Source: a virus (lineage: Duplodnaviria; Caudoviricetes). From it: a stretch of 64,000 nt of DNA. Every line of letters starts with the position of its first letter. Positions within the stretch are counted from its first letter, which is position 1. The stretch spans positions 9,183 to 73,182 of IMG/VR virus record IMGVR_UViG_3300037419_002279; one strand, 5' to 3'. Below the pieces are notes generated by a model, which was not told the origin of the DNA, did not search any database, and saw only the letters and a program-made list of their open reading frames with translations. Below, piece by piece: positions 1 to 64,000 of this stretch. The position numbers were made by a program, and so were the translations under genes.

Positions 1-2
1 TG

Positions 3-665
3 ACCAGCCAGACGGCGAAATTTGTCCTCGCCGCGCCGACCGGCTCGGCGGGTGCGCCGTCATGGCGGCAACTGGCCGCGGGCGACGTCTCGGGCCTCGC
101 CGCGTCGGCGACGACGGATGCCACCAATGCGGCGAATATCGGCAGCGGCAACCTGCCGGCGGCGCGGATCACGGCGAACCTGTCGTCGGCGATCGATACC
201 GCGGTCGGATCGACGCGCGGCGCGGTGCTCTATCGCGGCGCATCGGGCTGGGCGATTCTGGCGCCCGGAACGTCGGGTAATGTGCTTCAGACCAACGGCG
301 CCGGCGCTGACCCGTCCTGGGCGGCCCAGACCGGCGGCTCGGGCACAGGCACCGTCCCGGTCACGACCGTCGCCGCGTCAGGCACGGCGCAGACGATCAG
401 CTTCCCTGCGGCCGGATCGGTCGCCTACGACGTGACCCTGACCGGGAACTGCACCTTCAGCCTTTCGGGCGGCACGGCGGGCCAGCTTCAGACCATCACG
501 CTGATTCTGCGCGAAGACGCGACCGCAGGGCGCACGATCACCCTGCCCGGCACGATCAAGTGGTCGGGCGGCCTCGCGCCAACCTTCGATACCGGGGCCG
601 GCGCCATCAACATCGTCCGGCTGATGACGCCGGATGCCGGTGCGACGGTCTTCGGAAGCTACTAA
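3..665 (+). CDS. Tail fibre/adaptor protein A1 (5' truncated by window)
   Basis: Frame open from nt 3 ([17 protein letters not shown]...) to TAA 665; near-identical to the C-terminal half of 2875-4005. Confidence 0.75.
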   Translation, partial: TSQTAKFVLAAPTGSAGAPSWRQLAAGDVSGLAASATTDATNAANIGSGNLPAARITANLSSAIDTAVGSTRGAVLYRGASGWAILAPGTSGNVLQTNGAGADPSWAAQTGGSGTGTVPVTTVAASGTAQTISFPAAGSVAYDVTLTGNCTFSLSGGTAGQLQTITLILREDATAGRTITLPGTIKWSGGLAPTFDTGAGAINIVRLMTPDAGATVFGSY

Positions 666-2860
666 TGACCCTGCAATATCTGTCCAGCGATGCCACCACA
701 GGCATCGACGCGACCGGCACGCTGCCGTCCGGCTTCACCGCGCTGTCGGGCACCTGGACCGTCAACAATTCGATTTCGATCAACGGCCACGCGAACTGCA
801 TTTCCTATACCGGCGGCTCGGTCAATCAGGTCGCGCTGCTGGAAGGCCCCGGCACGCTGTCCGGCGTCGATATGTCCTTCTGCCTGCCGAACAATGCGGG
901 CCTGACGGGCAACGCAAACCTCGAACCCTTCGTGTGCGCCAACGCCGCCAACAACAACGGCTATCTGCTGATCATGCTGTTCAGCAGCACGACGGCGGGG
1001 CAACTCTGGCTGTTCCGGCGCGATCCCGGCGGCGACCATCTGATCACCAATCCCAGCGTCACATTGGCCTCGGGATCGACCAACTCCTACACGCTGCGCT
1101 TGCAGGTCCAGGGGGGGTCGGTCCGCGGCAAGGTCTGGTCGACGAATTCTGCGGAACCTGACTGGCAGATCAACACTACCGATTCGACCTATTCGTCGGG
1201 CTATTGCGGTTTCCAATCGAATAACGGCGGCGTGGCAAATGTCACGGCGGCAGACGTCGTTATCAATACCGTCGCCGCCAATCAGGTGATGGTCGATCAG
1301 CCACAGTCGCCGACGGTCAGCACGACATTCACCGCGTCGGGCATTTACTACGGCACCGCCCCGACGGCGATGGACTATGCATTCGACGCAACGACGCCCG
1401 GTTCCTGGGCGGCGATGACTGGCTTTTCGACAACGACGTCGGGCGTGCCCATCAGCGGCGGCGGGCACTGGCAGGGGACCGTCACAGCCCCATCCGCGAC
1501 CGGCCTGCACACCCTTATCGTTCGCGACCACAACACGACCACGGTGCAAGGCGCGTCGGCGTCCTTCACGGCCGTTTCGGGGTCATCGACGATCAGCGTC
1601 ACGACGCCCGGCACGCTGACCCAGAGCGCATCCTACACGCTGGCCGGAACATATACCGGCACGGCACCGACCGGCGTCCAGTACGCCTACGACGGTGGAT
1701 CGTCCTACACGGTCCTGACCGGCTTCAGCGCTTCAGGCGGGACATGGTCGGGCACGGCAACCGCGCCGGCCAGCACGGGATCACACACGGTCACCGTTCA
1801 AGAGACGAACAACACGTCCATCACCGCCACGTCGTCCAGTTTCACCGTCAGCGCGGCGACGACGACGATCCCCGCCGACGGCGGGGCCTTCCACTACAGC
1901 CCCTATAACTGGAACGTCGGCAGCGGCAGGGCGAAGACGATCTGCTGCGGCGCGTACTTCTCGACCGTCTTCACCGGCGGCTCGTGCACGGCAACCTTCG
2001 ACATGACCGGCCTTTCCACGCCGTACCCGCAAATCTGGTATCGTATCGATGGCACCAATTGGTTAAGCGCCTCGATCGCGGCCACGGTAGCGCTGACGAT
2101 GCCGTCGACGACCACCGGCTGGGCCAAGCACCATCTGGAAGTCATCGTCAAAAGCACCTCGGAATGGATGGATCGCTGGAACACTCAGGCGGCCTCGGTG
2201 GCGTTCACCGGCCTGACCCTGGCGAGCGGTCAGACTGCGGCTTCGCCCACAGCATCGCCGCAGCGACGGATTGTGCTGTTCGGTGACAGCATCACCGAGG
2301 GCTATCTGTCGGTGTCGAACACGACCGATACCGCCGGCAGCGATGTCACGGTGACCTGGGGCTACCAACTGCGACATTTGCTGGGCGCCGATGTCAGCGT
2401 CATCGCCTGCGGCGGGCAGGGCATCACGCAAGGCGGACAGGGCAACTGGCCTTCGCTGATCAACGCATGGAATTTCCACTGGTCCGGACAGGCGCGAACC
2501 TACACGCCGACGCCGGACCTGATCGTCATCAATCAGGGGCAGAATGACGGCGCGACGGGATCGGGCTTTCAGTCGCAATACGCCTCGACGTTGAATGCGA
2601 TCCTGGCCGGCATCCCGAACTGCCCGGTCGTCATTCTGATCCCGTTCTCGCAATCCCACGCCTCCGACATCCCCGCGACGGTCACGGCGGTGGGCAACAG
2701 TCGCGTGCACTACATCACGACATCAGGCTTCTTCGATAGCTCGCTGTCGGTTGACGGTGTGCATCCGCTCGGCGTCGCCGCGCTTGATTCGCTGGCCCCG
2801 CAGGTCGCGGAAAAGCTGCGGCCGTTTCTCAACACCAGCAAGCGCTGGTCGTATTCTTGA
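665..2860 (+). CDS. Putative receptor-binding protein B1: lectin-like N-terminus, Ig-like repeat, C-terminal SGNH/GDSL hydrolase
   Basis: ATG overlaps upstream TAA; SGNH blocks [20 protein letters not shown]; Thr/Ser/Gly-rich beta repeats. Confidence 0.8.
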
Positions 2861-2874
2861 CCAAAGGGGCAGAC

Positions 2875-4005
2875 ATGACATCTATCCGCTCGTACGGTCT
2901 GGCTGCCCTGTTGCTGGGGCTGCTGCCGGCGTCCGCCTTCGCGCAATGCGCCGGGCAGCACCGCATCCCGTTCGACTGCGCCACCGTCTCCTCTATCGCG
3001 CCGGGCGATGTCTTCCTCGGCGGCACCGTCAGCAACACCGCGACGGTGAAGTTTACCGCCGCGCAGGTGGCGGGCCTGGCGCCAGTTCAAACGGTGTTCG
3101 GCCGCACCGGGGCGGTGGTGCTGCAAGGATCGGACCTGCCGACCTCGGGCGTCACGCCCGGCAGCTATACGAACGCCAACATCACGATCGACGGGACCGG
3201 CCGCATAACCGCCGCGACGAATGGGTCCTCGGGCGTCCCCGGCTCGGGGACCGTGACCAGCGTCGGACTGACGATGCCATCGGGCTTCACCGTCAGCAAC
3301 AGCCCGATTGTCGATAGCGGCACGCTGGCGGTTTCGCTCTCGTCTCAGACCGCCAAATTCGTCCTCGCCGCACCGAACGGATCGGCAGGCACCCCGACCT
3401 GGCGGCAGCTTGTGGCAACCGATGTGTCCGGGCTGGCAACTTCGGCGACGACCGACACAACGAACGCCGCCAACATCAGCAGCGGCAATCTTGCCGCCGC
3501 GCGGATGTCAACGAACCTGTCGGCTGCGATCGACACAGCGATCGGATCGACGCGCGGGTCGATCCTGTTCCGCGGCCTGTCGGGCTGGTCGCTTCTCGCC
3601 CCGGGCACCGCAGGCCTCGTGCTGCAAACCAATGGTGCCGGTGCTGATCCGACCTGGGTCGCGCAGACCGGCGGCACGGGCGGGCCGGCGACGGTGCCGG
3701 TGACGACGGTGGCAACCTCGGGCAGCGCGCAGACGGTGTCATTCCCGGCGAACGGTAGCGCGGCTTACGACATCACGTTGACCGCGAATTGCACGATCAC
3801 CGTCAGCGGCGGCACCGCCGGGCAGATGCAGCAGATCACGGTGTTTCTGCGCCAGGATGCTACCGCAGGACGGACGCCGACCTTCCCCGCAGGTGTCCGC
3901 TGGTCCGGCGGCGCACCGCCCGCGTTCAACACGACTGCCGGGCGCATCGACGTTGTGACGCTGACCACGCCCGATGCGGGCGCGACGGTCTTCGGGAGCT
4001 ACTAA
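2875..4005 (+). CDS. Tail fibre/adaptor protein A2 (paralog of A1)
   Basis: Gly/Thr-rich fibre-like sequence; ends ATVFGSY like A1. Confidence 0.75.
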
Positions 4006-4007
4006 CC

Positions 4008-6773
4008 ATGTCGCTTGTATATCTCTCGAACGACGCGACGACGGGCATCGACGCGACCAACGCGCTGCCGTCCGGCTTTACCCAGACCGGCGGCTCCTGG
4101 TCCGTCAATTCCAGCACGACGTGGCTTGGCCACTCGAAGCAACTGTCTGCCAATAGCGCCGCGAACAATCAGCTCGCCGTTCTGACCGGCGCCGGCACCC
4201 GTGCCGATCAAGAACTGTTCTTCACGATCCCCTACAACGCGGCGACGACCGGCAGCGAGCTATTGGAGCCGCTCGTGCGCATGGACGCCGCGGGCACCTC
4301 GACCGCCTATATGTTCATCCTGCTGTTCGATGCCGGAAGCCCCGCCCCATCCGCAACAAGCGCGCATTTGTGGGTGTTCAAGCGTTCCGGCGGCGACAGC
4401 CTGGTTAACAATTCGTCGGTCATCAATTTCCCGGCCAACTCGACCGCGATCTCCTGTCGTGTTCAGGCTGTCGGGACCACGATCCGCGGCAAGTTCTGGG
4501 CGACGCAGACCGCCGAGCCGACCGCGTGGACCTATTCTTTTACCGACGCCGCCATCGCCAGCGGCTACTGCGGCTTTAACACCAACATCCAGGCCGGCGG
4601 CTTCTCGCCCGGCGCTGCCGATATCATCGTCAATGCCATCACCACCAATCAGGTGATGGTCAATCAGCCGGCGGCGGTCACCACCTCGACCAGCTTCACC
4701 GTGACGGGCGTTTACGAGGGCACCGCACCGACGGCGATGGATTACGCCTTCGACGCGACGGCGCCCGGAACATGGACAGCGTTCACCAGCTTCAGCGCAT
4801 CGGGCGGCACATGGACGGGGACGGCGACCTCGCCGTCCGCGGCGGGCCTGCACACGCTGATCGTGCGCGACCACAACACCACGACGGTGCAGAACGCATC
4901 GCCGGCCTTCACCGTCAATGCGCCGGCGTCGATCACCGTCACCACGCCGAGCACGCTGACGCAGAGCGCGTCCTACTCGCTGTCGGGCAGCTACACCGGG
5001 ACCGCGCCGACCAATGTGCAGTACGCCTATGACGGCGGGTCCAGCTACACCGCCCTGACCGGGTTCTCAGCATCGGGTGGCGCCTGGTCAGGCACCGCGA
5101 CCGCGCCCTCGGCCACCGGATCGCACACGGTTACGGTGCAGGAGACGAACAACACCGCGATCACCGCGACGTCCGGAAGCTTTACGGTGACGGTGTCGTC
5201 AACGATTCAGGTCACCACGCCGGGGACGTTGGCGCAGAGCGCGTCCTATACGCTTTCCGGGACCTATGGGGGGACCGCACCGACCGGGGTGCAGTACGCC
5301 TATGACGGCGGGTCGAGCTACACAGTCCTGACCGGGTTCACCGCATCAGGCGGCACTTGGTCGGGCACAGGAACGGCGCCTTCGACCGCGGGGTCCCACA
5401 CTGTCACCGTTCAGGAAACGAATAACACCGCCATCACCTCGACGTCGGGTAGTTTCACCGTATCGGCGTCGAATGCGATCACCGTCAACACGCCGGGCAC
5501 GGTGACTGCCGGATCGTCCTTCTCGATCAGCGGCAGCTATACCGGCACAGCGCCGACCGGGCTCAACTACAGCTTCAACGGCGGCACGAGCTACAGCACC
5601 GCGTCGGGCTTTTCGGCATCCGGCGGCTCATGGTCGGCGATCGCCACCGCGCCCGGTAGCGCCGGCTCCTATCAGGTGACGGTGCAGGAAGCCAATGCGA
5701 CCGGTGTCACAGCGACCTCGGGCAATTTCACCGTTGCCACCGGCACGATCACCATCGATCCGTCGAACGCGGCGATCATTTACTCGCCGTACACGTGGAA
5801 CGTGACCGCCGGTGCGGCGCAGACCATCAATCCGGGGGCGTATTTCCGCGTCCTGTTCAGCGGCAATACGGTCGGCCTGACGTTCAACGTGGCGAACTTG
5901 TCTTCGCCGCAGTCGCAGATCTGGGCGCGCGTCGATTTCGGCCCCTGGACGCAATACACCGTGGCGTCCTCGATCTCGCTGACGATCCCGGCTGCCACGC
6001 TTGGGAACACCGATTTCCCCTATCACTTGCTCGAAGTCATGGTGAAGTCGACCTCGGAAACGCTGAACCGCTGGAACAGCCCCTACAACACCGCTGTCAT
6101 CCTGACCGGCATCGTGCTGGCCTCGGGGGCCACGGTGCTGCAAGGCTTGCGGGCGCCGCGCAATGTGCTGATCTACGGCGATTCAATCACCGAGGGCGTG
6201 CGCACGGTCGGCGAATCAGCGACCAATGATACCGACCGCAACGATGCCATGACGTCCTACGCCTATCATCTTGGCCGCGTGCTCTTAGGCGCTGAAGTCG
6301 GCGTTGTCGGCTTCGGCGCGCAGGGGATCAACAACAGCGGGTCGGGCAACGTTCCGGGCATGGTCAGCGCCTGGAATCAGCTCTATTCGGGGGCCTCGCG
6401 CAGCTTCACGCCGCAACCTGACATGATCATCATCAATCAAGGTGGTAACGACGGAAACAACGACACCCATGTGAGCATGACGACGATCCTGAACGGGCTG
6501 CTCGCGGCCTGCCCGAACGCCGCGATCGTCGTGACGACGCCGATGCGATCGTCCGGCCAGCCGGCGTTTCTGCAACAGGCGATCGCCGCGTGCAACAATC
6601 CCCAACGCATCCGCTATCTCGATACGATCACCAATCCTTTCTACAATCCGGCGTTGGGCTCGGACACGTTGAACTTCCATCCGAACGGGCCGAACAGCGT
6701 CGCCTTCGTCGCACCGAAATTCGCCGCCGCGGTGAAGGACTGGTTCCCCTCGCGGGGTGCCACGCACTACTAG
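4008..6773 (+). CDS. Putative receptor-binding protein B2: lectin-like N-terminus, expanded Ig-like repeats, SGNH hydrolase
   Basis: IYGDSITEG, NQGGND, DTLNFHP blocks; paralog of B1. Confidence 0.8.
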   Translation: MSLVYLSNDATTGIDATNALPSGFTQTGGSWSVNSSTTWLGHSKQLSANSAANNQLAVLTGAGTRADQELFFTIPYNAATTGSELLEPLVRMDAAGTSTAYMFILLFDAGSPAPSATSAHLWVFKRSGGDSLVNNSSVINFPANSTAISCRVQAVGTTIRGKFWATQTAEPTAWTYSFTDAAIASGYCGFNTNIQAGGFSPGAADIIVNAITTNQVMVNQPAAVTTSTSFTVTGVYEGTAPTAMDYAFDATAPGTWTAFTSFSASGGTWTGTATSPSAAGLHTLIVRDHNTTTVQNASPAFTVNAPASITVTTPSTLTQSASYSLSGSYTGTAPTNVQYAYDGGSSYTALTGFSASGGAWSGTATAPSATGSHTVTVQETNNTAITATSGSFTVTVSSTIQVTTPGTLAQSASYTLSGTYGGTAPTGVQYAYDGGSSYTVLTGFTASGGTWSGTGTAPSTAGSHTVTVQETNNTAITSTSGSFTVSASNAITVNTPGTVTAGSSFSISGSYTGTAPTGLNYSFNGGTSYSTASGFSASGGSWSAIATAPGSAGSYQVTVQEANATGVTATSGNFTVATGTITIDPSNAAIIYSPYTWNVTAGAAQTINPGAYFRVLFSGNTVGLTFNVANLSSPQSQIWARVDFGPWTQYTVASSISLTIPAATLGNTDFPYHLLEVMVKSTSETLNRWNSPYNTAVILTGIVLASGATVLQGLRAPRNVLIYGDSITEGVRTVGESATNDTDRNDAMTSYAYHLGRVLLGAEVGVVGFGAQGINNSGSGNVPGMVSAWNQLYSGASRSFTPQPDMIIINQGGNDGNNDTHVSMTTILNGLLAACPNAAIVVTTPMRSSGQPAFLQQAIAACNNPQRIRYLDTITNPFYNPALGSDTLNFHPNGPNSVAFVAPKFAAAVKDWFPSRGATHY
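4920..5745 (+). repeat. Three tandem ~90-codon coding repeats (ITVTTP...YAYDGGSSY...[10 protein letters not shown])
   Basis: Visible repeats in B2; one copy in B1 near 1585-1855. Confidence 0.85.
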
Positions 6774-6786
6774 CGAAGGACACATC

Positions 6787-7404
6787 ATGCCGCACCCCGT
6801 GACCCCCTGGGCGCACGACAGGCCCGTGCGCAATAACAATCCCGGCGACCTGCGCACGCGCCACACGCCGCCGCCCTGGCCCGGCCAGGTGGACGTTGAC
6901 GATGACCCCGGCGGGCCGTTCGCGATCTTCGCCACCCCGGCCGACGGCTGGGCCGCCCTGGCGCTCTGGTGCCTCGATGCGCGGTACCTGCGCGGGCTGC
7001 ACACCGCCCCGCAGATGATCAACGTCTTCGCCCCGCCCGCCGACAACAACCCGACATCCGCCTATGCGCAGTTCGTCAGCGACCGCGTCGGCGCCGGCGA
7101 CCTGGACCTAACCGATCCGGACCGGCTTGCCGCGCTGTGCCGCGCGATCGCCTGCTTCGAAGACGGGCGCGCATCATGGAATGAACTCGAAGTGCAGTCC
7201 GGCCTGCTGCTGGCCTCTGCCCGCTGGCCGGAATGGAAGGCGGCGCGGCTGGGCGATCAGCCGCCGATGCAGGCGGTGCCGGTGCACGAGCAGACCGCAC
7301 CGCTGCCGGCGGATCCGGCGATCGAGATTGCCGGGCTGTCGGACGCCGACCGGCTGAACCAGGCCGAACTCGATCGGCTGCATCGCGAACAGGGAACGGC
7401 GTGA
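6787..7404 (+). CDS. Putative lysozyme-fold endolysin / virion muralytic protein
   Basis: RNNNPGDLR motif, WAP-like FAPPADNNPTSAY; located after fibres and before a membrane protein. Confidence 0.6.
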   Translation: MPHPVTPWAHDRPVRNNNPGDLRTRHTPPPWPGQVDVDDDPGGPFAIFATPADGWAALALWCLDARYLRGLHTAPQMINVFAPPADNNPTSAYAQFVSDRVGAGDLDLTDPDRLAALCRAIACFEDGRASWNELEVQSGLLLASARWPEWKAARLGDQPPMQAVPVHEQTAPLPADPAIEIAGLSDADRLNQAELDRLHREQGTA

Positions 7405-7866
7405 ATGGACAGCAACCCGATCGTCAACGCGCTGATCAGCCTGGCCTCGTTTGCCGTCAGCATCGCCATCCCGATCCTGCTGCCCGCGCTGCTGCGCCGG
7501 CTGAAGATCGCGTCCGATAGCGACCTAGCACGGCGGCTGGATACCGCGGCGAACGCCGCCGCCGGCCTGGCCTATCAGCAGGCCGCGGCGCGGGCGAACA
7601 GGCTGGCACTGACCAGCGGCCTCGGCGATCCGGGAACGCATGCGGCCGCGGTCAACGCCGGGACCAACTACGTCGTGCGGCACCTGCCCGATGCGATGCA
7701 ACGCCTCGGCGTTTCCGTCCCCGACGTCGCCGAAATGGTGTCAGCGCGGCTCGGCACGCTGCTTGCCGCCGACCCCTCTGTCACCGCCGGACAGCCGATC
7801 GGCGTGCCGCCGCCGCGGGCGGCATCGATCCCGGTCGAACCGGCCGACGGCCATCCAACCGCATAG
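7405..7866 (+). CDS. Membrane protein, possible holin or lysis accessory
   Basis: N-terminal hydrophobic helix LISLASFAVSIAIPILLPALL; follows putative lysin. Confidence 0.45.
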   Translation: MDSNPIVNALISLASFAVSIAIPILLPALLRRLKIASDSDLARRLDTAANAAAGLAYQQAAARANRLALTSGLGDPGTHAAAVNAGTNYVVRHLPDAMQRLGVSVPDVAEMVSARLGTLLAADPSVTAGQPIGVPPPRAASIPVEPADGHPTA

Positions 7867-7879
7867 GGGGTTCATTGCC

Positions 7880-8047
7880 ATGCTGACGATCCTGATCATC
7901 ATCGTGCTGCTGCTCGCCCTCGGCGCGCTGCCGGCCTGGCCGTATTCCCGGTCCTGGGGCTACTATCCCGCCGGCGGCCTCGGCTTGATCGTGATCATAC
8001 TGCTGATCGTCATAGTGTTTACCGGTGTCGGTCCGTTTCGCTACTAG
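7880..8047 (+). CDS. DUF3309-like small membrane protein
   Basis: LGALPAWPYSRSWGYYPAGGLGLI signature. Confidence 0.8.
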   Translation: MLTILIIIVLLLALGALPAWPYSRSWGYYPAGGLGLIVIILLIVIVFTGVGPFRY

Positions 8048-8169
8048 GCCAGGATACGCGCAACGTGTCGGCACCGCCGATCCGCTAGTGACGCGCATCG
8101 AAACCGTTTAGCGGTTCCCAGTCGTTCACAGCCGCGTGATAATGTCCCGATCAGTCGGGACGTTCCCCC

Positions 8170-8616
8170 ATGCCCAATCAGTCAGAGCGTGATGTCCAAT
8201 TATGGTGCGCCGTCGTTTTGCAGGCGCGCGAAGACATCGAAACGCTGCCGATCGGTTCGACCGACTATGAAGCTGCGACGGCATTTCTGACCAGCAACGC
8301 GGCATATTGGCGTCATAGTCGCAATGAAATCGCGGCGCATATCGGGGTCGACGGCGACGCGCTGAAAAAGGTCGGCACCGCCTGGGTGATCGCCCGGCGC
8401 CGCAGCGAAGGTCTGCCGGATCATCCGCCCGTCGTCGCCCCGCGGCCGGCGCCCGCACGGCCGTCACTACGCAGCGCCTGGACGGCGGCGCCGCCGCCAC
8501 GGACGCCGCTGCTGCTACGCGAAGCGCTGAAGGCCGGCCGGCAGCGGACGCCCGACCGCAACCCGTTCAACCCGTTCCGCCGGCAGGTGGAAAATTTCGC
8601 TTGTGCCGACGGCTGA
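8170..8616 (+). CDS. Hypothetical protein
   Basis: 148 aa ORF with coding-like composition. Confidence 0.6.
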   Translation: MPNQSERDVQLWCAVVLQAREDIETLPIGSTDYEAATAFLTSNAAYWRHSRNEIAAHIGVDGDALKKVGTAWVIARRRSEGLPDHPPVVAPRPAPARPSLRSAWTAAPPPRTPLLLREALKAGRQRTPDRNPFNPFRRQVENFACADG

Positions 8617-8823
8617 CCGCCCTGATCACTGATGACCGGTTACAGACCGGCACCGAGGCACTGTGATCAATACACACCGGCCCTGTAGACCGATGCGCGC
8701 ACCTTACGCGTATGAAACAGATAACGCAAGGGGCCGGTAAGATTTCGCTTGAAATCGACCATCGCGCCATCGATGATCCCTGTGTCTGACTGGCGTAAAC
8801 GATTCCTACCCCAATGCCAATCG

Positions 8824-8852
8824 CCGGCCCCTGTTCCCCGGGGCCGGTTTTT
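8824..8852 (+). terminator. Rho-independent terminator
   Basis: CCGGCCC-N10-GGGCCGG stem followed by TTTTT. Confidence 0.6.
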
Positions 8853-8862
8853 CGTTTGGGGC

Positions 8863-9321
8863 TCATTGCTCGCCGGTCCTGTCGTAGAGGTCGCGCAGCA
8901 GCGGCATGGTCTGATCGATCAGGTCGATCGCCCTACCGCCGGCGCCACGCTTCGCCACGCCGGGGATAGCCAGCAGCCCGGCGCGCAGGTCGGCCAGCAT
9001 CAGCATCAGGTCGGCCAGGCTACGCGACAGACTGCCATCGGCGGCCTGCGGGATCAGCACGCGCCGCTGTTCGCGCCGTTCGATGGCGTCGAGCGCTTCC
9101 AGCCCCAGCGGCGTGATCCGGTAGACGGTTTCGGTGTCAGCATACCGCCGGCGGCGCACATCTTCGGCCGGTAGTTCCTCGTGCGTGCGCTTGTCGCGGA
9201 AGACCGCGATCGTCCAGAACTTCGAACTGCACTGCATGACCGGCTGTGCGCCGTGGCGGGGGCAGACCGTCGGGCCGTCCCGGCGTAGCGTTTCCAGCCA
9301 GCGCCGCTGACCTGCCGTCAT
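8863..9321 (-). CDS. Hypothetical protein
   Basis: ORF MTAGQRRWLETLRRDGP... Confidence 0.6.
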   Translation of the reverse strand: MTAGQRRWLETLRRDGPTVCPRHGAQPVMQCSSKFWTIAVFRDKRTHEELPAEDVRRRRYADTETVYRITPLGLEALDAIERREQRRVLIPQAADGSLSRSLADLMLMLADLRAGLLAIPGVAKRGAGGRAIDLIDQTMPLLRDLYDRTGEQ

Positions 9322-9350
9322 GCGGTCTGTCACCACAGGGGATATCTTGT

Positions 9351-9569
9351 ATGGCATGGACGGGGACTCGCCGCGAGGACGGCGCGCAGGTGGTGTTGCT
9401 GACCGTTGTCCCGCCGACCTGGGGCGCGCGCGGCCCGCACGGACACGTCGTCAGGGAATGCCCGTGCTGCGGCGATCAGATCCGCACCCGCGAGGTGGCG
9501 CAGGCGATCGCCGACTTCGTGTTTCCGCGGCCGAATCATGACCGGCACTATAATCGGGCGGCGTCGTGA
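9351..9569 (+). CDS. Small hypothetical protein with CPCC motif
   Basis: MAWTGTRRE...ECPCCGD. Confidence 0.5.
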   Translation: MAWTGTRREDGAQVVLLTVVPPTWGARGPHGHVVRECPCCGDQIRTREVAQAIADFVFPRPNHDRHYNRAAS

Positions 9570-9702
9570 GCGTCCTCTGCTTCTTCTTCCCGTGCCGGTG
9601 GGTCCATGTCGACGCCGGCATCTGGCAGTGCCGACGGTGTAAGACCTGTTCATCCGGGCGCGTCCCGGCGCGGTCGCAATGTCCGCCGCAGCCGCATCTG
9701 CC

Positions 9703-9918
9703 TCATTGATGCGCGGCCGCCCCGTAGTTGCGCACGGGGAAGAATGTCGCCCGATGGCCGTAGGTCCCGAGGCCGAGGACCAGGAACAGCGAAATCGCCA
9801 CCGACGCGGCCAGGAACAGCGCCATCGCCGCGTTGTCGCTCAGTGTCAGGCCAGTCGCGAGACACGCCGCCATCAGTAGGGCCGCGACCGCCAAGGCCAG
9901 CAGCATCCACATGCGCAT
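9703..9918 (-). CDS. Small two-helix membrane protein
   Basis: Two hydrophobic segments. Confidence 0.5.
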   Translation of the reverse strand: MRMWMLLALAVAALLMAACLATGLTLSDNAAMALFLAASVAISLFLVLGLGTYGHRATFFPVRNYGAAAHQ

Positions 9919-9948
9919 CCCTCGACCGCAGATCAGGAGCATACCGCT

Positions 9949-10239
9949 ATGAGCGACCGGAAACCCCTATTCCCGGCCCGGCCGGGTGACGACGTCGTGA
10001 CCGCGCCGCCACCGCCGCCACCGCCGTCAGCCCCGTCCCCGCCGCCGGCCCCGACGATCGATACCGAGATGGCCGGGCGGATCGAGCGCGCCGTCATCGA
10101 CGTCTTCATGCGGCGGTTCAACCCGGAACGCCTGCCCTATGCCCAAGCCCGGATCCTGGTGACGCTCGAACTCGAAATCGTCAGCGTGCTTGTCCGGGAA
10201 CTGGCGACGACGCCGGCGTCACGGGCGGCCCCCCCCTGA
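9949..10239 (+). CDS. Pro-rich hypothetical protein
   Basis: GGAG RBS, 96 aa ORF. Confidence 0.55.
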   Translation: MSDRKPLFPARPGDDVVTAPPPPPPPSAPSPPPAPTIDTEMAGRIERAVIDVFMRRFNPERLPYAQARILVTLELEIVSVLVRELATTPASRAAPP

Positions 10240-10329
10240 GGCGCGTCAGCAGGCGGCGCTTATGCAAATTATGAAAGTTAATTCTAATCGAACGTTTTGC
10301 CCGTACGGCAAAACTGCATAGGAGCCGCT

Positions 10330-10563
10330 ATGAGCGACAAGCCGGTAACCCCAACGACCGCCTGCCCCATCGCCACGGCGGTTGCTGCCGACGTTCTCGC
10401 GCGCGCAGAGCGCGGCCTTAAGAAGTATGGCGTCCCGTTGTCGCGCACGGACCTGTCGCGTGCAGAATGGTTGCAACATCTCTACGAAGAGTTGCTCGAT
10501 GCCGCTGCTTATACGCGGACCTTGATCGAGTTGGAAAAAGCCAATGTCACCAACAAAGCCTGA
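10330..10563 (+). CDS. Small phage protein, MazG-like/NTP pyrophosphohydrolase-like helical family
   Basis: GLKKYGVPLSRTDLSRAEWLQHLYEELLDAAAY motif; GGAG RBS. Confidence 0.55.
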   Translation: MSDKPVTPTTACPIATAVAADVLARAERGLKKYGVPLSRTDLSRAEWLQHLYEELLDAAAYTRTLIELEKANVTNKA

Positions 10564-10780
10564 ATCAATGGCGACGGTCACTGTTCCGTCCGGAAACGGT
10601 CGATTGAGCCGCGCCGTAAAGCCGCATAGGAGGCGATAATCGCAGCCTTGCAATCCCGTTCCGCCGGTTCATCCATCGCATGCCCCCTCTGATGTATTTG
10701 TTGGCCGATGCAGGCTATTGGATACCCTTGTGTAAAGTTGTTATCTGTGCTTCTGTTCCTCTGGAACCGGAGTATGCGAC

Positions 10781-10891
10781 ATGAAGGCGTTGCTCTTGGC
10801 TATCGCGCTACTTGCCGGCATTGGCGTCGGCGCGACGATCTACATCGGAATACAACCGGCGCATGCGGAATGCGGCGGCCCGAACTGCTGA
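10781..10891 (+). CDS. Secreted-peptide precursor 1 (36 aa; predicted mature ECGGPNC)
   Basis: MKALLLAIALLAGIGVGATIYIGIQPAHA-ECGGPNC; translated by hand, absent from the ORF track. Confidence 0.85.
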   Translation: MKALLLAIALLAGIGVGATIYIGIQPAHAECGGPNC

Positions 10892-10903
10892 TAGGCCCAT
10901 GCC

Positions 10904-11017
10904 ATGAAAACCTGTCTCCTTCTGATCATACTCCTGGCAGGCTTCGGCGGCATTGGTGCGGCTACCTACATCTCTGCACAACCGGCGCATGCAGAGTGCA
11001 GCGGCCCGAACTGCTGA
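10904..11017 (+). CDS. Secreted-peptide precursor 2 (37 aa; predicted mature ECSGPNC)
   Basis: MKTCLLLIILLAGFGGIGAATYISAQPAHA-ECSGPNC. Confidence 0.85.
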   Translation: MKTCLLLIILLAGFGGIGAATYISAQPAHAECSGPNC

Positions 11018-11030
11018 TAGGCGTATTCAC

Positions 11031-11144
11031 ATGAAGATCCTGCTTTTGCTGGGCGTCCTAGTCGTTAGCTTCACCGGCGCCGGCGTGGCTGCTTACCTCG
11101 CCGCGCAGCCGGCGTATGCAGACTGCACCGGCCCGAACTGCTGA
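11031..11144 (+). CDS. Secreted-peptide precursor 3 (37 aa; predicted mature DCTGPNC)
   Basis: MKILLLLGVLVVSFTGAGVAAYLAAQPAYA-DCTGPNC. Confidence 0.85.
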   Translation: MKILLLLGVLVVSFTGAGVAAYLAAQPAYADCTGPNC

Positions 11145-11154
11145 TAGACCTGCC

Positions 11155-11271
11155 ATGAAAACCTGTCTCCTTGTGCTCATGCTCCTGGCAGGCTTCGGCG
11201 GTGGTCTGGCTGTCTATCTTGCCGTCCAACCGGCGCACGCAGAGGGCGGCTGCAGTGGCTCGAACTGCTGA
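11155..11271 (+). CDS. Secreted-peptide precursor 4 (38 aa; predicted mature EGGCSGSNC)
   Basis: MKTCLLVLMLLAGFGGGLAVYLAVQPAHA-EGGCSGSNC. Confidence 0.85.
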   Translation: MKTCLLVLMLLAGFGGGLAVYLAVQPAHAEGGCSGSNC

Positions 11272-11283
11272 TAGGCCCATGCC

Positions 11284-11400
11284 ATGAAAGCCTATCTCCT
11301 CGTGATCCTGCTCCTGGGCGCCCTCGGCGGCATCGGTGTGGCTGCCTACATCGCCGCGCAGCCGGCGCAGGCGCAGGGATGCACTGGTCCGAACTGCTGA
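11284..11400 (+). CDS. Secreted-peptide precursor 5 (38 aa; predicted mature QGCTGPNC)
   Basis: MKAYLLVILLLGALGGIGVAAYIAAQPAQA-QGCTGPNC. Confidence 0.85.
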   Translation: MKAYLLVILLLGALGGIGVAAYIAAQPAQAQGCTGPNC

Positions 11401-11447
11401 ACGTCTCTGAAACGTTTGGGTCCGCCGGTAAAGCTGAACAAGGCTCG

Positions 11448-11630
11448 GTGCTCCCGAAGACTGATGACCGTCTATGGCAGATCCAGGCACCGCACTTCAC
11501 GGCGGGAGCCGAGTTCATCAACGGTGTCTGCTCGCGTGCCGCGCCGATCATCCGCTGGATGGTCGGCAAGACCGATGTGGATCTGCAAGCGCACTGTCGG
11601 CGCAAGGGCTGGACGATAACGGCCTGCTAA
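11448..11630 (+). CDS. Small conserved-looking phage protein (start uncertain)
   Basis: LWQIQAPHFTAG...AAPIIRWMVGK...CRRKGW. Confidence 0.6.
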   Translation: MLPKTDDRLWQIQAPHFTAGAEFINGVCSRAAPIIRWMVGKTDVDLQAHCRRKGWTITAC

Positions 11631-11773
11631 TTCCGTCCGAAAGCGCCGCTTGTCGGACGCACGCCTGACAAACCGCATTAGCAGGCGTGCGACTTGGCAT
11701 TGCGGCGCCCGGTTCTCGATTCAGCATGCCGAGCGCATATCATCGGTCAGAACCGGAAGGCGCAGCTACCATC

Positions 11774-12103
11774 ATGGATTTCCGCCTGTCGTTCGAAGGC
11801 CTCGGTGAGGTGTCAGTCAGTGAACGCCGCAAGCCGGCCGATCCTGACGCCCATTCCTACGAATCCGACGATCTGGTTGATCGAATTGACGACGTCAAAC
11901 TGGATGTCTACTCGCTCGAAAAGACGCCACGCAAAGGCGCCTGCGTGCTGCTGGATATGAATGCCTACCACATCGAAAACGACGACACCGGGCGGGCATT
12001 CCATACCAGCGTCGGACTTCACCTGACGCGCGCCGAGATCACCACGCTGCGCGACTTCCTCGACTTCATTATCGAACACGCCGATGACGCTGACCCCGAA
12101 TAG
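11774..12103 (+). CDS. Acidic hypothetical protein
   Basis: MDFRLSFEGLG..., 109 aa. Confidence 0.6.
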   Translation: MDFRLSFEGLGEVSVSERRKPADPDAHSYESDDLVDRIDDVKLDVYSLEKTPRKGACVLLDMNAYHIENDDTGRAFHTSVGLHLTRAEITTLRDFLDFIIEHADDADPE

Positions 12104-12180
12104 CGCTTTCACATGTCCGACGCCGCCTGAAATCCCCCGACCGACGAATCTAAGTCGCCCCGTTCGGTTCGGACCGCACG

Positions 12181-12214
12181 AAAAAACCGGCCGGGAATTA
12201 CGGGTCCCGACCGG
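12181..12214 (-). terminator. Rho-independent terminator
   Basis: CCGGTCGGGA/TCCCGGCCGG stem followed by T6 on the minus strand. Confidence 0.55.
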
Positions 12215-12385
12215 CGCCTTGCTTTCGCTCGCAGCCTTCGCTTTTTCGGCCCGGAACTAGGTTTCGGGATGCCGCTCTTATGGCGGCGCGGCGTTATCGG
12301 CCGCGGGGGTGAGATGGTCAAGGCGTGCACTACCCTGCTAGCGTATCCACGGGGATCACCACGACGTCAGACCAGCGAGAAGCCG

Positions 12386-12598
12386 ATGGGCGCGCGCCTC
12401 TGCAAAGACTGCCGGCACGCCGAGCAGGATCAGCACGATCGATGGATTTGTCACCACCCAAGCTCGCGCTATCAGCCGCGCCCGGACCTCGTAACCGGAC
12501 AGCCGCGCGACTCTTATCAGCTTGATTGCCAGATGGCGCGCGACGGCACGCTCCCGCACGAGTGCGGCCCGGCGGGGCGCTACTGGGAAGCCAGATAG
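12386..12598 (+). CDS. Cys-rich small protein (CxxC...C...C...C)
   Basis: MGARLCKDCRH...CGPAGRYWE. Confidence 0.6.
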   Translation: MGARLCKDCRHAEQDQHDRWICHHPSSRYQPRPDLVTGQPRDSYQLDCQMARDGTLPHECGPAGRYWEAR

Positions 12599-12930
12599 AT
12601 GTTCCCGACCACCTCGGCGAAAGCACAACAGGGGCCGCATAGGTCAATGTCAGGCACCGGCATAATCGGCCGTCGCAGCCATTCATACACCGCCCGGGTG
12701 GCTGCGAAGACTTCCCGCTGTTCGTAGCGCTGCGCCGGCGACAGCCTGCCGGCCTCGCGTCGCGCGTGGCGCATCATCTGGGCGACGCGTCCGGCCGTAA
12801 TGCCCAGCCTGTCTGCGATCGCACGGTAGGACATCCCGGCGGCATGGGCGCGCAGGATGCGCTGGCGTCTTTCCCATGCTTGCTGCTCGGCGAGGATGCC
12901 AGGCGGCAAATGCGCGTCATTCATGGGCAT
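12580..12930 (-). CDS. HTH DNA-binding protein (sigma-70 region 4-like)
   Basis: GMSYRAIADRLGITAGRVAQM. Confidence 0.7.
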   Translation of the reverse strand: MPMNDAHLPPGILAEQQAWERRQRILRAHAAGMSYRAIADRLGITAGRVAQMMRHARREAGRLSPAQRYEQREVFAATRAVYEWLRRPIMPVPDIDLCGPCCAFAEVVGNIYLASQ

Positions 12931-13123
12931 TCACCATCGGCACCGGATCGCAGCGCACGATCGGCGCTAACGCATGCGGATCCGACGCGGCGTTGTTCGC
13001 GACCATCCGTGCGGCCAGCGTTTCGCAGTCAGCCTGCGTCAGCAGCACCGCGCGCGCCAGTTCTGTCTGCGGTCCGATCAGCACCAGCGTCATCAGGTAG
13101 ACGATCGCCGGCGCATCGCACAT
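12917..13123 (-). CDS. Hypothetical protein
   Basis: Overlapping stop/start in leftward operon. Confidence 0.5.
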   Translation of the reverse strand: MCDAPAIVYLMTLVLIGPQTELARAVLLTQADCETLAARMVANNAASDPHALAPIVRCDPVPMVNAHE

Positions 13124-13407
13124 CAGTCGGCCGGCCGGGACGGCGACAGATCGAAGATGCGCAGCTCGCAGCGCACCGGCTTGCCGGCCTTGCCGGCATC
13201 GGCCGCGATCTTCCGCGCTAGCGATTCGAGCATCTGCGCAGTGCTTCGCTTCGACGAAATCAGCGGCATATGCCGTCGCCCTTCCCCGGGGAACGGCAGG
13301 TCCGCCGAGAGGATACCTTCGCCGCCGTCGTCGTGAATGGCGACCCAGGCGTAGAGGCGGGTGATCCGCTGATGCGGCGGCGGCGGGTCGTCGGCGCTAT
13401 AGTTCAT
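13123..13407 (-). CDS. Hypothetical protein
   Basis: Coupled ORF, RLYAWVAIHDDGGEG. Confidence 0.6.
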   Translation of the reverse strand: MNYSADDPPPPHQRITRLYAWVAIHDDGGEGILSADLPFPGEGRRHMPLISSKRSTAQMLESLARKIAADAGKAGKPVRCELRIFDLSPSRPAD

Positions 13408-13639
13408 TGTCGGCGTCCCGTACCCGGTATGTCGTGATCAGCGGACCGGGCATCGCCAGCAGTTCCGCGGCAAGCTGGCTCTGATCCCCTGTCGCGCACA
13501 GGGCGGCGATGTAGGCGATGATCTCGGTGCCCTGATCGGTCTGTCCGACCCACGCGCGGACCGGGATGCCTTCGTCGGTCAGGAAGATATCCGCGGTCGG
13601 TTCAAGCGTAATGAGCATCGTCGCCCCCATGGACCGCAT
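13397..13639 (-). CDS. Hypothetical protein
   Basis: Coupled ORF. Confidence 0.55.
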   Translation of the reverse strand: MRSMGATMLITLEPTADIFLTDEGIPVRAWVGQTDQGTEIIAYIAALCATGDQSQLAAELLAMPGPLITTYRVRDADNEL

Positions 13640-13889
13640 CGGTGACCAGCCGTGCCCAGTTGGCCCGGTCGATCGCGTAGGCGCCGTCGATGCGCGTCAG
13701 GTAGCCGAGGATCTGCATCCGTTGCGCATCGGCCAGGCGGTCGGGCGGGGGCCGGTAGCGGCCGCCCTTGATCGTCGCGCGCGCCCAGAGGCATTCGCGT
13801 AGGACGTCGTGTTCACCCCGGGTCAGTCCGATATCGCGGGCGATGATGCGCAGGGCACGGATGAAATCAGGCGGATCGACGATTGACAC
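13602..13889 (-). CDS. Hypothetical protein
   Basis: GTG start next to the upstream stop. Confidence 0.5.
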   Translation of the reverse strand: MSIVDPPDFIRALRIIARDIGLTRGEHDVLRECLWARATIKGGRYRPPPDRLADAQRMQILGYLTRIDGAYAIDRANWARLVTDAVHGGDDAHYA

Positions 13890-13890
13890 C

Positions 13891-14391
13891 TTAGTTATCC
13901 ACAGAATAGTGGATATTACTATCACCGAACAACCGAACCTGGGCGTCGTGGGCGTCGGCCAGCAGCCGTTGCCAGCCGGCATCTTCGAGGATAAAGGCGA
14001 ATCCGAGGCTGCGGACATCCTTCACGCGTGTCGCATCGGCCAGCGTCAGGTAACCACGATCGACCAGGTCGTCGGCGCGCGGCAGGTCGCGTCCGCTGAC
14101 GACGAAGCAGCCGCCCGGGGCGTGTTCGCGGGCAAACAGGCCGTTGCGCAGGACCGCATGCGCGCGCGGCAGAAGGCCCAGCAGGACGGCCGCCAGTTCA
14201 AGCTGTTCGTGGCGGGATACCAGCGGCGACGCATCGTCGAGCAGGTCGAAATAGCGCTGATAGGGGCGCGGCGGCGTCGGGCTGGCCGTGGGCATATCCC
14301 GACTGAGGCGAAGGTTACGCAAATACATCGCGTCGCCAGCGTATAGGGTCGGACCGTCGGTCTGACAACGCTTGTCAGACTCGGGCATCAA
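13891..14391 (-). CDS. Hypothetical protein
   Basis: 166 aa ORF in operon. Confidence 0.5.
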   Translation of the reverse strand: MMPESDKRCQTDGPTLYAGDAMYLRNLRLSRDMPTASPTPPRPYQRYFDLLDDASPLVSRHEQLELAAVLLGLLPRAHAVLRNGLFAREHAPGGCFVVSGRDLPRADDLVDRGYLTLADATRVKDVRSLGFAFILEDAGWQRLLADAHDAQVRLFGDSNIHYSVDN

Positions 14392-14647
14392 GGCGCGCGC
14401 CCACCGTGGCGATCGTGGTCAGACAATCGACCATGATCAGCACGACCTGCCAGACCGTTCTTGCGTCGTCCTCGGCCAGCGGCTGCGCCGCGGTCATGGC
14501 ATCGAGGGCGGCCTGACGCATCCGCGCGAAGCTCTGCACCGTCGCCCGGGTTCTGTCAGGTCCCGGCGGGCTACTGTGCCAATCGGCCAGGTGATCCAGT
14601 TCGCGCATCATGGCGACCGGGACCGATTCGGCGACGACCTCACCCAT
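14375..14647 (-). CDS. Hypothetical protein
   Basis: AAAGGAG RBS, first gene of leftward operon. Confidence 0.65.
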   Translation of the reverse strand: MGEVVAESVPVAMMRELDHLADWHSSPPGPDRTRATVQSFARMRQAALDAMTAAQPLAEDDARTVWQVVLIMVDCLTTIATVGARLDARV

Positions 14648-14665
14648 TCTCGCACTCCTTTGACC

Positions 14666-14698
14666 GGCCGTCGGGGACCAGCCCGGCGGCCTTTTTTT
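14666..14698 (+). terminator. Rho-independent terminator
   Basis: GGCCGTCGGG/CCCGGCGGCC stem followed by T7. Confidence 0.65.
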
Positions 14699-14821
14699 AT
14701 GCGCTCACCCGAAAATGTCTGACTTTCGCCGCGCGCCGCGGAACCGGTGCGAGACGGGCAATCTTTGCCATTGTCGCAAGTAACTTGCCAAGCCCAGATC
14801 GCACGCGATAGCGTGAAGTCA

Positions 14822-15210
14822 GACAAAAAGTCGGCCCGATGATCACGCCGCAGCAGCAGATCGAATGCGTCCGTCGTGAGCTTCTTTACCGCCAGCGCGT
14901 CTATGCGCGGCTGGTCGCCCGCGGGCTGATGACGGCGGACGTCGCTGCCTACGAAATGGACGTGATGAACGCCGTCCTGCGAACGCTGTGCGACGTCAAT
15001 GACCTACCCTGCGACCCGGTGCCCTGGGTCCCGCCCCGGCGTCGGACGCCGGTCCGACAAGCGACGCTAGCAGTTTGACATTTTGTCCTCCGGGAAGCGG
15101 CAGCCTACCTCCCATCCCCCCAACCGCACCCGGCCGGCGTCCCGGAGTCGGACAAAATGTCCTTTTTCCCCAAGGTTAGACACCCGATCATGACGGTTCG
15201 ACAAAATGTT
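14822..15210. promoter_or_regulatory. Cluster of GACA-WWW-TGTC palindromic sites
   Basis: Perfect at 15077 and 15151; one mismatch at 14822 and 15200; TTGACA at 15210. Confidence 0.5.
14839..15078 (+). CDS. Hypothetical protein
   Basis: MITPQQQIECVRRELLYRQRVY. Confidence 0.65.
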   Translation: MITPQQQIECVRRELLYRQRVYARLVARGLMTADVAAYEMDVMNAVLRTLCDVNDLPCDPVPWVPPRRRTPVRQATLAV

Positions 15211-15229
15211 TGACATTTCAATGCAGTGA

Positions 15230-15700
15230 GTGATGATGTCGCACGCAACGACTATTTACGGGCACGAACAGCTTGTCGGCATCGTCAGACGATCGCGCAG
15301 CCAGCCGAAGCCCATCATCCTGGCTCTGTCGCCGGGCGAACGGCTGTTCCTGTTGCATCGACTGAAGGACCGGACTGCGACCGCCGATGCGATCGTGCAC
15401 CATCCACCGCAGGGCGCGCACCTATCGCCCTGGACGCGTGATCAGGTGCTGGCGCGGCTTTCGACGATGATCGAGACCCTACGGGGCGGCAGGGACTTGA
15501 TCGTCATCAATCTGCTCGATAAGCGACTTGTCATTGAGGCGATCGAGGGCAATTCGTATTTCTCCAACATGCATAGCACGGATCCGCGCTTGACCGCCGA
15601 CGCCGTCCGCGCCGCGGATGCCTTACGCCGGCGAATCGCTTCGGCCATCGGCTGTCGCATTAAGAAGATCAAGCTGGGGGCTGGGCGCGTAAGGCTGTGA
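15230..15700 (+). CDS. Hypothetical protein
   Basis: 156 aa ORF. Confidence 0.55.
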   Translation: MMMSHATTIYGHEQLVGIVRRSRSQPKPIILALSPGERLFLLHRLKDRTATADAIVHHPPQGAHLSPWTRDQVLARLSTMIETLRGGRDLIVINLLDKRLVIEAIEGNSYFSNMHSTDPRLTADAVRAADALRRRIASAIGCRIKKIKLGAGRVRL

Positions 15701-15712
15701 AGGGGAATTGCG

Positions 15713-16144
15713 ATGGTAGGGGACACGAAGAAACGACAGTACGAAGACGGGCCGCATACTATTAAATTCCTACGGGCGGCCGATAAGGCGGCCATGTGGG
15801 ACGCGGCACAGCGGGCGGACAAAACGGTGCAGGACTGGATTACCGAAGCGATCCGCGAAAAGATCCAGCGCGAACACACCACGTTCGAAGGCGAGGTGAT
15901 GCCGCCTGCGTCCGAGACGATGCCGCCGACGGGGATGTATGTAATCGACGGCCCGCGTCGGCGGCCGACGCTCGATGAATATGCCGCCGCGCTGTCGCTT
16001 GCCGAGAAGATGGCACAATACCGGACCGGTAGTGCCAAAGGTCGCGTGAAGGGCCGCTACATCCGCGCCCTGGATCAGATCCTCGACCAAGCCCTGCCGG
16101 ACCCGAAACCGCGGGCCAAGAAAAGGTCAGACACTCAGGTCTGA
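15713..16144 (+). CDS. Possible ribbon-helix-helix-like regulator
   Basis: HTIKFL strand followed by two helices (AAMWDAAQRADKTVQDWITEAIREK). Confidence 0.45.
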   Translation: MVGDTKKRQYEDGPHTIKFLRAADKAAMWDAAQRADKTVQDWITEAIREKIQREHTTFEGEVMPPASETMPPTGMYVIDGPRRRPTLDEYAAALSLAEKMAQYRTGSAKGRVKGRYIRALDQILDQALPDPKPRAKKRSDTQV

Positions 16145-16284
16145 CTTCATGTTAGACATTGGCGCCCCGTCCCGGGATCGCGCCGATGTCCGACCGAATC
16201 ATCGCCCTGCTGCAATCTGAAATCACGCCGGTCCTACAGCGGCTCAGTGTCCTGGAAACGGCAGTTCGGATTCAGGAGAGGCAC

Positions 16285-16691
<407 letters not shown>

Positions 16692-16710
<19 letters not shown>

Positions 16711-16988
16711 TCCCGCTTGCGCAGGCTGTGTTCGGCGACCCGCGCCAGCACAGCCGCTCGGGCGTCCGCTGGATCGATCTTCTGGGTCGGGAACAGCGGG
16801 CGCCCGACGAAGCCGCACCAGAGTTCGTACCAATCGAGACCGCCCGCGGCGTTCAGTTCTTCCAGCGTCTGCCCGAACACAGCTTCGAACTGCGCGCGGT
16901 ATTCGGCAACCGCGGAAAACGCGATGACCCGGTAGGGCAGGCCGTCTCGCACCCGGAACCAGGCGGCTGAATCGTCAGTGATAGACAC
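16692..16988 (-). CDS. Hypothetical protein
   Basis: [18 protein letters not shown] motif-like ORF. Confidence 0.6.
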
Positions 16989-17238
16989 GCGTGCTGACCA
17001 TCGCCGCGGCGCGGTCGGTCGCCCCGCAGGCGATTGCCTGGATGATCTCGGCGACAGACTTCGCCCGATCCGGCCCGCCGGTGCCGTCGACGACCATAGC
17101 CGCGACGATGATCGCCAGCGCGGTTTCGGCGGCGAATGCGGCTTCGTCCCAGGACATCCCGTCGCTGCGATGATGCATCAGGTCGATCGCCAGACCGACG
17201 CCGATCGCATAAGCCAAGGGGTCGGTGCTGACCTTCAT
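16975..17238 (-). CDS. Hypothetical protein
   Basis: MKVSTDPLAYAIG... Confidence 0.5.
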   Translation of the reverse strand: MKVSTDPLAYAIGVGLAIDLMHHRSDGMSWDEAAFAAETALAIIVAAMVVDGTGGPDRAKSVAEIIQAIACGATDRAAAMVSTRVYH

Positions 17239-17453
17239 GGCGTCGCGCAGGCCCGCACCGCCATCACCCGCAGCGTGCAGGTAAAGCGGGCCGCGGCGTC
17301 CGACCAAACGAGCGCCGGGCACGGGGCGCTTGCGTGCGGATAGGCAATGCGCGCAGCGGCGCAGGTGCCGACCGCACAGCAGAGGCCGCAACCGTTGCAG
17401 GGGCTGCCTTCCTCGGGTTTTGTGGGCGGCAGCCAGGGCGGACGGTCGGACAT
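17235..17453 (-). CDS. Cys-rich small protein (CxxCxxCC)
   Basis: PCNGCGLCCAVGTC...CPAL...FTC. Confidence 0.6.
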   Translation of the reverse strand: MSDRPPWLPPTKPEEGSPCNGCGLCCAVGTCAAARIAYPHASAPCPALVWSDAAARFTCTLRVMAVRACATP

Positions 17454-17526
17454 AGAGTCATACCTACGGCGGCTGATGTATGACTTGTCGCATAGGGCGA
17501 TTCCCTTTTTCCACAGCGAAATGGGG

Positions 17527-17721
17527 TCAGCCGGTCAGCTTCGTCTTCCAGCGCGCCTGGCACTCGTTGCAGGCCCATTCGCCGGCTTCCTCCGGGATCG
17601 GCCAGCGGTTGTCGGTGTAGGACTGGCCGCAGAAATCACAGTTCTCTGGCAACCCGCCGCGCAGCGCCACCAGCAGGTCGAAGGCGGCGCGGTTGAAGTC
17701 GTCACTCACGACCCATCCCAA
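17527..17721 (-). CDS. Zn-finger small protein
   Basis: CDFCG...CNEC. Confidence 0.55.
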   Translation of the reverse strand: MGWVVSDDFNRAAFDLLVALRGGLPENCDFCGQSYTDNRWPIPEEAGEWACNECQARWKTKLTG

Positions 17722-18017
17722 GATATCAGGCGCGACAGGTCGATCATCCCGGCCTCTTCGAGGGCGTGCACGGCAAGGGCGATCTGCATTGTGCGTTCGC
17801 TCATCACGTTGACGATGCGCACGCGGCCGCCGCGCAGCCGATCGACGATGCGCCGGCGCAGATCGTCGTGTTCAGCCTCGTTTTCTGGCCAGACGCGGTC
17901 GGGGTCCAGGGCCGGATCGCCATCGGTGTCGATCTCGATCAGGACCGCGATGACCTTGCCGCCGGCGGGAGGGCGCGGTCGGTCCACATGTTCCGTGTCG
18001 TCCTGGGTCTTATTCAT
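17706..18017 (-). CDS. Hypothetical protein
   Basis: GGAG RBS, MNKTQDD... Confidence 0.55.
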   Translation of the reverse strand: MNKTQDDTEHVDRPRPPAGGKVIAVLIEIDTDGDPALDPDRVWPENEAEHDDLRRRIVDRLRGGRVRIVNVMSERTMQIALAVHALEEAGMIDLSRLISWDGS

Positions 18018-18321
18018 GGGCTCCTCCGGTAATGGTGACCTCGGCGATACCGTCGTGCTCAAAACCGAGCCGCCGGGCGGCGGCCCGGGTTACGTCTATG
18101 ACGCGACCGCGGACATAGGGTCCGCGGTCTGTGACAGTCAGACTGACACAGCGGCGATAGCGTATGGTGCAGACGCGGATCTGACTGCCAAGGCCGAAGG
18201 TGCGGGAGGCGGCGGTCATCGCGTCATTGCGAAACGGGCGGCCGTTCGCCATCGGCCGCCCTTCGAACCAGGATCCGTAGTATGACGCGATGCCGGTCTG
18301 CGTGACCTGATCCGCGGCCAC
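18010..18321 (-). CDS. rlpA: RlpA-like lytic transglycosylase (double-psi beta-barrel only)
   Basis: GIASYYG...ANG...MTAASRT...VTDRGPY..GRVIDVTRAAARRLG. Confidence 0.85.
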   Translation of the reverse strand: MAADQVTQTGIASYYGSWFEGRPMANGRPFRNDAMTAASRTFGLGSQIRVCTIRYRRCVSLTVTDRGPYVRGRVIDVTRAAARRLGFEHDGIAEVTITGGAHE

Positions 18322-18324
18322 GGT

Positions 18325-18642
18325 CTAGGCCGCGTTTGCCTGGGCGAATGCCTTGCTCACCCGCGCATGCACCGCCCGCCCGGCATCCGTCGGCGCGACC
18401 AGGATCATCCGCGCATCGCCGGAAAATTCCGACAACTTCAGCAGTCCCCGGGCCTGCAAGGCCCGGGTTAGCCGAGACACGCGCGATCTGGACAGGGCGA
18501 GGCCTTGGGCGATTTCGGCCTGCGAGACGGGTTCGGCCATCTCGCAGCAGAAGGCGATGACCTGCAAATCGCGCGTCGTCAGCCCATCGCCGACGCCTTC
18601 GCGGTCGAGCAGCGAGCGAAAGACGGACAACAGGTCCGACAT
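18325..18642 (-). CDS. MarR-like winged-helix regulator
   Basis: SQAEIAQGLALSRSRVSRLTRALQARGLL...DAR. Confidence 0.8.
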   Translation of the reverse strand: MSDLLSVFRSLLDREGVGDGLTTRDLQVIAFCCEMAEPVSQAEIAQGLALSRSRVSRLTRALQARGLLKLSEFSGDARMILVAPTDAGRAVHARVSKAFAQANAA

Positions 18643-20273
18643 TAGCCTTGTCCCTCGAAGCGCTGCGTGGCCGCGGCAAAGGCGGCGTCGGCGCGATCGA
18701 ACAGCGCCGGGGTATCGCGCCGCAGCCGCAGCATGGTGCGGCGGACATCCGCATCGGACACGATCGCTTCGAAGCCCGCGCGATCGGCCGCGGCATCGAC
18801 CCGGGCGATGATGTCATCGACCCAGGTTCCGTCGGCCGTCGGTTCGGCCGGGCGACCGCGGATGACATCGGCGATCCAGGCGGGCGGATCAGCAATTCCT
18901 TTGGCTTGGGCGGCATCAAGGACGACACGGGCAGCCGTCAGCCGGTGCGAGGGCGCGCAGGTTTCGATGCGCGGGCGCTGCGCGGCGGCCCAGGCAGCGA
19001 AGTGTTCGGCTGCGACATCCGCCGCCGCCGCCTTGAGTGCCCTGACGTAGCCGGGCCATGACATCTTTCCCCGATCGACCGGTGGCTCGACGATTGCGAA
19101 GTCTGGTGAGACATTTTGTCGAACATCCCCCCGTTCATCGATACTGGCAAGTACCGCCGCCGCCTCGCTGTCCCTTTGAGCATCGGCAATAGCATCAGCA
19201 TTATGTTCGGCCAGCGCCGCGCGGCCCTGCGCATCAGCGGGATCAAACTCGATCACGTACGCCTGAGCCCATTCGCGCGCATCGGCATATTCGTCGCCGA
19301 TGATGTCACCGGCCGCGTCGATCAGCGGATGCGGGAATGTTGCGGCCGCCGTCGGGGCCGGCGGCTGCACCGGGGGCTGCGCCGGGGGCTGCGTCTGGGC
19401 CGGGGGCTGCGCCGGTGCAACGGCGCCCATGCGCGCCCGCGCCCGATCGAACGCGACCTGGATCTCATAAGCCGCCTCGTCTGGTGCCGTCCGCCGCATT
19501 TCGCGCACCCGCGGCAGGTCTTCGAGCGCCTTCAGTGCCCGGGCCGACGGTGCGGACGTCGTCGCCTTGGTCAGCAGCTTCATGGCCTTCCAGGCGTTTT
19601 CCTCGGCCGCAAGCTGCTGGTCGATGCCGGTCAGCCAGGCCTGTCCCCAATCTTCCTCGGGCGGCCCGTCCGGCGGCGGCGGGGCGGCTTCCCAGCGGGC
19701 ATGGGCAATCCCCATGTTGCCGTCATCATCCTCGTCCTGGGCGACGATATTGAACGCCGCGCAGAACAGGTTGCGCTTCAGGTAGGACGTCGTGCTGATC
19801 ATCCCGTGCAGCGCGGTCTTATTGATCTTGCCGCCCGATCCGGTGTTGTCCGGCGGACCCGACAGCGGGCCGATTTCTTCGCGATGCCCGTCCTGATGGC
19901 TGACGACGCAGACCAGCGATATCCAACCCGGTTCCGGCGGCGGCACCGGCTGGAAGGACACACTGAAGCCGTGCTTGCTGATGATCGGCATGGCAACCGC
20001 GCAGATCGTCTCGTATCGCGCGTAACGGGATCGGGTCTGGGTGTTCGCCGCATCGCGGCGGATCGGCGGGATTTCCCGCTGCGCGGCCGCCATTGCCCGG
20101 CCGTAGGCAAGTTTCGCTTCATCGGCGAGGATTTCCCGCTGCATCCGCAGCAGGGCTTCGAATTTGCCGATATCGACCTGCGGGTCGCGTGCGGCGACGG
20201 ACAGGAAATTCAGCAACGACGGCAATGTCGCCATCGCGCTGTGCGCCGGAACCGGCGGGGTAATTTCGTTCAT
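18642..20273 (-). CDS. erf: ERF-family ssDNA annealing protein with long C-terminal extension
   Basis: AMAAAQREIPPIRRDAAN..RSRYARYETI...KHGFS...TSYLKRN. Confidence 0.8.
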   Translation of the reverse strand: MNEITPPVPAHSAMATLPSLLNFLSVAARDPQVDIGKFEALLRMQREILADEAKLAYGRAMAAAQREIPPIRRDAANTQTRSRYARYETICAVAMPIISKHGFSVSFQPVPPPEPGWISLVCVVSHQDGHREEIGPLSGPPDNTGSGGKINKTALHGMISTTSYLKRNLFCAAFNIVAQDEDDDGNMGIAHARWEAAPPPPDGPPEEDWGQAWLTGIDQQLAAEENAWKAMKLLTKATTSAPSARALKALEDLPRVREMRRTAPDEAAYEIQVAFDRARARMGAVAPAQPPAQTQPPAQPPVQPPAPTAAATFPHPLIDAAGDIIGDEYADAREWAQAYVIEFDPADAQGRAALAEHNADAIADAQRDSEAAAVLASIDERGDVRQNVSPDFAIVEPPVDRGKMSWPGYVRALKAAAADVAAEHFAAWAAAQRPRIETCAPSHRLTAARVVLDAAQAKGIADPPAWIADVIRGRPAEPTADGTWVDDIIARVDAAADRAGFEAIVSDADVRRTMLRLRRDTPALFDRADAAFAAATQRFEGQG

Positions 20274-21049
20274 CAGCCGCGGACCCCCATGACGACGTCG
20301 CATTCCCATCGGATCCCCGGGATCACCGCGAGCGGCCGCCCGGTCGCATCGCGCTCGCGCGCCGCCTCGCCGATTGCCGCGGGATTGGCCATCAGGAATT
20401 CACGCGGGATCAGGCTTTCGTCTTCGATCACCCAGCGCCAGGTGCGCCGGGCCGAGACGGCCGAGCCATAATCACCGCGGACCCGCGTCATGTCGGCAAC
20501 CGAGGCCTGCGCGGCCGCCGTCGCCTGTGCCGCCTTCGTCGCCGCTGTTTCGGCGAGGTCCATAGCGGTGCCGGCCCGCTTGCCGGCGGCGATCTTTTCC
20601 GCCGCCTGCGCGGCCAGCCGATCGGCCTCGGCCTGCGCCGCGGCCGCGGCCGCGCGCCGTTCGGCTTCGGCCTTGTCCAGCTTGCGGCGGGCATAGTCAT
20701 TCATCCGCGCCTGCACCGGGCGGATCGCATCCGCGAGCGGTTCGACGAAAACCTTGAACCAGCTATCGACGGTGCGGCCGCCGGCGAGGAACGGCTCCTT
20801 CGCCCGCTTCCGACGTTCCTCGACCGCGGTGTTCAGCTTCTTCGCGAGCGCGATATTTTCGCTGACCTCGCCGAGCACCTCGTCATCGTCGATCTGCGGA
20901 TAGGCGGCGGCCGATGCAGCCAGGGCGGCGATCAGATCGTCGCGCCGGGCGCGCATGCGTTCGGTATCGAATTCCAGATATTCCCGGATCTGCGCATCCG
21001 ATAGCGGCGCCGGCGGCTTAGGCCGGTTGGGGATTGTCATATCGTTCAT
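20273..21049 (-). CDS. Coiled-coil phage protein typically found beside recombinases
   Basis: VEERRKRAKEPFLAGGRTVD and RRTWRWVIEDESLIPREFL. Confidence 0.6.
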   Translation of the reverse strand: MNDMTIPNRPKPPAPLSDAQIREYLEFDTERMRARRDDLIAALAASAAAYPQIDDDEVLGEVSENIALAKKLNTAVEERRKRAKEPFLAGGRTVDSWFKVFVEPLADAIRPVQARMNDYARRKLDKAEAERRAAAAAAQAEADRLAAQAAEKIAAGKRAGTAMDLAETAATKAAQATAAAQASVADMTRVRGDYGSAVSARRTWRWVIEDESLIPREFLMANPAAIGEAARERDATGRPLAVIPGIRWECDVVMGVRG

Positions 21050-21420
21050 GTGTTCGGTGTCCTGATTTTTGGTTGGATAGGCTTCAGCTTCGCGCGGTCG
21101 ATCGGCGTGTAGGGATCGGCCGCGGGGTGCCCCGGATCATGCGCGCGCGCGTGCGCCGCCTGATCGATCAGGCGTTGATAGGTCGCCTGATCGATACGCT
21201 CGCCGTAATGCCAGATATCCGACACCATGCGGGCGTAGGCCGGGTTCCAGTTGGGATGATGAAGCTTGCCGTCGACCTCGGCCTGCCATAGCCCGTCTTC
21301 GGTCTTCCCGATGCGGGCGCCAACGGGCCAACCGCCTTTGACCAGCCGTAGCCGGAAGTATCCCGGTTCGGGCGGCCAGACGCGACGGGCCTGATCATCG
21401 GCAGAATTACGGAACGGCAT
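21046..21420 (-). CDS. Hypothetical protein, first gene of leftward early operon
   Basis: 124 aa ORF. Confidence 0.6.
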   Translation of the reverse strand: MPFRNSADDQARRVWPPEPGYFRLRLVKGGWPVGARIGKTEDGLWQAEVDGKLHHPNWNPAYARMVSDIWHYGERIDQATYQRLIDQAAHARAHDPGHPAADPYTPIDRAKLKPIQPKIRTPNT

Positions 21421-21453
21421 GCGACAGCACCCGCTGTTCGTTGCACCGTCCGC

Positions 21454-21482
21454 ATTATGTGCCCGCTACGCACAGATCGCAA
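21454..21482 (-). promoter_or_regulatory. Leftward sigma-70-type promoter (PL-like) containing a TCTGTGCG half-site
   Basis: TTGCGA-N17-CATAAT on the minus strand. Confidence 0.6.
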
Positions 21483-21529
21483 GCGGTTCGTCGCGCGGAT
21501 CTGCCCGCTATGCACACATTTCGCTGTGT

Positions 21530-22186
21530 TCAGCGATCCGCTAGGACGGCCGGCAAGTGCTTGCGCACATACTCGATCGGCGAGGCCGCGATGACTGACT
21601 GATCCGCCAGTAAACCGCCGTCATAGCCGACGAGTGTGCAGAGTCCGTTCGGCTGTACTGACAGCACGCGCAGCAGCACCGTGCCGTCGGCGATTTCGGC
21701 GACGCATTCGAGGCCGTGCAGGTCGCGCAGGCGGAAGCGGTCCGGCCTGACGCTGCGATGGAACACAATATCCCCGGCGCGGTAGGCGGGGCGTAAGCTG
21801 TCATCGGTGACCGCGGTCGCGACCAGATCGCCGGCGTCCTCGGGGGAAATGTTGAGTGCAACAGTATCAGGTGCTGTCAAGATAGCTGCGACTTTTCCGC
21901 CCTGGCCGATGCGTGAGACGATCGGGATTTGCGCATACGCGGTGACTTCGGCGCCATAAAGCAGGGTACCGGGTTTGAGATCAAGCATGCGCTCGTAATC
22001 GCGTGCTGCTTCCCACTGAAATTCGCGGGTGCCGTTTTCATGGTGTTGGTAGGTGGCGATTTTGATGCCGGCCGTTTGCGCAAAGGCGGCGGCGGATTTG
22101 TAGCCGGCGGCGATTCGGGCTTCGCGTAGCCGTTCGGCCGCGGTCATTTCGTCAGTCGCTAATTTGAGCATTATTTTCCGTGCCAC
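21530..22186 (-). CDS. CI-like repressor: XRE HTH + S24-like domain
   Basis: ERLREARIAAGYKSAAAFA...YQHHENGTR; V.DDSLRPAY.AGDIVF; divergent from the Cro-like gene. Confidence 0.8.
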   Translation of the reverse strand: MARKIMLKLATDEMTAAERLREARIAAGYKSAAAFAQTAGIKIATYQHHENGTREFQWEAARDYERMLDLKPGTLLYGAEVTAYAQIPIVSRIGQGGKVAAILTAPDTVALNISPEDAGDLVATAVTDDSLRPAYRAGDIVFHRSVRPDRFRLRDLHGLECVAEIADGTVLLRVLSVQPNGLCTLVGYDGGLLADQSVIAASPIEYVRKHLPAVLADR

Positions 22187-22196
22187 GTTCGGTGTC

Positions 22197-22215
22197 TCTG
22201 TGCAGGCCGCACAGA
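22197..22215. promoter_or_regulatory. Putative repressor operator TCTGTGC-N5-GCACAGA
   Basis: Perfect inverted repeat between the CI-like and Cro-like genes, next to TTGACA at 22220. Confidence 0.6.
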
Positions 22216-22256
22216 TCGATTGACATAGGCTGTGCGCTGCGTATTGATTTCTCGGC

Positions 22257-22625
22257 ATGGGAGCCCGAGAGGATAAATGGCCGGCCGACGCAAGCTACCG
22301 ACCGATCCTGGCGCGCTGGCCGTCGGTCTCAGCACTCGCGCACGACCTCGGGCTGCCGATCGACACCGTCTATAGCTGGCGCCGCCGCGATAGTTTGCCG
22401 CAAGGCAAATGGGGTGCGATCTGGGAAGCGGCGCGCGTGCGCGGCTACCGCGACGTAACCTATCGCCGTCTGCGTGCCATCGCCGCTGAACGTGCCCGTA
22501 TTTCAGCCGACCTCTCCGACAATGACGGCGTGTTACCACAGCCCGAGTGTGTTCAAAGTGCACAGATTCGAGGGGTCCGGCAACCGAAAACCATAACGCG
22601 ATCGGAAGCAGAGCCATGCCCCTAG
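22257..22625 (+). CDS. Cro-like HTH protein
   Basis: WPSVSALAHDLGLPIDTVYSWRRRDSLP. Confidence 0.7.
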   Translation: MGAREDKWPADASYRPILARWPSVSALAHDLGLPIDTVYSWRRRDSLPQGKWGAIWEAARVRGYRDVTYRRLRAIAAERARISADLSDNDGVLPQPECVQSAQIRGVRQPKTITRSEAEPCP

Positions 22626-23245
22626 ATGCGTCAGTCACCGAGCCGGTCCTGTCGAACGACGCCGCCGCCGATTGGCTGCGTCAGTGGCGCACCGCGGACC
22701 GCGTATGCAAGGAGGCCCAAGCCGCGCGCAGCGCGATCAGCAAACGCGCGAAGGCCGACGGCGTCGACGTCAAGGCACTGAGTATCGTCGTCGGCTACAC
22801 CAAGCTCGAACCCGATCAGGTGGCACAGCACCTGCGCGAGGTGGTCCGCTACGCCAACATCCTGCGGATCCCGGTCACCCAGGACGACCTGTTCGCCGGA
22901 TGGTCGCCGGACGTGACCGAGAAGACACGCGCCGAGGACGATCTGTGGGACGCGCAGGATCGCGGCTACAAAGACGGCCGCCACGGCCGCCCGCTTGACG
23001 AATGCCCGTACCAGCCGGGGACTGAACTGCACGTCGCCTACCGCGAATTCTGGCATAAGGGGCAGGCGTCGATCGCGCGCGAATTGGGCGACGGTGTGAC
23101 CCAGGCCAGCACCGCGCGCAAGCGGCCGTCGCGGGCGAAGCAGATGCGGATCCCGGGGACCGAGACGCAGGACCGGCCGCGCAAGCGGGGACGTCCGCGC
23201 AAAGACCGCAGCAACGGGGCCGACGCGCCATCGCCGATCCAGTAA
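22616..23245 (+). CDS. GapR/DUF2312-like domain fused to RMF/CrpP-like motif
   Basis: KRAKADGVDVKALSIVV; GYKDGRHGRPLDECPY...YREFWHKGQ. Confidence 0.6.
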   Translation: MPLDASVTEPVLSNDAAADWLRQWRTADRVCKEAQAARSAISKRAKADGVDVKALSIVVGYTKLEPDQVAQHLREVVRYANILRIPVTQDDLFAGWSPDVTEKTRAEDDLWDAQDRGYKDGRHGRPLDECPYQPGTELHVAYREFWHKGQASIARELGDGVTQASTARKRPSRAKQMRIPGTETQDRPRKRGRPRKDRSNGADAPSPIQ

Positions 23246-23251
23246 CCGGCC

Positions 23252-23809
23252 GTGGCAGCGCCGGGCGGCATCTTGGCCCTGGATCTGGCCGGCGACACCG
23301 GCTGGGCCTACGGCCACGTCCATGACCGGACGCCTGACTGCGGGGTGATCCGGCTGCCCCGGCCGGCCGAGTATGGCGAACGGGTCGCGGCGATTCAGAA
23401 CGAGCTCGAGCGGCTGTGCGAGGATCTTCAGCCGCAGAAGGTCATCATCGAAGCGGCGCTGCCGCTGGCAGCCCTCGCCGGGCATACGACCTTCGACACC
23501 GTCCGCCAGCAGTTCGCCTTCAACGGTGCCGCCCACGCCGCCGCCTGGCGCGTCTATGCGGCGCGCGAGGAAATCTCGGCCGACGTCGTCCGCACCGAAT
23601 TGCTCGGCCGCTGCCGGCTGACCAAGCGCGAGCAGGACGCTGGGCGGACGATGAAGGACCTGGTCACCGATTACTGCCGCCAGCGCGGCTGGAAGCCGCC
23701 GGACCATAACGCCGCCGACGCGCTGATGATCTGGGCCTGGCACGTCGGGCGGCTGCGCGGCACCCGCCCGGTGTCCGGGCCGCTGTTTCAGGAAAGGGCA
23801 CTGCAATGA
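23252..23809 (+). CDS. RuvC-like/RNase H-fold Holliday junction resolvase
   Basis: ILALDLAGDTGWA, VIIEA, DHNAADA. Confidence 0.7.
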   Translation: MAAPGGILALDLAGDTGWAYGHVHDRTPDCGVIRLPRPAEYGERVAAIQNELERLCEDLQPQKVIIEAALPLAALAGHTTFDTVRQQFAFNGAAHAAAWRVYAAREEISADVVRTELLGRCRLTKREQDAGRTMKDLVTDYCRQRGWKPPDHNAADALMIWAWHVGRLRGTRPVSGPLFQERALQ

Positions 23810-24984
23810 ACGGACAGGTCGATATCCGCCCTGAGGTCGAAACCGTCTGGGTCCGGACCGACGACCTGTCGCGGCATGCGGAATCGCAGATCAGGGCGAA
23901 GGCTGATCCGCAGCTTGTCGCCGAATACGCCGAGGCGATGCTCGAAGGGGCGGAATTCCCGCCGGTCATCATCTTCCAGGATACCGACGGATACCGGCAC
24001 CTTGCCGACGGTCATCATCGGGTCGATGCAGCGGCGCTGGCTGCACTGAAGGACACGCGTCGATCGGCCGAAGTGTTGGCCGAAATCCGCCCCGGCACAC
24101 TGGATGATGCATTGCGGTACGCGATGCGGGCGAACGTGCAGCACGGCAAGCGGATGTCCGATGCGGACTATGCGCGCGCGATCGGGATCGCCCTCGACCG
24201 CGACATGATTCAGGCAACCAACGCGAAGGACGTGGTGCCCGAGCTTGTCGCGTTGATCGGATGCAGTATCCGCCGTGCGCAGGAATGTTCGGCGGACTAC
24301 CGCAAGGCGCTGATTCTCAAGCGCGACCGACTCATCATCGAGATGCACGCGAAGGGGCGGACGCAGGAAGCGATCAGCGCAAAACTGGGCGTTGGACAAG
24401 CAACTGTCGTCCGCGTTCTAGAGCGAATTATTCAAAAGCGCGACGACGCGGAAACGAATGATCTACCGCAACGGACCTTGCCGCCAAGTCCCTTCCCTGA
24501 AGACGACGAGGCTGGCGAAGCAACAGCGGATGCAAAGGCTGCGGAAGCTGACCAGGAAGAGACCGTTGACGAAGCCGATCAGCAGGAAACCGCTGACGAT
24601 ACCGACGAAGAAACCGTCGCCGCGGCGCCGGCCGCAGCGTCCTACAAGATCGACGTCTCGCCCTACCTGCCGCTGCTGGCGCCGCTGGCCCCGATCGACG
24701 AAGGCGGCGACGATCTAGAAAGCGGCGACGTCGCCGCCCTGCCCGACATCAGCCCGGCTGACGCGGTCAAGGAATCCAAATCCGCGGTCCGCGCGCTTGG
24801 AAGGGTCGAGCGCGAGATCGACAAGATGTTCAAGGCGCTCGACGGCAAGCTGGACGACCTGACCGAACCTTACACGGAAGGCAGCGCCGCAGCGGCGATC
24901 GAAGCGATCGACCGGGCCTTCGACTACCTCGGCGCCCTGCGCAGCTACATCGAAGAGGGGGCCGCCGATGCAAACCCTGCTTAG
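23806..24984 (+). CDS. ParB/Srx-like N-terminal domain + HTH + acidic tail
   Basis: FPPVIIF...LADGHHRVDAA; QEAISAKLGVGQATVVRVL. Confidence 0.7.
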   Translation: MNGQVDIRPEVETVWVRTDDLSRHAESQIRAKADPQLVAEYAEAMLEGAEFPPVIIFQDTDGYRHLADGHHRVDAAALAALKDTRRSAEVLAEIRPGTLDDALRYAMRANVQHGKRMSDADYARAIGIALDRDMIQATNAKDVVPELVALIGCSIRRAQECSADYRKALILKRDRLIIEMHAKGRTQEAISAKLGVGQATVVRVLERIIQKRDDAETNDLPQRTLPPSPFPEDDEAGEATADAKAAEADQEETVDEADQQETADDTDEETVAAAPAAASYKIDVSPYLPLLAPLAPIDEGGDDLESGDVAALPDISPADAVKESKSAVRALGRVEREIDKMFKALDGKLDDLTEPYTEGSAAAAIEAIDRAFDYLGALRSYIEEGAADANPA

Positions 24985-25414
24985 GCCGTATCGCGAAATC
25001 CTGCGGCCACTTCTCGGCGGTGCGACGACCGTCACCGACACCTTCCGTCACAACGCTATCAAGGCGACGCTCGACGTCCTGGGGATAGACAAGAAAGTCG
25101 ATGGCGAAGACAGCCTTCGGTACATCGTCGGCCAAAGCGCCGCCCGGCTGCTGGTCAACCAGCAGGCGCCGATGTGCCTGCCGCGGATTAAAAAGGATGG
25201 GCTTCCGCAAAGCCAATTGACGCTGCTGAACGAAACCTTCGAGTTCGGCGGCGAGCAGGTCCGCCTGGGCTTCCTGACGCCGAATCAGGCCGAACAGGCG
25301 GCGCTTGAGACGCTGATCGGGCAGCGCAATGCGCTGAATAGCCGCATTAAGGAAATCCGCACTCTGATCCGGCGCTGCCGCCGCCGAGACATCCCGATCA
25401 TCGACCAGCTTTAA
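24968..25414 (+). CDS. Hypothetical protein
   Basis: 148 aa coupled ORF. Confidence 0.6.
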   Translation: MQTLLRPYREILRPLLGGATTVTDTFRHNAIKATLDVLGIDKKVDGEDSLRYIVGQSAARLLVNQQAPMCLPRIKKDGLPQSQLTLLNETFEFGGEQVRLGFLTPNQAEQAALETLIGQRNALNSRIKEIRTLIRRCRRRDIPIIDQL

Positions 25415-25424
25415 GGGCCGCGAC

Positions 25425-25709
25425 ATGACCGCCCGGGACGCTGTCTACATGATCGATCGGGGGCGAGTGAGCAGTCGCCGTCGCATTGAGGAATGCCGCA
25501 ATCTCGGTTTGGCAGGTTACGACGACGGTCCACCGGACGCGCTGCTGGACGCGGTTATGATCGCGATGTTTACCGGGCTCTCAAGCGGCAGTTGGGTCTG
25601 TGTGGCCGAAGCCTACGTCATGGCCGCCAACCTGTATCGGATGATGACAGGCCGGGAGTCTGACTTCGACAGGCACGTCCAAGAGGGAGGGCCGGACCAG
25701 GAATGGTAG
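25425..25709 (+). CDS. Hypothetical protein
   Basis: 94 aa ORF. Confidence 0.45.
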   Translation: MTARDAVYMIDRGRVSSRRRIEECRNLGLAGYDDGPPDALLDAVMIAMFTGLSSGSWVCVAEAYVMAANLYRMMTGRESDFDRHVQEGGPDQEW

Positions 25710-25711
25710 GT

Positions 25712-26254
25712 CTAACCGCCCCGCACCCGCGCCCGCTTCTCGGCAAGCTTCCGCCGCGCGACCTCGCGGCCCGCCTCGTCCATCGGCTGTGCCGGCGTGC
25801 CGTCGAGATTGTAGCGCACGTCACCGGCGATCAGCGCTTCGAGGTAGCTTTCCATCCCGACCCAGTGGTTCATGAAGGTGCTGACGCTGTTGTTCGACAG
25901 CCAGAACCGCTGGCGGATGACGTTGTGGATGCCGATCGCCAGCGGCTTCGGCCGGTGGATGTTGAAGAGATCCGGATAGAGCCGGGGCAGCCGGTCGCGG
26001 CAGAACCGGACGCCGGCCTTGTAGCGGCGGCTGGCCGCCTCGTTTTCCGCGGCATTGGCCGCCTTCTGTGCGGCGACCTCGGGATCGATCTGCTTGGGTT
26101 TCGGCGCCGGCGCGGGCTTCGCCGCGGCGGGGGCCGGCGGCGTGGGCTTGGCTGCTTGCGGCTTCGGCTGCTTCGCCGCCGGCGGCGCAATCCGGGCCTT
26201 GATCCGATCGGCCTGTTCGGGGCGCAAGCGCAGCGTCGTGCTCATGCCGGGCAT
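25712..26254 (-). CDS. ProQ/FinO-family RNA chaperone
   Basis: YPDLF...PKPLAIGIH...YLEALIAGDVRYNLDGTP. Confidence 0.85.
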   Translation of the reverse strand: MPGMSTTLRLRPEQADRIKARIAPPAAKQPKPQAAKPTPPAPAAAKPAPAPKPKQIDPEVAAQKAANAAENEAASRRYKAGVRFCRDRLPRLYPDLFNIHRPKPLAIGIHNVIRQRFWLSNNSVSTFMNHWVGMESYLEALIAGDVRYNLDGTPAQPMDEAGREVARRKLAEKRARVRGG

Positions 26255-26710
26255 TTAGCAAGCCGCCCGGTAGATGCAAAGCCGGTCGGACGCAGTTCGA
26301 CAAATTATCCGACAAGTTCGACAAAAAGTCTGACCTTTCAACGGATCAGACCAGGAAGGAAGCCAGCTATGCCGGTTCCATTGCGCGCTCGATTCGCCGC
26401 GTCGATTCGTAGAGCATTGTCTTTGCTGCAAATAAAACCCGCAGGCGAACACGTGAAGGGTCTGCAACCCGTTGCCTACGTCGCAAATCTGGGGCATGGT
26501 CCGTACAAGCAAACGCCCCGTGAGTCAGACGGGGCGGTGCTTAGTCAGACTTAGCAACAACTAGAGGCGCTGTACGGGCGCATCTAGGGGGCACATAGGC
26601 TCGCCCTCTATATCGCACGCCGCGCGCCTCGCTGCAATAGGCACTAGTGCGATGATTCCTAATAGTTTTGTGACGCTGGTTCTGTGCATTCCGGGCATGG
26701 GGGTGCAACG

Positions 26711-27505
26711 ATGAACGCTGACGCGGCCGACGACGCTCCGGCCGGGGCGGCAAGCCTGATCGCAGGCTATGTCGCCGATTCGTATGAGGTACTTGCACAG
26801 ATCGACATCGCCCAGCGCCGGCTTGCCGACATCAAAGACCGGCTGCCGGACGCGCTGCGGCCTGCTGCGGCAACGCTTACCGCGGAACAGCGGATCGCGC
26901 TGTTCGCCGAGTTCTACTGGCGGGCGACGGACCTAGCGAGCGAACCGGTGCTGCTCGGGCTCGGGTACACGTCGGTCGGCAGCGTCCTACCGGCGATCCC
27001 GCCAGGCCGGACCGGTGTGCCATGCCTAGGCTGCGGTGCGGACCTAAAGGCCCGCAGTCGGTCCCATAGGGCAGAAATTTGCAAAGCAGCGAATGAAGAG
27101 ACCGAGCAACGGGCGCGTAACCGTCATTGGCTCAACCGCGCCCTTTACTGCGACCGCTGCTATGACCGCGCCAACAAAGCGCGCGACCGGGCCTGGGATC
27201 AAGAACAGGTCGAGCGGCAGCGGGCGTGGCAGCAGCGGCAGCGAGCCCTTCGCGCGATGCCGTTTGCTGAGTACCTGCGAACACCGGAATGGCGCGAAAC
27301 GCGATCGGACGCCTTAGAGCGGGCGGGCTTCCGCTGTCAGCTATGCGCCGAAAAAGACCGATCGACGCTTGATGTCTATCACAACAGCTACGCCAGGATC
27401 GGTAACGAGGCGCCGGCCGACCTGATCGTGCTTTGCCGGCCGTGCTACGCGACAAACGGCCATGTTTTGCCGACGCCATCCGATCAGCAGGAGGCCCGGT
27501 CATGA
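26711..27505 (+). CDS. Protein with C-terminal degenerate HNH endonuclease domain
   Basis: YLRTPEW...CQLC...LDVYH.SY..IGNE..DLIVLCRPCY. Confidence 0.7.
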   Translation: MNADAADDAPAGAASLIAGYVADSYEVLAQIDIAQRRLADIKDRLPDALRPAAATLTAEQRIALFAEFYWRATDLASEPVLLGLGYTSVGSVLPAIPPGRTGVPCLGCGADLKARSRSHRAEICKAANEETEQRARNRHWLNRALYCDRCYDRANKARDRAWDQEQVERQRAWQQRQRALRAMPFAEYLRTPEWRETRSDALERAGFRCQLCAEKDRSTLDVYHNSYARIGNEAPADLIVLCRPCYATNGHVLPTPSDQQEARS

Positions 27506-28377
27506 GCCTCTTTGCTGTCATGAATGCCCTGATGACGAAGGGCCTGACCCCGAACGAAAGCCGGGTCTACGCCTACCTTGTCGGCCGCGGCAACGGTGTC
27601 CGGATGTGCTGGGCTGAAGTGCCCGATATCGCCGCAGACCTCGACATGACGCCTCGCACCGTCATGGCTTGCACCAAGGCGCTTGCAGCGAAGGACAAGC
27701 AGCTAATCACTGTGACCCGGCGGTACAAGGACAGCAACAACTACGCCGTCGTGGACCGCGACGGGCTTTACGACCGGCCGACTTACGCGAACGCCAAGCG
27801 CGCAGCCCAGGCGTCCGGCATCGATTGGGGTGCCGACCCGGAACAGACCGAGTCCGCTGACCTGAAAAAAACAGCAGATATGGCGCCCGATCCTGACCTG
27901 AAAAAAACAGCAGATGTGTCGCTCTCACCTGAAAAAGACGACATTCTGACCTGCAAAAGTACGCATTCTGACCTGAAAAAAACCGCACAAGAGTCAATAG
28001 ACCAAGACTCTACCAAGGAAGATACCAAACACACACAGCGCGCGCGCGCGACGGCAAGCCCGTTTGCCGTCGCCGATCCGCCGGGGTGGGAAGCGTTCAA
28101 GGCGGCTTACCCGCCGCACGACGGTAGCTGGCACGTCGCCCGGCTAGCCTACTGTCAGGCGCTCGCCGAAGGCGTTGACCCCGAGGTCATCGTCGCCGCC
28201 GCAAAGGCGTTCCCGTTCCGGCGCGACGCCGGCACCCGGTTCGTCATCCATCCCGCGACGTGGCTGCGCGAACGCCGATGGGAAACCGAGATCCCCGAAC
28301 CCGAGCCGGAAGAGTCGCTGGCTGACCTGATCGCGGCGTCACAGGCCGAACGCGCCGCCCAGCAGAAGGTCGCGTGA
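27502..28377 (+). CDS. Replication initiator (N-terminal wHTH, lambda O-like layout)
   Basis: LTPNESRVYAYL...DIAADLDMTPRTV; internal iterons; C-terminal IHPATWLRERRW. Confidence 0.75.
   Translation: MSLFAVMNALMTKGLTPNESRVYAYLVGRGNGVRMCWAEVPDIAADLDMTPRTVMACTKALAAKDKQLITVTRRYKDSNNYAVVDRDGLYDRPTYANAKRAAQASGIDWGADPEQTESADLKKTADMAPDPDLKKTADVSLSPEKDDILTCKSTHSDLKKTAQESIDQDSTKEDTKHTQRARATASPFAVADPPGWEAFKAAYPPHDGSWHVARLAYCQALAEGVDPEVIVAAAKAFPFRRDAGTRFVIHPATWLRERRWETEIPEPEPEESLADLIAASQAERAAQQKVA
27857..27990 (+). repeat. Iteron-like repeats CTGACCTGAAAAAAAC (putative origin)
   Basis: Copies at 27857, 27893 and 27968; degenerate at 27924 and 27946. Confidence 0.75.
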
Positions 28378-28378
28378 C

Positions 28379-29218
28379 ATGGCACTGACCCCACACCAGA
28401 AGCTCGCCCGGGCATGGCTGTCCGGGCTTGCCAATCTGTATCCCACGCCACCCGACATCGAGACGAAAATTCAGGCAATGACGCCGCTGCTGGCGGCAGC
28501 CTTTCCCGACGCGCTAGCCTTCACCGACGAGAGCAAGGCGGCGATGGCGGCGTTGATGCACAGCTTCCCGAGCTTCGGCAGGCTAAACGACTTCCTGAAC
28601 GCCTGGTGGGCGGACCACCAGCCGAAGACGCCGGAAGGCAAGCCCGACGATCTCGATGCCGCGGACATGTCGGCCGAGGACAAGATGGGCGTCCGCATCT
28701 GGCTCGGGCACCAGCGCATCGGCGACCTGCCGTCGGCGGAACTGATCACGCGGCTGGCGGTCATCCGCCGCTATCACGCCGCCGGCTATCGCTGGCTGAT
28801 CGCCCATGACACCGCCGCCGCCGACATCGCCCGCCAGCGCGGCTGGCACGATGCGGCGCCGCGTCCGGCTGACGATGCGGAAAAGGAAGCCGTTGCGCGG
28901 ATGCTGCACGGCGATCGGCGAGGCACGACGGATGCGACCGGCAAGCCGATCCCGTCCGGTGCGCCGAAGCAACCCGACCCGGTGCATCAGGCGGCCGCCG
29001 GCGTCGTCGCCGATCAGGTCCGACAGCGCACCGGCCGAACGCCGGGGCAGGTCGCCCCGGACATCCTCGAAGCGGCCCGTGCGGCGAACGCGAACATCGC
29101 CGCGGCCCGGGAATACCAGGAGAAGCAGCGCGCCGCCGCGGCCGCATCGAACGTCACACCGTTCCGACGCAGCCGGATCGATTGGGACGCCGAGCCGCCG
29201 GCGGCGGCGACCGGATGA
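28379..29218 (+). CDS. Replication-module hypothetical protein (possible helicase loader)
   Basis: Directly follows initiator; function inferred from position only. Confidence 0.5.
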   Translation: MALTPHQKLARAWLSGLANLYPTPPDIETKIQAMTPLLAAAFPDALAFTDESKAAMAALMHSFPSFGRLNDFLNAWWADHQPKTPEGKPDDLDAADMSAEDKMGVRIWLGHQRIGDLPSAELITRLAVIRRYHAAGYRWLIAHDTAAADIARQRGWHDAAPRPADDAEKEAVARMLHGDRRGTTDATGKPIPSGAPKQPDPVHQAAAGVVADQVRQRTGRTPGQVAPDILEAARAANANIAAAREYQEKQRAAAAASNVTPFRRSRIDWDAEPPAAATG

Positions 29219-29418
29219 CTCGGTCGCCGTCCGAGGCGGAACTGGCCGCGACCTGGCACGCGCGCCGCTGTGCGGTCTGCGGCGCCGAGGTGATCGCGGT
29301 CATCCTGCCCTGCGACGGCGTCGACGAAATCAATCTCTGCGCGGCGCATTTCGTCGCCCGGCTGCCGCAGCAGCGCCGGGTGACGGATCGCCACCACCGG
29401 AAGCGACGGACGTCGTGA
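29215..29418 (+). CDS. Small Cys-containing protein
   Basis: CAVCG...C...C; ATGA overlap. Confidence 0.5.
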   Translation: MTRSPSEAELAATWHARRCAVCGAEVIAVILPCDGVDEINLCAAHFVARLPQQRRVTDRHHRKRRTS

Positions 29419-29479
29419 TGATGCGGCGCGGCCCGGAAGGAAAACTCGGACAGTTTCGTCACGCTTTGTCCGAGTCAGG

Positions 29480-30301
29480 TTGAAACGATATCGCCGTCTG
29501 AAAGCAGGAGAAGTCGCCGCCATGATCCGCCGAGTCCCCTGGGACGGACCGAACCCGGCACCGGGCGAATTCCTCGCCGGCAAAGGCCGGTCGTATTTCC
29601 GCATCCGATCGGTCGTGCCGCTGGTCCGGCCGTCGCCCGACGGCGCGCGTTTATCGCTCGATCTGCTGCGTCAGGGCGCGTCCGATCTGCCCGACGGTGC
29701 CGTCGTGCACCCGCTGTCGCGCTATGCCGCATCGGATCCGGCCGGGCCGCCGCGCATCCGTCAGATCACCGACGGGCCGGCTGGCGTCATGCGCGACCGC
29801 TGGCGCGATCCGTCCGACACAAGGCCCACAGCCGCCGCCAGGCCGCGGCTGGTAACCGGCTACCGGTCGTCATGTCCGCTGCGGCGGATGGCGGCCGCAA
29901 AGAAATCGCACATCACCGACATCCACATCGTCGCGGCCGACCATTTCCGCACGATGTATGACCTGGCCTATCTCGGCTACACGATGACCGCCGACGGGGT
30001 GAAAGTAGCCGCGGGCTACGGGCCGCGCCCGGGGCCGTCGCAGGCCGCGCACGCGCAGTCAGCGGCGCGGGGATCGGTGCAGCGCGCGCTCGCCCGCTTC
30101 GCGCCGCCGCAGACCGCGATGCTGACCGCGATCGTGCTGCAAAATTCCAGCCTCTATGCCTGGTGCGCCGAGGGTCGCCTGAACGCCTCGGTCGAAATGG
30201 GCAAGCTGATCGCGATCCTCGATATCCTGGCCGATCATTATGACCGTGAAGTGGATGCGCTGATGCAGACCGACGCGGCCCTGGTGCTCGAACGCGCCTA
30301 G
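29480..30301 (+). CDS. DUF6456-like protein, candidate late transcription regulator
   Basis: AADHFRTMYDLA...LIAILDILADHY; end of the replication operon. Confidence 0.55.
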   Translation: MKRYRRLKAGEVAAMIRRVPWDGPNPAPGEFLAGKGRSYFRIRSVVPLVRPSPDGARLSLDLLRQGASDLPDGAVVHPLSRYAASDPAGPPRIRQITDGPAGVMRDRWRDPSDTRPTAAARPRLVTGYRSSCPLRRMAAAKKSHITDIHIVAADHFRTMYDLAYLGYTMTADGVKVAAGYGPRPGPSQAAHAQSAARGSVQRALARFAPPQTAMLTAIVLQNSSLYAWCAEGRLNASVEMGKLIAILDILADHYDREVDALMQTDAALVLERA

Positions 30302-30454
30302 CGCTATATGCGGCGCATCGACGTGGATCGGTGTCCACGTACAAACTTCAGCGGCCGACGGGAAGCACCCCATCGGCCGCTGCTCTTTTCATCTTGCCGT
30401 GCATAAAGCACAGCGCTATGAAATCATTAGTGTGGCGAGTTGCGCCTCGCTCTC

Positions 30455-30688
30455 TCAGAAAATATCCCGAATCCAGTTTCCGTCGGCCTGCCGGCGCAGC
30501 ACGCTGACTGGCCCGCGCGCCTCGGTCCGCGCGCAGAACAGGTCGAACCGGCCGGACGCGCCGGATTCCGTGGTGCCGATGACGATGGTGCGCGATAGCG
30601 CCCGGCCGCAGTGATCGCAGTATGCGACCGGTGGGATGGATGTGCCGAGCATTTCGGCGGGTTCATCGTCGTGGTGCGAAATCAGCAT
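30455..30688 (-). CDS. Small Zn-ribbon protein
   Basis: YCDHCG...C; preceded by AGGACACCGA. Confidence 0.6.
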   Translation of the reverse strand: MLISHHDDEPAEMLGTSIPPVAYCDHCGRALSRTIVIGTTESGASGRFDLFCARTEARGPVSVLRRQADGNWIRDIF

Positions 30689-30707
30689 GTGTCGGTGTCC
30701 TTTGGTT

Positions 30708-30736
30708 AAAAAAAGGGCGACCCGAAGGCCGCCCTT
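30708..30736 (-). terminator. Rho-independent terminator with TTCG loop
   Basis: AGGGCGGCC-TTCG-GGTCGCCCT followed by T-run on the minus strand. Confidence 0.75.
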
Positions 30737-30742
30737 GCTCGA

Positions 30743-31624
30743 TTAAGCCTCGACGAGATCCCGCCAGACTTTGCCCTCAATCAACCCGGCGACCCTCTTG
30801 TGCCGGTCGAATTTGGCTTGACCGCGGCCGCCCTTCACGGCGCTATCCGCATGCGATGCCCAGTTGGTCAGCACCGAATAAAGCGTCCATGCGTTCGGAC
30901 CCGATTGCGCCGATCCGTCGTCGCGGGCGCGTAGCCAAGCGTGCACCAGGTGATCCGTCAGCGAGTCAGTCGCTTGCGGTAGAGCTTTGCAGACCTGCAT
31001 GGCCTGTTGGTCGCTAATCGCGATCGTCGCCCATTCCTTCCAGCGCCGCGTCCGCTCGATGTGCTCTTCGGCGGCTTTAGTCAGGCCGGCGATAGCTGCC
31101 TTGACGTCAACGGCGCCGGTGTGCCGGGCAGAAAACTGCGCGTAATCCGTCCCGTGGATTGCCGTGTTTGCGCAGACGAACGTGTAGGCCCCGCACTGCC
31201 CCCGGAACCGAAGCGACCCATCATAGGAATTCATCATAATCAAAGCGAGGGCTACACTTACGCCCTTCTTAACTTCGATCTGATGGGCCGGAAGCAGGTA
31301 CTGCCGGAAGCAGCGCGCACCGTTGTTGGCGTAGTCGGTGCCGATCCGCATGCCTTCCAGATCCAGCGTGCTGGACTCTAGCGCTTCCTCAAAGGCGCCG
31401 AAGGCTTCCTCGTTGGTGATCACCTTGTAGCTGTCGGTGGCGACATGCAGCGTATCGCCGGTGTCTTCGCGCACGATGCGCAGGTAGCCGGGCAGTTCGT
31501 GACCCTGTTCGTCGAACAGGCGCCGCGCCTTGACCGGGAAGAAGACCGGCTTGGCATGGTTCGCCGGGATGAAGCCGTACTTGTCCATCTGGTCGGCGTA
31601 GGAAGAAATCGCGTCTAACGGCAT
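30743..31624 (-). CDS. DUF932/DUF945-like phage protein
   Basis: YKVITNEEAF, MNSYDGSL, FVCANTA, NAWTLYSVLTNWASH. Confidence 0.75.
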   Translation of the reverse strand: MPLDAISSYADQMDKYGFIPANHAKPVFFPVKARRLFDEQGHELPGYLRIVREDTGDTLHVATDSYKVITNEEAFGAFEEALESSTLDLEGMRIGTDYANNGARCFRQYLLPAHQIEVKKGVSVALALIMMNSYDGSLRFRGQCGAYTFVCANTAIHGTDYAQFSARHTGAVDVKAAIAGLTKAAEEHIERTRRWKEWATIAISDQQAMQVCKALPQATDSLTDHLVHAWLRARDDGSAQSGPNAWTLYSVLTNWASHADSAVKGGRGQAKFDRHKRVAGLIEGKVWRDLVEA

Positions 31625-31783
31625 CGTCGGTGTCCTTTCTGGTTTTGCGTCCCGCGCAATTTATGCCCGGTGCGCACAGATTATGTCCATCGCGCACAGA
31701 TAGCAAGAACGAAAATCCGGTTCGGTGAAAAAATCCGGCAATTTTTTCGGCCGGAAGAAGTCTGTCGCCGGCAGCCGCCAATA

Positions 31784-31808
31784 AAAAAACGGGGCACCGC
31801 GCCCCGCC
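31784..31808 (-). terminator. Rho-independent terminator
   Basis: CGGGGC-GCGGT-GCCCCG followed by T7 on the minus strand. Confidence 0.65.
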
Positions 31809-31868
31809 TTTCTGATGATACTCTGAACCGAGACGCCTAGTCTGCGGCGGACCAGTACAGGATCAGCC

Positions 31869-32108
31869 CTACAGGTCGCGGATGCTGCGCGAAATCTCGA
31901 ACAGAAGCGTCCGCATCGCGTCGAACCGTCGCGCGACAGCAGGCCGCTTCCGATCGAGTTGGTAGGCCGCGTCCTCGGCCGCGGTTAGGTGCTTGTGGAT
32001 GTGCCTGATCTGCTTGCGTAGCTCATCGGCAACCGCGGGCGGATAGAACACCCGACGATACGCCTCTTCCCGCGTCGGCGGAATGATGGTGAGGTTCTTG
32101 CCGCTCAT
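31869..32108 (-). CDS. Hypothetical protein
   Basis: MSGKNLTIIPP... Confidence 0.55.
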   Translation of the reverse strand: MSGKNLTIIPPTREEAYRRVFYPPAVADELRKQIRHIHKHLTAAEDAAYQLDRKRPAVARRFDAMRTLLFEISRSIRDL

Positions 32109-32848
32109 GTTGCGGCGTCCTGCTTGGTTAGGTGGTAGGTGCAAGGCCGCACTGACTTGTCGACCCGGTAGTCGTAGCCCCAGCGCGCGCCGATGCGCTG
32201 GCACTCCTGGATAGGCGCCGGGTTCTTCCAGCCCGTCGCATCGGCGATCTCCTTCGTCGTCGCACCCCCGTCGCGGGTGGTCAGGTCGATGAATATCTGA
32301 TCCGAAGCGCCGGGTGCGGTCAGCCGCCCGCCGGTGCGCAGGCCGCCCGAACCGCCGCCGCCGGCCGGCGCGTCGATGGTGACCGTCTGGCCGCCTTCCG
32401 GTGCGTAGCTGACCGACACGCCTGTCCGCTTGGCGAGCAGCTTCGCGACGTCGTAGGCACCGATCGCCGTCAGCGGCAGGGCGAAGCTGTAGATCGCGGT
32501 CTTCTGGCCGTCGTCAGGCAACGGCAGCGCCGCCTGCGCCGGGGCCTCCGGGACCGCCGGCGCCGGGTCTTCGATCACCGCCTCGACCGCGTCCGCAAGC
32601 GCCGCATCGTCGCCGTTGGCAACCGCTTCGTCCTTCGCATTGCGGTGCGCATCGAAGATGCAAATCGCTTCGTCGCTGACCGGCTCAAGCCGCACGCCGC
32701 CGTCCGCTTCGGTGATCAGATCGCAGCCGATCGCCTCGCGCAGGTCGCCCTTGACGCCGCGCCGACGCAGGAATTCACGCGCGGACTTTTGCGAGAACCA
32801 GACCTTGTCGATCGTGTCGGCGGTCAGGATGCCGGGAAGATTCATCAT
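32105..32848 (-). CDS. Protein with C-terminal wHTH (DUF3489-like)
   Basis: RDGGATTKEIADATGW. Confidence 0.6.
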   Translation of the reverse strand: MMNLPGILTADTIDKVWFSQKSAREFLRRRGVKGDLREAIGCDLITEADGGVRLEPVSDEAICIFDAHRNAKDEAVANGDDAALADAVEAVIEDPAPAVPEAPAQAALPLPDDGQKTAIYSFALPLTAIGAYDVAKLLAKRTGVSVSYAPEGGQTVTIDAPAGGGGSGGLRTGGRLTAPGASDQIFIDLTTRDGGATTKEIADATGWKNPAPIQECQRIGARWGYDYRVDKSVRPCTYHLTKQDAAT

Positions 32849-32971
32849 GTTCGGTGTCCTTCATTGTTGCCGGGCGTATTCGCCTCGGTGACGGAACTAT
32901 AGGCGAGTAATTCAGAATATAACGAATGCGTTTAGAGCGCTCGACGAGTGCTCAAAGAGCATAGGCGGGGA

Positions 32972-35815
32972 ATGACCCAACTACAGATCGAATACAGGCC
33001 GGTAGAAGCCTTGATCCCGTATGCGCTGAACCCGAAAACGCATTCGGATGCGCAGATCGCCGCGATCGGCGAGTCGATGCGCGAATTCGGCTGGACGAAC
33101 CCGGTGCTGATCGACGGCCGGGGCGGGATCATCGCCGGACACGGCCGCATCGCCGCGGCGAAGGCGCAGGGGATCAGCGACGTCCCCTGCATCGTCCTCG
33201 ATCACCTGAATGACGCGCAGGTACGCGCCCTGGTCACGCTGGACAACTGGCTGACCGAACACGGCGCGTCCTGGAACCTGCCGCTGCTGCAAGGCGAGAT
33301 TGCCGCGCTGTCGGACATGAAGTTCGACCTCGAACGCTTCGGCATGACAGCGCCGAACCTGACCGCCGCCTTCCCGGGTCTGTTCGCCGCCGGCACCGGT
33401 GCAGCACCGCTGGCGGAACGCACCGCCCCCGTCGGTAACCTGGCCGACCGCTTCGGCCTGCCGCCGTTTTCTGTCCTGTCCGCCCGCGACGGATGGTGGC
33501 AGGCACGCAAGCGGGCCTGGCTGCGCTTAGGCATCCGCTCCGAACTCGGCCGCGGCGTCGAAAACCCCGACGATCCGCAACTGACCTACAAAGGCCAGGC
33601 CAGCCTCAACGCGATCACCGGTCAGCGCAAAGCCGGGCTGCTATACGGCGAACAGAGCGCCGAATTCGATCATTACCGCCGGCGCGAAGGCACCCGCCCA
33701 GCGCTTGCCGAAGAAGGCGACGCCCGGCAGGTGATCGGGACATCGATCTTCGATCCGGTGCTCTGCGAATTGGCCTATCGCTGGTTCTGCCCGCCCGGCG
33801 GTGCCGTCCTCGACCCGTTTGCCGGCGGATCGGTCCGCGGTGTTGTCGCCGCCTGGCTCGGCCGGCAGTATGTCGGCGTCGATCTGTCCGGCCGGCAGAT
33901 CGCGGCAAACAGAGAACAATGGGAGGCTATCCGCGAAGGCCGGCCGACAGCGAAGCCTGAACCCATCATCGAGGATCCTGCCGCGTTGACGCCGATCCAG
34001 GCCGTCGGCGACGTGCTGGTCAAACGCGATGACCTGTTCGAATTCGCCGGCGTACCCGGGGGCAAAGTCCGAACCTGTCTTGCCCTAGCCCGGGCCGCCC
34101 TTGCGGCAGGGCAAGGCGGGCTTGTCACCGCCGGGTCGCGGGCAAGCCCCCAGGTCAACATCGTCGCCCGCGTGGGCCGCGCCCTGGGCCTGCCGGTGCG
34201 GTGCCACACCCCGCAGGGCAAGCTGGCCCTTGAAGTCCAGGCCGCCCTCGAAGCAAGGGCAGAAGTCATCCAGCACAAAGCCGGGCACAACACCGTCATC
34301 GTCGCCCGCGCCCGCGAAGACGCCGCCGCCCGCGGCTGGGCGGAAATCCCCTTCGGCATGGAATGCCTCGAAGCGATCACCCAGACGCGGCGCCAGGTCG
34401 CGAACGTCCCGCCCGATGTCCGACGCATTGTCATCCCCGTCGGATCCGGCATGTCAGCCGCCGGCGTGCTCTGGGGCCTGATCGATCAGGGCCTGTCGAT
34501 GCCGGTCATCGGCGTCGTCGTCGGCGCTGATCCCGCCGATCGGCTGGATCACCATGCGCCGCAGGACTGGCGCGACCGCATGACGCTGATCCCGTCCGGG
34601 TCGGACTATCACGAGCCGGCCGCGCAAACAGCGTTCGGACATCTCGACCTCGACCCCCACTACGAAGCGAAGTGCATCGATTTCCTTGAGCCCGGTGACC
34701 TGCTCTGGATCGTTGGCGTGCGCGCCACGTCCAGACTGGCGTCCCGGCCGGCGTCGACTTCAGTCGTGGCACCGTCGGCCGGGTCTGCCCTGCGCTGGCG
34801 CGTGGGCGCAAAGACGATGACCGCCCGCCATGACTGCACCCTGTCCGGCATCCAGACCCGCTGCGGCGGCGGTTGCTGCCGCGCCGGGCCGTCCCGCAGT
34901 TACTGGCCGGCGCGCGCCTACGGCGATGTCTGCGGCAACCTCGGCCCGTCCGGCTGCACCCTGTCCCCGGACGACAAGCCGGTGACCTGCCTGCTCTATC
35001 CGCTGGTGGCCCACGACGATAAGGGCTCGATCGTGCTGCATCATCGGACCCGGCTGCCGACGTCGGTCTGCCGCGGCAATTACGGCCAGGGGCCGATGCT
35101 GATCGATGCGATCGAAGGCAACCTGCGCACGCTGTTCGGCGATGCGCAATTCGAGCGGGTGCATGCCGAGGTCACCGCCGGGCGCGACAGCTATTTCGAC
35201 GTCCCGCCCGATATCGCCGAAGCCGTCCGCCGCGAACACGGCTGGGCCGAGCATGCGATCAAGCCGGTGCCGCGGTCGCAGGCGGGGACGATACCAGAGT
35301 CCACACCGCCCGCGCGGCCCGATCCGGTCTGGATCGAAGGAGACTCACGTGCGATCGCCGATCTCCTGCCGGCGGATTTCGAAGCCGACTTCATCTGGAC
35401 CTGCCCGCCCTACGCGGACCTCGAAGTCTACAGCGACCATCCGGCCGATCTGTCGGCAATGTCAGACCCGGACTTTACTGACGCCTATCGGCAGATCATC
35501 GCCGCAGCCTGCGCGCGGCTGAAGCCGGACCGGTTCGCCGCGATTACCGTGGGCGAAGTGCGCGATGATCGGGGCATGTGCCGCAACCTGCCCGGCCTGA
35601 CGATCGAGGCGTTCGAAGCGGCCGGCCTGAAGCTCTACAACGACGCGATCCTGGTCACCGCCGTCGGCAGCCTGCCGATCCGTGTCGGCCGGCAATTCAC
35701 CGCCGCCCGCAAGCTCGGACGGACCCATCAATCGGTGCTGGTGTTCATCAAGGGCGACCCGAAAGCGGCAACGGCCGCGTGCGGGGACGTCGAATTCGGG
35801 GACGCGCCCACATAG
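32972..35815 (+). CDS. ParB-like domain + DNA amino-methyltransferase split by a PLP-dependent enzyme domain and a Cys-rich domain
   Basis: ParB GIIAGHGRIAAA; MTase motif I VLDPFAGGSVRG and motif IV WTCPPY; PLP fold-II LTPIQ..VLVKRDDL..GGKVR, VIPVGSGMS, DLDPHYEAK; CGGGCC..KPVTCLLYP. Confidence 0.85.
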   Translation: MTQLQIEYRPVEALIPYALNPKTHSDAQIAAIGESMREFGWTNPVLIDGRGGIIAGHGRIAAAKAQGISDVPCIVLDHLNDAQVRALVTLDNWLTEHGASWNLPLLQGEIAALSDMKFDLERFGMTAPNLTAAFPGLFAAGTGAAPLAERTAPVGNLADRFGLPPFSVLSARDGWWQARKRAWLRLGIRSELGRGVENPDDPQLTYKGQASLNAITGQRKAGLLYGEQSAEFDHYRRREGTRPALAEEGDARQVIGTSIFDPVLCELAYRWFCPPGGAVLDPFAGGSVRGVVAAWLGRQYVGVDLSGRQIAANREQWEAIREGRPTAKPEPIIEDPAALTPIQAVGDVLVKRDDLFEFAGVPGGKVRTCLALARAALAAGQGGLVTAGSRASPQVNIVARVGRALGLPVRCHTPQGKLALEVQAALEARAEVIQHKAGHNTVIVARAREDAAARGWAEIPFGMECLEAITQTRRQVANVPPDVRRIVIPVGSGMSAAGVLWGLIDQGLSMPVIGVVVGADPADRLDHHAPQDWRDRMTLIPSGSDYHEPAAQTAFGHLDLDPHYEAKCIDFLEPGDLLWIVGVRATSRLASRPASTSVVAPSAGSALRWRVGAKTMTARHDCTLSGIQTRCGGGCCRAGPSRSYWPARAYGDVCGNLGPSGCTLSPDDKPVTCLLYPLVAHDDKGSIVLHHRTRLPTSVCRGNYGQGPMLIDAIEGNLRTLFGDAQFERVHAEVTAGRDSYFDVPPDIAEAVRREHGWAEHAIKPVPRSQAGTIPESTPPARPDPVWIEGDSRAIADLLPADFEADFIWTCPPYADLEVYSDHPADLSAMSDPDFTDAYRQIIAAACARLKPDRFAAITVGEVRDDRGMCRNLPGLTIEAFEAAGLKLYNDAILVTAVGSLPIRVGRQFTAARKLGRTHQSVLVFIKGDPKAATAACGDVEFGDAPT

Positions 35816-36073
35816 AAGATCGGCCGGGTATGACCCCGGCCGCCGTGCTGCCCCCCTGGGGCCTGTTCTATTAGGTGAGGTTTGAGAGTCCCCGCGCGGC
35901 CTCGCAGAGACGGACACTGGACGCCGCCGCGGCGCCGCGGCGCAACTCACGAAGCGGGGAAGTCAGACCAGAAGTCTGACGTCATCCCCGCCAGTTTAGC
36001 CAAACGACGAACCCGCCGAACAAGCCGGCGGCGAAGATCGGCCAGATGATCCAGGTCAGGACCTGATCCGCGG

Positions 36074-36286
36074 TCATTGAAGCCTCCCGAGCAGCGCGCG
36101 GGCAGCGGCGTGCACGCCGACCGCGATGATAATCCAGACCAGGCCGCTGACAAAGCGGCCGGCCCCTTCGATCTGTCCCGACGCCGCCGGGGCGATGAAC
36201 CCGGCGACGGCAAAGGCGACAGCGACGTTGTTCAGACCCGTCGCGGCAAGCTTGATCCGTTCGTTGTGGATGTCCGGTGCCGGCAT
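36074..36286 (-). CDS. Small two-helix membrane protein
   Basis: IHNERIKLAATGLNNVAVA. Confidence 0.65.
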   Translation of the reverse strand: MPAPDIHNERIKLAATGLNNVAVAFAVAGFIAPAASGQIEGAGRFVSGLVWIIIAVGVHAAARALLGRLQ

Positions 36287-36501
36287 CAGGAAGCATCCGG
36301 CGGGCGCGGCCCGCCATGGACCTCGCCGCTGGTGTCGAAATGCCAGATGCGTTCGGATCCGTCCCAGCATTCCCAGGCAGTCCAGTTCGGGTCATGGAAA
36401 ATGCCCGGGATCATCCGGCGCGCGGGGTTCTGCGCATCGGCTGTCGCCTGCCGCGTCTCGCCTGTCACCCGGTTGCGGAAGACGTACGTCGGCATCATCA
36501 T
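36286..36501 (-). CDS. Hypothetical protein
   Basis: Coupled ORF with GAGG RBS. Confidence 0.55.
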   Translation of the reverse strand: MMMPTYVFRNRVTGETRQATADAQNPARRMIPGIFHDPNWTAWECWDGSERIWHFDTSGEVHGGPRPPDAS

Positions 36502-36683
36502 CCCTCCCTCAGTGCGGCGATGAAGCGCTGCACGACCGCGACGTCATGTTCCATCAGGCTTGCCGTCGCGACGACATTGCCATCGGACAGCTTCCGCCGC
36601 CCGCCTAGTTCGATCACCTCTACAATCGCCTGTTGCAGCCGCATTGCGGCCCGCAAGGCGCCGATCGCCTGTTCCGATTTCAT
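36498..36683 (-). CDS. Hypothetical protein
   Basis: MKSEQAIGALR... Confidence 0.55.
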   Translation of the reverse strand: MKSEQAIGALRAAMRLQQAIVEVIELGGRRKLSDGNVVATASLMEHDVAVVQRFIAALREG

Positions 36684-36765
36684 GTCCGCGCCCCCTTGAC
36701 CAGACGCGCAACGATACTGACGTGTAGCCGGAATAGAAGACCGGCCAAGCTCTGCCATGGGCACA

Positions 36766-37101
36766 TCATATCGGTGTCCTTTCGTCGGCGGTCACGGTGT
36801 GCATCCGGCCGCCGGTGTTGTTGGTGACCTCGAAGCTGTCGGGGTAGCTGGCGAAAATCGCCAGCGCGTCGCCGCCGGGCCGCGACGTGATCTGACCGGT
36901 GACTGCGAACAGCCCGTCGGCCGTCACATCGGGGAAGACCGCAAGTTCCAGCATCCAGCCGCTGCGATCGGTGCGCCGATCGCCCGTGTGGTCGATGAAC
37001 AGCACGACGTCCCAGCCTGACCCGCCGGGATTGGCGGTCACGCGCACCTCGAACGGCGTCCCGCCGTCGCGCGGTTGAACAGTTGTTTGCACGGTCAGCA
37101 C
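36766..37101 (-). CDS. Hypothetical protein
   Basis: GTG start with GGAG RBS. Confidence 0.5.
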   Translation of the reverse strand: MLTVQTTVQPRDGGTPFEVRVTANPGGSGWDVVLFIDHTGDRRTDRSGWMLELAVFPDVTADGLFAVTGQITSRPGGDALAIFASYPDSFEVTNNTGGRMHTVTADERTPI

Positions 37102-37394
37102 CTCCAGCGGCAGATGACGACGACGTCCGGCTGCGGCGGCTGCGCGGCGGCAACGGCAGCCAGTGCGATGATAGGCAGCAGCAGCAAACCGAGCGCGACA
37201 TTCCCGGCGGTTTCGTTGTTTTTCTGCGTTTCTAGATTGGCTTCGGCCTGTCTTTGCGGCAGCCGGTCGCACGCGACCTTGTCGCCTTGCTGGCACCAGG
37301 CCTGATCCTGTTTGAGATTGTCGTGCGCATAGGACGCACAGCCGGACAGAAGCGTCAGCGCCATCAGCGCCGCGCGAATGCGGTATTTTACCAT
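37095..37394 (-). CDS. Lipoprotein with C-terminal hydrophobic helix
   Basis: Lipobox LLSGC; GLLLLPIIALAAVAAA. Confidence 0.7.
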   Translation of the reverse strand: MVKYRIRAALMALTLLSGCASYAHDNLKQDQAWCQQGDKVACDRLPQRQAEANLETQKNNETAGNVALGLLLLPIIALAAVAAAQPPQPDVVVICRWRC

Positions 37395-37420
37395 AGGTTC
37401 GGTGTCCTTTTTGGTGGTTA

Positions 37421-38347
37421 CTAGATCGAGCGATCGTCAGTTGGCGTCCGCACCGGCGCCGGGCGGCTGAACGGCGGCGTTGGCGGCGCACTAGGGGCCG
37501 CAGATCCGGCAAACGGCTGTGTCGGCGGCGTAGCCGGGGCAACGGGCGGCTGTCGGCCGTAAGGCTGCGTCGCGAACTGCGTGCTATCGCGCATGCACGA
37601 CAGCATGCGCAAAACCGCGACCTGCGACCCGCTCATCTTCGCGATCCAGGGCGTTTCGGTCCCGTCGGGGAAGCTGACAACCATACTGTTCGCCTGGGCA
37701 AGGCGCGTCAGAAACCGCTGCGGCGTGTCGATATCGAGTTCAACAAGCCCACCCCCGTTCGGATGCGCTGTTCCGATGCCCTCCCAGGGAACGTCCTGAT
37801 CAAACTGCACCGTCATGTGCAGCCGTGTCCCGGCAGGAATGCGCCAGCTGTCTTTATGCAGGTGGATGACGAGGCTGTCGTCTTTCTTGAACCATTTGAC
37901 GATGAAGACCTTGTCGGGACCGGTGACCTTGACGCCGCACATCCAGGTGCCGTCGTTGACCGTGCCGGCAATGGTTGTCCATGCGCCGTACTGACTGATG
38001 GTGCGCACCTCGGCCCGGGCAGCGGGGATAAGCAAGCCGGCCGCCGCGACCGCCGCTAGGATCATGGATTTCATCGGCCGCGCCGCGCGCTGCGCCGCCG
38101 TCGGATAGGCATCGCCGATGCAGATCGCACCGCCCCGGGGATGGATGCCGTAGATGATCGCGCGCCGGCCGTGGGCGCCGTGTTCGGCGTTCATCCGATC
38201 AGCGATCTGCTGCGCCTGGTCGCGGGTCGCGGCGTCTTCGCGGATCACCTCGTAAGGTGACTTACGAAACCAGACGGAAAAAGCGGTGCATTCCGCAATG
38301 CGCTGTCGCTCGTAAGTATCGGCGGGATGTTCATGAGATCTAGGCAT
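37421..38347 (-). CDS. Hypothetical protein; appears to be two genes in one frame (second starts 38074 with a signal peptide)
   Basis: Internal MKSMILAAVAAAGLLIPAARA. Confidence 0.55.
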   Translation of the reverse strand: MPRSHEHPADTYERQRIAECTAFSVWFRKSPYEVIREDAATRDQAQQIADRMNAEHGAHGRRAIIYGIHPRGGAICIGDAYPTAAQRAARPMKSMILAAVAAAGLLIPAARAEVRTISQYGAWTTIAGTVNDGTWMCGVKVTGPDKVFIVKWFKKDDSLVIHLHKDSWRIPAGTRLHMTVQFDQDVPWEGIGTAHPNGGGLVELDIDTPQRFLTRLAQANSMVVSFPDGTETPWIAKMSGSQVAVLRMLSCMRDSTQFATQPYGRQPPVAPATPPTQPFAGSAAPSAPPTPPFSRPAPVRTPTDDRSI

Positions 38348-38366
38348 CGATCGGTGTCCTTCGTTT

Positions 38367-38403
38367 CTGTGCGTTACGCACAGTTCATGTAAACGATCTG
38401 TGC
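38367..38403. promoter_or_regulatory. Second CTGTGC-N5-GCACAG operator plus extra half-site
   Basis: CTGTGCGTTACGCACAG at 38367-38383, ATCTGTGC at 38396. Confidence 0.6.
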
Positions 38404-38489
38404 GCTAGGAGCAATTACTCATCGATATGAAGTAAACCATGAGGACAGATTTAATTTTTTCGCACGCCATACAGGGCGGACCGGATTAA

Positions 38490-38948
38490 ATGTCGGACGC
38501 CCCACGCGGACGCGGCCGCCCGCCGCATATCCCGACACCCGAACAGCGCCGGCTGGTGCAGGTGCTGCGCAGCAACGGCACCGCGCTGCGGGTCATCGCG
38601 CGCAACCTGTCCCTCGATGTGACGACGCTGCGCAAAGCCTACAAAGACGAATTGCGCGAAGGCCATGAATCCGTCGTCGCCGCCGTCGGCGCGGCGATCG
38701 TGCAGCAAGCGCTGAACGGCAATGTGCACGCGGCCAAGTACTGGCTGTCCACCCACGGCGGTCCGGAATGGAAAATCGTCGAGGGCCGTCAGATCGGCGG
38801 CATGCCCGGCGCTGATCCGATCCCGATCCAGCAATCAGGCGAATCGCGCGTCGTTATCGTGCTGCCGGATAACGGCCGCGACCGGGCGGCGATCGGCGAT
38901 GCGCTCGGCTTAGGCGACACCGCCGAGGGCCGGACATTGAATGACTAG
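38490..38948 (+). CDS. terS: Terminase small subunit
   Basis: GRPPHIPTPEQRRLV HTH; NVHAAKYWL; directly upstream of terL. Confidence 0.8.
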   Translation: MSDAPRGRGRPPHIPTPEQRRLVQVLRSNGTALRVIARNLSLDVTTLRKAYKDELREGHESVVAAVGAAIVQQALNGNVHAAKYWLSTHGGPEWKIVEGRQIGGMPGADPIPIQQSGESRVVIVLPDNGRDRAAIGDALGLGDTAEGRTLND

Positions 38949-40347
38949 GGAAATCCGGCCGAACCCCGGACCGCAATCGGATTTTCTGGCAAATGCCGCG
39001 GACCTGACGATTTTCGGCGGCGCGGCCGGCGGTGGAAAAACCTGGGCGCTGCTCCTCGAACCGCTGCGCCACGTCACCACAAACCCTGCTTTCGCCGCGG
39101 TCTGCTTCCGCCGCACGACGGTGCAGATCAGAAATCCCGGCGGGCTGTGGGATCAGTCAATGCGGCTATATCCGCTGATCGGCGGCATCCCGGCCGGACA
39201 GCCGCTCGAATGGCGCTGGAAAAACGGCGGGAAAATCAAATTCGCGCACCTCGAACACGAAAATAACAAACTCGACTGGCACGGCAGCGAAATCCCGCTG
39301 CTGCTGTTCGACGAACTGACGCATTTTACCGCCACGCAGTTTTGGTATTTGTTGAGCCGCAATCGCTCGATGTCCGGCGTCGCCGGCTATGTCCGCGCAT
39401 CCTGTAATGCCGACGCCGATAGCTGGGTCGCACAACTGATCGAATGGTGGATCGACCAGACGACGGGCCTGCCGATCCGCGAACGCTGCGGCGCGTTGCG
39501 CTGGTTTGTCCGCATATCCGACGAAATGATCTGGGCGGATGATCCGGACACGCTGCGCCGCGATTATCCGGGCTCGCTGCCGAAGTCGCTGACGTTTATT
39601 GCCGCGACCCTCGATGACAACCCCGCGCTAAATGCGGTCGATCCCGGCTACCGCGCGAACCTGATGGCGCTGCAACGCGTCGAGCGCGAACGGCTGCTCG
39701 GCGGCAATTGGCTGATCCGCGCGTCCGCCGGTAATTTCTTCCAGGCCGGCTGGTGCGAATTCATCGATGCGGCCCCCGCCGGGATGACCGAAGTGCGCGG
39801 ATGGGATTTAGCAGGCACGCGCGACGACGGCACGAATGACCCCGACTGGACGACCGGCACACGCATGGGCCGCACCCCTGACGGCCGCTACGTCGTGCTC
39901 GATCATGTCTGGATGCGCGGCACCCCGGGGCAGGTCGAACGGCTGATCTACAACACAGCGACTCAGGACGGGAAGAAGGTCGCGATCAGTCTGCCGAAGG
40001 ATCCCGGACAGGCCGGCGTCGCACAGGTCCTGGCGTTGACTAAGATGCTCGCCGGCTGGATCGTCAAATCGTCACCCGAGTCAGGCGATAAGGAAACGCG
40101 CTTTTCCCCGTTCAGCGCCCAGGCCGAGGCCGGCAATGTGCTGGTGCTGCGCGGGCCGTGGATCCAGCGCTGGATCAGGCAACTCGAAGGCTTTCCGGAG
40201 GCGCCGCATGATGACGATGCTGACAGCACCGCGCGCGCCTTCAACTTCCTTGCCGAGCGGCCGGCCGTGCGCCGCTTTTCCGATGCCGCCCTGCTGCGCG
40301 CGGCCCAGCGCCGCGACGGCGGCCCGGTTGTGAGCCGGCCGTTTTGA
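38941..40347 (+). CDS. terL: Terminase large subunit
   Basis: Walker A GGAAGGGKT, Walker B LLLFDE, nuclease GWDLA and HDDDADS. Confidence 0.95.
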   Translation: MTREIRPNPGPQSDFLANAADLTIFGGAAGGGKTWALLLEPLRHVTTNPAFAAVCFRRTTVQIRNPGGLWDQSMRLYPLIGGIPAGQPLEWRWKNGGKIKFAHLEHENNKLDWHGSEIPLLLFDELTHFTATQFWYLLSRNRSMSGVAGYVRASCNADADSWVAQLIEWWIDQTTGLPIRERCGALRWFVRISDEMIWADDPDTLRRDYPGSLPKSLTFIAATLDDNPALNAVDPGYRANLMALQRVERERLLGGNWLIRASAGNFFQAGWCEFIDAAPAGMTEVRGWDLAGTRDDGTNDPDWTTGTRMGRTPDGRYVVLDHVWMRGTPGQVERLIYNTATQDGKKVAISLPKDPGQAGVAQVLALTKMLAGWIVKSSPESGDKETRFSPFSAQAEAGNVLVLRGPWIQRWIRQLEGFPEAPHDDDADSTARAFNFLAERPAVRRFSDAALLRAAQRRDGGPVVSRPF

Positions 40348-42320
40348 TTTCCTGGGCAACGATCACCGCCGCGGCCAGCCTGCTGCTGGGGCGTACCGCG
40401 CCGCCCGCACCGGCCCCGGCCCCGGTGCCCGAGCCGCGCCGCATTCGCCACACAGCACCCGGCCCGTCGCGCCCGACCGTGACGCCCTGGCAGATCGCAG
40501 CACCCCCGCCCGGCGTCGTGCCCGAAGGGGCGGCGACGATGGCGCAGGACGATGCCCTGACCGGGCTGTATGCCTACGCGTCCGCGTCGAACGTCTGGGG
40601 CGAAGGGCTGCAATGGTTCGGCTATCCGTTCCTCGCCGAACTCGCGCAGCGTGCCGAATACCGGCAGATCAGCGAGACGCTTGCGAAGGAAATGACCCGC
40701 AAATGGATCACGATCCAGGCCACCGGGTCCGACGACGGCAAGGCCGATAAGGTCCGCGCGCTCGAGCTCGCCTTCAAGCGGCTGAAGGTCCAGCAGGCAT
40801 TCCGCCGTGCCGCCGAATTGGACGGATTATTCGGCCGGGCACAAATCTATATCGACACCGGCTGCACGGATGATCCGGACGAACTGCGCACGCGGCTGAC
40901 GCCGACGCCGGAAAAGATCAGCCGCGGCGGGCTGAAGGGCCTGCGCGTCGTCGAGCCGCTGTGGACCTATCCGACCGACTACAACAGCATCGACCCGCTG
41001 CGCCCGAATTACTTCGTCCCGCGCGCCTGGTTCGTGCAGGGCCGGCACATCGATGCGACACGGCTGCTGACCTTTGTCAGCCGCGAAATGCCCGACATGC
41101 TGAAGCCGGCCTATAGCTTCGGCGGCCTGTCGATGTCGCAACTCGCCTACCCGTATGTCGAAAATTGGCTCCGGACTCGGCAGTCCGTCAGCGACATGCT
41201 GCACACCTTCAGCGTCACCGGGCTGAAGACGAATATGCAGGTGATGACCGACGACGAGGTGTTTCAGAAGGCGCAGTTCTTCAACAATTTCCGCGACAAC
41301 CGCGGCCTGATGATGATCGACAAAGAGGCCGACGACTTCTTCAACATCAGTGCACCGTTGGGTGGGCTCGATCACCTGCAAGCGCAGGCGCAAGAGCAGA
41401 TGGCTTCGGTCGCGCGCATCCCGCTTGTCGTGCTGCTGGGCATCACGCCGTCGGGGCTGAACGCATCATCGGACGGCGAAATCCGCACCTTCTATGCGTG
41501 GATCGAGGCGCAGCAGGAAGCGCTGTTCGCCGACCATCTAAACACCGTCCTTAAATACGTGCAGCTATCCGAATTCGGCGAGGTCGATCCCGAGATCGGT
41601 TTCCGCTTCAACCCGTGCTGGACGCTGGACGAAGAAAAGCAGGCGACGGTGCGCAAGACGCAGGCCGACACCGCGGCCGTCTACATTCAAGCCGGGGTGT
41701 TGTCGCCGCACGAAGAGCGCGAACGGATCGCGCAGGACGAGGACAGCCCGTATGCCGCGCTGGATCTCGCCGATCGCGAAGACCCGACGCCGCCGGCTGA
41801 TCCGGCCGCTGAGGGCGATCCACTGTCCGAACCTGACAACGACAATCAGCCGCCGCCGGGACGTCCGGACCTGCCCCACCCCGCCGGGGTAGGCCGTCCG
41901 GATGTGGGCCGGCCTGGTGGCCCCGGGCGGCCGGCTGCCAGCCGCCCGGTCGGCCCCGGACGCCCGGACGTGGCCCGCGGTGCGCAGGACATCAGCCTGT
42001 GGGATCTCGACTGGCTGCTCGACAAATACGCCCATGTCTTTGGACAGCGCCCGTCCTGGGACATCCCGCCGCACGCCTATCCGCAGGCGGCGCTGGCGCT
42101 GACGCAGGCGATCGCCACCGGCGAGCCGGTCGATGACGACGCCGAATTCGACGACGCCGAGGCCGGGGGATTTGGTGAGGACGCCGGCTTCGAGGAAGCC
42201 GACCACCCCCGTGACCAGGGCGGCAAGTTCACCTCAGGCGCCGGATCGGGCGGCGGTTCGACAAAAGGTCCGACCGAAAAGGCTAAAGGTCGAACTAGCA
42301 TTCAGCGACGGCCGGCGTAG
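40344..42320 (+). CDS. Portal protein (DUF1073-type) with long C-terminal extension
   Basis: YPFLAELAQRAEYRQI, GLDHLQAQAQEQMASVARIPLVVLLGITPSGLNASS. Confidence 0.9.
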   Translation: MISWATITAAASLLLGRTAPPAPAPAPVPEPRRIRHTAPGPSRPTVTPWQIAAPPPGVVPEGAATMAQDDALTGLYAYASASNVWGEGLQWFGYPFLAELAQRAEYRQISETLAKEMTRKWITIQATGSDDGKADKVRALELAFKRLKVQQAFRRAAELDGLFGRAQIYIDTGCTDDPDELRTRLTPTPEKISRGGLKGLRVVEPLWTYPTDYNSIDPLRPNYFVPRAWFVQGRHIDATRLLTFVSREMPDMLKPAYSFGGLSMSQLAYPYVENWLRTRQSVSDMLHTFSVTGLKTNMQVMTDDEVFQKAQFFNNFRDNRGLMMIDKEADDFFNISAPLGGLDHLQAQAQEQMASVARIPLVVLLGITPSGLNASSDGEIRTFYAWIEAQQEALFADHLNTVLKYVQLSEFGEVDPEIGFRFNPCWTLDEEKQATVRKTQADTAAVYIQAGVLSPHEERERIAQDEDSPYAALDLADREDPTPPADPAAEGDPLSEPDNDNQPPPGRPDLPHPAGVGRPDVGRPGGPGRPAASRPVGPGRPDVARGAQDISLWDLDWLLDKYAHVFGQRPSWDIPPHAYPQAALALTQAIATGEPVDDDAEFDDAEAGGFGEDAGFEEADHPRDQGGKFTSGAGSGGGSTKGPTEKAKGRTSIQRRPA

Positions 42321-42364
42321 CCACCTTTAACAAGGGCACCGCACCGCCGGCCGAACTGAACGGT

Positions 42365-43663
42365 GTGCCCTTCAAGTCCTGGAAGCCCCCGCACAACGCG
42401 GCGGCGTGGAAGCTGCTCGCCCATGTCGGGCCGGCGTTCGACGAACCGCCGCTGCCGCCGGTGCCGAAGGGCATGAAGCAGGGCGCGGGCGTCATCGTCC
42501 GCGAGCCCGACGGCCGCATCTGGCTGATGCATCCGAAAAAGGGTTACGGCGGCTACAAGGCGACCTTCCCCAAGGGCACAGTCGAGTCCGACATCGGGCC
42601 GCGCGCAACCGCGATCAAAGAGGCCTACGAAGAAACCGGCCTGCATGTCCGCCTGACCGGCTACGCGGGCGATGTGAAGCGCACGACGTCGGTCGGCCGC
42701 TACTACTACGCCGAACGGGTCGGCGGCACGCCGGCCGATGCCGGCTGGGAAGCGTCCGGCGTCAGCCTGGCCGAACCGGACGCGCTGCATAAGCTGCTGA
42801 ACGCCCCGCACGATAAGGCGCTGGCGTCCGCGGTGACCGGCGGGGCGCCCCTGCCGCCGGTAGAGTCCGCACCCGACAAAGCGCCGACAAAAACCGACGA
42901 CGCGCCGACGAAAGCCGGCGGCGTTCCTGAAAAGGCCCCGGCAAATCCGACAAAGGCACAGGATGTTCCCGACATAAGCGCCTGGAAGAAGGTCGGCGCG
43001 CAACTCGGCTCGAACCCCGGCGGCACCTACACCGACCCGTCGGGCGCGAAGTGGTACGCGAAGCAGCAGAAGTCCGAACATCACGCGCGCAACGAGGCGC
43101 TCGCCTCGGCGCTGTATCAGGCCGCCGGTTCGCCCGTCGTCAACAGCAAGCTGGTCAAGTTCGGCGACACCTGGGGCACGGCGACGCCCTGGCTCGACGG
43201 CGAGAAGCACGACATCGGATCGAAGCCTTCGCAGGCGGATCGCGACGCCGCGGCGGAAGACTTCGCGACGCATGCCTGGCTGTCGAACCGCGACGCGGTC
43301 GGCCTCGATTATACGAACCAGGCGAAAATCGACGGCAAGATGCGCACGATGGACGTCGGCGGCGCGCTGGAATTCCGTGCGCAAGGCGGGAAGAAGCCCA
43401 GCTTCGGCGATACCGCGGACGAATGGGACAGCCTGCGCAACGCCGGGATCAACCCGCAGACGCATGCCGTCTACGGCGCGATGACGCCGGCACAACTGAA
43501 GGCCTCGGCCGCGAAGGTCGCAGCGGTCCCGGATCAGACAATCCGGACCCTGGTCGATCAGCATGGGCACGGCGACGCGGCGGCAAAGAAGGCGCTCGCC
43601 GAGAAGCTGATCGCGCGCAAGGCCGACATCGCGGCCCGGGCCGCCGCCCTGTCCGACAAATAG
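42365..43663 (+). CDS. NUDIX hydrolase + HipA/PI4K-like kinase domain (frame open from 42299)
   Basis: Nudix box PKGTVE...AIKEAYEETGL; kinase WYAK, RNEALA, WLSNRDAVG, MDVGG. Confidence 0.75.
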   Translation: MPFKSWKPPHNAAAWKLLAHVGPAFDEPPLPPVPKGMKQGAGVIVREPDGRIWLMHPKKGYGGYKATFPKGTVESDIGPRATAIKEAYEETGLHVRLTGYAGDVKRTTSVGRYYYAERVGGTPADAGWEASGVSLAEPDALHKLLNAPHDKALASAVTGGAPLPPVESAPDKAPTKTDDAPTKAGGVPEKAPANPTKAQDVPDISAWKKVGAQLGSNPGGTYTDPSGAKWYAKQQKSEHHARNEALASALYQAAGSPVVNSKLVKFGDTWGTATPWLDGEKHDIGSKPSQADRDAAAEDFATHAWLSNRDAVGLDYTNQAKIDGKMRTMDVGGALEFRAQGGKKPSFGDTADEWDSLRNAGINPQTHAVYGAMTPAQLKASAAKVAAVPDQTIRTLVDQHGHGDAAAKKALAEKLIARKADIAARAAALSDK

Positions 43664-43763
43664 TCGAACCGCGGAAGGGGAAGGTATGACCGATGCCCTG
43701 TTCCCGCGGGCCGGCACCTGCCGCCGTGCGATCCCCCGCCTGATCCTGCCCCGCCCCGGGCTG

Positions 43764-46520
43764 ATGGCGCGCGACGACTGGCAGGCGCACCTGCACCCGC
43801 GCGACGAGACGGGCAAGTTCACGTCCGGCCCCGGATCGCATGCAGAGTCGACGCCGAAGCATCCGGCCTGGATGGGCAAGACCGGCCAGGCGTTCTACGA
43901 CGAAGTCGTCAACGGCCTCGGCTCGAAGCATCACGACGAAATTGCCCAGGCGCTGAAGGACAAGGCCGCGACGCTGAAGGCCGGCGACTATTCGTCCTAT
44001 GCGAACAAGCTGCTGGCGCACGTCGAACAGGCGCACGGGCTGGAAAAGGGCAAGCTCGGCAAGGCAAAGCCGATGGGCAAGGCGGCCCCGCCGGCCGCGA
44101 AGGAACCGCCGGCACCGGCGCCCGAACCCGCGAAGGCACCCGACGTCGACGCCGAGTTCAAGTCGATGGTCGACGAAGCCCTGGCGACCGGAAGTCCGCA
44201 GCAGCACGCCGAATTCCTCGAAGGTCTGATCCCGCACACCGAAGGCGCGAAGAAGGCATACCTTGAGGGTCAGCTTGCTGATCTGAAGGGCAAGATCGCC
44301 GCCGGCACGGCGAAGGGCGAAGCGACCGAAGCGCCGCTATCGGCGGAAAAGGCCGCGCGCAAAGCCGAGATCGAAGCCGCCGAGGAACCGGCTGCACCGC
44401 CGCCGGAAATCGCAGCGCTGCCCGATCCGGCGACGAAGGTGCAGAAGAATATTCACGACCTGATGCAGTCCGACCTGCCGGTCGAGAGCATCAAGCAGAA
44501 GATCGCGAACATCGCCGAGGCGTCGCAGCACCCGCCGAACAAGGCGTATGCCGAACAGGCCCTGGCGCTGCTGGAACAACAGGCCGGCACAGCCGCGCCG
44601 TCGATGCAGGACGAAGCCTACGCCGAAGCGTCGAAGGCGCTCACGGAAAAGGGCAACATCGGCTTCTGGCTTGACCTGGCGAACAGCAACGGCGTCGATC
44701 CGGACGCCGCGGTCGGGATCAAGCAGGCGATCGCCGAATGGCAGGACGCCAATCCGCCCGACGACGATGAGCCCGCGTTCTTCGCGCCGGCGGAACCTGA
44801 AGCGCCCGAACCGGCGGCGCCGATGACGACCGAACAGGTCGACTCCCTCTATCCGGACGTGTCGGTCGACCTGAAAAGCGCATGGAATGAAGAGATCGCG
44901 AAGAACAAGAAAGGCGCGATCAAGGACCTTGAGAACGTCATCAAGCATTTTTCCGACAAAACGCCCGAGGCGGAAGTCTCGTGGATGAAGGACAAGGTCG
45001 CGGCGCTGAAGGGCGAAGGCACCGCGCCGGCCCCGCCGGCCGACACCGATCTTCCGAAGCCGGCGAACCCCGCGCAAGAAATCATGGCGTCGGCCCTGAC
45101 AAAGACCGGCGTCTTTGCGGACGCATCGCCCGAGACCACCGAGGCGGCGTTCCAGCAGTGGCTCGCCAGCCCGCACATGGCGCCGGAAGACAAGGAATAC
45201 GCGAAGAAGGTCATCGCGAAGATGGGCGCCGAGACCGGCGCCGCCCCGGCCGCCCCGGCGCCGATGACGTCAGAACAGGTCGACGCCGCGCATCCGGATG
45301 TCACGGAAACCCTGAAGAAGAACTGGAATCAGTCGATCGCGCAGGATCCGGCAGGGTCGGCGGCAACCTTGCAGAAATACCTAGAGGTCGGCGCCGGTCT
45401 GAGCCCGACGCTCAAAGCCTGGATGAAGGACAAGGTGGCAGCCCTGAACGCCGCCGGTCACGGCACTGCTGCCCCGGCCGAACCCCCGGCGCCACCGCCC
45501 GAGCCGCCGGTCAGCCTGCCCGCGCCGCACCCGTCGTCGAAGGGCCAGACCCTGGTGCACGGCATTGCATCCGGCGAAGGCAGCAAGGCCGACAAGATCG
45601 CCAAGATCAAGCAGGCGGTCGCCGACGACCCGCACCACTTCCCGGCCGGCGGCTACGCGAAGAAGTACGCCGATCAGCTTATCGCGGCCCTGGGCGGCGA
45701 CCAGACGGCGCAGCAGGCGGCGCCCAAGCCGGCCGCAGCCGCGGCACCGGCCGCGCCCGCAGCAAAGCCCGCAGCGGCCGACCCGGCGCTGCACACGGCC
45801 CCGGCCGGTTCGGCGACGCACGAGGACGATCACGCCGCGCCGATCCCGGCGTATTTCGTCAACCAGGGCATGAAGGCGAAAAGCCGGGTCAGCGCGCACG
45901 ACACGCTGAAGCGCATCCAGAACATCAAGGCGGTTGCCGCGAACGCAAAGACGGTCACGTCGATCACCACGGCGGCGGCGAAGAAGCTCTGCCCGACGGC
46001 GACATCGGCCTGGTGGAAGACAAACGCCGATGCCTCGGTGATCAGCGCAATCCAAAGCTACTCGGGTAGCGGCTACGGCACCATGAACGCGGTGCTGCGC
46101 GGCGACAGCAACGACCCGGCTGCGCTGGCGAAGATCAACCATATCGACGATATGTTCGAGCACGACGAGGCCGCCGTGACCGACGACGTGATCGTGCACC
46201 GCGGGGAAAATCTGACGGACGACACCGTCATTGCCAAATGGGAAGCGGCGCTGAAGGCCGGCAAGCCGGTGCGCGAGATCAAGCACGGCTTCACGTCCGC
46301 ATCCCTTGCCGATCACGCGGCCTTTTCCCACCACAACGTCCAGTATCAGATCACCGTCCGCAAAGGGTCGCGGATGCTGGGCATCGGCGTCAAAGGCGTC
46401 TCGGGTTACGGCTCGGACGAAAACGAAGTGCTGCTGCGCCACGGCCAGACGTTCGAAATCTACGACATCACACGAGCGAGCAACGGCCGCGTGTTCGTCA
46501 AGATGGCCGTCACAACTTAG
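43764..46520 (+). CDS. Large protein with C-terminal R-S-E ADP-ribosyltransferase (VIP2/C3/Alt-like)
   Basis: SYSGSGYGTMNAVLRG, VHRG, FTSAS, ENEVLL; alternative start at 43686. Confidence 0.85.
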   Translation: MARDDWQAHLHPRDETGKFTSGPGSHAESTPKHPAWMGKTGQAFYDEVVNGLGSKHHDEIAQALKDKAATLKAGDYSSYANKLLAHVEQAHGLEKGKLGKAKPMGKAAPPAAKEPPAPAPEPAKAPDVDAEFKSMVDEALATGSPQQHAEFLEGLIPHTEGAKKAYLEGQLADLKGKIAAGTAKGEATEAPLSAEKAARKAEIEAAEEPAAPPPEIAALPDPATKVQKNIHDLMQSDLPVESIKQKIANIAEASQHPPNKAYAEQALALLEQQAGTAAPSMQDEAYAEASKALTEKGNIGFWLDLANSNGVDPDAAVGIKQAIAEWQDANPPDDDEPAFFAPAEPEAPEPAAPMTTEQVDSLYPDVSVDLKSAWNEEIAKNKKGAIKDLENVIKHFSDKTPEAEVSWMKDKVAALKGEGTAPAPPADTDLPKPANPAQEIMASALTKTGVFADASPETTEAAFQQWLASPHMAPEDKEYAKKVIAKMGAETGAAPAAPAPMTSEQVDAAHPDVTETLKKNWNQSIAQDPAGSAATLQKYLEVGAGLSPTLKAWMKDKVAALNAAGHGTAAPAEPPAPPPEPPVSLPAPHPSSKGQTLVHGIASGEGSKADKIAKIKQAVADDPHHFPAGGYAKKYADQLIAALGGDQTAQQAAPKPAAAAAPAAPAAKPAAADPALHTAPAGSATHEDDHAAPIPAYFVNQGMKAKSRVSAHDTLKRIQNIKAVAANAKTVTSITTAAAKKLCPTATSAWWKTNADASVISAIQSYSGSGYGTMNAVLRGDSNDPAALAKINHIDDMFEHDEAAVTDDVIVHRGENLTDDTVIAKWEAALKAGKPVREIKHGFTSASLADHAAFSHHNVQYQITVRKGSRMLGIGVKGVSGYGSDENEVLLRHGQTFEIYDITRASNGRVFVKMAVTT

Positions 46521-46572
46521 GCTAGCTCCGATACCCGCGATTGCTATACAATCGCAACGGAAGGATTAGGAC

Positions 46573-46761
46573 ATGGCAAGGCAGCCCGACCCGGCTGACG
46601 ATCGACAGGACAGCCCCGGCGTCTTCATCGTCGGCGACGAAGTCATCTACGACGGTGAAGCCGACAAGCTCGGCCTGCCGAGCAAGGTAGGGCAGAAAAT
46701 CCCCCTGCCGGAAGGTTGGGATGACAGCCGGACCGACGACACCGGCGATGGCCGGGCCTGA
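46573..46761 (+). CDS. Small acidic protein
   Basis: AGGA RBS, follows the ART gene. Confidence 0.55.
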   Translation: MARQPDPADDRQDSPGVFIVGDEVIYDGEADKLGLPSKVGQKIPLPEGWDDSRTDDTGDGRA

Positions 46762-46851
46762 CTTCAGCCTCTGGCCGCTGGCCGTCATCCTGATCATCGC
46801 CGCAGCAGGTGGCGGCCTCGTTTTCCTGATCGCCCTGCGCGCCGGTGCAAT

Positions 46852-47328
46852 GTGAAGCCGATGACATTCCGCGGGCTGTTCGCACGGTTCGCGCAGGCGA
46901 CCGCCGTCGCATCGGGGCATCCGGTCACCTTCGGCCTTGCCGTCATCGTCGTCGTCGTCTGGGGCGCGACCGGGCCGATGTTCGGCTACAGCGATGGCTG
47001 GCAACTGGTGATCAACACCGGCACGACCGTGGTCACCTTCCTGATGGTGTTCCTGCTACAAGCCACACAGACCCGCGACACGGCCGCGATCCAACTGAAG
47101 CTCGACGAACTGATCCGCGCGATCGACGGGGCGCGCAACAACCTGATCGCGATCGAAAAGCGCACCGACGATCTGGCCGAACCGATCCTGCCGCCCAGCG
47201 CGTTGCCGCGTACGAATATGAAAATCCCGCCGCCACGTCCGTCGCCACCGCATCAAGGCACCAGCGCCGCGCCGCCGCTGCACGTCTACAATCAGTCCAC
47301 CAGCATCCAGCCGCCGCGGCAGCCCTAG
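46852..47328 (+). CDS. Low-affinity iron permease (Fet4-like) family small membrane protein
   Basis: WGATGPMFGYSDGWQLVINTGTTVVTFLMVFLLQATQTRD..AIQLKLDELI. Confidence 0.85.
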   Translation: MKPMTFRGLFARFAQATAVASGHPVTFGLAVIVVVVWGATGPMFGYSDGWQLVINTGTTVVTFLMVFLLQATQTRDTAAIQLKLDELIRAIDGARNNLIAIEKRTDDLAEPILPPSALPRTNMKIPPPRPSPPHQGTSAAPPLHVYNQSTSIQPPRQP

Positions 47329-47609
47329 CGCTCCCAGGACGCCCGGCCGGTCGTCAGATATTCCAGGTCGATGCCGGTGCACGCGCTGATCGCGGCCAGG
47401 ACCTGCGGCGGGGCCAGCACACAGCCGGCTTCGTAGGCATCGTAGACTGCCGGATCGACGTCGAGCATCGCGGCATATTCGGCCGCCGTCAGGTCGGTCT
47501 GCCCGGTGACCATGATGAAGGCCAGCCGCACCGCGCTTAGCCGATCAGCGAGTTCGTCCTGTTGGGCGTTCAATCCCGATCCCCTTCTGTGATGCACAGC
47601 TAGGCACAC
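47325..47609 (-). CDS. XRE-like HTH protein (start uncertain)
   Basis: LTAAEYAAMLDV..YDAYEAG...IDLEYLTTG. Confidence 0.6.
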   Translation of the reverse strand: MCLAVHHRRGSGLNAQQDELADRLSAVRLAFIMVTGQTDLTAAEYAAMLDVDPAVYDAYEAGCVLAPPQVLAAISACTGIDLEYLTTGRASWER

Positions 47610-47655
47610 GTCCGACAAATTGTCGAACCTAACGGCGCTGTTGTAGGACCCCGAC

Positions 47656-48453
47656 ATGCTTGAGTCGCCGACCGGCAAGCCGGTAACCCTCGGCGCGGCG
47701 CATCCGAACGCCGGCCTCGAAGTGCAGTACCGCCGCAAGCTGGTCCGCCTGGTCGATGAGATGAACCGGTCGATCCTCTACTGGATCCGCGTCTACTACC
47801 GCCGCGACCCGCCCGAAATCGCCCAGGACAGCCCGGCGGGCACGCTGATCAAGGCCATCCGCGGCCTCGGCCGGCGCTGGACCCGGCGCTTCAACGACAC
47901 AGCCGACGAGCTTGCCGCCTATTTCGGCACCGCGATCCGCAACCGGTCCGAGGCGGCGTTGCAGGACATCCTGCGCCGGGGCGGCTTTTCCGTCCGCTTC
48001 CGCCCGTCGGCCGCCGTCCGCGACGTCCTCGATGCGATCGTCGCCGAGAATGTCAGCCTGATCCGGTCGATCCCGGCGCAGCATTTCACCCAGATCGAGG
48101 GGATGGTGATGCGCTCGGTCCAGGCCGGGCGGGACCTGAAGCAACTGACCGACGATCTACAGGATACCTTCGGCGTCACCCGCCGCCGGGCGATCGCGAT
48201 CGCGCGAGATCAGAACAACAAGGCGACGGCGATGATCACCCGCGCCCGACAGATGGAAATCGGCGTCACCAAGGCGATCTGGCTGCACAGCCACGGCGGC
48301 AATCCGCGGCCCGAGCATCTGTCCTGGTCGGGGCAGGAATACGACGTCGCGAAGGGCATGTGGTCGAAGGTCGATCAGGCCTGGGTCTGGCCGGGGACCG
48401 CCATCAACTGCCGCTGCGTCAGCAAGTCGATCGTGCCGGGTTATTCAGCCTAG
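47656..48453 (+). CDS. Phage head morphogenesis protein (MuF/SPP1 gp7)
   Basis: IARDQNNKA, IWLHSHGG.PRPEH, PGTAINCRC. Confidence 0.9.
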   Translation: MLESPTGKPVTLGAAHPNAGLEVQYRRKLVRLVDEMNRSILYWIRVYYRRDPPEIAQDSPAGTLIKAIRGLGRRWTRRFNDTADELAAYFGTAIRNRSEAALQDILRRGGFSVRFRPSAAVRDVLDAIVAENVSLIRSIPAQHFTQIEGMVMRSVQAGRDLKQLTDDLQDTFGVTRRRAIAIARDQNNKATAMITRARQMEIGVTKAIWLHSHGGNPRPEHLSWSGQEYDVAKGMWSKVDQAWVWPGTAINCRCVSKSIVPGYSA

Positions 48454-48480
48454 CGACCATCCTGACGGCGGGAGGCGTTC

Positions 48481-48825
48481 ATGCCGGTGCCAGCAACGGA
48501 ACCCGTAATCCGGGCGGCGCTCGCCGAGATGCGCGGGCAATGCTGCGTCAACGACGCGCAGCGTGCGCTATGGGACTGGCTCGCCGACGTATCGCTCGCC
48601 TGGATGATCGACAGCGCGGAAGACGAACGACAGCAGGCTGAGATGTCCGTGCGCCGCTGGCTCGCCGACGATATGGCCTACCGCCTGTCCTATCAGCTTC
48701 CGGATCTGGCCCGCGACCTGACCGGCACCCCGGGGCACGCCGCGGCCGTCGCCGCCCTTGCTGAAGCCGACGACATCGTCGGACGGCTGCTGCTGATCAT
48801 GACCGAGGACGATCACCGGCACTGA
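48481..48825 (+). CDS. Hypothetical protein
   Basis: GGAGG RBS. Confidence 0.6.
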   Translation: MPVPATEPVIRAALAEMRGQCCVNDAQRALWDWLADVSLAWMIDSAEDERQQAEMSVRRWLADDMAYRLSYQLPDLARDLTGTPGHAAAVAALAEADDIVGRLLLIMTEDDHRH

Positions 48826-49060
48826 CGGCGGTCGCAGCAGCAAACAATTCCCCGCCCGGGTCGGCGGTGAATTGCTGCGCCATCAACCGCAAGCCGTGCG
48901 CGTGCGCATTGTTGTCATTAATCCAGGCCGTCAGCCGCTCGATCTCGCGCCTATCCGTTGCCTCTGACCGGGACCGCTCGACTGACGCGGTCTGCAAGTC
49001 ATAGCGCCGCGCTGCTGCCTCAAGGCCGGCGCGCACCCCCGCAATGAAGTCCGGTGACAT
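48797..49060 (-). CDS. Hypothetical protein
   Basis: 87 aa ORF. Confidence 0.45.
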   Translation of the reverse strand: MSPDFIAGVRAGLEAAARRYDLQTASVERSRSEATDRREIERLTAWINDNNAHAHGLRLMAQQFTADPGGELFAAATAVSAGDRPRS

Positions 49061-49073
49061 CGGTACCTGCCCG

Positions 49074-49400
49074 TCAGTTCGGCATCCCGCGCTTGAGGAA
49101 GCGATCCCGGAACGACGACGGCGTATCCGGTCGGCTGATCCACATCATGATCGCCCCGGCGGTAATCACGACGTCATCAACCGCAACCTCCCTCGGTTTC
49201 CTGCCGACGACCGCCGCCGCGGACAGCAGTCGCCCGCTTTGCAACTCGGGCAGGATCTCATGCCAGCCGTACCCGAACTGATTCAGAAAGTCCGGTAGCC
49301 GCCAAAAGACGCTGTTGGGGTCCTCAGTTAAGCGCCGCGCTGCCTCGGCTGGGGCCAGTCGCTTAGGGCCGCGCCGATCCGCGCGCCGATCCTTTTTCAT
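49074..49400 (-). CDS. Hypothetical protein
   Basis: AGGAG RBS, MKKDRR... Confidence 0.5.
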   Translation of the reverse strand: MKKDRRADRRGPKRLAPAEAARRLTEDPNSVFWRLPDFLNQFGYGWHEILPELQSGRLLSAAAVVGRKPREVAVDDVVITAGAIMMWISRPDTPSSFRDRFLKRGMPN

Positions 49401-49421
49401 ATCCGTGCTCCTGGGGGTGAA

Positions 49422-51206
49422 ATGCCCATCCGATCGTGCACCTTGCCCGACGGCGGCAAGGGCTACAAATGGGGCGATTCCGGAAAATGCTACCGGAATC
49501 GTAAAGACGCCGAACGCCAGGCCTCTGCCGCCTATGCGAACGGCTACGCCGGCGACGAAGCGCTGATCCCGCCCGGCATGCGGGCGGTGATGCCGCAGGA
49601 CCTGATCGTCATGGATCGGCGCCCGTCCGCGCGCCTGATCACCGCCGACGGTCACCTGCGCGTCGCCGGATCGGCTGTCAGCAAGTCGAACGTATGCCCC
49701 TACCTCGGCGCCGAAATACCCGGCTGGCAGCAGTTGGGGCTCGATGCCGGGCGCATCTACCGCCTGTATCGCGACCCGAAGGCGCTAGCCGCCGCGGCCG
49801 ACAGCCTGAACGGCAAGCCGCTCTTGGTCGTGCACCGCCCGCTGACCGCGCAGGATCACGATCACCGTGTCGTCGTCGGCGCCCTCGATAATGCGCACTG
49901 GCAGGCCCCCTATCTGCGCGCCGACCTGACCGTCTGGACGCAGGATGCGATCGATCTGATCGAAAGCGGCGAGCAGCGACAACTGTCGTGCGCCTATCGC
50001 TACACGCCGGTCATGCGTCACGGCGTGACCGCCGACGGCGAGCCCTACGACGGCTACATGGCCGACATCCACTTCAACCATTGCGCGCTTGTTTCGACCG
50101 GCCGGGCCGGGGCGGACGTGATGGTCGGAGACTCCCTCACAAAAGGACTGCTGAGAATGGCAACAGGACAGGCGTCCGCCCGGCTATCGCGCAAAGCGGT
50201 AATGGTTGCCGGTGCGGTGCAGGCTTACATCCACCCGAAGCTAGCGACCGATCAGAAGCCGGATCTGCGTCGCGCGCTGCTCGGCACGACAGCGGCGAAT
50301 TACACCGCGCGCAAGCCGGTGCTGGCGGCGCGGCTGCACCGCGCGCTGTCCGGCAAGCTGGCGAAGGACGCCAGCCTGGCCGAGATCGTCGCCCTGCTCG
50401 ATCGTCTCGAAGGTGACGATACCGCCGTCGGGACGCAGCCCGATCCTGATCCCGACGACGACGGTGACGTCGACGTCGATCTTGATGCCGATGACGACGA
50501 CGGCGCGCGCACCGATCCGCCGCCCGATGATGACGCATCCGACGTCACCCCGGCCGGATCGGACATCCCGCCCGAGGTCGCCGAAGCGGCGGCCGAAAAT
50601 ATCGACCCTGACATCGAAAATCCCGACGCGGGCGACATGCCCCCGCCGGAAGAAGTGCCGGACAGCGACGACGTTACTGCGCCGCCGCCTGATGCCGGAC
50701 CGGCTGGGGAAGTCACCGACAAAGTCCTGACTTTCCTGAATGACCTGATCCGCCCGGAGGACCTGGCAATCGTGACACATCTTCTGAAGCCGAACGGCTC
50801 CGGGTCTGACCCCGAGCCGAAGTCCAAGCTGACCGTCGACAAGCCTGCGTTCGTGACGAAACAGGCGATGGACGCCGCGATTAAGGCGGCGACGAAAGCC
50901 ACTGAGCAGGCAACGATCGCCCGGCTGCGGGCGGTATCGGATGCAAGGGCTTTCATTCGCCCCTGGGTGGGCGAACTGAACATCGCCCAGGACAGCGCCG
51001 AGGGCGTGCTGCGCGCCGCCCTCGAACACCTCGGTGTCGACGTCAAAGACGTCCATCCGTCGGCCTACAAGGCAATCCTGTCGGCGCAGCCCCGCCCCGG
51101 CGAACGGCAGCGCGGCGCCCCGCGCGCGCTCGCGCATGCCGCCGACGCAAAGCCGCTGTCGTTCGAGGAACGATTCCCGCACGCGAACCGGCTACGGGCC
51201 GGCTGA
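49422..51206 (+). CDS. DUF2213-type prohead maturation/scaffold protein
   Basis: SKSNVCPYLGAEIP, QLSCAYRY, NHCALVSTGRAGADV; acidic scaffold region. Confidence 0.85.
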   Translation: MPIRSCTLPDGGKGYKWGDSGKCYRNRKDAERQASAAYANGYAGDEALIPPGMRAVMPQDLIVMDRRPSARLITADGHLRVAGSAVSKSNVCPYLGAEIPGWQQLGLDAGRIYRLYRDPKALAAAADSLNGKPLLVVHRPLTAQDHDHRVVVGALDNAHWQAPYLRADLTVWTQDAIDLIESGEQRQLSCAYRYTPVMRHGVTADGEPYDGYMADIHFNHCALVSTGRAGADVMVGDSLTKGLLRMATGQASARLSRKAVMVAGAVQAYIHPKLATDQKPDLRRALLGTTAANYTARKPVLAARLHRALSGKLAKDASLAEIVALLDRLEGDDTAVGTQPDPDPDDDGDVDVDLDADDDDGARTDPPPDDDASDVTPAGSDIPPEVAEAAAENIDPDIENPDAGDMPPPEEVPDSDDVTAPPPDAGPAGEVTDKVLTFLNDLIRPEDLAIVTHLLKPNGSGSDPEPKSKLTVDKPAFVTKQAMDAAIKAATKATEQATIARLRAVSDARAFIRPWVGELNIAQDSAEGVLRAALEHLGVDVKDVHPSAYKAILSAQPRPGERQRGAPRALAHAADAKPLSFEERFPHANRLRAG

Positions 51207-51219
51207 AAGGGGCGCAGAC

Positions 51220-51720
51220 ATGACCTTTCAAACCGCAATCAACGTCCAGCAGGCCCCTGCCGTCGCCGGCGACTTCGCATCCGCGAACCCGCGCAACAGC
51301 ATGATCAGCCGCCCCGGCGGCTTCGTCGCCGGCACCAACGGCGTCACTGTCGGTCTGTTCGTCTGGCAGGACACCAGCACCGGCACGATCCTGGCAAACA
51401 CCGGCACCGGTGCGCCGAACGGCTTCATGCATCGCGAAATGAACGCGACGAACTACACCTATCTGTCGAACGGCACGATGCTGATCCCGGCCAATCAGGG
51501 CATCGGCGGCATGTTCGATGCCGGTGACTTCTGGTGCAAGAACGCCGGCGCCGGATCGGTGACCGTCGGGCAGAAGGCGTTCGCCAACAACACCAACGGC
51601 ACGATCAGTTTCGCCAACACCGGCGCGACGGTTTCCGGTTCGACCGAAACGAAATGGTACGCGCGGTCCGCCGGCGCCACGGGCGAACTGATCATCATCT
51701 CTACCACCTCGCCGACCTGA
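51220..51720 (+). CDS. Head decoration/minor capsid protein
   Basis: FQTAINVQQAPAVAGDFASANP; lies between prohead protein and MCP. Confidence 0.7.
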   Translation: MTFQTAINVQQAPAVAGDFASANPRNSMISRPGGFVAGTNGVTVGLFVWQDTSTGTILANTGTGAPNGFMHREMNATNYTYLSNGTMLIPANQGIGGMFDAGDFWCKNAGAGSVTVGQKAFANNTNGTISFANTGATVSGSTETKWYARSAGATGELIIISTTSPT

Positions 51721-51737
51721 AGCCGGGAGCATCAGCA

Positions 51738-52796
51738 ATGTATCGTAGTAGCGTTTTCGAGGCTGATGCCGCGCGGCTGGAAGCCGAGTGGGGCATCGTC
51801 ATGCCGTTCGCGCAGGACTGGCTACCGCGCGAATTCCGCAACAACTGGCAGATGGCCGTCGACGCGCAGCCGACGCTTGTCACGACGCCGAATGCCGGCG
51901 TGCCGGCGTTCTTCACCCAGCTTGTCGATCCTGACGTCGTGCGCGTCCTTCAGACGCCCAACAAGGGCGCCGAGATCCTCGGCGAACAGAAAAAGGGCAC
52001 CTGGACGGACATGACGCTGTTCATCCCGGTCGTCGAAAACACCGGCGAGGTGTCGTCCTACGGCGACTGGAACAACAACGGCCGCTCGGACGTCAACGAG
52101 TCCTGGGAACAGCGGCAGGCATATAACTTCCAGACGATCATCGAATACGGCGATCTGGAAGTCGATCGCGCCGCGGCCGCGAAGCTTCAGCTTGTCAGCG
52201 AGAAGCAGACTTCGGCGGCGAAGACCCTCGATAAATTCCTGGACTACTGCTACCATTTCGGGGTCGCAAGCCTTCAGAATTATGGCATCCTGAATGACCC
52301 GTCGCTGCCGGCGGCGATCACGCCGACGACGAAGGCGGCCGGCGGCGTCCGCTGGGTGACGACAGGCGGCGTCGTCAATGCACAGGCGGCGGAAATCTAT
52401 TCCGACTTCCTGCTGCTGTTTAACCAGCTTGCCAGCGCGTCCGGCGGCTACATCACCGCCGAGTCCCGGATGAAGCTCGTCACCCCGAACAACGTCGCCT
52501 CGGCGCTGGCCGTGGTGAACAGCTTCGGCATCACGATCAAGGCGTTCATCAAGGAAAGCTTCCCGAACGTCGAGTATGTGACCGATCCGCGCTATGCGAC
52601 CGGGTCCGGCAACGTTGTGCAGTTGATCGCGATGGAATTCGACGGCAACGACACCGGCTACTGCGCCTTCAACGAAAAGAGCCGCGATCACCAGGTCGTC
52701 AGGCAATTGTCGGCGTATGCGCAGAAGCGCAGCGCGGGCACCTGGGGCGCGATCATCCGCTATCCGCTGGCCTTCGCCCAACTGATCGGGGTTTGA
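51738..52796 (+). CDS. Major capsid protein (DUF2184-type)
   Basis: AVDAQPTLVTTPNAGVP, YGILNDPSL, GTWGAIIRYP. Confidence 0.9.
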   Translation: MYRSSVFEADAARLEAEWGIVMPFAQDWLPREFRNNWQMAVDAQPTLVTTPNAGVPAFFTQLVDPDVVRVLQTPNKGAEILGEQKKGTWTDMTLFIPVVENTGEVSSYGDWNNNGRSDVNESWEQRQAYNFQTIIEYGDLEVDRAAAAKLQLVSEKQTSAAKTLDKFLDYCYHFGVASLQNYGILNDPSLPAAITPTTKAAGGVRWVTTGGVVNAQAAEIYSDFLLLFNQLASASGGYITAESRMKLVTPNNVASALAVVNSFGITIKAFIKESFPNVEYVTDPRYATGSGNVVQLIAMEFDGNDTGYCAFNEKSRDHQVVRQLSAYAQKRSAGTWGAIIRYPLAFAQLIGV

Positions 52797-52801
52797 AACG
52801 G

Positions 52802-53230
52802 ATGGCCGGAACGCTGACGGTCGCCTGCAAGCTTCCTTGCGGCTACATCATGGAAGTCTGGGGCATGGAAGAACGCCAGGAAGAAATCCTGGGCGGCGGT
52901 TTCCGCGTCGTCAAGCGCGCGGTCAGCCTCGGCCGGCGCGTCAAGATCAACGGGGCCGCCCGCAAGGTCGGCCGCGACGCGCCGCACGAAATCCGCAACG
53001 GCGTCGGCCTGACGCACGGCGTGGATGCCGACTTCTTCCAGGCGTGGCTCGATCAGCACAAAGACGACGATCTGGTCAAAAACGGCGTCATCTTCGCCGC
53101 GGCGAAGTCGATCGACGTCGAAGCGCAAGCCAAGGATCGCAGCACCCAGCGATCCGGCTTCGAGCCCGTCGATCCGAACAACCTGCCGGGCGAATTCCGC
53201 CGCAGCGTCGAGCCGCTGCCGCAAGCATAG
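52802..53230 (+). CDS. Head-associated hypothetical protein
   Basis: TVACKLPCG, GVGLTHGVDADFFQAWL. Confidence 0.7.
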   Translation: MAGTLTVACKLPCGYIMEVWGMEERQEEILGGGFRVVKRAVSLGRRVKINGAARKVGRDAPHEIRNGVGLTHGVDADFFQAWLDQHKDDDLVKNGVIFAAAKSIDVEAQAKDRSTQRSGFEPVDPNNLPGEFRRSVEPLPQA

Positions 53231-53241
53231 GAGAGTGGAAC

Positions 53242-53853
53242 ATGGCTGACGAAGACCTCATCCGGGTCGCTTCTGCGTCGCCGCTGAACCTGGCGATCCA
53301 GGACCTGCCCGAAGACGAAGAAAAGCCCGGCGCCTCGCCGCCGCCGCGCGTCGTGCAGATCAACGGCAACCGCCATCCGCTTGCCGTCAACGGCCTCGGC
53401 ATCACCGAAGGCGTGCCGCGCGGCATGTTCGAAGCCTGGCTCGACAAGCACCAGCACCTGCGGAACCTGATGTGGCCCCTGGACGATCAGAAGTTCGAGG
53501 AACACCAGAAGGCGCAGGTGCAGTTCGGCACCGACGTCGGCCTGCCCGAGCATGAGAAGGCCGGGGAAGGTAGCCTGATCACCGGGCCGGTGGTCACCGC
53601 TGAAGATATGGCCGCGGTATCGACGACGCCGAACGATGACAGCCCGCGCAGTCAGGTGACCGTCGGCGTCGGCCTGCCGGGCATGATCCCGGTCACGCCG
53701 GCCGTTCAGCCGGGCGTGGGCGGCATCCCGACGCCGGCCCGCGAAACCGGTGCGCCGACGCCGGCGCCCGACGTGACCCCGTCCCAGGCGCCGATGCAGC
53801 CCGACGACGACAGCCCGAAGTCCGGCCGGCGCAAGGGGTCATCCGATACCTGA
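53242..53853 (+). CDS. Paralog of the preceding gene
   Basis: GLGITEGVPRGMFEAWL. Confidence 0.65.
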   Translation: MADEDLIRVASASPLNLAIQDLPEDEEKPGASPPPRVVQINGNRHPLAVNGLGITEGVPRGMFEAWLDKHQHLRNLMWPLDDQKFEEHQKAQVQFGTDVGLPEHEKAGEGSLITGPVVTAEDMAAVSTTPNDDSPRSQVTVGVGLPGMIPVTPAVQPGVGGIPTPARETGAPTPAPDVTPSQAPMQPDDDSPKSGRRKGSSDT

Positions 53854-54056
53854 TGGCGCGGTATCGGAACCTGACCAATCAGGTCCGCGTCGAGCAGCGC
53901 GGCCGCGAGGTGCACCTGATCGTGCTGGGCGACAGCAACGAACAGGCCGAAAGTCTCTGCGAAGACATCGCGGTCAAGCTGCGCACCGGCGCCTGCACCA
54001 TCACCATCGCCTGCGATCCTGCCGTGGGGGTGACCGATGCCGTCGGCCGTTTTTGA
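53853..54056 (+). CDS. Hypothetical protein
   Basis: TGATG-coupled ORF. Confidence 0.6.
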   Translation: MARYRNLTNQVRVEQRGREVHLIVLGDSNEQAESLCEDIAVKLRTGACTITIACDPAVGVTDAVGRF

Positions 54057-54492
54057 TTACTATGCCTGGATCACACGCTATCCCGAGTTCGGCGATAGCG
54101 TGCCCCCGGGGCTGGCCGCGGCCTACTTCGATGAGGCCACGGCCTACCTCGACAACACCGATTGCAGCCCGGTTGCGGATCTGACCAAGCGGCTGCGGCT
54201 GCTGAACATGATCACGGCCCATATCGCCGCGCTGAATGCGCCGGGATCGTCGCCGCTGGTCGGGCGGATCAGCAACGCGTCCGAAGGATCCGTCAGTGTC
54301 AGCGCCGACCTGACGGGCACCCCGGCCGCGGCGGCCTGGTGGATGCAGACCAAGTACGGGGCGGCGGCGTGGGAGGCCATGAAGGGCCTGCGGACGTTCC
54401 GCTACTTCCCGGGGCGGCAGCCGATCTTCGACGTGCCGGGCCGACCGAGCCTGGTCGGCGTCGGCTGGCCGGGGTGGCCGTGGCGACCGTAA
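54037..54492 (+). CDS. Head-tail adaptor (DUF4054-like)
   Basis: RYPEF, MITAHIAAL, GRISNASEGSVSV, QTKYGA. Confidence 0.85.
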   Translation: MPSAVFDYYAWITRYPEFGDSVPPGLAAAYFDEATAYLDNTDCSPVADLTKRLRLLNMITAHIAALNAPGSSPLVGRISNASEGSVSVSADLTGTPAAAAWWMQTKYGAAAWEAMKGLRTFRYFPGRQPIFDVPGRPSLVGVGWPGWPWRP

Positions 54493-55040
54493 CCGGCGGC
54501 AGCTTGATGCGGCGCGCGCTGAACCGGATCAGCGCGCAGCTTCTCGGCACGCCGACCCTGCGCGTCGGCTTCCTCGAAAACGCCCAGTACCCGGACGGGA
54601 CAAAGGTCGCCCTTGTCGCTGCTATCCAGGAATTCGGTGCGCCGAATGCGCGGTTTCCGATCCCGGCCCGGCCGTTCTTCCGCACCATGGTCGCCCAGCA
54701 CCAGCGCGACTGGCTGCCCGGCCTGGCCGGCATCCTTCAGCACAACGGCTTCAAGGTGATGCCGGCGCTGACCGGCCTCGGGCAGGTGATGGAAGGGCAG
54801 CTTCGGCAGTCGATTGTCGATCTGGTTGACCCGCCGCTGTCCGAAACAACCCTGATGCTGCGGCGGATGCGGATGGACGATCCGAACCTGAAGGTGAACT
54901 ACACGGTCGTGCGGATGGCGCAGGCGCGCGTCGCGGCCCGCTATCCTTACTTCGGCGTCAGCACGAAGCCGCTGATCGATGTCGGCCCGACGGCGGGGCA
55001 CATGCTGCAATCGATCGATTCCGAGGTGACGCGGACATGA
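54480..55040 (+). CDS. Neck/tail completion protein
   Basis: VGFLE...AAIQEFG...IPARPFFR...KPLID. Confidence 0.8.
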   Translation: MATVTGGSLMRRALNRISAQLLGTPTLRVGFLENAQYPDGTKVALVAAIQEFGAPNARFPIPARPFFRTMVAQHQRDWLPGLAGILQHNGFKVMPALTGLGQVMEGQLRQSIVDLVDPPLSETTLMLRRMRMDDPNLKVNYTVVRMAQARVAARYPYFGVSTKPLIDVGPTAGHMLQSIDSEVTRT

Positions 55041-55402
55041 ATCTGCACGGCATCGTCGGTCCCCTGATCGGCGTCGTGAACCCGCCGAAGCAGATCACCA
55101 TCCAGCAGGCGACCGGCTACACGACGAACCCGGACGGGCGGCAGGTACCGACCTACGGGGCGCCGGTCACCGTGTTAGGGCAGTTCCAGGACCTGTCCTC
55201 GAAGGACCTCCAACAGATCGCCGGGCTGAACATCCAGGGCCAGACCGCGAAGGTCTACCTGCCGGGATCCTGGCAGGGCGTCGTGCGCGCCGATCGCCGC
55301 GGCGGCGATCTGCTGACGATCGACGGCCATACCTGGCTGGTCGTGCAGGTCGCCGAAAGCTGGCCCGACTGGTGCGCCGTCATCGTCAATAAGCAGAACT
55401 AG
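55037..55402 (+). CDS. Head closure/neck protein
   Basis: MNLHGIV, WLVVQVAESWPDW. Confidence 0.8.
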   Translation: MNLHGIVGPLIGVVNPPKQITIQQATGYTTNPDGRQVPTYGAPVTVLGQFQDLSSKDLQQIAGLNIQGQTAKVYLPGSWQGVVRADRRGGDLLTIDGHTWLVVQVAESWPDWCAVIVNKQN

Positions 55403-55412
55403 GGCGCCCGAG

Positions 55413-55528
55413 GGAATTCGCGGACACCGGCGGGAAATCCGCGGGCATCCGCCGGCGTTTCGCGGACTTCGGTGGAATTCGCGGACTCCAGCGGGGAATT
55501 CGCGGACTTCGGCGGGGAATTCGCGGAC
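55413..55528 (+). repeat. Intergenic ~21-bp tandem repeat, core GGAATTCGCGGAC
   Basis: Exact cores at 55413, 55474, 55495 and 55516; two degenerate units in between. Confidence 0.85.
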
Positions 55529-55545
55529 ATCCAGAAGGAGCCGCC

Positions 55546-56082
55546 ATGCCCGGTGCGACGATCGACCTGACCGAGACGATCATCCTCGGCGCGCTGCGGC
55601 TGGTGCTGCTGACCTTGTTCCCGGCGCTCGAGATCGTCCGCGGCGAGATCAACCGCGTGCCCGAGCCGCCCGGGGACGACTTCATCGTCATGACGCCGAT
55701 GATGCGCACCCGCCTCGGCACGACGATGTCGACCTGGCACGACGGCTTCTTCGACACCCCGCAGGTCCCCGGCACGCGGATGGAAACCGAACCGACGCAG
55801 ATCACCGTCCAGCTTGACGTGCACGGCCCGGCGTCGGCCGACAATGTGCAGATCATCAGCACGCTGTGCCGGTCCGAAGCGATGACCGCGGCCTTCGATC
55901 AGACCGGGCTCGCGCTGCAAATCCTCTATGCGTCCGATCCGCGGCAGACGCCGTTCATCAACGCCGAACAGCAGATCGAATTCCGCTGGTCGATCGATGC
56001 CGTGTTGCAAGCCAATCCTGTCGTCACCTTGCCGCAGGATTTCGCCGCGACCCTGACGCCGACGCTGATCGACTACATCTGA
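55546..56082 (+). CDS. Tail terminator-like protein
   Basis: AAGGAG RBS; VQLDVHG, PLY-like ILYASDP, RWSIDAVLQ. Confidence 0.75.
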   Translation: MPGATIDLTETIILGALRLVLLTLFPALEIVRGEINRVPEPPGDDFIVMTPMMRTRLGTTMSTWHDGFFDTPQVPGTRMETEPTQITVQLDVHGPASADNVQIISTLCRSEAMTAAFDQTGLALQILYASDPRQTPFINAEQQIEFRWSIDAVLQANPVVTLPQDFAATLTPTLIDYI

Positions 56083-56298
56083 CGTCAGGCTTCGTGCACG
56101 ACGATGCTGGCGCGGCGAACGCGCACCCGCGGCCGTTGGGCGGGGGCGACCTTTTGCAGCACGTCCGGCTTCGTCCGCGACACCGTCCACCATAGCGGTC
56201 CGCCATCGGTGACCGCGACCAGCAGGTCATCGGCCTGCGGTTGCGGCTGATCCCCTTCGTCTTCGCCACTGCCCAACCGGTAACCCGGAGGTTGCTGC

Positions 56299-57795
56299 AT
56301 GACCATTGTTGCCTCGCAAATCGTCAACGTTGTCCCCTCGGTCCTTTCATCAGGGGGCACGCCGACATCGACGCAAGGGCTGTTCCTGACATCGGGCGCG
56401 CGGGTGCCGACAGGGCAGGTGTTGTCGTTTCCAACGGCAACGGCGGTCGGCCTGTATTTCGGATTGAGCAGCACCGAATATGCCGCCGCACTGATCTATT
56501 TCGCCGGCTTCACGGGCGCGCAGACCACCCCGGCCGGGATGCTGTTTGCGCAATATCCGACGGGAAATGTCGCCGCCTGGCTGCGCGGGGCAAGCCTGGC
56601 CTCGATGACCTTGACCGCGCTGAAGCTGCTGTCGGGGACGCTGTCGCTGACCGTCAACGGCACGCTCTATACGTCGTCGTCGATCAGCCTGACATCGGCA
56701 ACGTCGTTTTCGAACGCGGCAACGATCATCCAGGCGGCGTTCACCACGCCGAATTTCACCGTCAGCTTCGACAGCACGGCGAGTGCTTTCATCTTCACCA
56801 GCAATACGACGGGCACGGCCAGCACCATCACCGTTGCCGGCGGCACCCTGGCATCGGCGCTCGGGCTGACGGCCGCGGCCGGTGCGGTGACAAGTCAGGG
56901 GGCGAATGCGGCGACGCCGTCGGCCTTCATGACCGCGCTGCTGCTGCAAACCTCGAACTGGGCATCCTTCACGACGCTGTTCGATCCCGACAGCGGATCG
57001 GGCAACACCCAGAAGCTGGCGTTCGCGACATGGAACGGTCAGCAGAACAACGAATACCTGTATATCGCCTGGGACACCGACGTCACGCCGACACTGTCTT
57101 CGACCGCGTCCGGCAGTCTGGGTGCGCTGCTGACGGCGCAGTCGATCAGCGGGACGATGGCGATCTACAGCCCCGACTATACGCTCGCCGTGTTCGCCTG
57201 CGCGATCGGTGCCTCGGTCGATTTCACCCAGGTCAACGGCCGGATCACCTACGCATTCAAGTCGCAGTCGGGCCTGGTGCCGTCGGTCACCGACCCGACG
57301 GTAGCGGCGAATTTGATAAGCAACGGCTATAACTTCTACGGCGCCTATGCGCTCGCCTCGAACAACTGGCAGTTCCTAAACCCGGGCACGATCAGCGGGC
57401 AGTATCGCTGGGCGGATGCCTATCTGAATCAGATATGGCTCAATAACGCCCTGCAACTGGCGTTGATGACACTGCTGACGACGGCGCGGTCGGTCCCCTA
57501 CAACGCGGCCGGCTACGCCATGATCGAGGCGGCGTGCAACGATCCGATTGCGGCCGCGGTCAATTTCGGCGCGATCCGCACCGGCGTGAATCCGTCGGCG
57601 CTGGAAATCGCCGAAATGAACCAGACCGCCGGGATCAAGATCGATCAGGTCATGGCGACCCGCGGCTGGTATCTGCGCATCGGCCAGGCGACGGCGCTGG
57701 TCAGGGGAAACAGGGGTAGTCCGCCGATCGTCTTCTTCTACATGGACGGCGGGTCCGTCCAGATGATCACCCTAAGCAGCGTCGAGGTGCAGTGA
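56299..57795 (+). CDS. Tail sheath protein (DUF3383-type)
   Basis: IVNVVPSVLS, NGYNFYG, WADAYLNQIWL, YMDGGSVQ. Confidence 0.9.
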   Translation: MTIVASQIVNVVPSVLSSGGTPTSTQGLFLTSGARVPTGQVLSFPTATAVGLYFGLSSTEYAAALIYFAGFTGAQTTPAGMLFAQYPTGNVAAWLRGASLASMTLTALKLLSGTLSLTVNGTLYTSSSISLTSATSFSNAATIIQAAFTTPNFTVSFDSTASAFIFTSNTTGTASTITVAGGTLASALGLTAAAGAVTSQGANAATPSAFMTALLLQTSNWASFTTLFDPDSGSGNTQKLAFATWNGQQNNEYLYIAWDTDVTPTLSSTASGSLGALLTAQSISGTMAIYSPDYTLAVFACAIGASVDFTQVNGRITYAFKSQSGLVPSVTDPTVAANLISNGYNFYGAYALASNNWQFLNPGTISGQYRWADAYLNQIWLNNALQLALMTLLTTARSVPYNAAGYAMIEAACNDPIAAAVNFGAIRTGVNPSALEIAEMNQTAGIKIDQVMATRGWYLRIGQATALVRGNRGSPPIVFFYMDGGSVQMITLSSVEVQ

Positions 57796-57796
57796 T

Positions 57797-58225
57797 ATGT
57801 CGATCACCTCAGCCAATGCCGTCCTGATGCTGTCGGTGGCAACCGTATTCCCGACGCCGCAGCAGATCATCGACTTCTCGGTCGACGACGCCTTCGAGAT
57901 CGATCCGATCGAACCGTCCGAAGTCAGGATGGGCGTCGATGGCTACCTGACCGCGGGCTTCGTCTATGTCCCCGTGCCGCTGCGCGTCACCCTGATGGCC
58001 GACAGCCCGTCGATCACCTTCTTCGATCAGTGGTACGCGTCGCAGAAGGCGCAGCAGGACGTCTATGTCTGCAACGGCATCATCCGCATGCTGTCGGTCA
58101 GCCGCAGCTACAACCTCGATACCGGCTACCTGACGTCCTACAGCCCGATCACCAACGCCAAGCGGGTGCTGGATCCGGTGCGCTATCAGATCACCTTCCG
58201 GTCGATCACGGGGGCGCCGGTCTGA
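57797..58225 (+). CDS. Tail tube protein
   Basis: MSITSANA, MGVDG.LTAG, TLMADSPS. Confidence 0.85.
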   Translation: MSITSANAVLMLSVATVFPTPQQIIDFSVDDAFEIDPIEPSEVRMGVDGYLTAGFVYVPVPLRVTLMADSPSITFFDQWYASQKAQQDVYVCNGIIRMLSVSRSYNLDTGYLTSYSPITNAKRVLDPVRYQITFRSITGAPV

Positions 58226-58671
58226 TGCCACGGCGCGAAACGATCTACACGGTCACTGACGAAGGCCGCGACAAAGGCAAGCGGTTTCACCTGACCGAAA
58301 TGCCGGCGAAGAAGGCCGAGGCCTGGGCGATCAAGCTGCTGATGGCGATGGCCCGGCACGGCGTGCCGATCAGTGACGCGCAGCGCGACGCCGGCCTGGC
58401 CTCGCTGGCCGAATTCGGCCCGCAGGCATTGCTGACGATCCCCTGGGAAGATGCCGAACCGCTGCTGGCCGACATGATGTCGTGCGTTGAATACTATGTC
58501 GATCCGAAGCAGCCGATCTATCACCGGCCGCTGACGCCCGATGAAGACGAAATCGACGAAGTCGCCACCCGCGTCGCGCTGCGTTACGAGGTGTTCAAGC
58601 TGCACACGGATTTTTCGCAAGCCGCCGGCCCCTCAACCTCCGACACGGGGATGACGGCGCAGGCGGCGTGA
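58225..58671 (+). CDS. Tail assembly chaperone (gpG-like)
   Basis: GRDKGKRFHLTEMPA..AE.WA, IDEVATR..LRYEVFKLHTDF. Confidence 0.8.
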   Translation: MPRRETIYTVTDEGRDKGKRFHLTEMPAKKAEAWAIKLLMAMARHGVPISDAQRDAGLASLAEFGPQALLTIPWEDAEPLLADMMSCVEYYVDPKQPIYHRPLTPDEDEIDEVATRVALRYEVFKLHTDFSQAAGPSTSDTGMTAQAA

Positions 58672-58853
58672 CCTTCGCGCAGTACCAAAACGTGCCGCCG
58701 GCGATCGGCCTGGTGATTTCCGCACGCCTGGCGACGATGGTCGAACTCGATACCGTACTCGGGGCGGAAGACCTCTACATGCTGCTCGAAATCATCGCCG
58801 TCGACGCGCACAACGAACGCGCGGCCGCGCGTCGCGCGCAGCAGGCCCGCTAA
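58668..58853 (+). CDS. Second tail chaperone segment (gpT-like)
   Basis: LATMVELDTVLGAEDLY.LLEI. Confidence 0.75.
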   Translation: MTFAQYQNVPPAIGLVISARLATMVELDTVLGAEDLYMLLEIIAVDAHNERAAARRAQQAR

Positions 58854-59785
58854 TGGCGTTCACGGCAAAGGTCATCACGCCGACCTTTGTGCTCGGCAAG
58901 AAGCCCCTGCCGGTCGGCGTATCCGGCGCTGACAGCCCGATGGGGGTCTTCGACGGGACGAACAGCAACACCGTCACGCTGACCGGGATCCGTGCGCATG
59001 TCGACGTCGATATCGGCAACGGGCGGGCGATCGCCGCGGCGCAGTGCCGCTTCTACGGCCTGACGCTTGCGATGATGAACCAGCTATCGGTGACGAACCT
59101 TCAGTTCCAGGGGCAGAACACCTATCCGAACGCGCTGCGCGTCGAAGCCGGCGATGCCGAACGCGGCATGGCGCTGGTGTTCAACGGCTTCGTCTTCGAG
59201 AGCTACATCGATGCGATGAATCAACCGGACGTCGCGCTGTGTGTGCAGGCGAATGCCGGCGGCCTGGCCGCGGTCGCGCCGTCAAATGTGCTGAGTTACC
59301 GGTCATCCGTTGATATCGCGACGATCGTCGGCGACGTCGCCGAACGCATGGGCTGGTCTTACGAAACCAACGGCGTCAGCGTGATCCTGCAACGCCCCTA
59401 CCTGTGGGGCTCGCCTATGTCGCAGCTTGAACAAGCCTGCCGCGCGGCGAACGTCGAATACACCGTCGACAGCACGACAAACCCGAATACCCTTGCGATC
59501 TGGCCGAAAGGCTACGGACGCGGGACGACGATCCCTCTTGTGTCGCCCCGCACCGGCATGGTCGCATCCCCGCAGTTTTCCGCAAACGGCATCAGCGTCA
59601 CGACCGAATTCAACCCGGCGATCCGTCACGGGCAATACGTTCAGGTCGAAAGCATGATCGTCAATGCGTCGGGGAAATTCTATGTCCAGGGCGTGCACCA
59701 TACGCTTGATGCCCTAGCCCCGGGCGGCGCCTGGTTCACGACGCTGACCTGCACCTATCAGCCTGACACCAAGCCAGGGGGCTAG
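58853..59785 (+). CDS. Baseplate hub-like protein
   Basis: YGLTLAMMNQLS, GMVASPQF, FNPAIRHG, WFTTL. Confidence 0.7.
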   Translation: MAFTAKVITPTFVLGKKPLPVGVSGADSPMGVFDGTNSNTVTLTGIRAHVDVDIGNGRAIAAAQCRFYGLTLAMMNQLSVTNLQFQGQNTYPNALRVEAGDAERGMALVFNGFVFESYIDAMNQPDVALCVQANAGGLAAVAPSNVLSYRSSVDIATIVGDVAERMGWSYETNGVSVILQRPYLWGSPMSQLEQACRAANVEYTVDSTTNPNTLAIWPKGYGRGTTIPLVSPRTGMVASPQFSANGISVTTEFNPAIRHGQYVQVESMIVNASGKFYVQGVHHTLDALAPGGAWFTTLTCTYQPDTKPGG

Positions 59786-59786
59786 G

Positions 59787-61787
59787 ATGGCCGCAACCGT
59801 CATCGACGCCCTTGTCGTTACCCTGTCGCTGAACGGCAGCCAGTTCCGGCAGGGCTCGGTCCAGGCGCAAGAGCAACTGAAGAAGACCGAGAACCAGGCG
59901 CGCAGGTCGGCCGGCAACATCGAAAAGTCAGCCGCCCAGGCCACCGAATTCTTCCGCAAGCTTCGCAATCAGGTCGCCGCGCTGTCGGCGGCCTATTTGT
60001 CGTTTTCAGGCATCCGCGCCTGGACGGAACGGCTGAACCAGCAGGACGCGGCGCTGGGCCGGTCCGCGACCGCGATGGGTGCCACGACCGAAGGCCTCGC
60101 GGCCCTTGGTGCTGCGACCGAACGCGCCGGCGGCAGCGCGGGCGACATGACGGCGACGATGCGGCGCATGGCGACGCAGGTCCAGGAACTGTCGCTGTAT
60201 GGCACGTCGGACCTCGTTCCCTTCCTGACCCGGCTGAACATCAACATTGCGCAGTTCATCCGGGCGAAGCCGGAAGAACGCATGCGGTTGCTGAACCGCG
60301 CGGTGCAGGGCATGGATCCGCAGCGCGCACGCGCGATCCTCGAAGGGCTGGGCGGCCTGTCCGAAGGTGTTGCGAACCTGGTGCTGATGCCGACCGGGCG
60401 GTTCGACGATCTGATCCGCAAAAGCGGCGAATTGAACAAGGTCACGCGCGAAGACACCGAGGCGGCGATCAGGCGGAAGAATGCCTGGTTGGACTTTACC
60501 GACAGCCTGAACAACGCCTTCCGCCCGATCCTGACCGCCGTCACCCCGCTGCTGGTCGACATCGTCAAGCAGGTGACCGATTGGGTGCAGGGCAGCCGCG
60601 ACTGGCTGCAAACCGGCATCGTCGGCGCTGTCCGCGACTTCCGCGACTTCCTGAAGACGATCGACTGGGAGGCGGTAAAGCAGGGCCTGCATGAAATGTG
60701 GGTCAGGATCAACGCCGTCGTCGAAAAGCTTGGCGGTTGGAATCGGGCCGCCGAAATCGTCCTCGGCCTGTTCGTCATCTCGAAGCTGTCGCCGGTTCTG
60801 ACAGGGCTGGCGGCGCTGACATCGGGGATCGCGCTTGTCTCGGGCGCGTTAAGCAGTCCCGTCGTGCTGGCCGCGATAGCCGCCTGGATGGCCTATTACG
60901 AGGCGACGCAGCGGTTCAAGCTGCCGGAAAGCGCGCAGGAATACGATCAGCAGATGCGCCGCCTCGCACCCGGCAGCCCGCTCTGGCGCGGCATCCCCGA
61001 AGAAGATCAGTCGAATTACGTCAACAGCCCGCGCAGCCAGGAATTCCTCGAATGGTCGCGCAAGTACCTGAAAGGCTCGCAGCCCGGCTTCCTGCAACGC
61101 ATGCGCGATCGCATCTTCGGCCCGAAGGCGGCATCGTTCAGCGGATCGCAGAGCGAGTTCTACGACCAGGCGTATCAGGCGGTCCTGACCGCGGCGCGGG
61201 CGCAAGGCGTCGAGAACCCCGAAGCGATCGCGCGCCTCGGTGCAGCCCAGGCGGCGAACGAAAGCGGCTACGGCCGGCACGCGCCGAACAACAACTACTT
61301 CGGCATCAAAGGGCCGGGTGGGCAGCAGACGACGCAGGAATTCGTCAACGGCCGCTGGGTGACGACGCAGGCGAATTTCCGCGGCTACGGGTCGCTCGAA
61401 GAAAGCGCCGCGGACTATGTCCGATTCTTGCGGGAAAACCCGCGCTATCGCGGCGTCCTGGCGGCGAAGACGGCCGATGAAGCCATCGCCGCGCAGGGCC
61501 AGACGGGATATGCAACCGACCCGGCCTACGGTGCAAAGCTTGCGGCGATTGATGCAACGCGCGCGGCCCGGCTGCGCGAAGCCCAGGCCCTGGCGCGCCA
61601 GGCGCCCTACGGCAGCGGCCGCTGGGACAGCCCGGCCGCCGGCGGGACGTCCGCCACAGAAGTGCATGTCAACGGCCCGATCACCGTCAACGGGGCGAAG
61701 GATGCCGACCAGACGGCGAAGATGCTGACCGCGGCACTGCACAAGCGGGTGGGTGATCTGATGGCGTTCAACTACGGGCTCGCCTGA
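59787..61787 (+). CDS. Tape measure protein with C-terminal GH73 (FlgJ-like) glucosaminidase
   Basis: ATVIDALVVTL; AQAANESGYG..NNYFGIK...YATDPAYGAKL. Confidence 0.85.
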   Translation: MAATVIDALVVTLSLNGSQFRQGSVQAQEQLKKTENQARRSAGNIEKSAAQATEFFRKLRNQVAALSAAYLSFSGIRAWTERLNQQDAALGRSATAMGATTEGLAALGAATERAGGSAGDMTATMRRMATQVQELSLYGTSDLVPFLTRLNINIAQFIRAKPEERMRLLNRAVQGMDPQRARAILEGLGGLSEGVANLVLMPTGRFDDLIRKSGELNKVTREDTEAAIRRKNAWLDFTDSLNNAFRPILTAVTPLLVDIVKQVTDWVQGSRDWLQTGIVGAVRDFRDFLKTIDWEAVKQGLHEMWVRINAVVEKLGGWNRAAEIVLGLFVISKLSPVLTGLAALTSGIALVSGALSSPVVLAAIAAWMAYYEATQRFKLPESAQEYDQQMRRLAPGSPLWRGIPEEDQSNYVNSPRSQEFLEWSRKYLKGSQPGFLQRMRDRIFGPKAASFSGSQSEFYDQAYQAVLTAARAQGVENPEAIARLGAAQAANESGYGRHAPNNNYFGIKGPGGQQTTQEFVNGRWVTTQANFRGYGSLEESAADYVRFLRENPRYRGVLAAKTADEAIAAQGQTGYATDPAYGAKLAAIDATRAARLREAQALARQAPYGSGRWDSPAAGGTSATEVHVNGPITVNGAKDADQTAKMLTAALHKRVGDLMAFNYGLA

Positions 61788-62428
61788 TGGCCGGCGGCCT
61801 GCCCGCGCTGATCAATGCGGCGAACACCGCGCAGTTGCTGTTTGCCGATGCGCGGCTGATCGCGAACCTGTTCGGCCCGCCCGCCTGGGGGCTCTATCTG
61901 AATGGCCAGCAGGTCATTCAGCCGGACGCGATCCTCGATATCGAAGTCCGCGCCGACTGGCGGGTGTCCGATTATCCGCAGGAGCAGGGCGCGTTCGCGT
62001 CCTACAACAAGGTCGCCGAACCCTGGGATGTGCGCCTGCGCTTTGCGAAAGGCGGCGCGCTGACCGGCCTGCCGGGGCTGCTCGGGCGGCCGATATCGTC
62101 GGCGCTGGGGCTGACCGGCGGGCCGGACGTCGCCGGCACGCTGCAAACCCTGACGGCGCTGGCCGGCACAACAACCCTGGTCGCCGTCGTCACCCCGCAG
62201 CAAACATTGACCTCGATGACGGTCGAGCATTTCGACTACCGGCGCAGCGCGGCATCCGGCGTGTCGCTGCTGACCGTCGATGTCTGGCTACGCCAGATCC
62301 GGGTCACCGCGGGCGCGGCCTTTACCAGCACCACCGCGACGCCGTCGGGGGCGGATGCCGCATCGACCGGGTCCGTGCAGCCGCAAACCGCCGATAACTT
62401 TGACCCGGCAAACGTCGTCGAGACCTGA
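61787..62428 (+). CDS. Baseplate/tail tube initiator-like protein
   Basis: SDYPQEQGAFASYNKV. Confidence 0.75.
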   Translation: MAGGLPALINAANTAQLLFADARLIANLFGPPAWGLYLNGQQVIQPDAILDIEVRADWRVSDYPQEQGAFASYNKVAEPWDVRLRFAKGGALTGLPGLLGRPISSALGLTGGPDVAGTLQTLTALAGTTTLVAVVTPQQTLTSMTVEHFDYRRSAASGVSLLTVDVWLRQIRVTAGAAFTSTTATPSGADAASTGSVQPQTADNFDPANVVET

Positions 62429-62733
62429 TGCTGATCATCCCGATCCGTGACGTCTATGCGCAGTCCGTCGACGTCACCGTCGGCGGCCAGGCGTGCACCC
62501 TGCTTCTGCGGCAGAAGTCGACCGGGTTTTTCTGCTCGCTCTATGTCGACGGCACGCTGATCATCGGCGGCGTCATCTGTCAGAACCGCAACCGGATCGT
62601 GCGCGATGCCTATCTGGGCTTTGTCGGGGACTTCGTGTTTTTCGACACGTCCGGCGCCGGGGCGGATCCGTCATCACCGGGCCTGGGCACGCGGTTCCTG
62701 CTGTTCTACCTCGATCCGGCAGACATCCCGTGA
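62428..62733 (+). CDS. Small baseplate protein
   Basis: QACTLLLRQ, YLGFVGDFVFFDT. Confidence 0.75.
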   Translation: MLIIPIRDVYAQSVDVTVGGQACTLLLRQKSTGFFCSLYVDGTLIIGGVICQNRNRIVRDAYLGFVGDFVFFDTSGAGADPSSPGLGTRFLLFYLDPADIP

Positions 62734-63410
62734 GCGACGCGGGCATCGGCTATGCCGGCACCGGCGATGCGACGTCGGATGTCTCGGCGATGCAGTTCTT
62801 CGTCCGCTCGATGCTGGCGCGCGTGCGCACGACGATCCTGGTGCGCGTCCAGGCGGTCAGCACCGCCGGCGGGCTTGCCCCCGCAGGCACCGTCGATGTC
62901 CTGCCGCTTGCGAACCAGCAGGACGGGGCGGGCAATATCGTCCCGCATGCGACGATCTACGGCTGCCCCTATTCGCGCATGCAGGGCGGGGCGAACGCGA
63001 TCATCCTCGATCCGCAGGTCGGCGATATCGGCATCGCCTGCTTCGCCGATCGCGACATATCGAGCGTCATCGCCAATAAGGGGCCGGCGAACCCGGGCAG
63101 CCGGCGGATGCACGACATGGCCGACGGCCTCTACGTCGGCGCCTGTCTGAACGGCACGCCGTCGCAGTTCGTGCAGTTCAACAGCAGCGGGATCACGCTG
63201 ACCAGCCCGGTGCAGGTGACCATCAACGCGCCGCTGATCGCACTGAACGGCCAGGTGACGCAGACACAGGGCACCGCGGCGACCGGGGCTGTATCACTGC
63301 AAGGCCCGGTGTCGGTCACCAACGATCTCACGGCGTCGGGCACATCGGTGCATACGCATCACCACGGCGGCGTGCAGACCGGCGGCGGCACCACGGGGGT
63401 ACCGATATGA
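62730..63410 (+). CDS. Baseplate central spike (Gp138/gpV-like)
   Basis: DPQVGDIGIACFADRDIS; HTHHHGGVQTG apex. Confidence 0.85.
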   Translation: MSDAGIGYAGTGDATSDVSAMQFFVRSMLARVRTTILVRVQAVSTAGGLAPAGTVDVLPLANQQDGAGNIVPHATIYGCPYSRMQGGANAIILDPQVGDIGIACFADRDISSVIANKGPANPGSRRMHDMADGLYVGACLNGTPSQFVQFNSSGITLTSPVQVTINAPLIALNGQVTQTQGTAATGAVSLQGPVSVTNDLTASGTSVHTHHHGGVQTGGGTTGVPI

Positions 63411-63757
63411 GCGCGACGATATATCTCGACCCCCTCGGATGGGACCTGGTGATCGATGCGACCGGCAGCATCGCTATGGCGTCCGATCCCTACAGCCTGG
63501 CGCAAGATGCCGCGTCCGCGGTGCGCGCGTTCGAGGGCGAGGTTTGGTACGACACGACGGCCGGCGTGCCCTACTGGACGCAGATCCTGGGTCACCCGGT
63601 GCCGCTGTCGCTGATCCGCGAAGCGATCCGCACCGCCGCGCTGACCGTGCCCGGCGTCACCGGGGCGGCGGTCTATTTCGACGGCCTGGCCGATCGGCGG
63701 CTGACCGGGCAGGTACAGGTCAGTAGCGCGACCGGGACCGCGGCTGCGACGTTCTGA
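63407..63757 (+). CDS. Baseplate wedge (gp25/GPW-like)
   Basis: GEVWYDTTAGVPY, VPGV. Confidence 0.8.
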   Translation: MSATIYLDPLGWDLVIDATGSIAMASDPYSLAQDAASAVRAFEGEVWYDTTAGVPYWTQILGHPVPLSLIREAIRTAALTVPGVTGAAVYFDGLADRRLTGQVQVSSATGTAAATF

Positions 63758-64000
63758 TGTCCGGCAGCACTTCAGTCCCGCAGCCGACCTTCGGGCCGAC
63801 CGGCTTCGTCGCGCCCGCGGAATCGGACATCCTGACCGGGCGGCAGGCGGATTTCGATGCCGCGTTCGGCACGACCCTCAATCACAGCCTGACCACGCCG
63901 CAGGGGCAGCTTGCGTCATCGGACGCGGCGATCATCGGCGACTGCTACGATCAGTTCACCGCCTTAGCGAACGGCGTCGACCCGGCCTACGCCGCCGGGC
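63757..64000 (+). CDS. Baseplate J-like protein (3' truncated)
   Basis: MSGSTSVPQPTFGPTGF...TPQGQLASS. Confidence 0.8.
   Translation, partial: MSGSTSVPQPTFGPTGFVAPAESDILTGRQADFDAAFGTTLNHSLTTPQGQLASSDAAIIGDCYDQFTALANGVDPAYAAG

Follow-up and report, generated by a model that had tools for sequence, protein, structure and literature searches.

The window, a 64,000-nucleotide stretch of phage DNA, carries a tandem array of five micro-genes that, to judge from their sequences, belong to a rare and unannotated family of genes combining an export signal with a tiny tail. In the reading that best fits the data, to which we assign a probability of about 0.55, each product would be exported by the Sec pathway, cleaved by signal peptidase I and released to the periplasm as a small disulfide-loop peptide, the array forming a phage-borne polycistronic accessory cassette. 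To our knowledge, peptides this short that are released directly by removal of a signal peptide have mostly been described as Firmicutes pheromones. The libraries and papers that we searched contain no description of such a conserved family from Gram-negative bacteria, with its fixed C-x4-C frame, its expansion to as many as nine genes per array and its acquisition by a phage. The micro-genes are missed by normal gene calling and by every family library and thus add to the hidden small proteome. Since the predicted products of 5 to 10 residues can be synthesised, direct tests are feasible and the family offers an easy test case.

Layout of the array

The IMG/VR virus record has 73,182 bp and a completeness of 91%; the window covers its bases 9183-73182. 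A sequence-only reading had described five intact ORFs of 36 to 38 aa, spaced by 10 to 13 nt, of which the first four end in TGATAG, and we could confirm this description from the sequence. The array and the spacer in front of it are made up as follows.

10564-10780, plus strand: untranslated spacer before the array, 217 nt
10781-10891, plus strand: micro-gene 1, 36 aa; predicted 29-aa signal peptide ending P-A-H-A; 7-residue C-x4-C tail
10904-11017, plus strand: micro-gene 2, 37 aa; 7-residue C-x4-C tail
11031-11144, plus strand: micro-gene 3, 37 aa; 7-residue C-x4-C tail; true start ATG 11031, not TTG 10953
11155-11271, plus strand: micro-gene 4, 38 aa; 9-residue C-x4-C tail; true start ATG 11155, not the start at 11116
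11284-11400, plus strand: micro-gene 5, 38 aa; 8-residue C-x4-C tail with Gln first; single TGA stop

The spacers between the ORFs measure 12, 13, 10 and 12 nt, giving units of 123 to 129 bp. Because the five ORFs are spread over three different reading frames, they do not make up one read-through product. Alignment of the five showed a common MK start, a Gly-rich hydrophobic stretch, a Y-x3-Q-P-A-x-A segment and a C-x-G-[PS]-N-C end. The mechanical ORF list gave ORFs 3 and 4 spurious in-frame starts upstream of the true ones, in agreement with the earlier remark that this list misses true starts.

A GGAG sequence is present at 10769-10772, 8 nt 5' of the first ATG of the array. Copies 2 to 5 have at best the AGG within the TGATAGG junction as a candidate ribosome site and are probably translated via coupling. 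A consensus scan around the array revealed neither a sigma-70 consensus promoter nor a usable terminator, and the fold downstream of the array was unremarkable (z-score -1.5). We also noted that two of the junctions (10889-10906 and 11269-11286) contain an out-of-frame ATG 5 bases upstream of the true start. In both, this ATG opens a two-codon mini-ORF, ATG CCA TGA, the stop of which overlaps the start of the next micro-gene.

Genomic context in the phage

The genes that place the array within the phage genome are listed here.

560-2860: neck-passage/GDSL gene, upstream of the array
2857-4005: tail fibre, upstream of the array
3789-6773: GDSL protein of 994 aa, upstream of the array
6757-7404: lysin-like protein, upstream of the array
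10050-12300: low-GC stretch, GC 0.53-0.62 versus about 0.67 on both sides, holding an 88-aa gene, the array and two unassigned ORFs
18642-20309, minus strand: ERF recombinase, downstream of the array
21530-22258, minus strand: HTH repressor-like gene with an HTH_31 domain, downstream of the array

The phage origin that had been proposed for this DNA was borne out by the tail-fibre, neck-passage and lysin-like genes upstream and by the HTH repressor and ERF recombinase genes downstream. The array itself follows the tail-fibre and lysin-like genes and precedes those for recombination and the repressor, in a low-GC stretch that resembles an acquired accessory (moron-type) segment. In this stretch, the ORF at 10297-10563 matched only PHROGs of unknown function and the other neighbours matched no family; none of the ORFs tested within 5 kb of the array had an assigned function. 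The repressor-like gene, whose product (21530-22258) gave a very weak match to Peptidase_S24 (13.9 bits), points to a possible temperate lifestyle. In the 73-kb record, a tyrosine integrase was looked for and not found; a tRNA search found none.

Both large virion-type proteins (560-2860 and 3789-6773) end in a GDSL/SGNH esterase domain and have the tail-fibre-like gene between them. These two proteins are probably receptor-modifying tail spikes.

Evidence that the five ORFs are genes

The tandem units share a mean column identity of 77% in a DNA alignment of the five copies, and a profile made from these copies found only these five places in the 73-kb genome. Chance was excluded, since the units are tandem duplicates and the profile also retrieves independent relatives elsewhere. 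In a codon alignment of the five copies, the numbers of variable columns at codon positions 1, 2 and 3 were 19, 12 and 25 of 35, respectively. Indels within the ORFs were of 3 or 6 nt; those in the spacers were of 1 to 2 nt and shifted the frame between copies without breaking any ORF. The dN/dS comparison across copies that the sequence-only reading had put forward as a check gave a pooled pN/pS of 0.50 among the five window copies, indicating purifying selection, with values of 0.59 for the leader, 0.32 around the P-A-x-A site and 0.34 for the tail. The duplicates are old, as pairwise dS ranged from 0.31 to 2.34. GC3 was 0.65-0.82 in the micro-genes versus 0.81-0.85 in large phage genes, and the long ORFs on the opposite strand lacked comparable coding support. 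Judged by these sequence patterns, the five ORFs are genuine genes under purifying selection.

Relatives and their distribution

A search of 1.84 billion representative proteins with the five-copy profile yielded 7 outside relatives with the same layout, and a wider profile gave 65 matches in a word-indexed profile search of a 5.8-billion cluster set. Starting from one carrier, an alphaproteobacterial MAG, we then ran a six-frame profile search over 401 genomes of its family. Matches were obtained in 28 of the 401 genomes, about 10 of which had true full-length members. About 86 distinct relatives are known in all, from metagenomes and from about 10 genomes of one alphaproteobacterial family. 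Searches at order level and at class level (400 sampled genomes each) brought no further true member.

A scan of genome contigs gave one true locus (L006), and a metagenome scan gave another (L008); a further match from the genome contigs (L007) was rejected as a chance match. Among viral contigs, a protein-pattern scan and two DNA patterns revealed no other phage with the micro-gene family. The single DNA-pattern match there (L015) lies inside a tape-measure-like ORF and was likewise attributed to chance. The array region found nothing in a phage collection by blastn, and a consensus-like member found nothing among phages and plasmids by tblastn, a search in which the query may have been hidden by low-complexity masking. 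When the 401 genomes were searched at the DNA level for related prophages, the only matches were of 36 to 123 bp, none of them within the array.

In Pfam and NCBIfam, no model reached its cut-off for any of the 11 members tested. The protein Atlas offered only unnamed clusters of 38 aa with scores below 0.9 and no named cluster, and a literature search for the family returned nothing relevant. The micro-gene family is thus undescribed in the libraries and papers searched.

One member is labelled Roseiarcus sp. by NCBI, and the PqqC protein of another carrier has its nearest named relatives, at 77-83% identity, in Xanthobacter and Prosthecomicrobium. On these grounds, the host family, known from soil alphaproteobacterial genomes, can be placed no more closely than in an uncultured Rhizobiales-like lineage, one member of which is the most likely host of the phage.

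The micro-genes are commonly found in arrays, which range in size from two to nine genes. The window has five, as does genome G677 (locus L045), and G528 (locus L047) has nine. Moreover, four proteins are encoded on one 4.5-kb contig, and several other contigs carry two or three copies. Some database proteins consist of two units fused by a frameshift.

L045:9726-13841, minus strand: five-copy array with pqq genes, in a 7.1-Mb genome
L047:4268-5555, minus strand: nine-copy array without Cys; tails rich in Asp, Gly and Ser and ending in Lys or Arg; same leader
L006:5662-8993 and L008:1-1466: prophage portal locus; portal with a C-terminal colicin E5 ribonuclease domain (PF12106, E 3e-7)

Anatomy of the pre-peptides

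Across the 86 distinct members, the leader is 29 to 32 residues long. It starts with MK, MRK or MQK and continues with 17 to 22 hydrophobic residues, often with a central Gly-Gly. In many relatives, charged residues stand between the hydrophobic core and P-A-x-A, as is typical of a c-region. Numbering from the predicted cleavage site, position -1 is Ala in 81 of the 86 members (Gly in 3, Ser in 2) and position -3 is Ala in 79 (Val in 3, Ile in 2, Gly and Thr in 1 each). Position -4 is Pro in 81 of 86, and position -2 is variable and bulky, with His in 49 members and also Leu, Val, Tyr or Gln. At position +1, we found Asp in 39, Cys in 23 and Glu in 8 of the 86, and never Pro.

The tails have 4 to 10 residues with a mode of 7; only one is as short as 4, the other 85 falling between 5 and 10. 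They are composed of 25% Gly, 23% Cys, 13% Asn, 11% Asp and 11% Ser, and hydrophobic residues are almost absent. Exactly two Cys are present in 69 of the 86 tails; among these 69, the spacing is C-x4-C in 51 and the tail ends on Cys in 62. Immediately before the last Cys stands Asn in 36 cases and Gly in 20. The tails are very diverse, with 82 different ones among the 86 members.

The C-x-G-[PS]-N-C motif of the window is thus a local form of a family-wide C-x4-C-end frame. The earlier claim of a conserved C...C tail holds for the two-Cys frame and the composition and fails for the tail motif itself, which is not conserved across the 86 members. Of the 86 members, 12 have no Cys at all, among them the nine-copy array of L047, so a disulfide loop is not what defines the family as a whole.

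Two further classes of product were considered and set aside. Lipoproteins processed by signal peptidase II do not fit the window copies, which have Glu, Asp or Gln at position +1 and no lipobox Cys. Family-wide, the Cys found at +1 in 23 of 86 members is accompanied by an atypical His at -2 and Pro at -4, and array paralogues alternate it with Asp at +1. An array of type I toxins (hok, ldr, ibs) was rejected as well, given units of 123-129 bp with 10-13-nt spacers in one polycistron and no match to an RNA family; toxin genes of this type come as autonomous units that span hundreds of bases, and each has a promoter of its own plus a gene for an antisense RNA.

Export and cleavage, or a membrane anchor

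In the best-fitting reading, we infer that the products are expressed from the phage or prophage, exported, cleaved and oxidised. With its basic N-terminus and hydrophobic core, the pre-peptide would insert into the inner membrane with the N-terminus inside. By the positive-inside rule, a basic N-terminus predicts such an N-in insertion, and the tail would thus be periplasmic whether cleaved or not. Signal peptidase I would cut after the nearly invariant P-A-x-A, so that the window copies would release peptides of 7 to 9 residues into the periplasm, one of them beginning with Gln. The two Cys, mostly in a C-x4-C arrangement that includes the C-terminal residue, would be oxidised to a small six-residue disulfide ring, and a ring of this kind requires a tight turn, which Gly, Pro, Asn and Ser would favour.

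Signal peptidase I follows the -3/-1 rule, with small residues at both positions. By sequence criteria, the features of a signal peptide were all present: the n-region is positive, the h-region is hydrophobic, positions -1 and -3 carry small residues and a helix-breaking Pro precedes them. Cleavage is the probable outcome, since the small residues at -1 and -3, the free and bulky position -2, the Pro at -4 and the acidic residue at +1 are hard to explain for an anchor. On the other side, a hydrophobic stretch of 17 to 22 residues and a distance of 29 to 32 residues to the cut are long for a cleaved signal and would fit an anchor equally well.

The closest competitor, which the sequence-only reading had given as its alternative and which we consider somewhat unlikely, is that the products stay uncleaved as single-pass micro-proteins, each an N-in chain in the inner membrane with a periplasmic tip of 8 to 14 residues. 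Their helix, through small-x3-small motifs, would bind host membrane proteins or self-associate, and the Cys pair would act as a redox-sensitive or cross-linking cap in the manner of MgrB. Such an arrangement would account for a hydrophobic stretch that has the length of a membrane span, for leaders that are strongly conserved across genomes and for the fact that the relatives without Cys keep the leader. It also agrees with the pN/pS values in bacterial arrays, where leader and tail gave 0.38 and 0.83 in the nine-copy array and 0.38 and 0.41 in the five-copy array; leaders there are at least as constrained as tails, and the tail is the less constrained part in one of them. The membrane segment could thus be the functional part in these arrays. 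However, an anchor gives no reason for near-invariant Ala at -1 and -3, Pro at -4 and a variable, bulky -2, and no Pfam family of small membrane proteins matched. MgrB-type regulators are similar to the micro-proteins in size, in N-in topology and in having two periplasmic Cys. They differ from them in having no conserved signal peptidase site, a longer periplasmic part that is conserved in sequence and a single gene copy.

Returning to export with cleavage, the design of a signal peptide with an A-x-A site is near-invariant in the 86 relatives, and this favours cleavage and a two-Cys peptide in the periplasm. The nine-copy relative array contains no Cys.

Neighbourhoods and possible function

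The genes next to the micro-genes differ from locus to locus. Two loci have portal genes (L006 and L008), one has pqq genes (L045) and one has a MobA relaxase gene (L047); elsewhere the micro-genes are found beside ABC permeases or an aldo-keto reductase, or after katG or bacA, and one locus is near sigF/nrsF and a low-GC gene for a secreted protein. When all ORFs from 12 loci were compared with one another by BLASTP, no protein was shared across contexts. Comparing neighbours across loci had been suggested earlier as a route to a receptor, and the 12 loci revealed no conserved neighbour. At these 12 loci, the micro-genes are orphans with no linked receptor, transporter or modifying enzyme. 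Most members are found in bacterial chromosomes or on a mobilisable element; the family is not phage-specific.

Because the tails vary freely while composition and Cys spacing are kept, because several tails are encoded per operon and because no partner gene accompanies them, we suggest with low confidence that the role of the peptides may be one of envelope chemistry (thiol/disulfide exchange or metal chelation) rather than of receptor-specific signals. Taken further, the array might encode templated chelators or redox agents of heptapeptide size or, alternatively, a diversified set of periplasmic signals with a receptor elsewhere; such specific roles seem clearly unlikely on present grounds. 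For chelation, signal peptidase would leave a free amino terminus near the Cys at position 1 or 2 with the second Cys four residues on, a geometry that recalls the N-terminal nickel hook of NiSOD, and the Asp/Gly-rich tails of the relatives without Cys would suit hard cations. If this were true, the periplasm would receive mini-metallophores or thiol buffers of ribosomal origin, secreted by a phage and by its hosts with no need for a modifying enzyme.

That the ORFs might be RiPP precursors, with a leader recognised by a modifying enzyme encoded elsewhere, appears very improbable. RiPP precursors classically occur as multi-copy arrays in which the leader is conserved and the short cores vary, and the L045 array, which begins 355 nt downstream of pqqBCDE, has a radical-SAM/SPASM enzyme and a PqqD-type protein as neighbours. 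However, these pqqBCDE genes form an ordinary PQQ operon, and the micro-gene peptides lack the pair of Glu and Tyr that PqqA carries. Moreover, no modifying enzyme accompanies the phage array or any of the remaining ten related loci, and the RiPP-precursor models of NCBIfam do not match.

Very improbable, in our view, is an arbitrium-like or other peptide communication system of the phage, or one for superinfection exclusion. In its design, a signal peptide followed by a very short peptide, the product does resemble AimP and Phr precursors, and a relative from a metagenome reaches 21.6 bits on AimP_fam. The phage has a repressor-type gene and, 31 nt upstream of the array, a copy of an 8-mer that is enriched near the repressor. 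That score, however, falls below the cut-off of 35 and concerns the leader only; AimP_fam was absent from single scans of all five window copies (limits E 0.1 and 10), and the AimP model (NCBIfam NF033802) found nothing in the phage at E<=10. On the receptor side, the 73-kb genome contains no TPR_12 match and the flanking ORFs have no AimR-type combination of HTH and TPR. Most members occur in non-phage chromosomal contexts with no shared neighbour, and five tails per operon together with free tail variation are a misfit for a pair of one peptide and one receptor. Phage signalling or superinfection exclusion, the function that the sequence-only reading had proposed, is thus unsupported, lacking an AimP match, a TPR receptor and a conserved neighbour; what stands of that reading is its structural part.

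The chance that the region is a non-coding tandem repeat with accidental ORFs is negligible: high-GC DNA does give many spurious ORFs, and long ORFs are also present on the opposite strand, but the codon-position pattern, the in-frame indels and dN/dS favour coding, the ORF architecture including the stop position is kept in the 86 relatives at less than 50% identity, and no Rfam family matched above chance.

Comparison with known systems

The AimP and Phr precursors of Bacillus and its phages share with the micro-genes a length of about 40 aa, a Sec signal followed by a very short C-terminal peptide and the capacity to be carried by phages. In contrast, the micro-genes are found in a Gram-negative host, have tails with two Cys, form arrays of 2 to 9 copies with differing tails and are mostly chromosomal. 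Heat-stable enterotoxin STa, like other small Gram-negative peptides of this type, is exported by Sec, loses its signal and acquires its disulfides in the periplasm through DsbA, to give a small product framed by Cys. This biogenesis is similar to the one proposed here, with no Pfam match between the two. STa differs in having a pro-region and three disulfides in 18 to 19 residues, compared to no pro-region and one possible disulfide in 5 to 10 residues for the micro-gene products. Conotoxins are eukaryotic venom peptides with a conserved signal, a hypervariable mature part, a fixed Cys frame and tandem duplication. They are unrelated and provide an analogy only; tail pN/pS of the micro-genes was 0.38-0.83 and did not demonstrate positive selection.

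Other observations on the loci

At L006, the colicin-E5 portal gene is followed by a small ORF without assignment, which may encode immunity, then by one micro-peptide gene and finally by a duplicated fragment of the portal. The portal layout recurs in the independent metagenome contig L008 and resembles the orphan cassettes of polymorphic toxin loci. The contig with the L047 array is 11 kb long and has a MobA/MobL relaxase gene at a distance of 2 kb from the array. The L045 array follows pqqB, pqqC, pqqD and pqqE on the same strand.

Finally, the 8-mer GCACAGAT is present in 8 copies in the window versus 1.7 expected.

10743-10750, minus strand: GCACAGAT copy 31 nt upstream of the array
21470, 22209 and 22560: GCACAGAT copies around the repressor-like gene
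26795, 31674, 31694 and 38396: further GCACAGAT copies

One copy is half of a perfect palindrome, CTGTGC-N5-GCACAG, at 22198-22214. A second perfect palindrome, at 38367-38383, is found just upstream of the copy at 38396. The 8-mer may be an operator half-site.

What the first reader, a model, noticed from the sequence alone, without database searches (positions are those of the whole stretch)
32972..35815. ParB-methyltransferase with a PLP enzyme and a Cys cluster inserted inside it: candidate new DNA hypermodification enzyme
Seen: a single 947 aa ORF in this order: ParB-like domain (about 32975-33260), MTase N-half with SAM-binding VLDPFAGG (about 33800), a complete-looking fold-type-II PLP domain (about 33985-34720, candidate Schiff-base Lys in GGKVR at 34064, phosphate loop VGSGMS), a Cys-rich CGGGCC...C...C...KPVTC domain (about 34820-35260), then the MTase catalytic half with TCPPY (35399-35413). 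Established: PPY marks N4C/N6A amino-methyltransferases, the KRDDL/GGK motifs are those of the D-cysteine desulfhydrase/ACC deaminase family, and PLP enzymes take part in thymidine hypermodification in some Pseudomonas phages. Inference: the fusion couples base methylation or aminoalkyl transfer to amino-acid elimination chemistry, possibly installing or trimming a SAM-derived group as anti-restriction protection.
Basis: partly seen in the sequence, partly recalled or inferred. Interest (0 to 1): 0.85.

Follow-up and report, generated by a model that had tools for sequence, protein, structure and literature searches.

The report
Three-enzyme phage DNA-modification protein
One phage gene joins a DNA methyltransferase to a vitamin-B6 (PLP) enzyme, whose studied relatives trim amino acids hanging on phage DNA, and to a metal-binding domain of the family of a DNA-amine methylase; this common but unstudied trio may put a mark other than plain methyl on DNA.

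Summary
Positions 32972-35815 (+) are one 947-aa ORF in a ~91% complete phage record. Its order is ParB-N, MTase motif I, an intact fold-type-II PLP domain, an 8-Cys domain, then MTase motif IV (CPPY).

It is not a chimera or an intein. Over 1000 database proteins join this MTase to this PLP domain. The three enzyme modules (M, P, C) occur in every order, as consecutive separate genes, and alone.

New points:
- The "split" lies at a circular-permutation seam that corresponds to the termini of ordinary beta-class MTases.
- CPPY and the whole MTase core are the same in relatives with and without the PLP domain.
- The closest characterised relatives of the PLP domain are ViI gp226 and M6 gp52, PLP decarboxylases that act on amino acids attached to thymine in DNA. 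Its Lys365 aligns with their proposed PLP lysines.
- The Cys domain is DUF3109-like, the family assigned to DpdM (dPreQ1 N-methylase).
- The phage lacks the 5-hmdU pathway genes.

Best reading, at moderate confidence: an M-P-C pathway makes a SAM-derived, amine-bearing base mark. Chemistry is untested.

The scan met the M-P fusion earlier on other DNA (e1-5894212, e1-6002098). The C module and the split P|C|M operon are additions made here.

The parts
32972..35815 (+). Whole gene, 947 aa (P0001): ParB-N + permuted amino-MTase + PLP domain + 8-Cys domain
   Evidence: Single ORF. 1196 near-length homologues, and the best 120 all carry PF00291. AF2 mean pLDDT 83.9.
32972..33376 (+). ParB/Srx-type N-terminal domain (residues 1-135; GHGR at 56-59)
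   Evidence: phrog_620 E 3e-39 and phrog_15396 E 5e-60. Profile hits to Noc/ParB structures, E 7.6e-9. pLDDT above 90.
33437..33559 (+). Conserved helix/strand element ahead of the MTase core (residues 156-196; invariant F161, P165, W176, R179, W183, G187, G193, R194). It travels with the MTase in all architectures.
   Evidence: Invariant columns in 80 sequences. It is present next to MTn in fused and split forms.
33740..33937 (+). MTase part 1 (residues 257-322): motif X/I, FDPV...VLDPFAGGSVRG, the SAM-binding half
   Evidence: PF01555 profile positions 178-214 of 221. Aligns to the C-terminal motif I of 8urk, 2zie and 9c3u. D281, P282, F283, G286, S287, V288 and R289 are invariant.
33971..34747 (+). 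Compact fold-type-II PLP domain (residues 334-592). Key residues: Lys365 (34064-34066), Ser392-Pro393, GSGMS 491-495, Tyr564-Glu565 (34661-34666).
   Evidence: Pfam PALP E 1.6e-10. VIA Z 26.4 to 1j0a and 25.8 to DcyD 4d8t, with 258 residues aligned. Lys, Ser, Tyr and Glu align to ACC deaminase K51, S78, Y294 and E295. phrog_3650 (the ViI gp226 family) E 2.5e-35. hhalign to gp226 gives probability 97.7%.
34781..35281 (+). DUF3109-like 8-Cys domain (residues 604-770; Cys622, 631, 635, 636, 654, 662, 673, 700)
   Evidence: The eight Cys are invariant or at least 90% conserved in 73 sequences. 54 of 73 family members hit PF11307, best E 1.4e-8; the window copy itself scores only 15.4 bits. AF2 of the domain alone gives pLDDT 93.1 and pTM 0.88. 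The best viral fold match is a 'zinc- or iron-chelating domain' protein, E 4.5e-6.
35309..35812 (+). MTase part 2 (residues 780-947): motifs IV-VIII, with CPPY at 35402-35413
   Evidence: Aligns to the N-terminal (S/D)PPY region of 2zie and 8urk. C811, P812, P813 and Y814 are invariant. phrog_498 E 3e-113.

Best explanation
SHOWN. This is one genuine gene of a tailed phage. It lies between the replication genes and the terminase genes. It combines four modules:
- a ParB-type N-domain;
- a circularly permuted SAM-dependent amino-methyltransferase core (M), with motif I first and CPPY last;
- a compact PLP enzyme (P), placed at the permutation seam;
- a DUF3109-like domain with eight cysteines (C), placed at the same seam.

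M, P and C form a recurrent phage module set. They occur fused in all orders, as three consecutive genes, in pairs and alone. P belongs to the same phage clade as ViI gp226 and M6 gp52, which decarboxylate amino acids attached to a base in polymeric DNA. C belongs to the Pfam family assigned to DpdM, which methylates a primary amine on a DNA base.

INFERRED MECHANISM.
1. M flips out a base and puts a SAM-derived substituent on an exocyclic amino group of adenine or cytosine in phage DNA. The substituent that would feed P is the 3-amino-3-carboxypropyl part of SAM, because no other amino-acid installer is encoded.
2. P binds the free alpha-amine of that substituent as a Schiff base after transimination from Lys365. 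It then decarboxylates or otherwise trims it to an aminoalkyl group.
3. C N-methylates the new primary amine.

The outcome would be a bulky, positively charged base mark that shields the phage DNA from host nucleases. Relatives without C would stop one step earlier. Relatives with an AspH-like oxygenase or an extra class-I MTase would tailor the mark differently.
For: Real and widespread:
- 1196 near-length homologues, and the top 120 all carry PF00291, nearly all together with PF01555.
- An independent IMG/VR contig, L163, carries the same PALP-Cys-MTc junctions at 95-100% amino-acid identity.

Module shuffling:
- Observed orders include MTn-PALP-MTc, MTn-PALP-Cys-MTc, MTn-MTc-PALP, MTn-MTc-Cys-PALP, MTn-Cys-PALP-MTc, MTn-Cys-MTc, PALP-Cys, ParB-PALP and ParB-Cys.
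- A tree of the MT core needs at least 12 gains or losses of PALP.

Gene neighbourhood:
- In 80 viral loci holding this PLP subfamily, 71 have it fused to, or within about 5 kb of, the CPPY MTase.
- L165 encodes P, C and M as three consecutive ORFs. L160 and L170 show other split orders. L011 has P next to M.

P is catalytically intact:
- K365, S392, P393, the GSG loop, D561, Y564, E565 and K567 are invariant in 80 sequences.

P is related to DNA-acting decarboxylases:
- phrog_3650 is ViI gp226 (801 bits) and phrog_7093 is M6 gp52 (530 bits). The window's P domain hits them at E 2.5e-35 and 8.7e-14.
- hhalign gives probability 97.7%, E 2e-12 to gp226, with shared KR(D/E)D, G-x-K-x-R, SPQ, GYN, QVAN(I/V)P and P-x-YE-x-K motifs.
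- K365 aligns with gp226 K92 and gp52 K36, the proposed PLP lysines (PMC8989533).
- PMC8989533 shows that both enzymes decarboxylate amino-acid:thymine conjugates in DNA.

C is linked to DUF3109:
- DpdM is assigned to that family and yields N-methyl-dPreQ1 in vivo (PMC10516641).

Other tailoring modules in relatives:
- An AspH-like oxygenase in P0084, and a class-I MTase in P0100.

No other installer in this phage:
- No thymidylate-synthase-like gene, with the control search working, and no detectable M6 gp51 or gp54 homologue in the 91%-complete record.
Against: - No chemistry has been measured.
- The MTase core shows no conserved-residue switch between 125 PALP-bearing and 107 PALP-free relatives, and CPPY is shared by both. 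So either the whole family transfers something other than methyl, or M is a plain methyltransferase and step 1 of the proposal is wrong.
- The top structure-sequence matches of the M core are ordinary N4C/N6A methylases: 2zie, 8s9n and CcrM.
- P also occurs away from this MTase: fused to a SET domain (L149), next to LPG_synthase_C-like genes (L124, L126), next to a Thy1-like gene (L131), and alone.
- The window's own C domain scores below Pfam's cut-off for DUF3109. Its profile did not find the experimentally tested VH7D DpdM.
- P keeps the ACC-deaminase Tyr-Glu pair, so the reaction type, decarboxylation or elimination, cannot be read from sequence.
- The AF2 inter-domain geometry is uncertain (pTM 0.58).
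Confidence: 0.4

Rival explanations
1. Ordinary methyl mark plus cofactor housekeeping. M is a normal m6A or m4C methyltransferase. P works on the SAM-derived small molecule common to all methyltransferases. For example, it could destroy the product inhibitor S-adenosylhomocysteine, or convert SAM, so that a phage enzyme can methylate a whole genome quickly. C would be a second methylase or a structural metal domain.
For: - The MT core is identical with and without P.
- P can sit anywhere: inserted, N-terminal, C-terminal, or in a separate gene. No fixed geometry relative to the M active site is therefore needed.
- P partners with unrelated SAM enzymes: the CPPY MTase, a SET domain (L149), and class-I MTases (a neighbour in L124; P0100).
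- P keeps the catalytic tetrad of ACC deaminase, whose substrate is a SAM-derived amino acid.
Against: - I know of no fold-type-II PLP enzyme that acts on SAM or SAH (own knowledge).
- The closest characterised relatives of P act on DNA-tethered amino acids, not on free metabolites (PMC8989533).
- ParB-P and ParB-C fusions without M argue that P and C are themselves brought to DNA.
- This reading gives no role to the AspH-like and DUF3109 modules.
Confidence: 0.22
2. Two independent marks. M methylates DNA as usual. P, with or without C, trims an amino acid that is attached to DNA by another, still unrecognised phage or host enzyme. The fusion would only co-localise the enzymes on DNA through the ParB domain.
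For: - P homologues work downstream of dedicated amino-acid:DNA transferases in ViI and M6 (PMC8989533).
- Stand-alone P genes lie beside LPG_synthase_C-like (aminoacyl-transferase fold) genes in L124 and L126, and beside a Thy1-like gene in L131.
- Many neighbours of the gene in the window have no family match.
Against: - No thymidylate-synthase-like gene was found in the record. Single-sequence searches with M6 gp51 and gp54 also found nothing, but these are weak tests.
- The tight and repeated linkage is to M, not to any other gene: 71 of 80 viral loci.
- Minimal forms are just MTn-PALP-MTc proteins of about 550 aa.
Confidence: 0.15
3. Sulfur chemistry. P acts as a cysteine desulfhydrase, like its structural neighbour DcyD. 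It would feed sulfide to the Cys-rich metal domain for cluster assembly, or for a thio or methylthio modification of DNA.
For: - D-cysteine desulfhydrase is the best Foldseek match (E 3e-11) and the best sequence match among solved structures.
- C has eight conserved cysteines.
- ParB-type, PLP and Fe-S proteins cooperate in Dnd phosphorothioation (PMC10853773).
Against: - Most P-bearing relatives lack C altogether: 93 of 125 in the sample.
- P carries Tyr-Glu as in ACC deaminase, gp226 and gp52, not the Tyr-Thr/Ser of DcyD.
- No PP-loop or DndC-like partner was seen.
Confidence: 0.04
4. Artefact: an assembly chimera, or an intein-like self-splicing insert inside an ordinary ParB-MTase.
For: PALP-free relatives join MTn directly to MTc, so the inserts are dispensable for the MTase fold.
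Against: - The same junctions occur in many independent assemblies, and in L163 at 95-100% identity.
- The inserts are enzymes with conserved active sites.
- No intein family scored at E up to 1.
- The same domains also sit at the C- or N-terminus or in separate genes.
Confidence: 0.01

Closest known systems
ViI gp226 (phrog_3650) and M6 gp52 (phrog_7093): PLP-dependent decarboxylases of amino-acid:thymine conjugates in phage DNA (PMC8989533)
   Same: Same phage-specific branch of fold-type-II PLP enzymes.
- Profile hits at E 2.5e-35 and 8.7e-14, and hhalign probability 97.7% to gp226.
- Shared motifs: the Lys motif, SPQ (Pro where DcyD and ACC deaminase have Asn), GYN, QVAN(I/V)P and P-x-YE/D-x-K.
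- The paper modelled gp226 on 1j0a, which is also my top structural match.
   Different: - Here the domain is only 259 aa, against 424 aa for gp226.
- It is embedded in a methyltransferase.
- The phage lacks a thymidylate-synthase-like gene, and no gp51 (transferase) or gp54 (kinase) homologue was detected.
- The substrate base and the attached group are unknown.
PALP-free ParB-methyltransferases of prophages and phages (phrog_498; e.g. Listeria phage B054 gp77, Enterococcus phage phiFL3A gp36)
   Same: - Same ParB-N domain and same conserved linker element.
- Same permuted MTase core, with DPFAGGSVRG and CPPY.
- 45-51% identity over the shared parts, with no conserved-residue switches.
   Different: - They join MTn directly to MTc and carry no P or C module.
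- My searches found no experimental product or recognition site for the CPPY family.
DpdM, dPreQ1 N-methyltransferase (DUF3109/YkgJ family; PMC10516641)
   Same: - A small Cys-rich domain with two predicted four-Cys metal sites.
- 54 of 73 relatives of the window's domain hit PF11307.
- No solved structure matches the fold, in line with the paper's 'unique fold'.
- Both are encoded in phage DNA-modification contexts.
   Different: - The motif here is C-x8-C-x3-CC, not CxxxCxxCC.
- The window copy scores only 15.4 bits against a 33.5-bit cut-off.
- The family profile did not detect VH7D DpdM.
- There are no 7-deazaguanine genes here.
ACC deaminase / D-cysteine desulfhydrase (TIGR01275; PDB 1j0a, 1rqx, 4d8t)
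   Same: - Best solved-structure matches: Z 24-26, about 257 residues aligned, rmsd about 3 A.
- The K51/S78/Y294/E295 equivalents are all present.
   Different: - About 70 residues shorter.
- Asn79 is replaced by an invariant Pro.
- The NCBIfam score is 23 bits against a cut-off of 289.
- About 20% identity.
- Phage-restricted: the nearest ESM Atlas clusters are 90-100% viral.
SAM-dependent 3-amino-3-carboxypropyl and aminopropyl transferases with methyltransferase-like folds (TYW2, spermidine synthase). Recalled from established knowledge and not tested here.
   Same: They show that a SAM-binding Rossmann-fold enzyme can transfer the amino-acid arm of SAM, or the aminopropyl arm of decarboxylated SAM, to a nitrogen nucleophile. 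That is the step proposed for M.
   Different: - No sequence relation was tested or is expected.
- M has classical amino-MTase motifs.
- This is a resemblance in proposed chemistry only.

Membership tests
N6/N4 amino-DNA-methyltransferase (Pfam PF01555) | SAM-binding motif I (D-P-F-x-G-x-G) | tested here: met
   VLDPFAGGS at residues 279-287. PF01555 scores 28.5 bits against a 26.7 cut-off. It aligns to motif I of 8urk, 2zie and 9c3u and is invariant in the family.
N6/N4 amino-DNA-methyltransferase (Pfam PF01555) | Catalytic motif IV (D/N/S)-P-P-(Y/F) | tested here: inconclusive
   PPY is present, but the first residue is Cys (C811). It is invariant in 133 of 133 PALP-bearing and 106 of 107 PALP-free relatives; one has SPPY. 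Cys is isosteric with the Ser of N4C enzymes, which is an inference.
N6/N4 amino-DNA-methyltransferase (Pfam PF01555) | Beta-class motif order (IV...VIII, TRD, X, I) | tested here: not met
   The order is reversed. The motif I region (271-319) precedes the PPY region (769-864), each aligning to the opposite end of beta-class chains. PALP-free relatives show the same order. The protein therefore belongs to a circularly permuted subfamily.
N6/N4 amino-DNA-methyltransferase (Pfam PF01555) | Transfers methyl to N6-A or N4-C | not testable with these tools
   Needs nucleoside LC-MS or SMRT data. None was found in the literature searched.
ParB/Srx N-terminal domain (PF02195) | Profile match to the ParB N-domain | tested here: met
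   The Pfam score of 19.7 bits is below the 26.3 cut-off. However, PHROG ParB families match at E 3e-39 to 5e-60, and the family profile hits Noc and ParB structures at E 7.6e-9.
Fold-type-II PLP enzymes (PF00291) | Profile match above the gathering score, and the complete two-lobed fold | tested here: met
   41.2 bits against a 35 cut-off. 258 residues align to 1j0a at Z 26.4 and rmsd 2.9, spanning chain residues 16-319.
Fold-type-II PLP enzymes (PF00291) | Schiff-base lysine and phosphate-binding Gly-rich loop | tested here: met
   K365 aligns to the PLP lysine of DcyD, of 1j0a and of ACC deaminase (K51). The GSGMS loop is conserved, and all these residues are invariant in 80 sequences.
ACC deaminase / D-cysteine desulfhydrase (TIGR01275, NF003030) | Family-level profile score | tested here: not met
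   TIGR01275 scores 23.4 bits against a cut-off of 289. The DcyD equivalogs score 16-20 bits against 429-610.
ACC deaminase / D-cysteine desulfhydrase (TIGR01275, NF003030) | Catalytic residues K51, S78, Y294, E295 (ACC deaminase numbering) | tested here: met
   K365, S392, Y564 and E565 align to them. Asn79 is replaced by the invariant Pro393.
ViI gp226 / M6 gp52 DNA amino-acid decarboxylases (phrog_3650, phrog_7093) | Sequence membership of the families that hold the characterised enzymes | tested here: met
   gp226 is phrog_3650 (801 bits) and gp52 is phrog_7093 (530 bits). The window domain scores 123 bits (E 2.5e-35, profile positions 24-241 of 392) and 52.7 bits (positions 16-263 of 279). 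hhalign gives probability 97.7% and 77%.
ViI gp226 / M6 gp52 DNA amino-acid decarboxylases (phrog_3650, phrog_7093) | Genomic company: dUMP hydroxymethylase, 5-hmdU DNA kinase, amino-acid:DNA transferase | tested here: not met
   There is no PF00303 match in the 91%-complete record, with the control search positive in 10 of 14 genomes. Single-sequence searches with M6 gp51 and gp54 found nothing, which is weak evidence of absence.
ViI gp226 / M6 gp52 DNA amino-acid decarboxylases (phrog_3650, phrog_7093) | Decarboxylates an amino acid attached to a base in DNA | not testable with these tools
   Needs a biochemical assay.
DUF3109 / YkgJ / DpdM Cys-cluster proteins (PF11307, PF03692) | Profile match | tested here: inconclusive
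   The window domain scores 15.4 bits against 33.5 (E 0.017). 54 of 73 relatives match PF11307, best E 1.4e-8, always over the same C-terminal part of the profile, and one matches PF03692.
DUF3109 / YkgJ / DpdM Cys-cluster proteins (PF11307, PF03692) | N-terminal CxxxCxxCC motif plus further cysteines forming two metal sites | tested here: inconclusive
   Eight conserved Cys are present, enough for two four-Cys sites. The N-terminal spacing is C-x8-C-x3-CC rather than CxxxCxxCC. Metal binding was not modelled.
DUF3109 / YkgJ / DpdM Cys-cluster proteins (PF11307, PF03692) | Detectable similarity to the experimentally tested VH7D DpdM | tested here: inconclusive
   Neither PF11307 nor the profile of alignment A2 found any match in the VH7D genome. 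The paper's DUF3109 assignment rests on HHpred of the phiSM protein.
Intein / self-splicing insert | Hint-domain profile and splice-junction residues | tested here: not met
   No intein family scored at E up to 1. The inserts fold as a PLP enzyme and a Cys-cluster domain. The same domains also occur terminally and as separate genes.

The most novel reading that the evidence does not exclude
The CPPY ParB-'methyltransferases' are not, or not only, methyltransferases. With the gp226-like PLP domain and the DpdM-like domain they would form a self-contained pathway. That pathway would use SAM as an amino-acid donor to build a previously unknown base, such as N-(3-aminopropyl)- or N-(N-methylaminopropyl)-adenine or -cytosine. 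This would be the first amino-acid-derived hypermodification installed on an exocyclic nitrogen without a 5-hydroxymethylpyrimidine precursor. It would be spread over thousands of marine and soil phages.
Probability: 0.25. Interest if true: 0.9.

Novelty: new variant of a known kind. Interest (0 to 1): 0.72.

Why it matters
Phage DNA hypermodifications are a main route of escape from restriction enzymes and CRISPR. They are also a source of new enzymes for DNA labelling. All amino-acid-derived marks known so far start from 5-hydroxymethyl-pyrimidines made before replication.

Here a PLP enzyme of the same clade as the known DNA-amino-acid decarboxylases is wired again and again to a SAM-dependent amino-methyltransferase and to a DpdM-like domain. 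The phage carrying them shows no 5-hmdU pathway genes.

If the trio makes a SAM-derived aminoalkyl mark, that would be a new biosynthetic logic for DNA modification, found in over a thousand database proteins. It would also force a re-reading of the very common prophage 'ParB-methylases'.

If instead the PLP domain only services the cofactor, that would be a new kind of helper for methyltransferases.

Either answer can be reached with one cloned gene, and with a cultured phage (Pseudanabaena phage Pam4) that encodes the M-P form.

Tried and rejected
Tools and searches that gave nothing:
The neighbours of stand-alone C and P proteins were therefore studied through the search for related loci instead.
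- Alignment A2 was too diverse for a pattern scan. A smaller alignment, A4, was used instead.
- A direct link between the C domain and the tested VH7D DpdM was sought with PF11307 and with the A2 profile. Neither gave a match.
- The paper's supplements are not held.
- The C-domain model had no match at Z 2 or above in 48,161 solved chains. A profile search of PDB sequences gave only chance hits.
- tblastn of the C domain against cultured phages found nothing meaningful.
- The plasmid collection gave only ParB-domain hits. No relation to the characterised ssDNA m6A enzymes M.EcoGIX and M.BceJIII (PMC7736820) could be shown.
- Literature searches for this fusion, for DNA aminocarboxypropyl marks, and for CPPY or ParB-methyltransferase specificity found no study of it.

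Ideas tested and dropped:
- The idea that CPPY is specific to PLP-bearing forms was tested and rejected.
- The idea that the MT core is adapted to the PLP partner was tested and rejected.
- Erythrobacter phage R6L gp1 was at first counted as a clean M-P form. It holds only a divergent PALP-like insert: profile E 1e-13 over positions 45-187, with the Lys region unmatched. Its paper treats it as a CcrM-like methylase with no experiment.

Jobs not used: complex prediction and the sequencing-run tools, because no claim here depends on them.

Full report
**1. What is in the sequence**

Positions 32972-35815 (+) form one uninterrupted 947-aa ORF, P0001. An in-frame GTG lies 24 nt upstream.

The window belongs to an IMG/VR virus record of 73,182 bases that CheckV rates as 91% complete. 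The gene lies in a clear tailed-phage layout:
- Upstream: Erf-like annealing protein and exonuclease (18.6-21.0 kb, minus strand), a separate ParB-like gene (23.8-25.0 kb), and a replication initiator (27.4-28.4 kb).
- Downstream: small terminase (38.5 kb), large terminase (38.9-40.3 kb), portal, head protease and major head protein.

**2. Domain anatomy**

Pfam finds three families:
- PALP, residues 347-535, above its cut-off.
- The C-terminal, motif-I part of N6_N4_Mtase, residues 272-308.
- A sub-threshold ParB_N.

PHROGs give phrog_498 'DNA methyltransferase' (E 3e-113, three stretches), several ParB families, and two PLP families, phrog_3650 and phrog_7093.

An AlphaFold2 model built on 80 collinear homologues has mean pLDDT 83.9. 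Its low-confidence linkers lie at 142-155, 197-256, 592-603 and 775-777, which gives the domain borders used in 'parts'. pTM is 0.58, so the mutual placement of the domains is not reliable.

**3. The MTase is permuted, not randomly split**

Against solved beta-class enzymes (8urk, 2zie, 9c3u), residues 271-319 align with the chains' C-terminal motif I. Residues 769-864 align with their N-terminal (S/D)PPY region.

PALP-free relatives have the same order, with MTn joined directly to MTc. The insert site therefore corresponds to the natural N- and C-termini of ordinary enzymes of this fold. Such a surface seam should tolerate added domains.

This explains why the same added domains are found either at the seam or at a terminus.

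**4. The architecture is real, common and modular**

A near-length search gave 1196 homologues. The 120 best all carry PF00291, nearly all together with PF01555.

Mapping six segments of P0001 onto 240 relatives gave these architectures:
- 107 ParB-MTase without insert.
- About 96 with MTn-PALP-MTc.
- 9 with the present order, MTn-PALP-Cys-MTc.
- Others with MTn-MTc-PALP, MTn-MTc-Cys-PALP, MTn-PALP-MTc-Cys, MTn-MTc-PALP-Cys or MTn-Cys-PALP-MTc.
- Forms without ParB.

Later sets added MTn-Cys-MTc and MTn-MTc-Cys without PALP, PALP-Cys and Cys-PALP without the MTase, and ParB-PALP and ParB-Cys.

A FastTree of the MT core needs 32 architecture changes in all, and at least 12 gains or losses of PALP. 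The sample is biased towards relatives of the query.

An independent IMG/VR contig, L163, carries the same PALP-Cys-MTc junctions at 95-100% amino-acid identity. Chimera and intein explanations are excluded.

**5. Gene neighbourhood**

In 80 viral loci that hold this PLP subfamily:
- 58 have it in one ORF with MTase parts.
- 13 have a separate PALP gene, or a ParB-PALP fusion ORF (L160), with the CPPY MTase within about 5 kb.
- 9 have no such MTase in the stretch held.

Split forms:
- In L165 the three modules are three consecutive ORFs, P then C then M. L160 and L170 show further split orders.
- In L011, a bacterial MAG, a 246-aa PALP gene precedes a 300-aa MTase gene. In L016 a PALP gene stands alone.

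P, C and M thus behave as components of one system, in the Rosetta-stone sense.

Where P lacks this MTase, its company is informative:
- A SET-domain fusion (L149).
- LPG_synthase_C-like genes, which have an aminoacyl-transferase fold (L124, L126).
- A class-I MTase (L124).
- A Thy1-like gene (L131).

**6. The PLP domain**

Structure:
- Foldseek and VIA-align place residues 334-592 closest to the ACC-deaminase homologue 1j0a (Z 26.4, 258 residues aligned, rmsd 2.9).
- Next come D-cysteine desulfhydrase (Z 25.8) and ACC deaminase (Z 24.7).
- These rank ahead of serine dehydratase, threonine synthase and TrpB (Z about 22).

Catalytic residues:
- A family profile aligns K365, S392, Y564 and E565 with ACC deaminase K51, S78, Y294 and E295.
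- They are invariant in 80 fused and 42 stand-alone sequences.
- Asn79 is replaced by an invariant proline.

Distribution:
- The domain falls far below the NCBIfam cut-offs for ACC deaminase and DcyD.
- Its nearest ESM Atlas clusters are stand-alone proteins of about 250-280 aa that are 90-100% viral.
- 937 short relatives were found, many of 250-290 aa on long contigs.

**7. The decisive relative**

I checked this as follows.
- The profile of the stand-alone PLP proteins finds exactly one gene in each phage genome (E 5.8e-10 and 1.2e-8).
- These genes are YP_004327553 (gp226) and YP_001294560 (gp52).
- gp226 defines phrog_3650 (801 bits) and gp52 defines phrog_7093 (530 bits). The window's domain hits them at E 2.5e-35 and 8.7e-14.
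- hhalign to gp226 gives probability 97.7% (E 2e-12). To gp52 it gives 77% over 225 columns.
- Shared features are KR(D/E)D, G-x-K-x-R, SPQ with the unusual Pro, GYN, QVAN(I/V)P and P-x-Y-(E/D)-x-K.
- K365 aligns with gp226 K92 and gp52 K36, the residues proposed for the internal aldimine in PMC8989533.

That paper shows with purified proteins that both enzymes decarboxylate amino acids (O-seryl, C-alpha-glycyl) attached to thymine in polymeric DNA. It also modelled gp226 on 1j0a. So the nearest characterised enzymes act on DNA-tethered amino acids.

**8. The Cys domain**

- A full scan of 1.84 billion cluster representatives found only 155 relatives. Many are stand-alone proteins of about 175 aa.
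- Eight cysteines are conserved.
- 54 of 73 relatives match PF11307 (DUF3109), best E 1.4e-8. The window's copy is sub-threshold at 15.4 bits.
- The domain folds confidently on its own (pLDDT 93.1).
- It matches a viral 'zinc- or iron-chelating domain' protein (E 4.5e-6) and no solved structure.
- PMC10516641 assigns DpdM to DUF3109/YkgJ, reports two predicted metal sites, and shows that VH7D DpdM yields N-methyl-dPreQ1 in E. coli.
- I could not detect VH7D DpdM with PF11307 or with the family profile. The link is therefore at Pfam-family level only.

**9. The methyltransferase core**

- CPPY is present in 133 of 133 PALP-bearing and 106 of 107 PALP-free relatives.
- No position that is at least 80% conserved differs between the two groups.
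- The best sequence matches among solved structures are ordinary amino-methyltransferases: 2zie with SPPY, an N4C enzyme 8s9n, CcrM and M.MboIIA.
- I found no experimental product for any CPPY enzyme. The R6L paper only predicts a CcrM-like site.

**10. Synthesis**

Shown:
- A real multi-enzyme gene and a recurrent M-P-C module set.
- An intact PLP site.
- Specific kinship of P to DNA amino-acid decarboxylases.
- DUF3109 kinship of C.
- No thymidylate-synthase-like gene in this phage. Weak single-sequence searches also found no gp51 or gp54 homologue.

Inferred: P needs an alpha-amino acid on DNA. The only constant partner is a SAM-binding transferase. The simplest coherent route is therefore transfer of the amino-acid arm of SAM to an exocyclic nitrogen, then PLP-dependent trimming, then amine methylation by C. 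AspH-like oxygenase or class-I MTase modules would be alternative tailoring steps.

The main weakness is that the M core is unchanged in PALP-free relatives. That fits a plain methyltransferase better, unless the whole family is unusual.

The chief rival is therefore that P services the cofactor or its by-product. The second rival is that P and C work on an adduct made by an unknown enzyme.

I give the pathway reading 0.40, cofactor housekeeping 0.22, an independent adduct 0.15 and sulfur chemistry 0.04. The remainder is unassigned.

**11. Novelty**

- No paper on this fusion was found.
- Databases label members merely as 'pyridoxal-phosphate dependent enzyme' or 'DNA modification methylase'.
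- The scan had already met the M-P fusion on other genomes.
- New here: the C module, the split P|C|M operon, the permutation-seam explanation, the identity of the M core with and without P, and the verified residue-level link to gp226 and gp52.
- A cultured phage, Pseudanabaena phage Pam4 (Pam4_70, 829 aa), encodes a clean M-P form, so the question can be tested directly.

Noticed in passing
L149:2128-3657 (IMG/VR giant-virus MAG contig): A 509-aa ORF fuses a SET domain (a protein-lysine methyltransferase fold, E 6e-6) to the same PLP subfamily. This is a second, unrelated SAM enzyme partnered with this PLP domain.
   Followed up: partly
L124:8870-12523 and L126:5497-7856: Stand-alone PLP genes of this subfamily lie beside LPG_synthase_C-like (aminoacyl-transferase fold) genes in two unrelated contigs (GC 0.60 and 0.25). 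In L124 an NTP-transferase and a class-I methyltransferase are also present. This may be another amino-acid-installing pathway.
   Followed up: partly
P0084, P0109, P0114 (about 1150-1220 aa relatives): These relatives carry an Asp/Arg beta-hydroxylase-like (PF05118) module of about 400 aa between the PLP domain and MTc, in the place of the Cys domain. P0100 has an extra N-terminal class-I methyltransferase.
   Followed up: partly
L168:7005-10139: A link-MTn-Cys ORF ends at 8537, and the matching MTc lies about 1 kb downstream in another ORF (9492-10139). The MTase may be interrupted by an inserted element or split into two genes.
   Followed up: no
window 23806-24984 (+): A second, separate ParB-like gene (392 aa, phrog_1033, E 1.6e-14) lies in the same phage, upstream of the replication initiator.
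   Followed up: no
window 30743-31624 (-): A DUF932 protein (PF06067, E 4e-20; phrog_1221) lies in the block of unannotated genes between the replication module and the MTase gene.
   Followed up: no
window 28379-32848 and 36077-38347: Nearly all ORFs flanking the MTase gene on both strands have no Pfam or PHROG match. An unrecognised partner enzyme could hide here.
   Followed up: partly
L179 (Erythrobacter phage vB_EliS_R6L gp1, 830 aa): This cultured phage's 'DNA modification methylase' holds a divergent PALP-like insert at the same seam. The profile match (E 1e-13) covers only the central 140 positions, and the Lys region is not matched. It may be a degenerate or re-purposed version.
   Followed up: partly
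OR354820.1:32002-32568 (Staphylococcus phage Alsa_1): A 146-kb Staphylococcus phage encodes a 'hypothetical protein' with 28% identity to the PLP domain over 74% of its length (E 7e-14). It is the only other cultured-phage hit besides Pam4.
   Followed up: no

Follow-up and report, generated by a model that had tools for sequence, protein, structure and literature searches.

A split example of portal-fused phage effectors: portal, NUDIX-kinase and ADP-ribosyltransferase genes as the probable remains of one cargo polyprotein

INTRODUCTION

Effectors fused to phage portals have already been described (Iyer et al. 2017, PMC5512222), and Nudix fusions to MuF, portal and capsid peptidase proteins are likewise on record (Iyer et al. 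2022, PMC9503650). Packaging in the head is the accepted reading for portal-fused cargo of this class (PMC5512222, PMC9503650).

Here we analyze a locus in a 64,000-nucleotide stretch of a Caudoviricetes virus record in IMG/VR (the window), which is a split example within these already described portal-fused effectors. The domains that relatives carry in one polypeptide are adjacent and colinear in the window but occupy three ORFs, NUDIX and kinase still forming one polypeptide. We conclude that one portal-anchored cargo polyprotein of the polyvalent type was probably split to leave the portal, NUDIX-kinase and ADP-ribosyltransferase (ART) genes. The genes concerned and their head-module context are as follows.

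40344-42320, plus strand: portal ORF, 658 aa (PF06381, E 1.1e-85; phrog_146)
42365-43663, plus strand: NUDIX-kinase ORF as callable from a GTG, 432 aa, without a tag of its own and with a very weak ribosome-binding site (RBS)
43686-46520, plus strand: ART cargo gene, 944 aa, colinear with the C-terminal third of the relative P0127
47656-48453, plus strand: MuF-like head morphogenesis protein (context)
49422-51206, plus strand: DUF2213 head maturation protease, 594 aa (context)

RESULTS

As the preliminary description of this DNA had it, the portal ORF reads on for about 160 aa beyond its core to a stop at 42320. The Phage_portal_3 match is confined to the core, aa 97-445, so the extension is real. 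After the core come a Pro/Arg-rich linker, about 60 aa without a recognized family, an acidic stretch, a junction tag, a 29-aa tail and TAG, the last residues being FEEADHPRDQGGKFTSGAGSGGGSTKGPTEKAKGRTSIQRRPA followed by the stop. In established portal structures the C-terminus points to the capsid interior. A search of a set of 5.8 billion proteins with the extension (aa 480-658) returned no further relative of 361-1152 aa, and the portals found in the genome collection were at most 57% identical.

The preliminary description had pointed out that a -1 shift would join portal and NUDIX-kinase in a polyprotein, and comparison of homologous portals supports one ancestral unit, since portal-NUDIX-kinase polyproteins, some continuing into ART, are in frame in many relatives. 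One of them is P0127 (1449 aa, 55% identity), in which portal, tag, NUDIX, kinase, second tag, spacer and ART share one frame in the order portal-WKESDHKRDDGGKF-GGGG..TLTFTG..HGVPLAKW-NUDIX-kinase-WKEADHKRDKGGKF-spacer-ART. All three window ORFs are colinear with it, including the GGGSTKG..KAKG tail of the portal and, in the -1 frame, ATFNKG..LNGVPFKSW. Portals are fused in frame to NUDIX and/or kinase in 16 of 80 related viral loci, and a head protein is joined to at least two effector domains in P0127, P0134, P0177 and 16 viral loci. At every locus with a match to the NUDIX N-terminus (68/68), at least 44 in-frame codons precede it, and the tags adjacent to NUDIX are in the same frame. Close homologues carry the tag-NUDIX-kinase cargo on the DUF2213 head protease, not on the portal, and the stand-alone homologues examined (P0006, P0030, P0031) all have their own N-terminal tag and TFxK..LNG segment. 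In Yersinia phage fHe-Yen8-01, a NUDIX homologue is annotated as particle associated and adjoins a particle-associated ART. Thus, rather than independent genes and an unsupported kinase fold, we found fusions in relatives and, as set out below, a well-supported fold.

The tag that marks these proteins occurs twice in the window.

42189-42230, plus strand: junction tag 1, FEEADHPRDQGGKF, then TSGAGSGGGS; ends 29 aa before the portal stop
43779-43820, plus strand: junction tag 2, WQAHLHPRDETGKF, at the ART N-terminus

Both copies lie in the same reading frame and share about 80% DNA identity over 45 nt; the core motif HPRDxxGKF is found at 42204 and 43794, against 0.11 copies expected by chance. 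Among 44 homologues we counted 74 instances of the consensus [WF]xExxHPRx2-7G[KQE]F with a Gly run, placed in relatives directly before each cargo module. Only three of the 74 are C-terminal. A few proteins (P0146, P0152 and P0016) naturally end in a tag, so a terminal tag alone is no proof of breakage. Cargo-less portals (7 viral loci and about 40 prophages) end without a tag, and tagged portals continue for at least 150 aa beyond it. Given this absence from cargo-less portals, a role of the tag in head loading or processing is a testable proposal; much less probably, it could be a general, portable signal for both functions in phage cargo. It has no Pfam model, and the parts of the polyvalent-protein accounts used here do not contain the motif [WF]xExxHPR..G[KQ]F (PMC5512222, PMC9503650). 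A role as general head-protease site was rejected, as the window has only the two copies and none in capsid or protease genes.

The downstream boundary of the NUDIX-kinase ORF is of a familiar kind.

43669-43685, plus strand: Shine-Dalgarno (SD) region GGAAGGGGAAGG before the ART gene (-8.5 kcal/mol)
46014-46484, plus strand: ART domain, aa 777-933

The 43663/43686 junction is an ordinary gene boundary with stop, strong RBS and ATG, and a compensating second frameshift between kinase and ART was rejected on this ground; that portal and ART lie in one frame is a one-in-three coincidence. Behind its N-terminal tag the ART protein has a long helical spacer rich in Ala and Pro, and it ends in an R-S-E ADP-ribosyltransferase that matches PF03496 (Alt/VIP2 type; 56.9 bits, cut-off 23.4), phrog_3895 and phrog_802, with VHRG, FTSAS and ENEVLL motifs.

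The NUDIX-kinase ORF contains two domains.

42479-42820, plus strand: NUDIX domain (PF00293), aa 61-174 of P0002
42974-43660, plus strand: atypical protein-kinase-like domain of the CtkA/HipA/PI4K kind, assigned from model, fold matches and conserved residues

The NUDIX match exceeds the curated threshold (47.4 bits, cut-off 21.1; E 2.6e-12), and the REUXEE part of the Nudix box, K107-E108-A-Y-E111-E112-T-G114-L115, falls on family-invariant positions. By inspection, Lys replaces the Arg of the box and the upstream Glu is off the canonical GX5EX7REUXEEXGU spacing; the domain is a predicted hydrolase. For the second domain, the HipA/PI4K-like kinase fold suspected earlier is supported by a compact 229-aa AF2 model (pLDDT 94.9, pTM 0.92) that aligns with CtkA (3akj; Z 15.6, rmsd 3.3, 205/229 residues), PI4KIIalpha (Z 13.0), CotH (12.9), MavQ (12.2) and HipA (11.9) at 9-16% sequence identity; CtkA and HipA take the top Foldseek ranks (E 4e-6). 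Its family-invariant elements comprise a GSNPGG loop, a strand Lys, a Glu in the next helix, an N-x-D catalytic loop and D-x-G-G. The residues invariant in 30 sequences (G12, G17, K30, N40, E41, N105, D107, D127, G129 and G130) sit in the expected secondary-structure elements and are all present in the window, where W106 is R. The only Pfam match is HipA_C, below threshold (14.6 bits against 30.5, E 0.026, aa 21-66 only), with none to PI3_PI4_kinase, and in the Atlas HipA_2 is merely the nearest named cluster (0.92); by sequence, therefore, the domain is no member of the HipA family. From the model, it is predicted to function like CtkA/HipA-type kinases without such membership. A PDB sequence search gave NUDIX and PTP matches and none for the kinase domain, whose family comprises 3784 clusters. 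Alphaproteobacterial chromosomes encode this domain too, fused there to one that resembles tyrosine phosphatases.

The break itself separates tag 1 from the NUDIX module.

42299-42318, plus strand: 20-nt interval of the change from portal frame to -1 frame, bounded by TAG at 42296-42298 (-1 frame) and the portal stop at 42318-42320
42299-42364, plus strand: -1-frame segment HSATAGVATFNKGTAPPAELNG upstream of the sole start codon, homologous to the conserved NUDIX-module N-terminus
42309-42353, plus strand: 9-bp G+C hairpin CGGCCGGCG / CGCCGGCCG, arms at 42309-42317 and 42345-42353, portal stop in the loop

Relative to the portal, NUDIX-kinase is read in the -1 frame, which opens at 42299 after the TAG and overlaps the portal end by 22 nt. 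Any shift is therefore confined to 42299-42318 by the two stops. The zero-frame codons from 42297 to 42320 read AGC ATT CAG CGA CGG CCG GCG TAG, and inspection of the 20-nt interval found no X_XXY_YYZ heptamer, homopolymer run or prfB-like shifty stop. The first start codon of the -1 frame is GTG 42365, 45 nt past the portal stop on the same transcript; its anti-SD pairing reaches at best -2.3 kcal/mol (spacing 0), the weakest among the scored starts, whereas most ATG-started genes of the head/tail module, scored identically, fall between -6 and -10 kcal/mol. Frames, shift interval, missing canonical heptamer and lone GTG without a clear RBS are all as previously read from this sequence. Upstream of the GTG, TFxK..P..LNG is conserved across the family with G22 invariant, and the structure model has residues 7-10 and 19-24 as strands, with a mean pLDDT of 86 over residues 11-20. 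Since this family-conserved segment, ATFNKG..LNG in the window and modeled as structured, precedes the only start codon, the ancestral fusion would have been broken within 42299-42318. Lying past the tag and cutting through conserved, structured residues, the split is no ordinary gene boundary.

The preliminary description had offered recoding, a natural split or a single-base assembly error as readings of this junction, of which a lineage-specific split is the one that stands. In the first, a programmed, non-canonical -1 shift in 42299-42318 would give a minority of portals the NUDIX-kinase and so set the cargo dose per dodecamer. The frame overlap, the conserved and structured residues encoded up to the portal stop, the near absence of an RBS at the GTG, the intact NUDIX-kinase, the junction sequence identical in a second contig (see below) and a hairpin that starts at 42309 and encloses the stop are all in keeping with such a shift. 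The interval nevertheless has none of the shift-prone sequences sought. The hairpin appears in both minimum-free-energy and centroid structures, but the region folds no better than shuffled sequences (z-score -0.70), and the significance of the hairpin is unproven. No related locus (0/68) shares the out-of-frame arrangement; with the module in frame at all 68, there is no conserved recoding site, and as relatives evidently tolerate in-frame fusions, they need no shifting to control the dose. We therefore see no signal of fusion by recoding and regard a programmed shift as distinctly unlikely. The same low standing applies to a functional -1 event, perhaps aided by the hairpin, that would place a tag-NUDIX-kinase extension on a few of the twelve portal subunits; if recoding were true, only those few would bear the bulky cargo.

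That a single base was lost or gained in assembly or sequencing, the true phage having portal and NUDIX-kinase in frame, fits a metagenome-derived IMG/VR contig whose break falls in an inverted repeat rich in G+C, a difficult sequence context, and it fits the intact NUDIX-kinase and the seamless P0127 colinearity on read-through. Against it stands an independent contig from another IMG/VR record, L083, which is 96% identical (4% diverged), most of the substitutions falling on third positions of portal-frame codons. L083 has the same base count from the Gly run to GCGTA, and its final 18 nt are identical; as it ends at 42319 in window numbering, it covers the portal side of the junction only. 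Over the 7.6 kb of coding sequence that the two assemblies share there are no uncompensated indels, and their rates of indel error are accordingly low. With length and frame through the portal tail thus repeated, we consider an error about as unlikely as recoding. L083 was the sole match to a codon-degenerate tag pattern in viral contigs, with none in metagenome contigs; the pattern NGVPFKSWKPP found nothing in metagenome contigs, and a single-protein scan of viral contigs gave no close relative across the junction. Together with the 68 in-frame loci, L083 makes the frame break look like a real, lineage-specific split.

Such a split might also be functional, with an independent, unpackaged early or late NUDIX-kinase translated by termination-reinitiation at GTG 42365 and a portal tag that serves a role of its own. 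The intact ORF and catalytic residues, the naturally tag-terminated proteins, the short distance from stop to GTG on one transcript and the genuinely independent ART gene next door are what this reading would lead one to see. However, the product from the GTG would have neither the tag nor the TFxK..LNG segment that the stand-alone homologues keep, the SD of the GTG is very weak, and open frames are long-lived in G+C-rich DNA, which makes ORF intactness weak evidence. We judge a functional split unlikely, if somewhat less so than recoding. Decay of the NUDIX-kinase was rejected as a test: the ORF has no stops and keeps 67 of 69 family-invariant sites, and because 2/69 deviations lie within the normal family range, no more than in other members, the count does not discriminate. 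An undecayed ORF is what one would expect if the break were very recent, if the protein were still in use or if it were translated as a fusion.

DISCUSSION

The history that we favor, a portal-anchored polyprotein later split, would have begun with a portal whose C-terminus continued in frame through a tag and Gly run into NUDIX and then kinase, followed by a second tag and an Alt-like ADP-ribosyltransferase. This cargo would have been incorporated into the head and would have entered the host together with the DNA; we infer its head packaging and injection, as we do the function of the tag and the substrates of the enzymes. One break, before ART, would have produced the ordinary stop/RBS/ATG boundary, with ART retaining its own tag. 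A second, one-base frame break (net -1) in 42299-42318 would have fallen between tag 1 and the NUDIX module, leaving a portal that ends 29 aa past a cargo-less tag. NUDIX-kinase would then be made, if at all, only from GTG 42365, coupled to portal termination, as a product without the tag and without the first conserved strand. This truncated protein may still be made or useful. Annotators should regard the 432-aa call that starts at the GTG as a fragment of a larger unit.

The locus adds a clear natural example to the idea that enzymes directed at the host are attached to head-internal proteins of phages, portal or head protease, and delivered with the DNA, and the split suggests that such cargo strings break and reshuffle at module joints. 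The tag and the kinase family are perhaps more useful than the split itself: the former is a short, sharply conserved mark of every cargo module, and the latter is a large family of compact CtkA/HipA-like domains without a Pfam model that accompanies NUDIX and ART cargo.

Several known systems share features with the locus. The T4 prohead protease cleaves at (L/I)xE, which the start of the window tag resembles: each cargo has a short tag at its N-terminus, and the tag opens with a hydrophobic-x-Glu triplet. The T4 CTS (the capsid-targeting sequence) is unrelated in sequence, however; the window tag would be a putative cleavage site. As with T4 Alt, an Alt-like R-S-E ART (PF03496, phrog_802) is encoded in the head gene cluster; unlike in T4, cargo of this family can be covalently joined to portal or protease, and the protease is DUF2213, not gp21. 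Genes with programmed -1 frameshifts, such as tail chaperone G/GT, likewise have overlapping structural-module frames with a downstream frame lacking a start, whereas the window has no slippery heptamer, its break is not conserved in relatives and in-frame versions are common. The atypical kinases CtkA (Helicobacter pylori JHP0940), HipA, PI4KIIalpha, CotH and MavQ have their fold in common with the window kinase, but in contrast to HipA, its family is a module of giant phage proteins and PTP fusions, not the toxin of a toxin-antitoxin pair. It also differs in kind from the kinase given in the part of PMC5512222 used here, a truncated Ser/Thr/Tyr type in phages of Verrucomicrobia and Bacteroidetes. 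The closest likeness is to polyvalent and other portal- or MuF-fused effectors, with which the locus shares head-module location, strung ART, Nudix and kinase domains and predicted packaging and injection; in contrast to polyvalent proteins, the string in the window is cut into three ORFs, with one junction out of frame.

Head module and cargo genes

The source contig, a 73-kb IMG/VR virus contig with a CheckV completeness estimate of 91%, encodes a head module in which two ORFs carrying enzymatic modules follow the portal gene.

Features of the head module (window positions, strand, description)
38941-40347, +, large terminase, first of the head module
40344-42320, +, portal ORF, 658 aa; the Pfam portal model spans residues 97-445 only
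42189-42230 and 43779-43820, +, the two copies of the junction tag; homologues with the tag are among P0005-P0031 and P0127-P0177
42365-43663, +, NUDIX-containing ORF (NUDIX-kinase), 432 aa
43686-46520, +, ORF with C-terminal ADP-ribosyltransferase (ART), 944 aa
47656-48453, +, MuF
49422-51206, +, DUF2213 head maturation protease, 594 aa
after the DUF2213 protease, +, major capsid protein
56299-57795, +, DUF3383 protein, probable tail sheath

Beyond residue 445, the portal ORF continues through a Pro/Arg-rich linker, an acidic stretch, and FEEADHPRDQGGKFTSGAGSGGGSTKGPTEKAKGRTSIQRRPA to a TAG at 42318-20. A protein search with this extension region returned no relatives of 361-1152 aa except the window's own protein. 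In the DUF2213 protease, a long linker is acidic and rich in Asp and Pro, and the helical C-terminal part may serve as a fused scaffold. Portal-protease fusions also exist, since a single profile, phrog_30637, unites portal and DUF2213.

Cargo fusions in related loci

Near-length homologues of the NUDIX ORF align over its full length at 45-50% identity. Some begin with a DUF2213 protease domain, continue through ..ESDHPRDDDGKF..GGGG..SFSK..GVKFEKW.., and end in NUDIX plus the C-terminal domain; others stand alone and open with a short leader ahead of the same tag, such as homologue P0006 (..WNEQEHPRGQPENKGQFASTGGGGG..HTFHKG..APLKSWKPP..). Many of the longer homologues are in-frame portal fusions. 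The best of these, P0127 (1449 aa, 55% identity), runs from portal through WKESDHKRDDGGKF, a Gly run, ..TLTFTGANKQHGVSALHGVPLAKW.., NUDIX, kinase-like domain, WKEADHKRDKGGKF, and a helical spacer to ART, and is thus colinear with the three window ORFs combined. It lacks a segment of about 60 aa of the window portal extension (window 41990-42150, portal residues ~550-600, with ..ISLWDLDWLLDKYAHVFGQRPSWDIPPHAYPQAALALTQAIATG..), for which no Pfam match was found. The portal is fused in frame to NUDIX and/or the kinase-like domain at 16 of 80 related viral loci, 4 of them having the full portal-NUDIX-kinase-ART order. Across the relatives, the same cargo set is joined to the portal in some and to the DUF2213 protease in others, always with the sharply conserved tag, [WF]xExxHPR(x2-7)G[KQE]F and then a Gly run, ahead of each module.

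Other partners also occur. Homologues P0125, P0126, P0129, P0131, and P0178 join NUDIX-kinase cargo with a type IB topoisomerase (PF01028, PF21338), and further long homologues bring WGR (PF05406), PF23474, and a second ART (PF01129). In the cultured Yersinia phage fHe-Yen8-01 (L133; OR620963.1, 1-7549), the NUDIX homologue gp131 is annotated as particle associated and adjoins gp129, a particle-associated "ADP-ribosyltransferase toxin" of >2000 aa. The Paraburkholderia homologue P0124 (1905 aa) scores 772 bits, yet its best local alignment covers only 36% of the query, which suggests that this single bacterial protein contains the modules in several tandem copies.

The junction between portal and NUDIX-kinase

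In the −1 frame, which holds the NUDIX ORF, a TAG at 42296-98 is followed by an open stretch from 42299, and the first start codon is a GTG at 42365. Its anti-Shine-Dalgarno pairing (−2.3 kcal/mol, spacing 0) is the weakest among the starts scored, most ATG-started genes scored likewise reaching −6 to −10 kcal/mol; a functional restart at this GTG appears unlikely. Neither a slippery heptamer nor a homopolymer run occurs in 42299-42318, the 20 nt where the frame change must occur. The portal extension, the −1 frame opening, the GTG with its weak ribosome-binding site, and the absent heptamer, all reported in the preliminary description, were each confirmed. In the RNA fold of 42290-42420, a 9-bp G+C stem pairing 42309-17 with 42345-53 encloses the portal stop, and the structure of this region as a whole is no better than that of shuffled sequence (z −0.70).

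An alignment of 13 homologues reveals a conserved segment, xTFxKxxxxPxxLNGVxFxxW, with the Gly of LNG invariant, and the window version, VATFNKGTAPPAELNG, is encoded after the portal stop and ahead of the GTG, in the −1 frame. AlphaFold, applied to the 454 aa read from 42299 onward, models strands at residues 7-10 and 19-24, with a mean pLDDT of 86 over residues 11-20, which places the stretch upstream of the GTG within the folded NUDIX module. The portal-frame tail GGGSTKGPTEKAKGRTS matches GGGGTKGAAKAKAKGAG of P0127. This match and the conserved −1 segment together indicate that the ancestral reading began in the portal frame and continued in the −1 frame, with the frame change confined to 42299-42318. 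The window NUDIX-kinase deviates at 2 of the 69 positions invariant in the other twelve sequences, inside the family range of 0-9, so decay is no argument either way.

Wherever the N-terminal part of the NUDIX module has a match (68 loci), 44 or more in-frame codons precede the module, and a tag adjoining it shares that frame in every case. Tagged portals continue for at least 150 residues beyond the tag. Portals without cargo end without the tag, as seen at 7 viral loci and in about 40 prophages of bacterial genomes with the gene order portal-MuF-protease. The in-frame modules and the tagless cargo-less portals mark the window arrangement as an exception and not as a conserved recoding site. 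A portal-NUDIX-kinase polyprotein made by −1 recoding had been raised as one of three possibilities for the overlapping frames; non-canonical recoding of this kind is improbable, given the 20-nt interval devoid of shift signals and an out-of-frame arrangement at 0 of the 68 related loci.

The suggestion of a single-base assembly error fares no better. L083 (IMGVR_UViG_3300038393_002072), a 7.9-kb IMG/VR contig from a separate record and the one close relative, is 96% identical to window 34553-42319, with an equal base count along the portal tail and the same last 18 nt. Most of its substitutions hit third positions of portal-frame codons, and its indels are all compensated pairs or outside genes, leaving such an error a small probability. 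L083 ends at window 42319, inside the portal stop codon, which could be a mosaic boundary with strain-specific cargo cassettes or a coverage drop at the G+C-rich hairpin. The most likely reading, and a fairly probable one, is that the portal/NUDIX-kinase junction is a real, lineage-specific one-base break.

The kinase/ART boundary is unlike this junction: a TAG at 43661-63 is followed by GGAAGGGGAAGG and an ATG at 43686, and a separate tag, WQAHLHPRDETGKF, lies about 35 residues into the ART protein. Such a layout is typical of a stand-alone cargo gene.

NUDIX and kinase-like domains

The NUDIX match is above the Pfam threshold. Its Nudix box core is KEAYEETGL, with Lys replacing Arg, and the Lys, three Glu, Gly, and Leu are invariant in the family. 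The C-terminal domain (229 aa; pLDDT 94.9, pTM 0.92) has no Pfam or NCBIfam model, HipA_C being sub-threshold (E 0.026). Its best structural matches are atypical kinases, led by CtkA (Z 15.6, rmsd 3.3, 205 residues) and followed by PI4KIIalpha (Z 13.0), CotH (12.9), MavQ (12.2), HipA (11.9), and Fam20 (11.7), with ordinary protein kinases ranking lower. The earlier HipA/PI4K-like label therefore holds for the fold, whereas membership of the HipA Pfam families does not. Invariant across the family are a GSNPGG loop, the strand residue Lys30, Asn40-Glu41 on the helix that follows, and the motifs Asn105-x-Asp107 and Asp127-x-Gly-Gly, which come after helix 97-102 and strand 122-125, respectively. 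In the model, these match the sites of ATP-binding and catalytic residues in atypical kinases, and all are kept in the window.

At 50% identity, the kinase family falls into 3784 clusters, 2417 of which reach E 1e-10 or better; the majority of the clusters lie within proteins of 1000-7000 aa. The domain is also fused to ART or, in alphaproteobacteria, to a CDKN3-like tyrosine phosphatase, or stands alone with an N-terminal tag. The phosphatase fusions (P0036, P0054, P0066, P0081, P0082, and others; ~410 aa, CDKN3/DSP-type phosphatase N-terminal) come from Rhodobacter capsulatus, Bradyrhizobium, Blastochloris, and Rhodoblastus and are without the phage tag.

The junction tag and predicted cargo delivery

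Among about 240 homologues, 44 contain the tag, in 74 instances (18 N-terminal, 53 internal, 3 C-terminal); it has no Pfam model. The two window copies (42204-42250 and 43794-43840) share a reading frame and are about 80% identical as DNA across 45 nt; if they recombined, NUDIX-kinase would be lost and an in-frame portal-ART fusion created. The tag opens with a hydrophobic-x-Glu triplet. It is absent from the window capsid and protease genes, which rules it out as a general head-protease site. We infer that it is a loading and/or processing joint; both it and the large kinase family that lacks a model merit follow-up.

Portal C-termini point towards the inside of the capsid. In T4, Alt and the internal proteins enter the prohead by means of short N-terminal sequences, are cleaved there by the prohead protease following (L/I)xE, and are then injected. 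ART in this phage should still load via its own tag, while NUDIX-kinase, now separate from both tag and portal, is unlikely to be loaded and may not be produced. The NUDIX would act on ADP-ribose or NAD-derived nucleotides or caps, and kinase and ART would target host proteins for modification early in infection.

For polyvalent proteins with a portal or MuF fusion, packaging and delivery have been predicted (PMC5512222), and PMC9503650 specifically notes Nudix fused to MuF, Portal, and capsid peptidase. Since the class is already known, the window case is a new, broken (split) example of it.
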